Assembly: GCA_048884785.1 (NCBI GenBank)
Contig: JBHLQM010000046.1
Coordinates: 1-18,831, forward strand
Source of the DNA: Candidatus Thorarchaeota archaeon
GTDB taxonomy: Archaea; Asgardarchaeota; Thorarchaeia; Thorarchaeales; Thorarchaeaceae
Direction: 5' to 3'
Length of the DNA: 18,831 bases
How positions within the stretch are numbered: the stretch's first letter is position 1; the number at the start of each line of letters is the position of its first letter. Both the position numbers and the translations under genes were made by a program. The notes beneath the pieces were generated by a model. It was not told where the DNA came from. It saw nothing but the letters and a program-made list of their open reading frames with translations, and searched no databases. Positions 1 to 18,831 of this stretch are shown one piece after another.

Positions 1-1
1 T

Positions 2-88
2 CTACTTTTAGTCGCAGGTACACATAGACTAGGATTGGTGCGAGTGATTCGCACCTCTACCTATTCAGAAAAATCAGAAGAAAACTAA
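2..88 (+). CDS. 3' end of a gene entering from the left edge (…LLLVAGTHRLGLVRVIRTSTYSEKSEEN*), probably a membrane protein
   Basis: Open frame from 2 to TAA 86-88. The stop overlaps the TAG of the convergent gene at 85-87. It has a hydrophobic start and a charged tail. Confidence 0.45.
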   Translation, partial: LLLVAGTHRLGLVRVIRTSTYSEKSEEN

Positions 89-378
89 CTTCTCCAAAGC
101 TCAGCCTTGCTTCGCTCGTGGTCTTCTATTGCAACTTCAAGAGTTTTGATCAACCTGCTGGCTTCTTCTATGTTAAGCAGAAATGAGCCCTTAATGTCAC
201 GATCCTCGCCAATGGAAACACGTATTTTTCCATCATTGACCCAACCCTCAGAAGTCTTGGTTGGTTCACTCAGTTGTACTTCCAGCCAGGTCCTGCGCTT
301 AGCACCACTATCGCGGTCATCGAAAAAATGTTTGAGCTGAAGACGCCGTCCGTACTCGTATGTTTTTTGAGATGCCAT
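85..378 (-). CDS. Small conserved-looking hypothetical protein (97 aa), predicted beta-strands plus C-terminal helix (PC4/Whirly-like topology possible)
   Basis: ATG with GAGGT SD (386-390) and a protein-like amphipathic pattern. A T-rich tract follows the stop on the - strand. Confidence 0.8.
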   Translation of the reverse strand: MASQKTYEYGRRLQLKHFFDDRDSGAKRRTWLEVQLSEPTKTSEGWVNDGKIRVSIGEDRDIKGSFLLNIEEASRLIKTLEVAIEDHERSKAELWRS

Positions 379-426
379 TTTATCTACCTCATAGGATAGT
401 CCTCGGGAAACCTAAAGACCTCATAT

Positions 427-451
427 CTCGGCGATGCCGAGTTGAATTCAA
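427..451 (-). terminator. Hairpin CTCGGC-GAT-GCCGAG plus palindrome TTGAATTCAA just downstream of the 462-1370 gene
   Basis: Perfect 6-bp GC-rich stem at 427-441 and a 10-bp palindrome at 442-451 in the intergenic gap. The function is inferred from position. Confidence 0.3.
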
Positions 452-461
452 TGCAGTTCGA

Positions 462-1370
462 TTATGTCGTTGCGTCGGAGATTATCTTATGACGCACTAG
501 TAGCAAGCTGAATGGAACGATTGCATAAAATCCCAGTATGATAATGTTGAGGGGAATGAGAACAGGCGACGGGATTCCATCAGTAACAAGACCTCCAATC
601 AGTGAGAATCCTGCAGCTATGCAGGTGTAAGCGACCATCAATTCAAACAGAGCTTTGAATATCTCAAGAGGTCTAACTGATTTGATTTCTTCTAGGTCAT
701 GATTCCGCAGGTAGTTGAGTGCCTTTGTAGTTATGTACATACTAAGCAAGACTGATACAACAAGAATAGAACCAAGCGTTCCTTCACCATACGATGGGAT
801 AATTGCCATTCCAGCAGATAGACAGAAAAGTATTCCAAAAGCGATGACTGTTCCAAAGATTATTGGACCTATCAGCACGCTTGCCACGGTGTGAATAGTA
901 AAGTCAACGTAGAAATCCCGATCACGCAACTTCTGCAGGTGCGTTGTAGAGAGAGAGACAAGATAGAGACCCAGAAAACCACCGTAGAGAAATAAACTAG
1001 CAAAATCACGGAGGAATACTTGAAGTAATGGCAGGTATTGTGTAATTTGGCGAGAATCTATTGAGAAAAGAAGCAGAAATGAGAGGCTCATCACTGGAAG
1101 AATATGGAGAATTCCTTTGATATTCCAATAATGGTTCCGCGATTCGTAGAATATCAAAAGAGAAAGTAAACCGAAACCAAATATCGCAAAGTAGGCTGTT
1201 TGTGTTGGACTCCATATAATGAACGGACTAAACCCGAATTCGGTGAATGTGAAATCTAGCGATAGAAGTGCAAATGAATAGAGAATAAACAAAGTCAACA
1301 GCACAAAAGCCAATGCAGCTCTTGAGATCGTGGTTCTACTTGCGTCATTGCTTTGCTTTTCCAAAATCAT
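462..1370 (-). CDS. Hypothetical integral membrane protein (~8-9 TM segments)
   Basis: 302-aa ORF with repeated hydrophobic stretches and a GGGAG upstream of the ATG. No recognisable family motif. Confidence 0.75.
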   Translation of the reverse strand: MILEKQSNDASRTTISRAALAFVLLTLFILYSFALLSLDFTFTEFGFSPFIIWSPTQTAYFAIFGFGLLSLLIFYESRNHYWNIKGILHILPVMSLSFLLLFSIDSRQITQYLPLLQVFLRDFASLFLYGGFLGLYLVSLSTTHLQKLRDRDFYVDFTIHTVASVLIGPIIFGTVIAFGILFCLSAGMAIIPSYGEGTLGSILVVSVLLSMYITTKALNYLRNHDLEEIKSVRPLEIFKALFELMVAYTCIAAGFSLIGGLVTDGIPSPVLIPLNIIILGFYAIVPFSLLLVRHKIISDATT

Positions 1371-1436
1371 CTCCCACTTACACTAAGGCTGTTTTGCATT
1401 TTATTCTGCGTATTCGAGCAGAGGTCTAATGTAGAG

Positions 1437-2609
1437 TTAGTAGGTTCTAAATTCATTTGCCGCATCAAACATAGCCACTATGTTTTCTGCGGGCACCTCT
1501 GAAGTAATGTTATGGATGTTAGACGCAATATAGCCTCCACCGGGCATCAAACAGCTCATGTTATACTTGACTTCAGTTCTAATCTCTTCTGGAGTGCCAA
1601 ATGGGAGAGTTCTTTGTGTATCACATAGTCCACCCCAGAAGGTGATCATATGGCCAAAACGTTTCTTTAGGCTGCAAGGTTCCATATCTTTTGCTCCAAT
1701 TTGGACTGGGTTTATTGCATCATACCCAATTTCTGAAAAATGTGGGATGAATTGAGCAATCGCTCCACAACTATGGTAGTTGATCTTTATGTCCGCTAAA
1801 GAGTGAAGTTTCTCAGAGAACCTCCTTTCTATTGGTTTGATCAATGGTTCATAGATTCTCTCGGGGCTCATGATAGGACCTGCTTGCTCAGCCAAATCAC
1901 CATTATTTGACAGGATGTCCACGTAATAGGTGTCACCAAACTTGATTTCTTCCAGAAAGGTTGTAGTGTACTCAGTCCAATACTTCTCTAGCTCTTCCAT
2001 TGCAGCCAGAATCAGTTCTGGATTTCGATGCATATGCATCATAGCTTTCTTGAAGCCAAACATGAATGTCGTGTATTCATATATGCAACCAACTGGAGGT
2101 GTTGCGAGTGCATATTCCGTTGATTCTCTATACTTCTTCGCCTGCTCCCTTAGGCCCTTCAAAGGTCCTTTGTCAGTACCATCAGGCCATTCATATTCTC
2201 GAATTTCCTGAACAGTTTTCATCTCGCTGAGAGGATGAATCACTGGGTCGTAGTAGAGTATCTCTTCCAGGTCCTTCTCTGCACTATTCCCCCAGAATAC
2301 TCCAAACTGATCATAGACTCCCTGGAATTTTCCCTCTACTTCAGGAATGAATCTCTCGGGCTTTAGGGCGGATGGAGGATGCAACCAACGAATATCGATT
2401 TTGAAACGTTCAAGAAGTGCCTCAGATGGCTTTACTGCCTGTTGTACAAAATCACTGTAGTGTATCTTGGGATCATCGATGTCGAGATATTCTAGGAGGT
2501 TTCTGTAGGCAATAAGATGGATTCCTGATACATTCCCGCCCAAATCAAGGGGAGCCATATCAGGTTCCCTGTGGTCTAACGCCATTAATACGCGCTCACG
2601 AGAGTTCAT
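1437..2609 (-). CDS. Uroporphyrinogen decarboxylase (URO-D)-fold protein, MtaA/CmuA-like methylcobamide methyltransferase family
   Basis: N-terminal MNSRERVLMALDHREPD, Zn-ligand HSCG, ITFWGGLCDTQRTLPFGTPEEIR and C-terminal PGGGYIASNIHNI..VPAENIVAMFDA. It lies next to a corrinoid protein gene. Confidence 0.9.
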   Translation of the reverse strand: MNSRERVLMALDHREPDMAPLDLGGNVSGIHLIAYRNLLEYLDIDDPKIHYSDFVQQAVKPSEALLERFKIDIRWLHPPSALKPERFIPEVEGKFQGVYDQFGVFWGNSAEKDLEEILYYDPVIHPLSEMKTVQEIREYEWPDGTDKGPLKGLREQAKKYRESTEYALATPPVGCIYEYTTFMFGFKKAMMHMHRNPELILAAMEELEKYWTEYTTTFLEEIKFGDTYYVDILSNNGDLAEQAGPIMSPERIYEPLIKPIERRFSEKLHSLADIKINYHSCGAIAQFIPHFSEIGYDAINPVQIGAKDMEPCSLKKRFGHMITFWGGLCDTQRTLPFGTPEEIRTEVKYNMSCLMPGGGYIASNIHNITSEVPAENIVAMFDAANEFRTY

Positions 2610-2611
2610 TA

Positions 2612-2735
2612 TTAGTATACTCCATATTTTTTAAATAGACTCCAAGCAATTTCGAGATTTCGGACGGCAATATCCAGCGGTTCCCAAGGCCACTCACAAC
2701 CTGCGGCAAACATGTATCTGAACCAGGTTGCTTTC
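2612..2735 (-). pseudogene. C-terminal remnant of a second URO-D/MtaA-family methyltransferase gene
   Basis: The - strand frame reads …RYMFAAGCEWPWEPLDIAVRNLEIAWSLFKKYGVY* (TAA 2612-2614), resembling the MtaA-type C-terminus (GCE…P..N….KYG.Y). The frame is closed upstream by TGA. Its stop lies 2 nt before the intact gene's ATG. Confidence 0.65.
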
Positions 2736-2774
2736 CAGTTGCTACAAAGAACCCCTAAATTGATGAAATGGGCT

Positions 2775-2845
2775 AAACCAGCTCATATACCCTCTGTAAA
2801 AAAAGAATATTAGCTGGTTTCAAGTTTCAGTATACCAACCAGCTA
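2775..2845. promoter_or_regulatory. Three alternating AACCAGCT boxes in the divergent UroD/corrinoid promoter
   Basis: AAACCAGCT 2775-2783, TAGCTGGTTT 2811-2820 and AACCAGCTA 2837-2845 form two 9-bp inverted-repeat pairs sharing the middle box. Confidence 0.5.
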
Positions 2846-2862
2846 GAGAGTGTTGATTGCAG

Positions 2863-3492
2863 ATGTCACTAGAAGAGATAACAAAGATGCTTGTTGATTT
2901 GGATGTTGACAACATCGCAGCAACTGCTCGACAGATTATTGATGGCGGTACTGATCCTCAAGAAGTCTTGAAAGCACTTACCACGGGAATGAATGAAGTG
3001 GGAAATAAGTATGAGCAGGGTGAGTATTTTCTCACAGAGCTGGTGCTTGCAGGTGAAACAATGAAAGAAGCTTTTGCAGTCATCAAGCCACGCCTTGCTC
3101 TAGATGAAACAGGAGCCAGAAAGCCTGTGGTGATTGCGACAGTAAAGGGCGATAATCACGATATCGGGAAGAACATTCTTGGCACTATGCTCATCTCTGC
3201 AGGATATGATGTCATTGATCTTGGAATAGATGTTTCAAAAGAAACGATTGTTGAAACAGTAAAGAAGCACAATGTGAAAGTAGTCGCTTTGAGCTGTCTG
3301 TTAACAATGACGATTAAAGAGATATCAGCAGTTAATGATGCATTGAGAGAGGCAGGCCTGAGAGACAAGGTTCGACTCATTGTTGGAGGTGCTCCTTTGA
3401 GCATGGAGCTTGCGAGAAATCTTGGAGCAGATGATTATGGTGCTGATGCAATTGATGGGGTGAAAAGAATAGGTGCGTTATTGGAGCGATAG
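2863..3492 (+). CDS. Methyltransferase-cognate corrinoid (B12-binding) protein, MttC/MtbC-like
   Basis: Cap domain (GMNEVGNKYEQGEYFLTEL) plus B12 motif GDNHDIGKN…SCLLT…IVGGAP. The start is ATG 2863 or TTG 2857. Confidence 0.93.
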   Translation: MSLEEITKMLVDLDVDNIAATARQIIDGGTDPQEVLKALTTGMNEVGNKYEQGEYFLTELVLAGETMKEAFAVIKPRLALDETGARKPVVIATVKGDNHDIGKNILGTMLISAGYDVIDLGIDVSKETIVETVKKHNVKVVALSCLLTMTIKEISAVNDALREAGLRDKVRLIVGGAPLSMELARNLGADDYGADAIDGVKRIGALLER

Positions 3493-3497
3493 ACCCT

Positions 3498-3758
3498 TTG
3501 GATGCATCCACATGTGTTCTAAAAGCTCTCAATCATGAGGAGCCAGACCGTGTACCATCATTTGAGACTACATTCACCAACAACACAATCATGGAGTACC
3601 ATGGAGTTCCTTCAAGAGAAATTGTCAGTGGAGTGGACTATTACGCAATCAGGATTGCTGTTGCACATGTCAGAACATCCTACATCGGACCTCTTTGGGT
3701 AGCAAGTCCCTGATTTCGCCATACTATCAGCGCAGTGCAGGAGATTTATCTGGAATAA
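3498..3758 (+). pseudogene. Truncated URO-D/MtaA-family gene (N-terminal stub, possibly with a degenerate C-terminal tail)
   Basis: Starts with the family signature VLKALNHEEPDRVP.FE but stops after 71 aa (TGA 3711-3713), whereas the family is ~350-390 aa. The in-frame tail FRHTISAVQEIYLE* loosely resembles the terminal helix. Confidence 0.7.
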
Positions 3759-3780
3759 CCAATAGATATTCTCAACGAGT

Positions 3781-4779
3781 ATGATAGATGATTGGTTGCA
3801 GACCGCACTTGAAGAAACATCCAAGCTCTATGGATTTCAAATTGACAAGCTTGTGAAACTCGCTGGTGGATTTGAAAACAAGATATTTGGATATGATTCT
3901 CCTAAGTCAAAGCTCGTAGTGCGTGTAACCCCACCAGGCCACAAGACCCCTGCTGAAGTACATGCCGAAATGGATTGGCTAGTCTATCTTCAGACAAATA
4001 GTGCTCCCGTTGAGCATGTGATCGCATCCAAGAATGAGAATCTTGTGGAAATAGCTGATACTGATGAAGGACCTATCTCCGTTGTCTGCTTTGAGTGGGC
4101 ATCGGGAAAACTAGTATCAAAAGATGACTTCTCTCCAGAGCTCTTTCGGTCTTGGGGAAAAGCCGTTGGTATGATGCATAGACTCACAAAAGACTACAAA
4201 CGAAAAACTCAGTCTAAGCGTATTCAGTGGTATGACGACAAGTACTTGAATCGAGATCTTATTCCATCAGACCAAGAACTAGTTCTTCAGAGATTTGATT
4301 CCCTCATTGACCACTTCAAGAAACAGACGCCTCTGGAAGATAATTTTGGTATGATTCACGAAGATGTGCACAATGGCAACTTATTGCTTGATGGAAACCA
4401 ACTGACAGTTCTCGATTTTGACGATTGTGTATATGGCTTCTTCATTTTCGATATAGCAAATGCGCTTGGGTTCTCAATCTGGCAGAAACCAGATGACATG
4501 AATAACAACCAGTTTGCAGAATTCTATTTGAAGCACTTCATGGCGGGTTATCATGAAGAGAATCAATTAGACCAGTCAATCATGGAAGAAGACTTTCCAA
4601 AAGCATTGAAACTCTTTGAATTCATCCACTATAATGCATTCAACATGGATTATGACCTTGCAGGTAGTGGTTCCTTTGACTCATTGAATAGCAAGACACA
4701 GCAGATTCTGAAGAGATATAGAGATAGTATCGAGAATGATCTTCCATACATTGAGAATACCTTCAATCCTTACACCTGA
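3781..4779 (+). CDS. Aminoglycoside phosphotransferase / choline kinase / type II homoserine kinase-like phosphotransferase
   Basis: GGFEN N-lobe motif, Brenner motif IHEDVHNGN, LDFDD and FDIA. Confidence 0.9.
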   Translation: MIDDWLQTALEETSKLYGFQIDKLVKLAGGFENKIFGYDSPKSKLVVRVTPPGHKTPAEVHAEMDWLVYLQTNSAPVEHVIASKNENLVEIADTDEGPISVVCFEWASGKLVSKDDFSPELFRSWGKAVGMMHRLTKDYKRKTQSKRIQWYDDKYLNRDLIPSDQELVLQRFDSLIDHFKKQTPLEDNFGMIHEDVHNGNLLLDGNQLTVLDFDDCVYGFFIFDIANALGFSIWQKPDDMNNNQFAEFYLKHFMAGYHEENQLDQSIMEEDFPKALKLFEFIHYNAFNMDYDLAGSGSFDSLNSKTQQILKRYRDSIENDLPYIENTFNPYT

Positions 4780-4829
4780 TGTAATTCCTCTAACTAACCA
4801 TTGAAAAGCATTAGAACGAATTTTCCGCT

Positions 4830-5354
4830 ATGGAAATTGCTACATTTGGAGCTGGTTGCTTCTGGTGTACAGAAGCTGTGTTTCAGCAGCTCAAGGGAGT
4901 CGAATCAGTGGTATCGGGCTATTCTGGAGGCCATGTTGACAATCCGACCTACAAACAAGTCACAACAGGCACTACTGGACATGCAGAGGTGACACAGATA
5001 TCCTTTGATCCTGAAATCATCGGCTTTGAAGAACTACTAGAGGTGTTTTTCACTACTCATGATCCGACAACCCTGAATCGACAGGGAAACGATGCTGGAA
5101 CTCAATATCGTTCAGTCGTTTTTTATCATAACGAGGAGCAACGGGAAATCGCTGATAGGATGAAATCAGAATTGAGTGAGAAAAGGGTCTGGAAGAATCC
5201 AATAGTTACTGAGATAGTCCCCTTAAAGAAATTCTATCCAGCTGAAGACTATCATCAGAATTACTATAGAAACAATCCCAATGAAGGCTATTGCCGTTTC
5301 GTAATCAAGCCTAAACTAGACAAGTTTGAGAAAACATTCAAACTCAAGCTTTAA
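4830..5354 (+). CDS. msrA: Peptide-methionine (S)-S-oxide reductase MsrA
   Basis: [32 protein letters not shown] and [12 protein letters not shown]…GYC. Confidence 0.98.
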
Positions 5355-5492
5355 TGACCTGATTTATACACCATAGTGATTAATTGCATTAATGACAGAT
5401 TCTATTCATCTAGCTCATGCAATTCATAGAGTCTTTCACAAGTCTAAATCAAATGAGCTAGTTCAAGACCTGAGCTGCTTGGGTGTGCTACA

Positions 5493-6299
5493 GTGTCAGA
5501 ACTGGAACCAGATCAACTGTATGTGTTCTGCAACATATGCAAGGAGAACGTCCCCATCGAGGTTGGTGAGAGTGAAATAGAGGCCTCCACTTCTGGTCTT
5601 ACCACCGTAATTTCAGTACATGGTTCCCCTCAGCATGCCATTCTCGTATATCTGGACAAGCAGATGAAAGCACGAGGTGTCGAGTATCCATCTGTCCTGC
5701 AAGTAGAGGGAGCCCCCACAGTAGATGGAGCAAGTGAGTTGCCAAAAGAAGAGGTTCTCTATGACCTCGAGTCCGTCATCAGTGCTTTCGGGGAAAAGGA
5801 AGAGTCTGCCATAAGAGCCTTTGTACAGATCATCTCACAGATTATAGTGCGAAATAATGTCTATCTTGTTCATAATAATAGAAGCATTGGGAAAGTGGTG
5901 AAAGGCCAACTTGATGCTCTATTTGCTGATCAGAAGACCTCTCTCGAGGTCATCAGCTACGATGAGATAGATGGTGTAGCTGGAATGCGACCCACGATCT
6001 TCGACCTTCAATATGGAACGTTCATCTCTGAGGGCATCAAGATTGAAACCGTCTACTTTGAGAATCTCGTTGAAGACGCCCTTTCCCACATCAACGGATT
6101 TAATCTGTTGAGAAATGAATTCAGCAAGCTCATGTTTTCATATAGAAGGCTCTGGGAACTGCTGACTAGCGGAGCGAAAAAATATACACAAAAGAGAATA
6201 GCTTACTTAGTTTCAATAGATCATGCTCTCATTCCATTGCTGCTTCAGATAGCAGAGAATGATGGAATCGATGTTAGCTCGAGAGTTGGAGAAGACTAG
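5493..6299 (+). CDS. Hypothetical protein with an N-terminal CxxC/His Zn-binding module, central alpha/beta domain and possible C-terminal HTH
   Basis: CNIC…HGSPQH…VYLD….RGVE N-terminal module. Clean 268-aa ORF. Confidence 0.75.
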   Translation: MSELEPDQLYVFCNICKENVPIEVGESEIEASTSGLTTVISVHGSPQHAILVYLDKQMKARGVEYPSVLQVEGAPTVDGASELPKEEVLYDLESVISAFGEKEESAIRAFVQIISQIIVRNNVYLVHNNRSIGKVVKGQLDALFADQKTSLEVISYDEIDGVAGMRPTIFDLQYGTFISEGIKIETVYFENLVEDALSHINGFNLLRNEFSKLMFSYRRLWELLTSGAKKYTQKRIAYLVSIDHALIPLLLQIAENDGIDVSSRVGED

Positions 6300-6411
6300 T
6301 GTTTCCCAAAACTGATTTCAGACTTTTAATTCTAGATGGGTAATTGAATTCTTTATGGTCACAAGGTTATGCGGATATGAAAGAAACAATTCCTCAATGA
6401 TTGGTCGAAAC

Positions 6412-6963
6412 CTAGGATGACACGATAGACTTAGCAGACGAGGGATTTAGTCTAAGCAGCTCTTCTGCATACTCTCTATTGCGAATTTGAAGAACCATCA
6501 TTCCAGCTCCTTCCGAACTGTCAAGAACCTTTATAGCTTTTTCAAGCTCACTAGGACCACCCACATAGCTGGTGATCATAATTCCAATTATGACTAGTGC
6601 AATAAGAAGAATAGTCATCAAATCCAGAACTCCAGTAAGAGCAAATGATCCCAAGAGGAACATCCCCAGAAAGAGAGCAAGGACTATGAGGAGACCGCTA
6701 CAAATACCACAGGGACCTCGCAGCCTTGCTGTTTCTTCGAAGGAAATAGCATGTCTTTCACATACTGGCACTGAGAATCTATGCATGCCTGTGCCATACC
6801 TCTTATCCATGCGGCTCATTGACCAGAAATGCCCACTTCCTGCAAATGAAGTATGACGCGTTGCAGCCTGTGCTGTTCCTCTATCAAGGGCAGACATGGC
6901 GGGGATAGTGCCTTCATCTTCTGCGGGCGCCCCACATACTGGACATCTACTCGGCAGATTCAC
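6412..6963 (-). CDS. Hypothetical membrane protein with split Zn-finger (CPVC…VPVCERH) and two TM helices
   Basis: LPSRCPVCG and PVCERH motifs plus two hydrophobic helices. The frame stays open upstream to CTG 7002 (LSRKYIIQITSSR), so the start may be earlier. Confidence 0.75.
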   Translation of the reverse strand: MNLPSRCPVCGAPAEDEGTIPAMSALDRGTAQAATRHTSFAGSGHFWSMSRMDKRYGTGMHRFSVPVCERHAISFEETARLRGPCGICSGLLIVLALFLGMFLLGSFALTGVLDLMTILLIALVIIGIMITSYVGGPSELEKAIKVLDSSEGAGMMVLQIRNREYAEELLRLNPSSAKSIVSS

Positions 6964-7125
6964 CCTACTTGAGGTGATCTGAATTATGTACTTTCTACTC
7001 AGCTTTACTCATCTCCACGATTCCGTTATTGCCTCTTTGTGCAATTCTTGGATATGAAAGGTTTTCTCTTTTCACAATGATATTCAGCTCAACCTCTCGT
7101 AGTGGCGCCTAGTTCCATTGACTAT

Positions 7126-7142
7126 ATCCATCATTGATGGAT
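7126..7142 (-). terminator. Inverted repeat ATCCATCA-T-TGATGGAT just downstream of copA
   Basis: Perfect 8-bp arms 10 nt past the copA stop. The role (terminator or binding site) is uncertain. Confidence 0.3.
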
Positions 7143-7152
7143 CTATGGCAAT

Positions 7153-9849
7153 TTACGGAATCGCGGGTTCAGTTGCGTTGTCTTCCTCGTACTGTTTAGG
7201 ATCTGCTTCAAAGGTTTCTTTACAATACTGATTGCAGAAGTAATAGCGCTTACCGTTGTAATCGCTATAGAGGTCAGCAGTAGCAATCTCTACCTTCATT
7301 TTGCATATAGGGTCAATAGCAACGTCTCCCTCTTGATAGGCTGCAATCGGCGTATCGACTAGTGGTTCAGAGTTTTTCTCTGTTTTGAAGCGGTTCAGAG
7401 TCAGAGCATTAGCAACAACGCTTACACTTGATAGCGCCATTGCAAGCCCTGCAAATTCAGGCCTCAAGACTAAACCAGCTGATGGGAATAAAAGCCCCGC
7501 AGCAATTGGTAAAAGCACAATATTATATATTAATGCCCAGAAGAACCCTTGTTTTATTTTGGACATTGTACGGCTGCCCAACTGAATTCCTGTGACTACA
7601 TCGAGTAGGTCATCCTTGACCAATACAATATCTCCTGTTTCAACTGAAACGTCGGTTCCTGATCCCAGAGCAATTCCTACATCTGCTTGTGCTAGAGCTA
7701 CTGCATCGTTTACACCATCACCGGCCATTGCTACAATTCGATTTTCACTCTGTAGCTCCTTGATTTTCTCAGCCTTATCAGCCGGTAGGACTTCTGCTAA
7801 TACTCTCTTAATACCAACAGTTTCTGCTATGGATAGAGCAGTTGCTTCTTTATCGCCTGTGATCATCCAAACCTCTATACCCATTTCCTTGAGTTTATCA
7901 ACAGCACGTATTGAGGAATCCTTGAGCTTGTCAGCAATTGCAATCAGTGCGAGCATGCGTCCATCAATAGCTGCAAAGACAGTCGTCTTTCCTTTCTCCT
8001 GTAACTTAATCCCTTGTGCTTCAGCATCAAGAATATCCACAGAATTTTCCCTCATGAACCTGTCATTGCCTATAATCACTAACTGGCCTTCGACTGAAGC
8101 TTGCACTCCTCTTCCTGTAGTTGAGATAAAGTCAGAAGCAGATGGGATTTCAATGTTAAGTTTCTCGGTGTATTGTACAATCGCTTCAGCAAGGGGATGT
8201 TCACTATTCTTTTCCACTGATGAGATAAGACGCAAAGCTTCTCCTTCACTGAAATCGTCATAGGTAATAATGTCTGTTACTGTTGGTTTTCCAATTGTGA
8301 GCGTCCCTGTTTTGTCAAATACCATAGTATCAACTGTTGGAATGACTTCAAGACCCTCACCAGCCTTTATCAAGATTCCATGTTGTGCACCTTTTCCAAT
8401 CCCAACCATTATCGCTGTTGGTGTGGCCAATCCCAAAGCGCAGGGACAGGCAGCTACAAGCACTGCAATGGTAAAGGTTAGAGATTGGGTCAATTCAACT
8501 GATAGGCCAGAAATTGGGGACACTATACCCAAGATTGGAGATATATAGTACCAAAAGATGAAAGTTGAAAGTGCTAAAACAATGACAATTGGTGTAAATC
8601 TGCTCGCAATTGCGTCTGCCTTCCGCTGAATCGGAGGTTTGTTTGTTTGGGCTTCTTCCACGAGTTTTACAATCTGAGAGAGTACTGTGTCCTTCCCAAC
8701 CTTTGTTGCCCTAACTTTTAACACACCATTCTTGTTGATGGTTGCACCTACCACTGTATCTCCTACGGTCTTCTTGACAGCTACGGGTTCTCCTGTGATC
8801 ATTGACTCATCAACACTTGACTTGCCGTCTATGACTTCACCATCTACTGGAACTTTATCACCGGGTCTTATGAGAACGATATCTCCAACCTCCACATCCT
8901 CAATTGGGAGGAGTAGTTCCTCACCATCTCGGATTATTGTGGCTACTTTCGCTTGAAGATCCATCAACTTTCTCATTGCTTTCGATGTACGACCTTTGGC
9001 GATTGCTTCGAGGGTTCTACCAAGTAGTAGGAAACTGATTAGTAGAACTGCTGAATCATAAAAAGGCATGTATTCATTCCACTGAGGGACGAATGTAGTA
9101 ACAACTGAATAGGTGTAAGCAGCACTTGTGCCCAACATTATGAGGGTGTCCATGTTTGTCGTGAAGTGTCGTGCGGCTTTCAATGCAGACTTAAAAAATG
9201 GATATCCTGCAATAAACTGAACCGGCGTTGCAAGAAGGAACATGGCAAGCTTACTAATTTCTTCAGATGGGAAGAGTGGTGCAAGGACTCCGAAGTGTAT
9301 TAAAACAACAGGTATTGACAGAATGACTGAGAAGGCAAGAAGGAGAGAATAAAAACGAATTTCTTTCTCTCGAGCTAAGGATTCTCGATCTGCTTCAATA
9401 CCTTCAGCTTGCTCGACTGCAATTCCAATTTTCTCAAGTATCTTTTTAACAGATTTGTATGTGACCAGATCATCATCATATTCTATCAAAGTACGATTTG
9501 TATCTTTAAATGCAGTAGCAGTTATGACACCATCTTCATCTTCTAGCGTCGCAATAATTTTATCCCAATCTAGAGTGGATGATGATTCACTGAGAGTTAG
9601 GGTCATAGTAGGTCTTCGTGCTCGATACCCTGTAGACGCTACAGCTTTCTCCAAGGTTGTTCTATCAACAGTATGAGTCTTGTATTCGATTACAGCCTTT
9701 TCATCGAGTAGGCTAACATTGGCTCGAATAACTCCTTCTTGACTTGTTAAGGCATTCTCTATTTTGGCAACGCAGGATGCACAATGCATCCCTTCAATAC
9801 GCATCGACATTCTAGATGCAGTGACTTCAGTTTCAGCTTTTTGACTCAT
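7153..9849 (-). CDS. copA: Cu(I)-translocating P1B-1 ATPase with N-terminal HMA, a degenerate second HMA and a C-terminal YHS/TRASH domain
   Basis: [36 protein letters not shown] and MALSS motifs. C-terminal DPICKM…YYFCNQYC. The start is placed at ATG 9849 behind a GGTGG SD, because the longer ORF runs over the operator and padR. Confidence 0.96.
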
Positions 9850-9880
9850 TTCTGTCCACCGTAATTGCAATTCAATACAA

Positions 9881-9913
9881 TGTCTTTTCCGATATATCGG
9901 ACACGATATATAA
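9881..9913 (-). promoter_or_regulatory. Operator 1 (TGTC-N6-GATATATC-N6-GATA) overlapping the copA TATA box and predicted TSS
   Basis: Core at 9891-9898 within palindrome TCCGATATATCGGA (9888-9901). TTATATA lies on the - strand at 9913-9907. Confidence 0.85.
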
Positions 9914-9956
9914 GATTTGTGATTGGACCAATTATGATAGGAAACCATTTTGACAA

Positions 9957-10439
9957 TTATAGACTCTGTTTGAACGCTTTCGCACAATGAACACAGCAAA
10001 AAGCAAGATTTGATCCATTTACTTCTTCATGGTGCGCGCCTTCGAAGATCCTAGCTCCACAACTTGCACATACCTCAAGACTGGACCCGAGGGCAGATAC
10101 AGTAATCGCAGCAAAACGTTTGAATAACTGGCCGCTAAATTGCTCTCCCTTCTTCGTCAATGAATACACAATCTTACGTTTCTTCCCTACGTCTTCATGC
10201 TTCTGGGTGACTATCTTCTTTTCTTCGAGTTCCTGCAAAAATGGATAGAGTGTTCCTGGACTTAATTTCCTCCCGGTTCGTTTTTCATATCTTTTCATAA
10301 GACCATAACCATGCAATGGCTTTTCGTTCAACATCAACAGGATATAGAAATGCGAGAAATCAGCCAGTATCTCATGAATCTCAGGATTGGGTATTTTCAA
10401 GTCTTGATTTGCTTTTTCATTTGTCATCTTTTGTGTCAT
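9957..10439 (-). CDS. PadR-family transcriptional regulator fused to a C-terminal TRASH-type metal-binding domain
   Basis: PadR wHTH ([17 protein letters not shown]…SPGTLYP.L.ELE…[11 protein letters not shown]) plus CASCG…LAFCCVHC. The likely start is ATG 10439 or 10427. Confidence 0.9.
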
Positions 10440-10612
10440 CCCATTGAAGCTCGAATGTGTTGAGTCACACGGATAAGGAATGAAGGCGTTCCCGCGTGTT
10501 ACATTTAGCCCATTCTGCAAAGCAGTTTCCTATAATAGTTGCCTATTTGACTAGGCTATTCCCGATTGTCCTTAGAAATGAACCACATTCTAAGATATCT
10601 AGACGAGTAGCA

Positions 10613-10649
10613 ATATAAATGTATCTTAAGGGATATATCCATAGGGATA
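10613..10649 (-). promoter_or_regulatory. Operator 2 (perfect TATC-N6-GATATATC-N6-GATA, 10622-10649) abutting the padR TATA box, consistent with autoregulation
   Basis: TTTATAT on the - strand at 10619-10613, 2 nt from the operator. Confidence 0.85.
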
Positions 10650-10682
10650 ATTAATATGAAACTACCCGGAATCCCACAGGAA

Positions 10683-10709
10683 ATGATTCAGCCATAAATT
10701 CTGAATCAT
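10683..10709 (-). terminator. Hairpin ATGATTCAG-N9-CTGAATCAT downstream of copZ
   Basis: Perfect 9-bp inverted repeat ~65 nt after the copZ stop. Confidence 0.4.
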
Positions 10710-10772
10710 CCAGTCAGAATTTTAAGAGCACTCAACAATGGTAAAGGGTACTTGTCAATTACTTTTCCTCTT

Positions 10773-11009
10773 CTATGCTACAACGATATATCCAAGGGAT
10801 TCTATGACATCTACAAGAAGCTCTCTATCGATTATATCGTCTTCGATTTCAACAACAGCCTCGGCTTTCTGAAGACTTACTTCAGCGCCTTTTACTCCGT
10901 CCTCACAAAGAAGGACATTTTTAATTCTGTCTGCACATGCGGGGCAATCCATGCCATTGATCTTGAAAAATATGTGTTTAGTTTCTTTCTCAATTACGTG
11001 ATCACTCAT
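10773..11009 (-). CDS. copZ: HMA-domain copper chaperone (CopZ/Atx1-like), 78 aa
   Basis: FKINGMDCPAC…GV..AEVSL…IESLGY. ATG 11009 is chosen because the upstream extension is the operator. Confidence 0.9.
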   Translation of the reverse strand: MSDHVIEKETKHIFFKINGMDCPACADRIKNVLLCEDGVKGAEVSLQKAEAVVEIEDDIIDRELLVDVIESLGYIVVA

Positions 11010-11020
11010 TTTGTATAAAC

Positions 11021-11048
11021 TATCAAATAGGATATATCGTTTTAGATA
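11021..11048 (-). promoter_or_regulatory. Operator 3 (perfect consensus) immediately upstream of copZ
   Basis: TATC-AAATAG-GATATATC-GTTTTA-GATA. Confidence 0.85.
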
Positions 11049-11239
11049 TATTTTTTTGGTTGACGACGCGGATAATAGCACGATAAGAAATCGTTCTGAA
11101 GATATCCTCAAGGTGTTAGCCTTTCAACTCTGAGTAAGATATGAGATTGCTCAAATATGAGATAACAAACTGAGTTTCCTGTCAGTGTTAGAAATGGATC
11201 TCAAATAAGAAAAGGAAATATAAAGCAGAAGACAGAACG

Positions 11240-11304
11240 TTTATATATATCTAGTGGGATATATCTGAATGGATAATATTGTTTTCGATATATCTGAATG
11301 GAAA
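11240..11304 (+). promoter_or_regulatory. TATA box (TTTATATA 11240-11247) followed by tandem operators 4 and 5 for the YHS-lonC-nif3 operon
   Basis: TATC-TAGTGG-GATATATC-TGAATG-GATA (11248-11275) and TATT-GTTTTC-GATATATC-TGAATG-GAAA (11277-11304). They contain the 16-bp direct repeat GATATATCTGAATGGA. Confidence 0.85.
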
Positions 11305-11327
11305 TACAAAAGGCAGAGGCAAAGGAA

Positions 11328-11483
11328 ATGGCTAGAGATCCAATATGTGGAATGATAGTGGATGAGAACACAACCAGGCTAAAGACGGTTCATAAAGGTG
11401 AAACTTTCTACTTTTGTATGAGGAGCTGCAAGAAAGCCTTTGACAGTGATCCAGATCGCTTTGCCATCGAATCTACAAATTAA
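11328..11483 (+). CDS. Stand-alone YHS/TRASH metal-binding protein (YHS-1, 51 aa)
   Basis: MARDPICGM.V…GETFYFCMRSCKKAFDSDPDRF. The start is placed at ATG 11328 because ATG 11298 lies inside the operator. Confidence 0.9.
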   Translation: MARDPICGMIVDENTTRLKTVHKGETFYFCMRSCKKAFDSDPDRFAIESTN

Positions 11484-11504
11484 TGATAGAACAGGAGAAC
11501 ATCG

Positions 11505-13961
11505 ATGAAGAAGCTGACATCAGAGGAAATTCGGGTTCGTTGTGATGATAGAGAGTTTGCATGCAGAACTAGTGCGGAGCTTTTTCCCCTAGATAATATC
11601 GTTGGACAGAAACGTGCTCTTGAATCATTGAGAATCGGACTAATGATAAAGGATAAGGGATTCAATGTCTTTGTTGCCGGTATTCCAGGAACTGGTCGCA
11701 CAACTGCAGTTTCAAAATTCCTTCAAAATCTTGCAACAAAAGAATCTAATGCATCAGATTGGTGCTACGTATCCAATTTCGAGGATCAATATTACCCAAG
11801 GGCACTTGAGCTTCCATCAAGCAGAGGGTGGCAATTGGAGCAGCAAATGGAGAGCTTCATTGAACTTGCTCAATTGACGCTTTCTGAGATGCTGGAAAGT
11901 GAGGAATATATTACACAAAGAGAGGAGCTTCTGAGGGTCTTCAAAGACAAACAGCAGGAAATAAGCAATCAAATGGAAGATGAAGCACGAAAAAGCGGGT
12001 TCGTATTGCAGGGTTCTAAGACTCGACTACTCTTACTACCACTAATCAATGGTGAGCCTCTCAATCCTGAAGCAAACACTCATCTGCCCAAGGAAATCCA
12101 AGACAAAATCGCAGAAAATCGCAAAGTCGTGGAAAAACAAATACGAGTGCTTTTCCGCAAGTTACGTCTTATTGAACATGAACTTCGTGAGGCTCTTCAG
12201 AATAAGGAGCGAGAAGCCGTGCTTTACGCCCTCTCTCCACTTATTGATGACCTTAAGGAGAAGTTCAGGGATTTGCCAAGGGTTACACAATGGATTGAGG
12301 AAGTAGCTGAGGATATCACCGAACATCTTCAGGAATTTATCGGACTCTCAGAAGTTGGTTCATCAGATGAGCTGAATTCATCGCAAGCGGGATCAATCCC
12401 ACGGGAAGATTTCACTGACAGATATAAAGTAAATATGTTTGTTGATAACTTGGGAGAAGATGGCGCGCCAGTTGTAATCCTTGCAAATCCTTCTTATAGC
12501 AATCTATTTGGCGTTATTGAGAAAGAACCACGATATGGCGGACTTAGAACAGACTTTTCTATGATCCGCCCAGGAGCCCTTCATAAGGCAAATGGTGGAT
12601 ATCTAGTGGTTCCTGCAATGGAACTTCTAACATCTCCACATGTATATCAATCTTTGAAGAGAGCACTTGAACATAGTGAGATAGTCATCGAGGCCCCTCA
12701 GGAATCAAGCAACTTCCTTGCTGTGAAGAGTTTACGTCCTGAACCAATCCCATTGGACGTAAAAGTAATTCTAATTGGTGAGGAAGAGATTTACCGAGAG
12801 CTTTACAATAAGGACCCCGAGTTTCGTCAACTTTTCAAGATAAAGGCGGAATTTGATATTTCGATGGATCGCACGCTTGAAAACATCCAGGTATTTGGCT
12901 CGTTCATTTGTATGATTCATACAAAGGAAGGTCTGAGACCTTTGAAGGCAGAAGCCATAGCAGAAGTAATCGATCATAGCTCTCGTCTAGCAGAAAGCCA
13001 AAACAAGCTCTCTATAAGATTCGACATAATAACTGACATCATTCGCGAAGCAAACTTCTATGCCAGCGAAGAAAAAAGCGTTACGATAGAAAGATATCAT
13101 ATCAAAAAGGCCATCAGTCAAAGATTATACCGATTGAATCTTTACTCCGAGAAGGTTCGTGAGCTTATTAAGAAGAATATCATTTTTATGGATCTTGATG
13201 GAGAGGCTGTAGGACAGGTAAATGGACTTTCGGTGGTCACTCTCGCAGGTCATGCTTTTGGACAAGCATCTCGAGTTTCAGCTAGTGTATCGCCAGGACA
13301 CCAGGTTGTGATAGATATTGAACGTGAATCAAATCTTGGTGGTCCGATTCATACAAAAGGAGTACTCATACTTGGGGGATATCTTGCTAATCGATATGGA
13401 AGAGAAAAACCACTTAGCCTTTCTGCGCGGGTTGTTTTTGAGCAGAGTTATGGAGGCGTTGAGGGAGATAGTGCAAGTAGCACGGAACTGTTTGCGATTT
13501 TATCTGCTCTTTCAGGCGTACCTATCCAACAGAGATTTGCTGTAACTGGCTCCGTCGATCAACATGGAAGAATACAGGCTGTGGGAGGAATTAATGAAAA
13601 GATTGAAGGATTTTACGAACTTTGCAAAGCAAAAGGTTTGACAGGGCAGCAGGGAGTCTTGATACCAAAAGCCAATATTCAGAATTTAATGTTATCAGAT
13701 GAAGTAGTTGAAGCTGTCAGAGCAGATTCATTTCACATTTATGCAATAGATAGTGTGGATGAAGGCATTGAATTCTTAACTGGTGTACCAGCAGGTACAA
13801 GTCAAGAGAATGGCAGCTATTTGCCAGGATCAATTAATGCATTGGTGGATGAGACTCTGGTTCGAATGGCTAGAATCATGGAAAAGCATTATTCTACTGA
13901 AAATTACAACAAACAAGAAATCTCTGCTACACCACAACAAGTGACTTTCTCTGGAGCCTGA
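11505..13961 (+). CDS. lonC: Lon-like S16 protease of the LonC / AAA_32 type
   Basis: GQKRA, atypical Walker A GIPGTGRT, DWCYV.NF, a long coiled-coil insert, I.PGALHKANGGYL, GQVNGLSV, catalytic FEQSYGGVEGDSAS and GGINEKIEGF. Confidence 0.92.
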   Translation: MKKLTSEEIRVRCDDREFACRTSAELFPLDNIVGQKRALESLRIGLMIKDKGFNVFVAGIPGTGRTTAVSKFLQNLATKESNASDWCYVSNFEDQYYPRALELPSSRGWQLEQQMESFIELAQLTLSEMLESEEYITQREELLRVFKDKQQEISNQMEDEARKSGFVLQGSKTRLLLLPLINGEPLNPEANTHLPKEIQDKIAENRKVVEKQIRVLFRKLRLIEHELREALQNKEREAVLYALSPLIDDLKEKFRDLPRVTQWIEEVAEDITEHLQEFIGLSEVGSSDELNSSQAGSIPREDFTDRYKVNMFVDNLGEDGAPVVILANPSYSNLFGVIEKEPRYGGLRTDFSMIRPGALHKANGGYLVVPAMELLTSPHVYQSLKRALEHSEIVIEAPQESSNFLAVKSLRPEPIPLDVKVILIGEEEIYRELYNKDPEFRQLFKIKAEFDISMDRTLENIQVFGSFICMIHTKEGLRPLKAEAIAEVIDHSSRLAESQNKLSIRFDIITDIIREANFYASEEKSVTIERYHIKKAISQRLYRLNLYSEKVRELIKKNIIFMDLDGEAVGQVNGLSVVTLAGHAFGQASRVSASVSPGHQVVIDIERESNLGGPIHTKGVLILGGYLANRYGREKPLSLSARVVFEQSYGGVEGDSASSTELFAILSALSGVPIQQRFAVTGSVDQHGRIQAVGGINEKIEGFYELCKAKGLTGQQGVLIPKANIQNLMLSDEVVEAVRADSFHIYAIDSVDEGIEFLTGVPAGTSQENGSYLPGSINALVDETLVRMARIMEKHYSTENYNKQEISATPQQVTFSGA

Positions 13962-14860
13962 TGAATATGACTAAGCAAAATATCATCAGCAAGGATCTGG
14001 AGGGATTAAACAAATCTATTTCCTTTAGAACAATGATAGCCCCATTAGAATCTCAGAGTATAAAGTCAGAAGTAGTACAATCTGAGCACATGATAGATTC
14101 CGACATGATCATCGAGTTTCTAGAAAATCGTACATACTTGCCTGAGTTTGATTATATCGGTTATGAAGTAAAAACTGTTGATCGTGTTAACGCAATATAC
14201 TTGATGATAAATCCAGATCCATTGAATCTCAATTATGTACCAAAAAACAGTCTAGTTATTTGTCATCACAAAATTTCGACACACAATAATCGTTTCTACG
14301 AAAAAATGCTTGACCACGCAAGAGATACAAACTTCAACATTTACAATTTCCATCTTGGGTGGGATATTATGGAGGGTGGAATCATAGATTCATTTCTATT
14401 TGACTTCGGATTATCTCATAACGATTTTGAAAGAGTTGATCTTACATATCGAGATTATCTAATTCCTCAACTAGGAACTATATTCAAAAAAAGAATACCA
14501 ATGAGGGACATAATCAATGGACTTCACATGATGAATGTCCGGCCATCAATTATCATTAACCCACAATGCAAGGTATCCAAGATTGGATATATACCTGGTG
14601 GGGGTTTTGTTGATGATATGGTCATAGGGATGGCGGATTTAGGTGTCGATGTCCTCATTTCATCAGACCATAATTGGGTTGTTGAAACTATTGCTAGAGA
14701 GGCGGGTATGACCCTAATTGAAATTGACCATTATCGCAGTGAACGTCATGGTTTACGAACAATGAAGAAACTTCTTGAGAACTCATTTTCAAAGAGTTCC
14801 ATCAATATCCTAGAGAATGTTGATGGAATGCAACAAGCCCCTTGCGATTGTAATTCTTGA
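13961..14860 (+). CDS. NIF3/YbgI-like dinuclear metal-centre protein (divergent, short form)
   Basis: LVICHH, IYNFHLGWD, KIGYIPGGG, DVLISSD and IEIDHYRSE metal-ligand motifs. TGATG overlap with the lon stop. Confidence 0.85.
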   Translation: MNMTKQNIISKDLEGLNKSISFRTMIAPLESQSIKSEVVQSEHMIDSDMIIEFLENRTYLPEFDYIGYEVKTVDRVNAIYLMINPDPLNLNYVPKNSLVICHHKISTHNNRFYEKMLDHARDTNFNIYNFHLGWDIMEGGIIDSFLFDFGLSHNDFERVDLTYRDYLIPQLGTIFKKRIPMRDIINGLHMMNVRPSIIINPQCKVSKIGYIPGGGFVDDMVIGMADLGVDVLISSDHNWVVETIAREAGMTLIEIDHYRSERHGLRTMKKLLENSFSKSSINILENVDGMQQAPCDCNS

Positions 14861-14972
14861 GGAATGATCATTCAAGAAGAACTATTGTTCGTATGAATTT
14901 TATGTTACATAGCAAAGTCTTGTTGCATGCTGGCTCGAGCGCCCCACTTCTATGACCGTATCTTCAATTCAC

Positions 14973-15878
14973 TTATTTTTGATCCATCTTTGATTGAACT
15001 CTCTTGGCCCGAACAATCTTTACATTAACAACAATGTGGCTAGGGTTGGAACGTTCTTGAATCTTGGTTTTAATGTAATAGAGTGAAATCAAAGAGAGAT
15101 ATCCAACATATGCGATGACCTCAAGGGCTGAAGGATTCCCATTGTAACCGAATAGAGCTTTTGCGAGTCCACCAATAAGACCCTTCTCATGTAGAAGTGG
15201 ATAGCTGCCATCTGGTAATAACGGAGGATTGATGTTCCAAAGTTCAATTGGACCTAATGCTAAGAGACCTACTTCTTGAAGCTCATGAATACCATAGGCG
15301 AGCATTCCAGCGGCAAATAGTACCAAGAGGAAAGAAGTTGAGTTGAAGAATGATTTCAGACTGATTCGCAATGAGCCTAGATAGATTCCAAATCCGACAA
15401 AGACTGCGAAAATCAACCCCAAAGCCGTTGCGATGAAAGTCGTATATCCTTCTTGAATTGCTAGTGCAGCTGTGAACAAGACTAACTCAACACCCTCCCG
15501 CAAAACAAGGGCAAAAGCAAGAATAGGTAGGCCGAGATTTCCTCCCACAGCCCTCTCCTCAACCGATTGTTTGATCCCTGTGGATAGGTTTGTACTCGCC
15601 TTTCTCATCCAGAATATCATAGAAGTCAAGAGAATTGCTGCAAATAACACAACTGACCCCTCAAAGACCTCCAGCATTGGTCCTTCAAATGACCCCCAAA
15701 TCACCGCCAGTACAAAAGCTAATCCGACACTTGTGACTATTGCAAGTAAAGTGCCGCTGATGATGCTGCGATTCATATTCTCTCTGCCAGTCTTGCGAAG
15801 ATAAGAGAACATTATTGCAATGACAAGGGCAGCTTCAATACCCTCACGCAGTGCAACAATGAATGGTGCAATGACCAT
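14973..15878 (-). CDS. FTR1/EfeU-family iron (or lead) permease
   Basis: Two REGxE motifs (LREGIEA, LREGVEL), ~7 TM helices and GIHELQE…LFGY. Confidence 0.93.
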   Translation of the reverse strand: MVIAPFIVALREGIEAALVIAIMFSYLRKTGRENMNRSIISGTLLAIVTSVGLAFVLAVIWGSFEGPMLEVFEGSVVLFAAILLTSMIFWMRKASTNLSTGIKQSVEERAVGGNLGLPILAFALVLREGVELVLFTAALAIQEGYTTFIATALGLIFAVFVGFGIYLGSLRISLKSFFNSTSFLLVLFAAGMLAYGIHELQEVGLLALGPIELWNINPPLLPDGSYPLLHEKGLIGGLAKALFGYNGNPSALEVIAYVGYLSLISLYYIKTKIQERSNPSHIVVNVKIVRAKRVQSKMDQK

Positions 15879-16036
15879 TATAGAATCCTCCCATCAATGA
15901 TTAATTCTTCTCCTCTGGCAGAGATTCTATTCGGAGAGTGCCACATTACACACTGTCTTTGGTGCTTCTCTGGTCTACGGACAAACGATCTGGAAGGCTC
16001 ATTGATCTCCTTCTTCAGATCCACAACTCTGCCCAT
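15878..16036 (-). CDS. Small 52-aa ORF coupled between the ubiquitin-like gene and FTR1 (unknown function or remnant)
   Basis: The GGAGGAGGT Gly codons of the upstream gene sit at SD distance from ATG 16036. Its TAA overlaps the FTR1 ATG (TAATG). Confidence 0.5.
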   Translation of the reverse strand: MGRVVDLKKEINEPSRSFVRRPEKHQRQCVMWHSPNRISARGEELIIDGRIL

Positions 16037-16040
16037 GAGT

Positions 16041-16361
16041 TCAACCTCCTCCTGTAGCAATCATAAACACAATTGTGTCACCTTCATTGAGTATTCTATT
16101 CATTGTTTCTTTTGAATCGAGGCCCATTTTTAGTTTCCAACCTGTTATGATTATTTTACCATTAACTATGATGATTGTTTCATTACTGAGGGTTTGGTTT
16201 TTCTTCTCATCTAGATACACGTCCAATGAATCACCAAACACACTCATCAAGTGACCAATCAGATCAGTGAGCGAAGTTCCTTCTTGAATATGAAATGGAA
16301 ATTTGTTGTAGTTTGATTCTTTAAGACCCCTATTCAACAGCTTGATGAAAACTTGAATCAT
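16041..16361 (-). CDS. Ubiquitin-like MoaD/ThiS/SAMP-family protein (106 aa, C-terminal GGG)
   Basis: Beta-grasp pattern MIQVFIKL…EGTSLTDLI..L…IIIVNG…LNEGDTIVFMIATGGG*. GGAGG SD before ATG 16361. Confidence 0.88.
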   Translation of the reverse strand: MIQVFIKLLNRGLKESNYNKFPFHIQEGTSLTDLIGHLMSVFGDSLDVYLDEKKNQTLSNETIIIVNGKIIITGWKLKMGLDSKETMNRILNEGDTIVFMIATGGG

Positions 16362-16464
16362 TGAGTTTTCCTCCTTTGATGGTTTTTGTCTAGAATACAA
16401 CTCTGGCATGTAGAAAATACTCGAGTGTGTCATTCCGCAGAATTCCTTCTTTGATATGCATCTC

Positions 16465-16647
16465 TTAACCACAGCAGCCTCGTCGGGGCATTGATACTGC
16501 TTTACGCTGTGAATAGAAATACGGGGAATCATCAAACCTTGTTTTGCATGACTGCTTGCAGAAATAGTATCTCTTTCCCATATAGTCAGAATAAAACTCT
16601 GTTAGGTTTTCGTCAACCTCTAATCCACAAACTGGATCTTTTCCCAT
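16465..16647 (-). CDS. Stand-alone YHS/TRASH protein with C-terminal GCCG tail (YHS-2, 60 aa)
   Basis: MGKDPVCGLEV…GKRYYFCKQSCKTRFDDSP…RRGCCG*. AGGTGA SD at 16655-16660. Confidence 0.9.
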   Translation of the reverse strand: MGKDPVCGLEVDENLTEFYSDYMGKRYYFCKQSCKTRFDDSPYFYSQRKAVSMPRRGCCG

Positions 16648-16761
16648 TGTTATATCACCTTCAGTTCCAGTTCTACTCTTGTGCCTTCAATACTCAAAAT
16701 CTTGGTGAACGAGTATTGCCATCCAATAGGCCAATTGTTCACCAAATCTCTTGATTATATA

Positions 16762-16846
16762 TTACCACAAGGATATATCGGAACTGTATTATTATGACAC
16801 ACTTCACTATATAAATATATCGTACAGGATATATCCTTTGTGGATA
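16762..16846 (-). promoter_or_regulatory. Operators 6 and 7 flanking the TATA box (TTTATATA, - strand 16815-16808) of the YHS-2/Ubl/FTR1 operon
   Basis: GATATATC cores at 16772-16779 and 16828-16835, 56 bp apart, with degenerate outer half-sites. Confidence 0.8.
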
Positions 16847-16866
16847 TATAATGGTGTTTGTCATTC

Positions 16867-16904
16867 AAAAGAAAAAAAGAGTGGAGAAGTGGGAATCTTC
16901 TCCA
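16867..16904 (-). terminator. Hairpin plus U-tract terminator after YHS-3
   Basis: TGGAGAAG-N7-CTTCTCCA (16882-16904), followed on the - strand by TCTTTTTTTCTTTT. Confidence 0.65.
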
Positions 16905-16945
16905 GCCTATTTAAGAATTGTACAAGATTCCTTAGGCTAAGTTTT

Positions 16946-17098
16946 CTATTCTTTCATTCCCACTTCTAGGTTGAATTTCTCTGGATTGCTGTCAAACATC
17001 TTCTTATGTTCTGGATTCATAAAGTAGTATGCTTTTCCCTTGTAAACGGATTTGATATGGGATTTGCCCATCATTCCACAAACAGGACATTTTGCCAT
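16946..17098 (-). CDS. Third stand-alone YHS-like protein (YHS-3, 50 aa), not in the ORF track
   Basis: Hand translation: MAKCPVCGMMGKSHIKSVYKGKAYYFMNPEHKKMFDSNPEKFNLEVGMKE*. It has an AGGTGA SD and its own operator pair upstream. Confidence 0.88.
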   Translation of the reverse strand: MAKCPVCGMMGKSHIKSVYKGKAYYFMNPEHKKMFDSNPEKFNLEVGMKE

Positions 17099-17214
17099 TT
17101 TTTTCACCTATTTTCCCGATCGCATATTCCTATTGGATCGTTCATTCGACTCTCCAGAAACACTCCGAATAAATGGAGTAACGGAGGCTCCAACGAAACA
17201 TTCAATCATATTTA

Positions 17215-17297
17215 TATCCATAGAGATATATCGAGATTGATTTATAATTACATCATGATAATATAAATCTATCGTATTCGATATATCCAAGTAGATT
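17215..17297 (-). promoter_or_regulatory. Operators 8 and 9 flanking the TATA box (TTTATAT, - strand 17267-17261) of YHS-3
   Basis: TATC-CATAGA-GATATATC-GAGATT-GATT (17215-17242) and TATC-GTATTC-GATATATC-CAAGTA-GATT (17270-17297). The cores are 55 bp apart. Confidence 0.85.
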
Positions 17298-17495
17298 TAT
17301 CAATGGGATTCACACTAATGCTCATGGGAGCACTGATCGGTGCGCTTTCCGAGTGCCTTGATGATTTTGCTCCCACATGACAGCTGCCAGATTCTATATT
17401 TGTTGGGCGAAAGACTGAGTAGCCACTCCCAGAAGGGATTTTAGCACCTTTGGACCTTCAATAGTAGTTCTATTCTTCGTGGAGTTGTGCTCTAA

Positions 17496-18764
17496 GTGTC
17501 AGAAGAAGTGCAGGTCTATGGCTATCGATGGGCAGTATTATTGGTATTTGGCCTAACCTTTATGATTGGGCAGATGATGTGGCTAGCTTTCTCGCTGATT
17601 CGAAACGAGGTTACACCAGTTCTTGGGCTTGCACCAGGAGACCCTGGGGTTGTCCTGTTGACGGCATCACAGCCATTGGCATTCATTCTTCTGTCAATAC
17701 CAGTTGGCATTTTAGCGGATAGGAAAGGGCTCGTATTTGTAGCAGGGCTAGGAGCTATTCTGCAGGCCTTGTTCGGGTCTCTGCGAATTGTCTTCATCAA
17801 CGACTTTCTTCTGATCTTTGTCTGCCAATTCGGTCTATCAATCGGTTCTGTTCTTGTCCAGAATTGCATTGTCTACTTGAGCGTGAATTGGTTTCCCAGG
17901 AATGAGCGTGCACTAGCTACCGGTGTTAGCACATTGTTCATGCTCTTAGGAATGCTATTGGGAACCGTATTGAGCATGCTTCTATGGACTGTGCCTCTCT
18001 ATGGCGAGCCCGGCTTTACGGTTGCATTGGCGGAAGGTAATGTTCTATCAGTTCTATATCTTGATGCAATCGTCGCGATTATACTCACAGTTCTCTTCTT
18101 TGCTGTTGCTAGAAATAAGCCTCCAAAGCCACCGGACGTCGAATTGATATCATCCACCAATCCAAGTATAAGGGGAATGCTCAAGGACAGAAGTGTTTGG
18201 GTCATATCTATTGGATTCTTCGCGGGCTTTGGCATCTTTATCGGACTTACAGCAATACTGGAGGAACTCCTCTTGAGCCTTGGACTACCAGTCGCGGCAG
18301 GTCTCGGAAGTCCAGCTATCGTGATGATTCTTCTTCTGGTTGCTGGTATAATTGGTGCAGTTCTAGTTCCTGCTGCATCCGAGAAAGTCCAGAAACGAAA
18401 ACCATTCATCATCATATGTTTGGCAATAGCATCAGTGGCAGTTCTGATTCTAGGAACATCGTCTATTCTTGAGCTGACCTTCATCATGTCAGCAATCCTG
18501 GGATTCTTCCTGATTGCGGTGATGCCACTAGGCCTTTCAATATTGGAGGAACTGGACTCTGTAGGACCAGAACTATCAGGCGCAAGCACAGGAGTGGCAT
18601 TCTGGTTCGGAAATCTTGGCGGTTTCACTGGATCATTGATTCTGGAAGTATTGAGGGTTGGAGAGTCATATCTCTACTCAATCCTGTATCTCTTCATTGG
18701 CATAGGGATTGCCACAGTCCTGATGACATTGCTTCCTGAAACGGGAGGACGGAAAGAAACCTAG
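17496..18764 (+). CDS. Major facilitator superfamily transporter (12 TM)
   Basis: YRWAVL N-terminus, motif A GILADRKG, WFPRNERALATG and a second-half repeat SEKVQKRKP. Confidence 0.92.
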   Translation: MSEEVQVYGYRWAVLLVFGLTFMIGQMMWLAFSLIRNEVTPVLGLAPGDPGVVLLTASQPLAFILLSIPVGILADRKGLVFVAGLGAILQALFGSLRIVFINDFLLIFVCQFGLSIGSVLVQNCIVYLSVNWFPRNERALATGVSTLFMLLGMLLGTVLSMLLWTVPLYGEPGFTVALAEGNVLSVLYLDAIVAIILTVLFFAVARNKPPKPPDVELISSTNPSIRGMLKDRSVWVISIGFFAGFGIFIGLTAILEELLLSLGLPVAAGLGSPAIVMILLLVAGIIGAVLVPAASEKVQKRKPFIIICLAIASVAVLILGTSSILELTFIMSAILGFFLIAVMPLGLSILEELDSVGPELSGASTGVAFWFGNLGGFTGSLILEVLRVGESYLYSILYLFIGIGIATVLMTLLPETGGRKET

Positions 18765-18831
18765 GTCTTTGAATATGTCTTACCGCCCATGTAGATAATA
18801 GTAACGCCTATGACTAGAGCTATGGCCGTAA
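18761..18831 (-). CDS. 3' end of a convergent membrane-protein gene entering from the right edge (…TAIALVIGVTIIYMGGKTYSKT*)
   Basis: Open hydrophobic frame ending at TAG 18761-18763, overlapping the MFS stop (CTAG). Confidence 0.55.
   Translation of the reverse strand, partial: TAIALVIGVTIIYMGGKTYSKT

Follow-up and report, generated by a model that had tools for sequence, protein, structure and literature searches.

Does a 10-kb locus that combines copper-efflux genes with a Lon-type protease, a NIF3 protein, a ubiquitin-like protein (Ubl) and an FTR1 permease respond as a whole to a single metal sensor? This question was raised by positions 7153-17297 of the window, by which term we mean the entire 18,831-nucleotide stretch analysed, which comes from an uncultured Asgard archaeon, Ca. 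Thorarchaeota. Our reading, to which we assign a probability of roughly 0.7, is that the locus would be a regulon for Cu(I)/Ag(I) stress under a PadR-TRASH repressor, to which regulon a damage-control set has been added. As judged from the sequence, one copper-sensing repressor very probably switches on the copper pump together with the protease, NIF3, Ubl, and the iron permease.

Genes, operators, and promoters

A Pfam profile search, along with a check of the start codons, recovered all the genes named for the locus, from CopA to YHS3. On the minus strand, copA (7153-9849; TIGR01511, 602 bits against a cut-off of 397) encodes a predicted export pump of the Cu(I)/Ag(I) type, which protein begins with an HMA domain, ends in a YHS domain, and carries the complete P1B-1 set of motifs—CPC468 in TM6, DKTGT512, YN775 in TM7, MALSS804 in TM8, and the CASC of the N-terminal HMA. 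The same strand contains the fusion of a PadR winged helix with a TRASH domain (9957-10427) and copZ (10773-11009; PF00403, E = 5e-11), a stand-alone HMA chaperone with the motif MDCPAC, which gene is broken or gone in several relatives. On the plus strand lie YHS1 (11328-11483; a 51-aa YHS/TRASH protein; PF04945, E = 3e-12), lonC (11505-13961; identified by Pfam, the best solved relative being MtaLonC, 4fwd, at E = 2e-91), and nif3 (13961-14860; NIF3/DUF34, PF01784, E = 6.5e-18), whose start overlaps the lonC stop. The remaining genes, again on the minus strand, are the FTR1/EfeU-family permease (14973-15878; PF03239, E = 1e-48), a small orf of 52 codons with no Pfam match (15878-16036), Ubl (16041-16361; a putative beta-grasp protein, MoaD/SAMP/Urm1-like, with the C-terminus GGG; TIGR01687, E = 5e-4, under the cut-off), YHS2 (16465-16647; 60 aa, with a C-terminal GCCG; PF04945, E = 3e-13), and YHS3 (16946-17098; a 50-aa variant, CPVCGMM...FMNPEH; PF04945, E = 8e-8). 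All five of the TRASH/YHS domains noted within 10 kb were located: in the CopA tail, the regulator tail, YHS1, YHS2, and YHS3.

The operator TATATC-N6-GATATATC-N6-GATATA, in which 18-bp inverted repeats (TATATC-N6-GATATA) overlap with a period of 14 bp, occurs in nine copies at six promoters, where it covers the TATA box or the BRE. At three promoters the operator lies over the TATA box: that of copA (9879-9910, core at 9891; TATA box TTATATA), that of copZ (11019-11050, core at 11031), and that of YHS1-lonC-nif3, which has two operators (11246-11306, cores at 11258 and 11287), with the TATA overlapping the first half-site. The padR operator (10620-10651, core at 10632) is situated directly upstream of the TATA, over the BRE; and the latter position, mostly with a second site some 55 bp downstream near the start, recurs at YHS2-Ubl-orf-FTR1 (16760-16847, cores at 16772 and 16828, 56 bp apart with the TATA between), at YHS3 (17213-17299, cores at 17225 and 17280, 55 bp apart), and in relatives at nif3. 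The weakest operator is the one at 16772 (leave-one-out 12.1 bits). Within 9891-17287 the core GATATATC was found 10 times—nine intergenic, one (at 10785) within copZ—against about 0.2 per 7.4 kb expected from the rest of the genome, while the extended pattern gave 20 strand matches versus 0.14 in shuffles. The shuffles, the fixed spacer, and a lineage-specific change of that spacer rule out chance or a TATA artefact. In a genome-wide matrix scan, nine of the ten best matches were the training sites, all within the cassette, and the tenth lay on contig C4, in a cop locus that has decayed, which result bears out the description of the regulon as self-contained.

The units are six operator-bearing promoters deduced from the sequence rather than mapped transcripts. 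The original prediction of six units under a common operator accordingly stands with respect to the operators, of which each promoter has one or two, and less firmly with respect to the units themselves, since a T-run terminator, looked for 3' of copZ and of padR, was found at neither, so that read-through there is possible. A T-rich terminator-like tract 3' of YHS3 (16868-16890, minus strand) is kept in relatives, a T6-T8 tract following that gene in all 10 distinct copies displayed; the YHS1-lonC, YHS2-Ubl, and Ubl-FTR1 gaps, for their part, contain no T-run. As lonC, Ubl, and FTR1 have no operators of their own, those genes would rely on read-through. The frame of the small orf, which ends on the FTR1 start, is intact in all 8 copies, with a near-neutral dN/dS (0.67-1.0); the relatives thus keep the frame and not the sequence, which pattern rules out a conserved protein, and the orf is probably a spacer for translational coupling. 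Two further candidates were set aside: msrA (4830) as a member of the system, for having no operator and being unlinked in other cassettes, and a mis-binned contig, both flanks being syntenic with a genome of the same genus.

The candidate regulator

The Pfam search gave no Lrp/AsnC family match for the regulator and a PadR match instead (PF03551, E = 1.8e-16), in agreement with the prediction that had set this protein apart from the characterised, Lrp-like CopR/CopT. Its TRASH domain matches Pfam weakly, under the cut-off, yet the CxxC...CCxHC motif is conserved as CASC-x18-FCCVHC, with the five cysteines invariant in 12 homologues. A de novo palindrome search found the operator word, with an N7 spacer, upstream of 48 of 54 distant PadR-TRASH genes and in none of the shuffles, for which reason PadR-TRASH very probably reads the operator. 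Among the family genomes, whose kin are not independent, the operator was present in 29 of the 32 with the regulator versus 10 of the 54 without. In several of those 10 regulator-less genomes a related site precedes another PadR-like gene. A small MarR-like gene was ruled out as the reader, because this locus and most others with the operator lack it.

A copA gene adjoins the regulator at 25 of the 31 distant loci and at 18 of the 20 other Asgard loci, and PadR-TRASH proteins form 960 clusters, occurring in 99 of 301 Asgard genomes and also in Bathyarchaeia. The sequence data support the core of the prediction, a Cu(I)-type efflux system under one PadR-TRASH sensor and one operator. We propose that PadR-TRASH acts as a metal-released repressor: in the absence of metal, dimers would occupy the overlapping 18-bp inverted repeats; upon binding of Cu(I) at the TRASH cysteines the regulator would leave the DNA; CopA would then send Cu(I) out, while CopZ and the YHS proteins would ferry or buffer that ion. 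Some TRASH regulators are activators, not repressors (PMC7830388). An operator located just upstream of the TATA would fit activation too.

The accessory genes, their origin, and their possible roles

LonC retains the dyad Ser657 plus Lys700, a Walker A motif GTGRT, and a Walker B devoid of acidic residues, and exhibits the marks of its subfamily: the CX3GLX(G/E) insertion (CKAKGLTG), the helical insert, and degenerate Walker motifs. By analogy with MtaLonC, which degrades only unfolded proteins, does not need ATP, and does not unfold tagged folded ones (PMC3391209), this protease may cleave unfolded proteins without ATP, which property would suit copper toxicity in anoxic cells, where the metal causes protein aggregation and possibly ATP depletion (PMC9239040). 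NIF3 scores under the cut-off of TIGR00486, and its metal-site motifs HH, YxxHxxxD, and HxxxE, comprising the dinuclear-site residues H102, H103, D135, H257, and E261, are invariant in 7 homologues; the protein also aligns with HcgD. As nif3 has its own pair of operators in an older layout, found in seven relatives, the gene appears to be a direct target. FTR1 contains two REGxE motifs (REGIE at 11, REGVE at 127) of the RExxE type. Ubl belongs to a small, Thorarchaeota-restricted subfamily (29 clusters); its low-confidence model (pLDDT 60.6) weakly resembles Urm1/MoaD folds, the best match being Urm1 at E = 7e-3, with none at E <= 0.001.

Within the Thorarchaeota, these four genes stay linked to the operator, and eight other assemblies possess the complete accessory set; the linkage is not general, since none of the 51 distant regulator loci (31 distant metagenomic plus 20 other Asgard) contained lonC, nif3, or Ubl, and the cassette LonCs form a single clade. 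On this evidence, the lonC/nif3/Ubl link has one origin. The linkage named in the prediction is conserved in Thorarchaeota, with that arm confined to one lineage. Of 86 family genomes, 32 encode the regulator, 6 a cassette lonC, and 5 a cassette nif3; and loss has been piecemeal—FTR1 is gone from L143, lonC is split in L140 and nif3 in L141, and L138 retains Ubl alone. FTR1, in turn, joined PadR-TRASH loci independently, as seen at four of them, and the FTR1 tree leaves the cassette copies unresolved as one clade (support 48/59). The copy in this genome was acquired sideways from another genus; the 10-kb cassette thus moves between Asgard genera.

One could argue that the cop core is real and that lonC, Ubl, and FTR1, having once landed behind YHS promoters as passengers, are useful on their own, with the copper control of those genes incidental. 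The single origin, the piecemeal losses, and the lack of accessory genes in most regulator-bearing relatives would agree with such a history; moreover, the purifying selection on them (dN/dS of 0.09-0.20 for lonC, 0.06-0.40 for nif3, 0.10-0.21 for FTR1, and 0.17-0.62 for Ubl, the least constrained protein gene) indicates working proteins without proving a role in copper stress. We nevertheless consider that account unlikely because even the deeply diverged copies of nif3 retain two operators of their own, the layout has been preserved while synonymous substitutions came close to saturation (dS 1.1-3.1), FTR1 was recruited independently, and the same genome has operator-free paralogues. No operator accompanies the lonC, nif3, and FTR1 paralogues that lie outside the cassette.

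That the cue for the regulon might be a different or wider soft-metal signal (Ag, Hg, Cd, or thiol stress), with FTR1 carrying a metal other than iron, we deem improbable. The TRASH module, with five cysteines and many histidines, does not dictate which metal is sensed, the CopR of Pyrococcus furiosus answers Cu and Ag alike (PMC7830388), one nif3 paralogue of this genome adjoins an Acr3-like/ArsR cluster, and the usual oxidase partner of FTR1 (a ferroxidase, EfeO/EfeB) is missing from the called cassette genes; the CPC/YN/MxxSS set of CopA, however, is that of P1B-1 pumps, which type the PadR-TRASH regulator accompanies across lineages.

The proposal of LonC plus a SAMP-like tag, with Ubl conjugated to damaged proteins and handing them to the protease, is highly improbable: although Gly-Gly is free at the C-terminus of most Ubl homologues, the genome encodes one ThiF/E1-family enzyme, and lonC and Ubl share an operator type, the two genes are in separate operons and have been lost independently (L138 has Ubl without lonC), some Ubl copies end in GGS or extend past GGG, Ubl is the least constrained protein gene, the E1 gene is on another contig and not in the cassette, and LonC, given the lack of acidic residues in its Walker B, should take unfolded substrates untagged, as MtaLonC does, which enzyme cannot unfold tagged folded ones (PMC3391209). 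A sulfur carrier or a general modifier is the more likely role for Ubl.

Under the copper-stress reading that we favour, the damage-control set would have been gained in one Thorarchaeota lineage, LonC would remove unfolded proteins with no ATP needed, and FTR1 and NIF3 would restore the iron supply or re-metallation. A wider version, which we put forward tentatively and would not yet bet on, makes PadR-TRASH an undescribed, widespread archaeal copper sensor that in Thorarchaeota directly induces a LonC/NIF3/FTR1/Ubl repair module, where LonC would clear copper-unfolded proteins and NIF3, supplied by FTR1 and by a Ubl that carries sulfur, would re-metallate damaged iron proteins; were this true, LonC would obtain its first physiological role and DUF34 an in vivo handle. 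For many uncultured archaea, a candidate for the copper sensor can be named along with the operator that it would read, and poorly understood proteins—LonC, NIF3, Ubl, and the iron permease—gain a testable role in copper stress, with LonC and DUF34/NIF3, both without a settled cellular role, being tied to a defined stress through direct evidence from promoters.

Comparison with known systems

Searches of the literature on copper for PadR together with TRASH or YHS, in which the coverage of subscription journals was limited, found no paper, nor was any found on the PadR-TRASH regulator or on the cassette. The closest counterparts are the archaeal CopR/CopT clusters (P. furiosus PF0739, Sulfolobus solfataricus CopR/CopT-CopM-CopA, Ferroplasma acidarmanus CopY), in which, as here, a TRASH regulator adjoins a P1B copper pump and a chaperone, and whose multi-gene response likewise includes iron transporters along with arCOG class O genes (PMC7830388). 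When P. furiosus undergoes copper shock, genes for iron transporters and Fe-S assembly are induced, so that the iron arm is less new than had been supposed; a text search of that same article found no LonC, NIF3, or ubiquitin-like targets (PMC7830388). The DNA-binding domain differs, being Lrp-like in CopR/CopT and PadR here, and no copy of TTNNCAWWWTGNNAA, the cop motif of P. furiosus, occurs in the cassette, with one 1-mismatch match elsewhere versus 3.1 expected. We take PF0723 to be an Ftr1-type permease. The bacterial CsoR/CopY-type repressors are copper-released, the occlusion of the promoter being relieved by Cu(I); the logic proposed here is alike, whereas their folds and operators are unrelated to those of PadR-TRASH.

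With Meiothermus taiwanensis LonC and Thermus thermophilus TTC1975, LonC shares the domain order, the Ser-Lys dyad, the degenerate Walker B, and the CX3GLXG insertion (PMC3391209), and differs from the known LonCs, whose cellular role that article calls unknown, in sitting under a metal operator. The closest solved relative of NIF3 is the iron chaperone HcgD (MJ0927), the dinuclear-site residues being conserved (PMC8469502); unlike HcgD, NIF3 here belongs to a divergent, mostly Asgard subfamily, often rhodanese-fused, and is operator-controlled in a copper locus. Ubl resembles SAMP/Urm1/MoaD by weak profile and fold matches and by its C-terminal Gly-Gly, with no cognate enzyme nearby. Taken together, the logic of this system is that of the known archaeal cop regulons and not of a new kind, with the unusual arm limited to one lineage.

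Operator, probable reader and promoter layouts

The full operator was TATATC-N6-GATATATC-N6-GATATA, that is, two overlapping 18-bp inverted repeats, and in relatives we observed arrays of three or four with a 14-bp period. In the 3.6-Mb genome (91% complete) that carries the cassette, on contig C46, the 109 copies of GATATATC matched the Markov-model expectation; within the cassette, ten copies in 7.4 kb were present versus about 0.2 expected, nine of them being intergenic. The whole genome contained one further strong site, on contig C4 ahead of a two-YHS copA remnant flanked by Rab-like GTPase and MFS genes (L055:8493-8831; 16.5-16.8 kb of C4), which site and remnant occupy the place where relatives hold their cop genes.

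As to which protein reads the operator, the site was found in 29 of the 32 family genomes with the regulator versus 10 of the 54 without it (86 genomes in all, close relatives among them not counting as independent). In those ten, several sites are a related word before another PadR-like gene. Evidence that we consider stronger for the PadR-TRASH regulator as the very probable reader came from distant homologues at 42-51% identity, a group whose relatives are named Bathyarchaeia: an unbiased palindrome count upstream of these recovered an identical half-site, here spaced by 7 bases, at 48/54 loci, and at none in shuffles. Operator and regulator stay paired where no accessory gene accompanies them.

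Upstream of the regulator, the spacer at distant PadR-TRASH loci (L165-L230) is 7 bases versus 6 in Thorarchaeota, and other Asgard families have AT-rich variants with ATATATAC. Upstream of another gene, of 254-264 aa (L125, L127, L130, L132, L134, near 1150-1510), lies a related palindrome, ATATCACATGTGATATATCA; this gene looks PadR-like, occurs in several genomes of one genus, and probably encodes a separate autoregulated factor.

Alignment of promoters from 17 loci revealed two layouts: in the first, that of copA, copZ and YHS1, the upstream half-site and the TATA box overlap; in the second, that of padR, YHS2, YHS3 and nif3, the TATA box comes after the downstream half-site, so that the operator covers the BRE. 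At YHS2, YHS3 and nif3 a second operator mostly lies about 55 bp further. Repression by occlusion would fit both layouts, activation being a possible alternative at the four promoters of the second. Leaders of about 130-200 bases, their length kept across relatives, are predicted 5' of padR, YHS2 and YHS3 (window 10430-10610, 16650-16760 and 17100-17210, respectively).

Gene content and linkage

Pfam and NCBIfam profiles matched all the genes of the original prediction. CopA scored above the NCBIfam Cu-ATPase cut-off and bears the Cu(I)/Ag(I) set of motifs (CPC, YN, MALSS); in the regulator, the PadR helix is followed by CASC-x18-FCCVHC, whose five cysteines are unchanged among 12 homologues, at identities down to 33%. 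The LonC, nearest to that of M. taiwanensis, has an intact Ser-Lys dyad and LonC insertion, and its Walker B contains no acidic residue. The NIF3, with HcgD as closest solved relative, retains the metal-site residues; FTR1 has both REGxE motifs; and the Ubl, whose fold assignment is likely but weak, ends in GGG. In YHS3 (window 16946-17098), CPVCGMM and FMNPEH replace the usual distal cysteines; this is the accessory gene most often retained alongside padR-copA (G032, G084, G088, G099).

The predicted linkage of lonC, nif3, Ubl and FTR1 recurred as a full set in other Thorarchaeota (genomes G011, G083, G097 and G008; loci L101, L102, L103 and L141). Purifying selection acts on the protein genes, and no operator was found at lonC, nif3 or FTR1 paralogues elsewhere. 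Across the copies, no T-run was present in the YHS1-lonC, YHS2-Ubl or Ubl-FTR1 gaps, and all of them have a T6-8 tract after YHS3. The orf between Ubl and FTR1 is open in 8/8 copies with its stop on the FTR1 start and a drifting sequence, as would a coupling spacer. In more diverged cassettes nif3 stands apart from lonC with its own operators, often adjoined by a small MarR-like gene; in G011, G083 and the present genome the intervening stretch is missing and nif3 adjoins lonC directly. That winged-helix gene (L033:7129-7383; L101:9365-9622), which older cassettes carry between lonC and nif3 under an operator of its own and which the present genome lacks, is a possible second regulatory tier.

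Origin, spread and related genes

Window 11.2-17.3 kb is about 90% identical in DNA to G011 and G083, of another genus; for ahcY, which lies on this contig too, identity to those genomes is 77-78%. Both flanks are syntenic with the same-genus genome G005, whose matched region has no cassette. The cassette most likely arrived by lateral transfer; the genome's native cop locus, that on C4, has decayed. The copA is a mosaic, 68% identical to that of G011 and 79-85% to others.

The cassette LonCs form one clade (support 100/100), with cassette lonC in 6/86 and cassette nif3 in 5/86 family genomes. Across genomes, linkage to the regulator held for copA (25/31 distant metagenomic loci, each of at least 6 kb, and 18/20 other Asgard loci) but not for lonC, nif3 or this Ubl (0/31 and 0/20 by tblastn, in which very distant versions could be missed because the queries were the window's own proteins). 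FTR1 again adjoins distant regulators, in which instances the permeases are 32-41% identical, so that this link arose more than once. Relatives lost cassette parts one at a time, which speaks against an obligate LonC-Ubl pairing.

On contig C26 (L071:9845-15188) a second nif3 (61%), with no cop operator, is oriented divergently to a gene cluster of Acr3-like (SBF family), DGC-domain and ArsR type; this locus is a second, metalloid-related setting for the same NIF3 subfamily. That subfamily is mostly Asgard and often has a fused N-terminal rhodanese domain (L070:4869-6068; proteins P0005, P0012, P0020, P0026 and others), hinting at sulfur transfer, which may be relevant to the Ubl. A GG-ending Ubl paralogue (33%; C24 26089-26379) adjoins FAD-linked oxidase and Fe-S genes without an operator. 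A multicopper oxidase gene lies about 10 kb off the cassette in G011 (L073:4480-6414); none was observed beside the other copies. Uroporphyrinogen-decarboxylase-like and corrinoid-protein-like genes, judged by eye, occupy window 1437-3492, outside the regulon.

Comparison with known systems

LonC substrates are unfolded proteins only, and ATP is not needed (PMC3391209); copper in anoxic cells causes protein aggregation and possibly ATP depletion (PMC9239040); and DUF34 is a proposed metal chaperone or insertase (PMC8469502). In this light the accessory set would be sensible, which is not proof; copper specificity, repression and every accessory role are what we infer. Neither PadR-TRASH nor a lonC-nif3-Ubl-FTR1 cassette was the subject of any paper that our literature search brought up; the regulator-operator pair appears undescribed. 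The accessory arm is unusual and of single origin. There is precedent for a broad copper regulon that includes an iron arm, since P. furiosus CopR controls a clustered response of iron transporters, ferritin, Fe-S assembly and class O genes (PMC7830388), in which breadth the cassette resembles it. One difference lies in the DNA-binding part, known archaeal copper regulators pairing TRASH with an Lrp-like helix, whereas the cassette regulator has a PadR helix. On sequence evidence this is a real regulon, conserved within its lineage and a variant of the archaeal cop system.

What the first reader, a model, noticed from the sequence alone, without database searches (positions are those of the whole stretch)
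9881..17297. Nine copies of a 28-bp palindromic operator TATC-N6-GATATATC-N6-GATA mark every promoter of the locus
GATATATC cores lie at 9891, 10632, 11031, 11258, 11287, 16772, 16828, 17225 and 17280. All are outside the coding regions as called here, and I saw none in the first 9.8 kb. The site is two abutting TATC-N6-GATA palindromes with a 14-bp period, which suggests two dimers binding side by side. A rough chance expectation for the 8-mer alone, assuming ~60% AT, is about 0.5 per window. The site at the padR promoter implicates PadR-TRASH as the cognate factor. From memory, the core resembles the operator of the bacterial PadR-family metal regulator YqjI/NfeR; this needs checking.
Basis: seen in the sequence. 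Interest (0 to 1): 0.85.

Follow-up and report, generated by a model that had tools for sequence, protein, structure and literature searches.

The report
Operator arrays of PadR-TRASH copper regulator
A short palindromic DNA word, repeated in 14-base steps, sits in front of every gene group of a copper-handling island in an uncultured Asgard (Thorarchaeota) archaeon. It is very probably the docking site of the island's own unstudied metal-sensing regulator.

Summary
Shuffles give 0.42. All copies lie in 9.9-17.3 kb. Seven sites fit TATC-N6-GATATATC-N6-GATA with two or fewer mismatches, and two are variants.

The 8-mer is not enriched genome-wide (109 found, about 84 expected). A matrix trained only on relatives finds 9 sites of 16 bits or more in the whole 3.6-Mb genome. 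Eight are in this window and one lies beside another YHS-MFS pair; the reversed control finds none.

The same sites flank PadR-TRASH genes in relatives: 24 of 30 loci hold the core, and 23 of 25 regulator-positive family genomes hold the 28-mer, against 10 of 46 regulator-negative ones. Half-sites are kept while spacers drift. Most sites abut a TATA-like A/T box.

Best reading: adjacent PadR-TRASH dimers occlude the core promoters and are released by Cu(I). Binding and the sign of regulation are untested.

Two of the four AGATATATCT copies in the E. coli K-12 chromosome lie in the nfeF-nfeR intergenic region, but without the 14-bp flanks.

This scan has already reported the same system in at least 8 other genomes. 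I rate it a new variant of a known kind (metal-released repressor); interest is moderate to high.

The parts
9881..9922 (.). Operator array upstream of the copA-like ATPase: 28-mer 9881-9908 (core 9891-9898) plus a third degenerate unit ending in a TATA-like GATATATAAG
   Evidence: PWM score 31.8 bits. An orthologous site lies at the same 41-42 nt from the ATPase ATG in G087 and G140.
10622..10649 (.). Perfect 28-mer (core 10632-10639), 193 nt upstream of the padR-TRASH ATG, abutted on its left by AATATAAATG
   Evidence: 34.5 bits. An identical or near-identical site lies about 190-200 nt from the regulator start in orthologous loci.
11021..11062 (.). Perfect 28-mer (core 11031-11038) plus a degenerate third unit / A+T box. 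It lies immediately upstream of the HMA (copZ-like) gene, with 21 nt between the core and the ATG.
   Evidence: 36.6 bits.
11248..11304 (.). Double operator: 28-mers 11248-11275 and 11277-11304 (cores 11258 and 11287, 29 bp apart). It is preceded by TTTATATA and lies upstream of the YHS-LonC-NIF3 genes.
   Evidence: 33.4 and 24.8 bits. The 29-bp offset is conserved in L003, L004 and L005.
16762..16789 (.). Variant site: exact core 16772-16779 with TTAC / GTAT flanks, upstream of the YHS2-unknown-FTR1 genes (minus strand)
   Evidence: The whole variant is conserved in G087 and G140. It scores below the PWM threshold.
16818..16846 (.). Site with core 16828-16835, preceded by TATATAAATA; the right half-site is shifted by 1 bp
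   Evidence: 17.7 bits. Conserved in G087 and G140.
17215..17242 (.). 28-mer (core 17225-17232) upstream of the YHS3 gene (minus strand); a TATA-like ATTTATA overlaps the half-site nearest the gene
   Evidence: 32.8 bits. Conserved.
17270..17297 (.). 28-mer (core 17280-17287) preceded by ATATAAAT, 55 bp from the previous site. It may serve the MFS transporter gene (17562-18764, +) or act together with 17225.
   Evidence: 35.4 bits. The site is conserved but the sequence downstream is not.
9957..10439 (-). PadR-TRASH regulator gene (160 aa), the proposed cognate factor
   Evidence: PF03551 at 60.3 bits (cut-off 27); Ta0938/TRASH hits just below their cut-offs. C124, C127, C148, C149 and C152 are invariant in 41 homologues. 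The AF2 model (pLDDT 88) shows a PadR-s2 fold, a long helix and a small TRASH module.
7153..9849 (-). P1B-type ATPase with an N-terminal HMA and a C-terminal YHS domain (copA-like)
   Evidence: Pfam. CPC, YNxxxxP and MALSS motifs, the Cu(I)/Ag(I) P1B-1 signature (and established classification).
10773..11009 (-). HMA metallochaperone (copZ-like); contains the lone core at 10785
11328..14860 (+). YHS1 (11328-11483), Lon-like AAA protease (11505-13961), NIF3 (13961-14860)
   Evidence: The same gene order follows the same double operator in G087 and G140.
14973..16647 (-). YHS2 (16465-16647), an unknown protein, a small ORF and the FTR1 permease (14973-15878)
   Evidence: Synteny conserved.
16946..17098 (-). 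YHS3, a 50-aa YHS-domain protein

Best explanation
The GATATATC-centred arrays are operators of the neighbouring PadR-TRASH protein, an undescribed Asgard metal sensor that most likely responds to Cu(I).

The binding unit is the 14-bp palindrome TATC-N6-GATA, with half-site centres one helical turn apart, as expected for a winged-helix dimer. Two to four units abut head to tail, so that GATA and TATC fuse into GATATATC. Adjacent dimers therefore sit side by side and probably bind cooperatively.

Almost every array touches or overlaps a TATA-like A/T box. The bound protein would then keep TBP/TFB and RNA polymerase off the core promoter. Metal binding to the invariant Cys cluster of the C-terminal TRASH module would lower DNA affinity or cooperativity. 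This would switch on the copper pump, the chaperone, three YHS proteins, the Lon-like/NIF3 genes, the FTR1 genes, an MFS transporter and the regulator itself.

Shown: the sites, their specificity, their conservation and their linkage to the regulator gene. Inferred: binding, stoichiometry, the sign of regulation and the metal.
For: Clustering: 10 cores against 0.42 expected, and 12 28-mers against 0.15 expected.

Genome-wide specificity: a PWM trained on 61 sites from relatives only gives 9 hits of 16 bits or more in 3.6 Mb. Eight are in this island and one is at C4:16522 beside a YHS-MFS pair. The reversed PWM gives 0.

Conservation: exact cores lie within 1.5 kb of the regulator orthologue in 24 of 30 loci, and beside more distant orthologues in other Asgard families. 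The 28-mer with up to 1 mismatch occurs in 36 of 78 family genomes, while the reversed pattern gives 5 hits in total.

Co-occurrence: 23 of 25 regulator-positive genomes (78 sites) against 10 of 46 regulator-negative genomes (11 sites), by hand count.

Selection pattern: flanking TATC is 71-86 % conserved while the N6 carries about 0 bits. Orthologous sites keep their half-sites while spacers change.

Promoter overlap: an ATA extension lies mostly on one side. An A/T run of 8 or more abuts an outer half-site in 59 of 68 sites, against 7 of 68 control windows.

Regulator: PadR-s2 fold and invariant CxxC...CCxHC.

Paralogue support: another PadR gene of this genome (C26), with a Cys/His-rich N-terminus, has ATATC-N6-GATAT units directly upstream. 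A 259-aa PadR of relatives has a full 28-mer upstream. E. coli NfeR has AGATATATCT boxes in its own intergenic region.

Metal: Cu(I)-type ATPase motifs, HMA and YHS genes.
Against: There is no binding, expression or transcription-start data. No RNA run holds this locus.

Three genes (padR, YHS2, YHS3) start 130-195 nt from their site, so the promoter geometry there is uncertain. At some sites the A/T box lies on the gene side of the operator, a geometry that in P. furiosus CopR goes with activation (PMC7830388).

Two regulator-positive genomes (G055, G158) lack the 28-mer, and 10 regulator-negative ones have one or two copies. Some of those belong to a paralogous PadR gene, so paralogues could cross-bind.

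Related genomes are not independent samples. FTR1, NIF3 and Lon are not classic copper genes, so the metal may be different or broader.
Confidence: 0.8

Rival explanations
1. PadR-TRASH binds the arrays, but as a copper-dependent activator or dual regulator that stays on the DNA and changes conformation, as proposed for P. furiosus and Saccharolobus CopR. It would not be a simple metal-released repressor.
For: For padR, YHS2, YHS3 and the C4 site, the TATA-like box lies between the operator and the gene. The operator would then sit just upstream of BRE/TATA, the position of the CopR motif in P. furiosus (PMC7830388). Paired sites lie 55-56 bp apart, which would suit wrapping or looping.
Against: For copA, copZ and YHS1, the A/T box precedes the operator, which then covers the expected start site. 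This is a classic archaeal repression geometry. Known metal-sensing or ligand-sensing PadR proteins, including NfeR, are repressors relieved by ligand (PMC7981267).
Confidence: 0.13
2. The sites are bound by another factor, for instance one of the other PadR paralogues of the genome. PadR-TRASH would then be merely a member of that regulon.
For: At least five other PadR-like genes exist in G000, and related palindromes occur upstream of two of them. A full 28-mer sits upstream of a TRASH-less 259-aa PadR in relatives, including genomes where PadR-TRASH was not found.
Against: The paralogues in G000 have no GATATATC nearby, and their own arrays have a different period. The motif sits next to the PadR-TRASH gene across several Asgard families, and its presence tracks that gene.
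Confidence: 0.05
3. The motif is not a regulator site at all. It would be a special promoter or TATA variant, or copies of a duplicated promoter cassette.
For: The core contains ATATAT and abuts A/T boxes. The YHS2 and YHS3 regions look like a tandem duplication.
Against: Only about 9 sites exist in 3.6 Mb, so it is not a general promoter element. The spacers are unrelated between sites while the half-sites are kept, which is the opposite of what duplication would leave. The palindromic 14-bp phasing has no role in TBP/TFB recognition.
Confidence: 0.02

Closest known systems
Archaeal CopR/CopT copper regulators (P. furiosus PF0739, Thermococcus, Saccharolobus; PMC7830388)
   Same: An archaeal regulator with a C-terminal TRASH metal module, encoded beside copA and a small TRASH/YHS or HMA chaperone. 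It has multiple sites at copper-induced promoters and autoregulates.
   Different: The DNA-binding domain is PadR winged-helix, not Lrp/AsnC HTH. The CopR motif TTNNCAWWWTGNNAA is absent. CopR is an octamer that wraps about 150 bp, whereas here there are short phased 14-bp palindromes. The regulon includes Lon-like, NIF3, FTR1 and MFS genes.
E. coli NfeR (YqjI), the nickel-responsive PadR-family repressor of nfeF (yqjH)
   Same: A PadR winged helix (37 % identity over 73 aa) fused to a Cys/His metal-binding extension. It is a repressor relieved by metal (PMC7981267). Its own intergenic region holds two AGATATATCT palindromes, which are 2 of the 4 in the chromosome, so the 8-bp core is the same.
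   Different: The metal module is an N-terminal Cys/His tail, not a C-terminal TRASH. The E. coli boxes are isolated 14-bp palindromes 230 bp apart, without TATC/GATA flanks at N6. It works with a bacterial sigma-70 promoter. The footprint papers (Wang 2011, 2014) are not held in the library, so box identity rests on sequence only.
Canonical PadR / LmrR / Rv3488-type (PadR-s2) regulators
   Same: The fold (Foldseek E about 1e-5, TM about 0.7-0.8 on the target). Dimer-type inverted-repeat operators that overlap the promoter, with ligand-relieved repression.
   Different: They sense organic ligands through the dimer interface, and their operator is ATGT-N8-ACAT (absent here). There is no TRASH domain and no phased multi-dimer arrays.
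Fur / DtxR-type operators built from overlapping or abutting palindromes
   Same: A metal regulator whose operator is an array of short repeats that allows two or more dimers to bind side by side on an A/T-rich site over the promoter.
   Different: The protein family is unrelated. Those are holo-repressors (metal promotes binding), whereas here release by metal is expected for an efflux regulon.

Membership tests
PadR family (PF03551) | PadR winged-helix domain above Pfam's gathering score | tested here: met
   60.3 bits against a cut-off of 27, residues 33-100.
PadR family (PF03551) | PadR-s2 fold: wHTH followed by a long C-terminal dimerisation helix | tested here: met
   AF2 pLDDT 88, helix 96-120. 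Best PDB matches are LmrR, TA0346, Rv3488 and BC4206.
PadR family (PF03551) | Homodimer binding to an inverted repeat | not testable with these tools
   TATC-N6-GATA has 10-bp half-site spacing, compatible with a dimer. There is no binding data.
B. subtilis PadR-type operator | ATGT-N8-ACAT inverted repeat at target promoters | tested here: not met
   One match at 5521, outside the island; 0.47 expected by chance.
TRASH / YHS metal-binding domain | Conserved CxxC ... C(C)xxC cysteine pattern | tested here: met
   C124, C127, C148, C149 and C152 are invariant in 41 homologues of 39-91 % identity.
TRASH / YHS metal-binding domain | Pfam model above the gathering score | tested here: inconclusive
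   PF11494 Ta0938 scores 26.3 and PF24273 scores 20.0, both against a cut-off of 27. Precomputed hits appear on many homologues.
Archaeal CopR/CopT | Lrp/AsnC-type HTH DNA-binding domain | tested here: not met
   The N-terminal domain is PadR.
Archaeal CopR/CopT | C-terminal TRASH domain and a position next to copA | tested here: met
   The ATPase starts 108 bp downstream of the regulator stop.
Archaeal CopR/CopT | Semi-palindromic TTNNCAWWWTGNNAA motif upstream of BRE | tested here: not met
   0 matches in the window.
NfeR/YqjI regulator-operator pair | PadR wHTH homologous to NfeR | tested here: met
   BLASTP 37 % identity, E 6e-11. NfeR is not the closest bacterial PadR.
NfeR/YqjI regulator-operator pair | N-terminal Cys/His-rich metal-binding tail | tested here: not met
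   The metal module here is a C-terminal TRASH. A different paralogue (G000 C26) has such a tail.
NfeR/YqjI regulator-operator pair | AGATATATCT-type palindrome in the regulator's own intergenic region | tested here: met
   The core GATATATC is shared. The E. coli boxes lie at K-12 positions 3216517 and 3216747. The flanking architecture differs.
Cu(I) P1B-1 ATPase (regulon target) | CPC, YN(x4)P and M(x2)SS transmembrane motifs | tested here: met
   CPC at 468, YNIVLLP at 775, MALSS at 804.

The most novel reading that the evidence does not exclude
An ancient clade of metal-sensing PadR regulators, spanning bacterial NfeR and several Asgard paralogues, shares a GATA/TATC recognition code. Each member sets its specificity through the phase of the array: 12, 14 or 15 bp between units. 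In PadR-TRASH, Cu(I) acts on the TRASH modules of neighbouring dimers and so controls cooperative side-by-side polymerisation over the TATA box, not the DNA affinity of a single dimer. This would be a mode of archaeal/eukaryote-type promoter control that has not been described.
Probability: 0.2. Interest if true: 0.8.

Novelty: new variant of a known kind. Interest (0 to 1): 0.62.

Why it matters
Asgard archaea have almost no experimentally defined transcription factors.

This finding gives a regulator with a sharply defined operator of about 28 bp and a small regulon of about nine sites per genome. A likely effector (copper) is also indicated. The prediction can be tested with recombinant protein alone, without culturing the organism.

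It shows a second, independent way in which archaea joined a TRASH metal module to a DNA-binding domain: PadR here, against Lrp in CopR.

It places poorly understood genes (a Lon-like AAA protease, NIF3, a small unknown protein and an FTR1 permease) under a metal switch, which gives hypotheses for their function.

The core shared with E. coli NfeR, and the related palindromes at paralogous PadR genes, suggest a wider recognition code in this PadR branch.

Tried and rejected
- RNA evidence: no RNA holder was listed for window 9000-17600, so transcription starts could not be mapped and read laying was not used.
- Rfam: no family matched in the window.
- Literature: 'TRASH domain' with 'PadR', and 'YqjI' with 'PadR' and 'operator', gave 0 papers. 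The YqjI footprint papers (J Bacteriol 2011 and 2014; PMC3019823, PMC4135662) are not held, and no held paper quotes the NfeR box. The resemblance was therefore tested directly on the K-12 sequence.
- Small ORFs starting 16 nt after the cores at 10632, 16828 and 17280 (13, 39 and 25 aa) were considered as leaderless genes. I rejected them because they are not conserved in G087 or G140.
- The lone core at 10785 was considered a tenth site. I rejected it because it has no flanks, lies in coding sequence, and the gene is absent in relatives.
- The genome-wide 8-mer count showed no overall enrichment (109 found, about 84 expected). Only the composite motif is specific.
- Single ATATC-N6-GATAT hits on contigs C4, C23, C29, C41, C43, C57, C73 and C79 lie in coding sequence and are taken as chance.
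- The known CopR and PadR operator patterns are absent from the island.


Full report
**Context.** The window is the first 18.8 kb of a 29-kb contig (C46) of a 3.6-Mb assembly with 43.7 % G+C and 158 contigs. The closest homologues of its PadR-like protein are named Candidatus Thorarchaeota, so the organism is an uncultured Asgard archaeon.

**Genes of the island.**
- 7153-9849 (-): P1B ATPase with an N-terminal HMA and a C-terminal YHS domain. It carries the CPC / YNxxxxP / MALSS motifs of Cu(I)/Ag(I) pumps.
- 9957-10439 (-): PadR domain plus a C-terminal TRASH-like module.
- 10773-11009 (-): HMA chaperone.
- 11328-14860 (+): YHS1, a Lon-like AAA protease and NIF3.
- 14973-16647 (-): YHS2, an unknown protein, a small ORF and an FTR1 permease.
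- 16946-17098 (-): YHS3.
- 17562-18764 (+): MFS transporter.
- The first 9.8 kb (MsrA, a kinase-like protein and others) carries no site.

**Observation.**
- GATATATC occurs 10 times, against 0.42 in shuffles.
- The tenth copy (10785) lies in the 3' end of the HMA gene, lacks flanks and is probably chance.
- The 28-mer TATC-N6-GATATATC-N6-GATA matches with two or fewer mismatches at seven sites.
- Site 16828 has its right half-site shifted by one base.
- Site 16772 has TTAC/GTAT flanks, and this variant is conserved as such in two relatives.
- Some arrays are longer than 28 bp. A third degenerate unit follows at 9909-9922 and at 11049-11062. The stretch 11248-11304 is two 28-mers 1 bp apart, and this 29-bp offset recurs in L003-L005.
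- The pairs 16772/16828 and 17225/17280 are 56 and 55 bp apart, about four periods.

**Specificity.**
- The bare 8-mer is not enriched genome-wide: 109 found, about 84 expected.
- The exact 28-mer occurs four times in the genome: three in the window and one at C4:16512.
- A position weight matrix built from 61 sites of relatives only, so that this genome was not used, gives nine hits of 16 bits or more in 3.6 Mb. Eight lie in the island and one at C4:16522. The reversed matrix gives none at 12 bits or more.
- The C4 site lies in front of a YHS-domain gene followed by an MFS transporter, echoing the 17280 site and its MFS gene.

**Conservation and link to the regulator.**
- PadR-TRASH homologues occur in 95 of 301 sampled genomes of the phylum.
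- Of 30 loci fetched with 1.5-kb flanks, 24 hold exact cores. These typically lie about 200 bp upstream of the regulator and about 60 bp past its stop, in front of the ATPase.
- G087 and G140 have the whole island in the same order, with sites in the same places. The half-sites are identical and the spacers differ.
- In the family, the 28-mer with one or no mismatch is found in 36 of 78 genomes, while the reversed pattern gives 5 hits in total.
- Hand-crossing searches gives 23 of 25 regulator-positive genomes with the motif (78 sites), against 10 of 46 regulator-negative ones (11 sites). Relatives are not independent and many genomes are incomplete, so this is a trend and not a test.
- More distant orthologues (45-55 % identity) in other Asgard families also have GATATATC beside the gene. 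The period is 14 bp in some families (f12) and 15 bp (N7) in f13, f16, f19 and f24.

**Anatomy of the site.**
- I collected 96 distinct core occurrences in the fetched loci. The flanks, which are not biased by the search, show T/A/T/C at -10..-7 (79/71/81/86 %), essentially no information in the N6, and A-T-A at -13..-11.
- Of the 96, 68 have both outer half-sites.
- The ATA extension is mostly one-sided: 42 one-sided, 8 two-sided, 18 without.
- An A/T run of 8 or more abuts an outer half-site in 59 of 68 sites, against 7 of 68 control windows. This control is somewhat lenient, because the run includes the TAT of the half-site.
- The composite element is therefore a TATA-like box fused to TATC-N6-GATATATC-N6-GATA.
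- For copA, copZ and YHS1 the box is distal, so the operator covers the expected start region.
- For padR, YHS2, YHS3 and the C4 site the box lies on the gene side, with leaders of roughly 80-150 nt.
- In both cases a bound protein would collide with TBP/TFB.
- Transcription starts could not be checked, because no RNA run holds the locus.

**The regulator.**
- The 160-aa protein scores 60 bits on PadR.
- The AF2 model (pLDDT 88) is a PadR-s2 fold: a winged helix and a long helix at 96-120, followed by a small beta/alpha module. The best PDB matches are LmrR, TA0346, Rv3488 and BC4206.
- C124, C127, C148, C149 and C152 are invariant across 41 homologues, which fits the TRASH pattern.
- No paper in the library mentions a PadR-TRASH fusion.

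**Support from paralogues and from E. coli.**
- A 28-mer variant (TGATATATCA core) that recurs in several relatives, including genomes where PadR-TRASH was not found, lies upstream of a 259-aa protein with a central PadR domain. That protein is 33 % identical to NfeR.
- In G000, a PadR paralogue with a Cys/His-rich N-terminus (C26) has three overlapping ATATC-N6-GATAT units at a 12-bp period directly upstream. A second paralogue (C1) has two such palindromes in front of its PadR domain.
- In E. coli K-12, the 287-bp nfeF-nfeR intergenic region contains two AGATATATCT boxes, and only four exist in the chromosome. The NfeR winged helix is 37 % identical to the Thorarchaeal one.
- NfeR represses nfeF, and nickel relieves this repression (PMC7981267).
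The E. coli boxes are isolated, without N6-spaced flanks.
- In E. coli the ATATAT could be a spacer between outer half-sites and not a junction of two units. Identical protein-DNA contacts are therefore not shown.

**Mechanism proposed.**
- Apo PadR-TRASH dimers occupy adjacent 14-bp palindromes. Successive dimers would be rotated by roughly 120 degrees.
- Binding is probably cooperative, and the bound protein masks TATA/BRE and the start site.
- Cu(I), possibly also Ag(I), binds to the TRASH cysteines and releases or loosens the array. This induces the pump, the chaperones and the other genes, and the regulator's own gene as feedback.
- This is an inference from site geometry, from PadR/NfeR behaviour and from the efflux logic.
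- An activator or dual role like that of CopR remains possible, at about 13 %.

**Comparison and novelty.**
- Functionally this is an analogue of the archaeal CopR-CopA-CopZ/CopT systems, but with a different DNA-binding scaffold and operator. In scaffold it is a relative of NfeR, with a different metal module.
- I file it as a new variant of a known kind.
- The scan has already reported the same system on other DNA in at least eight genomes.
- This report adds four things: the relatives-only matrix test, the direct E. coli check, the paralogue operators and the TATA-abutment statistics.

Noticed in passing
It lies inside the 3' end of the HMA (copZ-like) gene and has no TATC/GATA flanks. The HMA gene is absent from the syntenic islands of G087 and G140.
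   Followed up: yes
window 16868-16903: A conserved hairpin (GGAGAAG-N7-CTTCTCC at 16883-16903) followed, on the minus strand, by a T-run. It is probably the terminator of YHS3, and it explains the conservation of sequence that looked like a small plus-strand ORF (ATG at 16852).
   Followed up: partly
window 16648-16760, 17099-17214 and 10440-10621: Long non-coding leaders (about 110-190 nt) lie between the operators and the start codons of YHS2, YHS3 and padR. The YHS2 leader is about 90 % identical across three genomes, as conserved as coding sequence. There is no Rfam match, so the function (structured 5' UTR or a second promoter) is unknown.
   Followed up: partly
G000 C4:16512-16539 (L062 3013-3040): The only high-scoring site outside the window. 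It lies between a Ras-family small GTPase gene and a YHS-domain gene followed by an MFS transporter. The first YHS repeat of that gene looks truncated where the operator and a TATA-like box sit.
   Followed up: partly
G000 C26:4547-4586 (L064 2104-2143): A PadR paralogue (192 aa) has a Cys/His-rich N-terminus (MCSSNPRTGKCFHHHG...), reminiscent of NfeR. Directly upstream it has three overlapping ATATC-N6-GATAT units at a 12-bp period, including a perfect 20-bp palindrome. It may be a second metal-sensing PadR with its own operator.
   Followed up: partly
L035 2996-3023, L036 and L037 (G137, G093, G140): A conserved perfect 28-mer with a TGATATATCA core and extra units lies upstream of a 254-259-aa protein with a central PadR domain and no TRASH. 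It occurs even in genomes where PadR-TRASH was not found, so paralogues may cross-talk or share a recognition code.
   Followed up: partly
L050-L054 (G038, G058, G023, G041, G213): In other Asgard families the cores beside the PadR-TRASH gene are spaced 15 bp apart (N7) instead of 14 bp. In the family with about 37 % identical regulators, a different palindrome (TATACT-N4-AGTATA-like) appears near the gene.
   Followed up: partly
L031-L032 (G134 contig C16, 5.8-32.4 kb): A relative carries a roughly 27-kb metal island with 10 sites and two PadR-TRASH genes. It also has an ABC ATPase fused to a YHS domain, a MacB/FtsX-type permease, a small MarR-like gene and a second P-type ATPase, so the regulon is larger there.
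   Followed up: partly
window 16041-16535 vs 16465-16647: The longest frame of the unknown gene downstream of YHS2 overlaps YHS2 by 70 bp. Relatives have a 130-aa version, so the true start is probably internal. It has no Pfam family.
   Followed up: no

Follow-up and report, generated by a model that had tools for sequence, protein, structure and literature searches.

The small PadR-TRASH protein analysed here is, in our reading, a copper-responsive transcription factor belonging to a widespread archaeal family, and we give a probability of roughly 60 % to the view that it sits as a dimer on an inverted repeat and is a Cu(I)-released repressor of copper genes. In this protein a PadR winged helix is joined to a cysteine-rich TRASH-type tail with a fixed set of five cysteines, its gene is linked to CopA-type pumps across archaeal lineages, and a palindromic motif that is both specific to these loci and conserved among them lies in front of the copper genes. 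Judged from these features and by analogy with known metalloregulators, the PadR-TRASH protein would itself bind this candidate operator, copper would be the effector, the outcome would be repression, and an exchange of Zn for Cu would provide the switch.

The DNA comes from Candidatus Thorarchaeota archaeon (GCA_048884785.1, contig JBHLQM010000046.1, positions 1 to 18,831 of the forward strand), and the term window is used below for this whole stretch of 18,831 nucleotides. The host genome, which is 3.6 Mb in size and 91 % complete, contains the PadR-TRASH gene as a single copy. Since, in addition, a search of this 91 %-complete genome gave no TRASH domain of the CopR type (PF08394), the PadR-TRASH protein is the only candidate regulator.

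Domain architecture of the PadR-TRASH protein

The regulator gene occupies 9957..10439 on the minus strand and has a stop-free translation of 160 aa; the assignment is based on Pfam, on the relatives of the protein and on an AF2 model. An alternative in-frame ATG at 10427 would give the 156-aa form that most relatives have. A sequence search returned 63 full-length relatives, and 27 relatives with 39–90 % identity were aligned. Some relatives lie within far longer open frames, namely of 356 aa (G096, G043), 309 aa (P0172), 256 aa (P0269) and 227 aa (P0145), which points to extra domains fused to the PadR-TRASH unit.

It had been proposed in the first-pass annotation of this DNA that a PadR winged helix is fused to a C-terminal cysteine module, and this architecture is borne out by a Pfam search, which places PadR (PF03551) at residues 33–100 (10140..10343, minus strand) and returns two sub-threshold matches of the TRASH type at residues 123–158, as well as by the tail motif, which is exactly as described. 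The PadR match, with an E value of 1.8e-16 and a score of 60.3 bits against the Pfam cut-off of 27, is shared by all 27 aligned relatives. In the AF2 model of the full-length protein (pLDDT 87.3), the winged helix–turn–helix (wHTH) is followed by a long helix comprising residues 96–120 and then by a C-terminal hairpin and helix. The top Foldseek matches of this model are the short PadR proteins Rv3488, TA0346 and LmrR (E ~1e-5, TM score on the target 0.7–0.8), and over residues 20–115 short PadR proteins are the best match both in fold and in sequence. A single long C-terminal helix serves as the dimerisation helix in solved PadR proteins. A complex prediction for two copies, run with an alignment, scored 0.23 against a mark of 0.42, a value that bears neither way on dimerisation.

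The TRASH-type module covers residues 121–160 (9960..10079, minus strand) and was delineated by alignment, profiles and fold, with C124, C127, C148, C149, C152 and H151 as its key residues. It contains the motifs CASCG at 124–128, HH at 136–137 and FCCVHC at 147–152, so that the earlier count of five cysteines and three histidines is exact. All five cysteines are invariant across the 27 relatives and H151 is conserved in at least 90 % of them, but the other two histidines do not share this constraint: H136 and H137 are variable and often replaced by tyrosine. They are therefore unlikely as ligands, and we have ruled them out as part of a metal site on the basis of this non-conservation. The spacing C124-x2-C127-x20-C148-x3-C152 agrees with the TRASH pattern C-x2-C-x19-22-C-x3-C, in which C149 is an extra, invariant cysteine.

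Against models of the TRASH type, the 160-aa protein scores 26.3 bits with PF11494 (Ta0938) and 20 bits with PF24273 (TRASH_HVO_1752_C), the cut-off being 27 in each case. Among the relatives, PF24273 is matched at E≤0.01 by all 27 (best 1e-6) and Ta0938 by 25 of the 27. A profile built from the tail alone matches TA0938 (E 0.003), eL24 (E 0.015) and the FCS finger of L3MBTL2 (E 0.35). The tail was also modelled on its own (pLDDT 87.7), and a wide VIA-align search with these 48 residues put N-terminal domains of eL24/Rlp24 on top, with Z scores of 4.2–5.2 over 42–43 of the 48 residues at 1.7–2.0 Å; the best eL24 match reaches Z 5.2 over 43 residues at 1.9 Å. Further matches are the TRASH domain of ZMYM5 (2das), an FCS finger (2w0t), MYND fingers and the copper chaperone NosL. 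The Z scores are modest because the domain is small, and in a Foldseek run with the 48 tail residues alone nothing reached E≤0.001, the same set of folds being listed at E ~0.06–0.2. Taken together, the profile and fold searches place the tail, as a predicted member, in the TRASH superfamily (Ettema 2003), which includes TA0938, eL24 and the FCS/MYM fingers besides YHS and Arc_trans_TRASH, and the modelled tail agrees with the fold of eL24 and the MYM TRASH domains, a zinc knuckle with a beta-hairpin and a helix.

Distribution of the family and its linkage to copper genes

A HMMER search against 1.84 billion cluster representatives returned 371 proteins at E≤1e-10. In databases, proteins of the family bear no label other than 'PadR family' or 'TA0938 family'. 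At least 464 related stretches were confirmed in a scan of species-representative genomes, and the best 80 of them, which stem from Thor-, Hermod- and Promethearchaeota and from Bathyarchaeia, were used as the locus set. Within its own phylum the family is present in 69 of 201 sampled genomes and in 28 of 59 genera, a patchy spread as expected of an accessory gene, and it is also present in many Bathyarchaeia.

The first-pass annotation had placed the regulator directly upstream of copA, and this holds: copA (7153..9852, minus strand) lies on the same strand, 104 bp beyond the end of the regulator gene, and its product has the CPC, YN and MxxSS motifs of a P1B-1 Cu(I)/Ag(I) ATPase. Pfam assigns to it an HMA domain, the E1-E2 ATPase and hydrolase domains and a YHS domain, so that the pump carries a C-terminal YHS/TRASH module (encoded at 7153–7300) besides its N-terminal HMA domain. 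Just past copA, a 183-aa open reading frame on the minus strand (6412–6963) has an N-terminal CxxC motif resembling a zinc ribbon and a weak match to a transmembrane-domain model, and received no family assignment. On the other side of the regulator gene lies a gene for a CopZ-like HMA copper chaperone of 78 aa (10773..11009, minus strand; PF00403, E 5e-11), and the order on the minus strand is thus copZ, regulator gene, copA.

Divergent from these three genes is a gene for a 61-aa YHS/TRASH protein, a CopM-like candidate chaperone (11298..11483, plus strand; PF04945, E 3.3e-12). It heads a run on the plus strand (11298–14860) whose two later genes were assigned LonB/LonC and NIF3 domains: a LonC-like protease of 818 aa (11505–13961) follows after a gap of 22 bp, and NIF3/DUF34 (13961–14860) follows with a stop/start overlap. 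Two more small YHS genes lie on the minus strand, one for a 60-aa protein (16465..16647; PF04945, E 2.7e-13) and one for a 53-aa YHS-like protein in which the second cysteine pair is absent (16946..17107; PF04945, E 7.7e-8). A gene for an MFS transporter (MFS_1) is encoded at 17496–18764 on the plus strand, and an MsrA gene is found near the gene runs that bear operators. In the stretch 14973–16647 (minus strand), two further genes come after the 60-aa YHS gene in the same orientation: an open reading frame whose product ends in ATGGG and, next, a gene for an FTR1-type iron permease. The last 19 residues of the product ending in ATGGG weakly match the ThiS family (E 0.008, below cut-off), and judged from sequence the operator of the 60-aa YHS gene may also serve these two genes, for a possible ubiquitin-like protein and for the permease.

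The neighbourhood of regulator and pump is not particular to this genome. In about 64 of the 80 loci, the best 80 of at least 464, a P1B ATPase is encoded within 6 kb of the regulator gene, in Asgard groups as well as in Bathyarchaeia. In most Asgard loci the pump gene directly follows the regulator gene in the same orientation, in most Bathyarchaeia loci the two are divergent, and a linkage that is kept across phyla despite a changed gene order argues for a functional tie. Among the neighbouring pumps, 48 have the full CopA signature of CPC, YN and MxxSS and four are CPH/CopB-like. Many of the pumps next to the regulator in Bathyarchaeia have a YHS motif and no HMA-type CxxC in their N-terminal part.

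A candidate operator in front of the copper genes

The palindrome GATATATC occurs ten times in the window against an expected 0.42, and all ten copies fall into two clusters, at 9891–11294 and 16772–17287. Neighbouring copies are spaced 14 bp apart, which gives rise to the inverted repeat ATATATC-N6-GATATAT. Perfect copies of this composite are located at 9892, 11032, 11245 and 16815, and with up to three mismatches allowed the window contains 20 copies against 1.7 expected. In the whole 3.6-Mb genome there are only four perfect composites, all of them inside the window; the exact 8-mer has 109 copies in the 3.6 Mb, and its density in the window is 17-fold the average.

A motif scan places these candidate operator sites ahead of copA, copZ, the regulator gene and each of the three small YHS genes. 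One perfect composite (9892..9911) lies 40–59 bp upstream of the copA ATG, and a pair consisting of a perfect copy and one with two mismatches (11018..11051) lies 9–42 bp upstream of copZ. Two overlapping copies with one and two mismatches (10619..10652) are found ~180–210 bp upstream of the regulator gene. An array of 8-mers with a period of ~14 bp and one perfect composite (11244..11307) extends into the start of the 61-aa YHS gene, and given the head-to-tail packing of the run behind this array, the LonC-like protease and NIF3 may be copper-induced as well. A further array with the perfect composite at 16815 (16759..16850) is situated upstream of the 60-aa YHS gene, and four copies with one mismatch each (17212..17300) lie between the 53-aa YHS gene on the minus strand and the MFS gene on the plus strand.

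Outside the window, the highest-ranking site is a tandem pair with one and two mismatches on contig C4 (C4:16509 and C4:16523), directly upstream of another YHS gene that is followed by an MFS_2 transporter gene (C4 ~16480–18270). The YHS open reading frame on this contig comprises one complete YHS repeat and half of a second one, and seems to have arisen by partial duplication within the gene. An MFS gene is thus found beside the operator in both places, at the C4 pair and at the array at 17212..17300 in the window.

The motif is conserved well beyond this genome. In 42 of the 80 loci, which span two phyla, the 200 bp before the regulator gene contain the exact 8-mer, and its density in the 80 loci is 2.6 per kb upstream of the regulator gene as compared with 0.11 per kb elsewhere. 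In an unbiased count of 8-mers, GATATATC is among the top words, and for 103 of the 128 exact copies the start of a regulator, YHS or copA gene follows within 350 bp. The flanking half-sites are conserved in the 14-bp register across loci. With regard to the spacer, the form ATATATC-N6-GATATATC is found in Asgard loci (L001–L037), and in Bathyarchaeia (L038–L080) the spacer is mostly N7. The core of the operator is A/T-rich and TATA-like, and part of its conservation could therefore reflect promoter function. A generic TATA box was rejected as the whole explanation: both the remainder of the genome and the 742 kb of locus DNA lying beyond the regions upstream of the regulator gene contain few copies of the exact word. 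No other transcription factor is conserved in these loci.

The distance between operator and start codon differs between clades. In this Thorarchaeota clade, sites lie 100–210 bp upstream of the start for the regulator gene and for the 60-aa and 53-aa YHS genes, which is far for a simple occlusion of the promoter unless the 5' leaders are long. For the regulator gene, the distance of ~180–210 bp is kept in the closest relatives (L001–L008), and it is 12–60 bp in other clades; the gap of 10440–10618 in the window suggests either that the leader is long or that the gene is transcribed chiefly from the promoter of copZ. The best reading of this arrangement of sites is that the regulator is probably autoregulated.

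Proposed regulation and comparison with known systems

Based on these findings, we propose the following mode of action. A PadR-TRASH dimer would bind ATATATC-N6-GATATAT, with half-sites ~11 bp apart that often occur in 14-bp arrays. The A/T-rich core of the site would overlap the TATA-like promoter of copA, copZ, the regulator's own gene and several small YHS (CopM-like) genes, and occupancy of the operator would block the initiation of transcription. When the cytoplasmic level of Cu(I) or Ag(I) goes up, the thiolates of the TRASH module would bind the metal, which may take the place of a resting Zn(II), as happens in bacterial CopY. The geometry of the dimer would then change, the protein would leave the DNA and the regulon would be switched on.

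An alternative that we consider unlikely, though worth keeping in mind, is that the same protein acts on the same operator as an activator or in a dual manner, and that it stays on the DNA while copper remodels the complex to recruit TBP/TFB, as has been proposed for CopR of Pyrococcus and Saccharolobus. It has been reported that CopR is a dual repressor and activator that remains bound, and that the direction of control varies among CopR proteins, with repression in one species and activation or dual control in others (PMC7830388); for this reason repression cannot be read from the architecture. The multi-copy arrays and the several sites 100–210 bp upstream described above would likewise suit upstream activation or cooperative assemblies of several dimers. 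On the other hand, in most loci of other clades the site upstream of the regulator start is located over the expected TATA/BRE position, and in the window the sites at copA and copZ are only 9–59 bp upstream. In addition, characterised proteins of the PadR family are mostly ligand-released repressors, and this also favours release over remodelling.

Still less probable, in our opinion, is a second alternative, in which the cysteine module is a structural Zn ribbon needed for stability or dimerisation and the protein senses another signal, for instance an organic ligand bound at the interface of the PadR dimer or the oxidation of thiols in disulfide or oxidative stress, with the copper genes being part of a broader stress response. 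The closest relatives of the tail in sequence and fold are TA0938, eL24 and zinc fingers of the FCS/MYND type; TA0938, eL24 and FCS fingers are Zn-binding or structural modules, and the cysteine cluster could thus be a structural Zn site. The operator-bearing runs also hold the LonC-like protease, NIF3, the ubiquitin-like open reading frame and FTR1, with MsrA nearby, a set of genes that looks like damage control rather than strictly copper handling. However, the linkage to CopA-type pumps is conserved over two phyla and two gene orders, and all promoters in the genome that bear the operator belong to genes for copper pumps, copper chaperones or YHS proteins. The fifth invariant cysteine, one more than the four of a Zn ribbon, is easier to explain by Cu(I) chemistry, and in CopR of Pyrococcus it is the TRASH domain through which copper is sensed (PMC7830388).

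That the GATATATC arrays are promoter elements or the sites of another factor, with the PadR-TRASH protein binding elsewhere or nowhere specifically, would fit the TATA-like character of the motif but is very improbable in view of its rarity in the genome, its 17-fold density and four perfect composites in the window, its travelling with the regulator gene in distant lineages, and the lack of another conserved transcription factor in the loci.

A broader reading can be considered, which is possible but which we hold as a whole to be tentative. The PadR-TRASH protein might stand in for CopR as the main sensor of cytoplasmic copper in several large uncultured lineages of archaea, the Asgard groups and Bathyarchaeia; an exchange of Zn(II) for Cu(I) in the five-cysteine site might re-set the PadR dimer; and in Thorarchaeota one operator might link the export of copper to a module for proteostasis and metal repair composed of the LonC-like protease, NIF3, the ubiquitin-like protein and the FTR1 permease.

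To our knowledge, archaeal copper sensing is known only from the Lrp-type CopR of a few cultured thermophiles and halophiles. If our proposal is true, the PadR-TRASH protein represents a second, independently assembled archaeal copper sensor with the TRASH module on a PadR scaffold, and the hosts of the family, Asgard archaea and Bathyarchaeia, are lineages almost without experimental genetics. The 20-bp operator and the small regulon can be read from sequence and, if confirmed, would allow the prediction of regulons across hundreds of metagenome-assembled genomes. The LonC-like, NIF3 and small YHS proteins, which are poorly understood, would likewise be placed in the physiological setting of copper stress, and the clade-specific spacer could be used to seek correlated changes in the recognition helix or in the dimer helix.

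With regard to known proteins, LmrR, Rv3488 and TA0346 (3f8b, 5zi8 and 3elk), which are short PadR proteins of subfamily 2, share with the PadR-TRASH protein the wHTH followed by one long C-terminal helix. In contrast, they end after this helix and have no TRASH tail, and their known ligands are organic and bound at the dimer interface; Rv3488 has been crystallised with a bound metal ion, according to its entry title, but is without a cysteine module. TA0938 (2fqh; PF11494) has in common with the tail the knuckle CAxCG ... FCCxxCA including the double cysteine, with only profile positions 3–36 of 92 aligned and a score just under the cut-off. It differs in being a stand-alone protein of 109 residues with an extra alpha/beta part and without a DNA-binding domain. 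A PadR regulator of Halobacterium that is induced by Cu/Ni (PMC6978704) was considered as a precedent and set aside, as TRASH is absent from the text of that paper and deletion of the gene had no significant effect under metal. No paper on the combination of PadR and TRASH was found in a search that left most subscription journals outside its reach.

The closest parallels in design are CopR and CopT, described as PF0739 in Pyrococcus furiosus and in Thermococcus onnurineus and Saccharolobus, in which an N-terminal HTH, of the Lrp/AsnC type in CopR, is joined to a C-terminal TRASH cysteine module (PMC7830388). As in these systems, the PadR-TRASH gene lies beside copA and genes for small TRASH/YHS or HMA chaperones and is apparently autoregulated. 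The scaffold is different: the PadR-TRASH protein is small and an expected dimer, with no match to an Lrp/AsnC model, whereas CopR of the Lrp/AsnC type is an octamer that wraps DNA. The tails also differ, that of the PadR-TRASH protein being of the TA0938/HVO_1752 type, and PF08394 misses the 160-aa protein and matches only one of the 27 relatives (E 0.002). Furthermore, the PadR-TRASH protein has the fifth invariant cysteine, has no His-rich tail and is associated with a short, sharply defined palindromic operator. The suggestion in the first-pass annotation that the protein is convergent with CopR/CopT fits these differences in scaffold and the lack of a PF08394 match in the 91 %-complete genome; its description as a new class, however, is overstated, and we would rather speak of a new scaffold for the known design of an HTH joined to a TRASH copper sensor.

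A similar way of working is known from CopY of Enterococcus hirae and Lactococcus, in which Zn(II) in a cysteine site is displaced by Cu(I) and the repressor then leaves a palindromic box that overlaps the promoter. CopY is likewise a winged-helix repressor with a C-terminal cysteine cluster, encoded upstream of copper ATPase genes, and the mechanism that we propose for the PadR-TRASH protein is the same. However, CopY is a bacterial protein of the BlaI/MecI family with CxCx4CxC as its metal site instead of a TRASH fold, and it has no sequence relationship to the protein studied here. The best reading of the sequence comparisons is that the PadR-TRASH protein is probably analogous in its working to CopR/CopT and to CopY while being a member of neither family.
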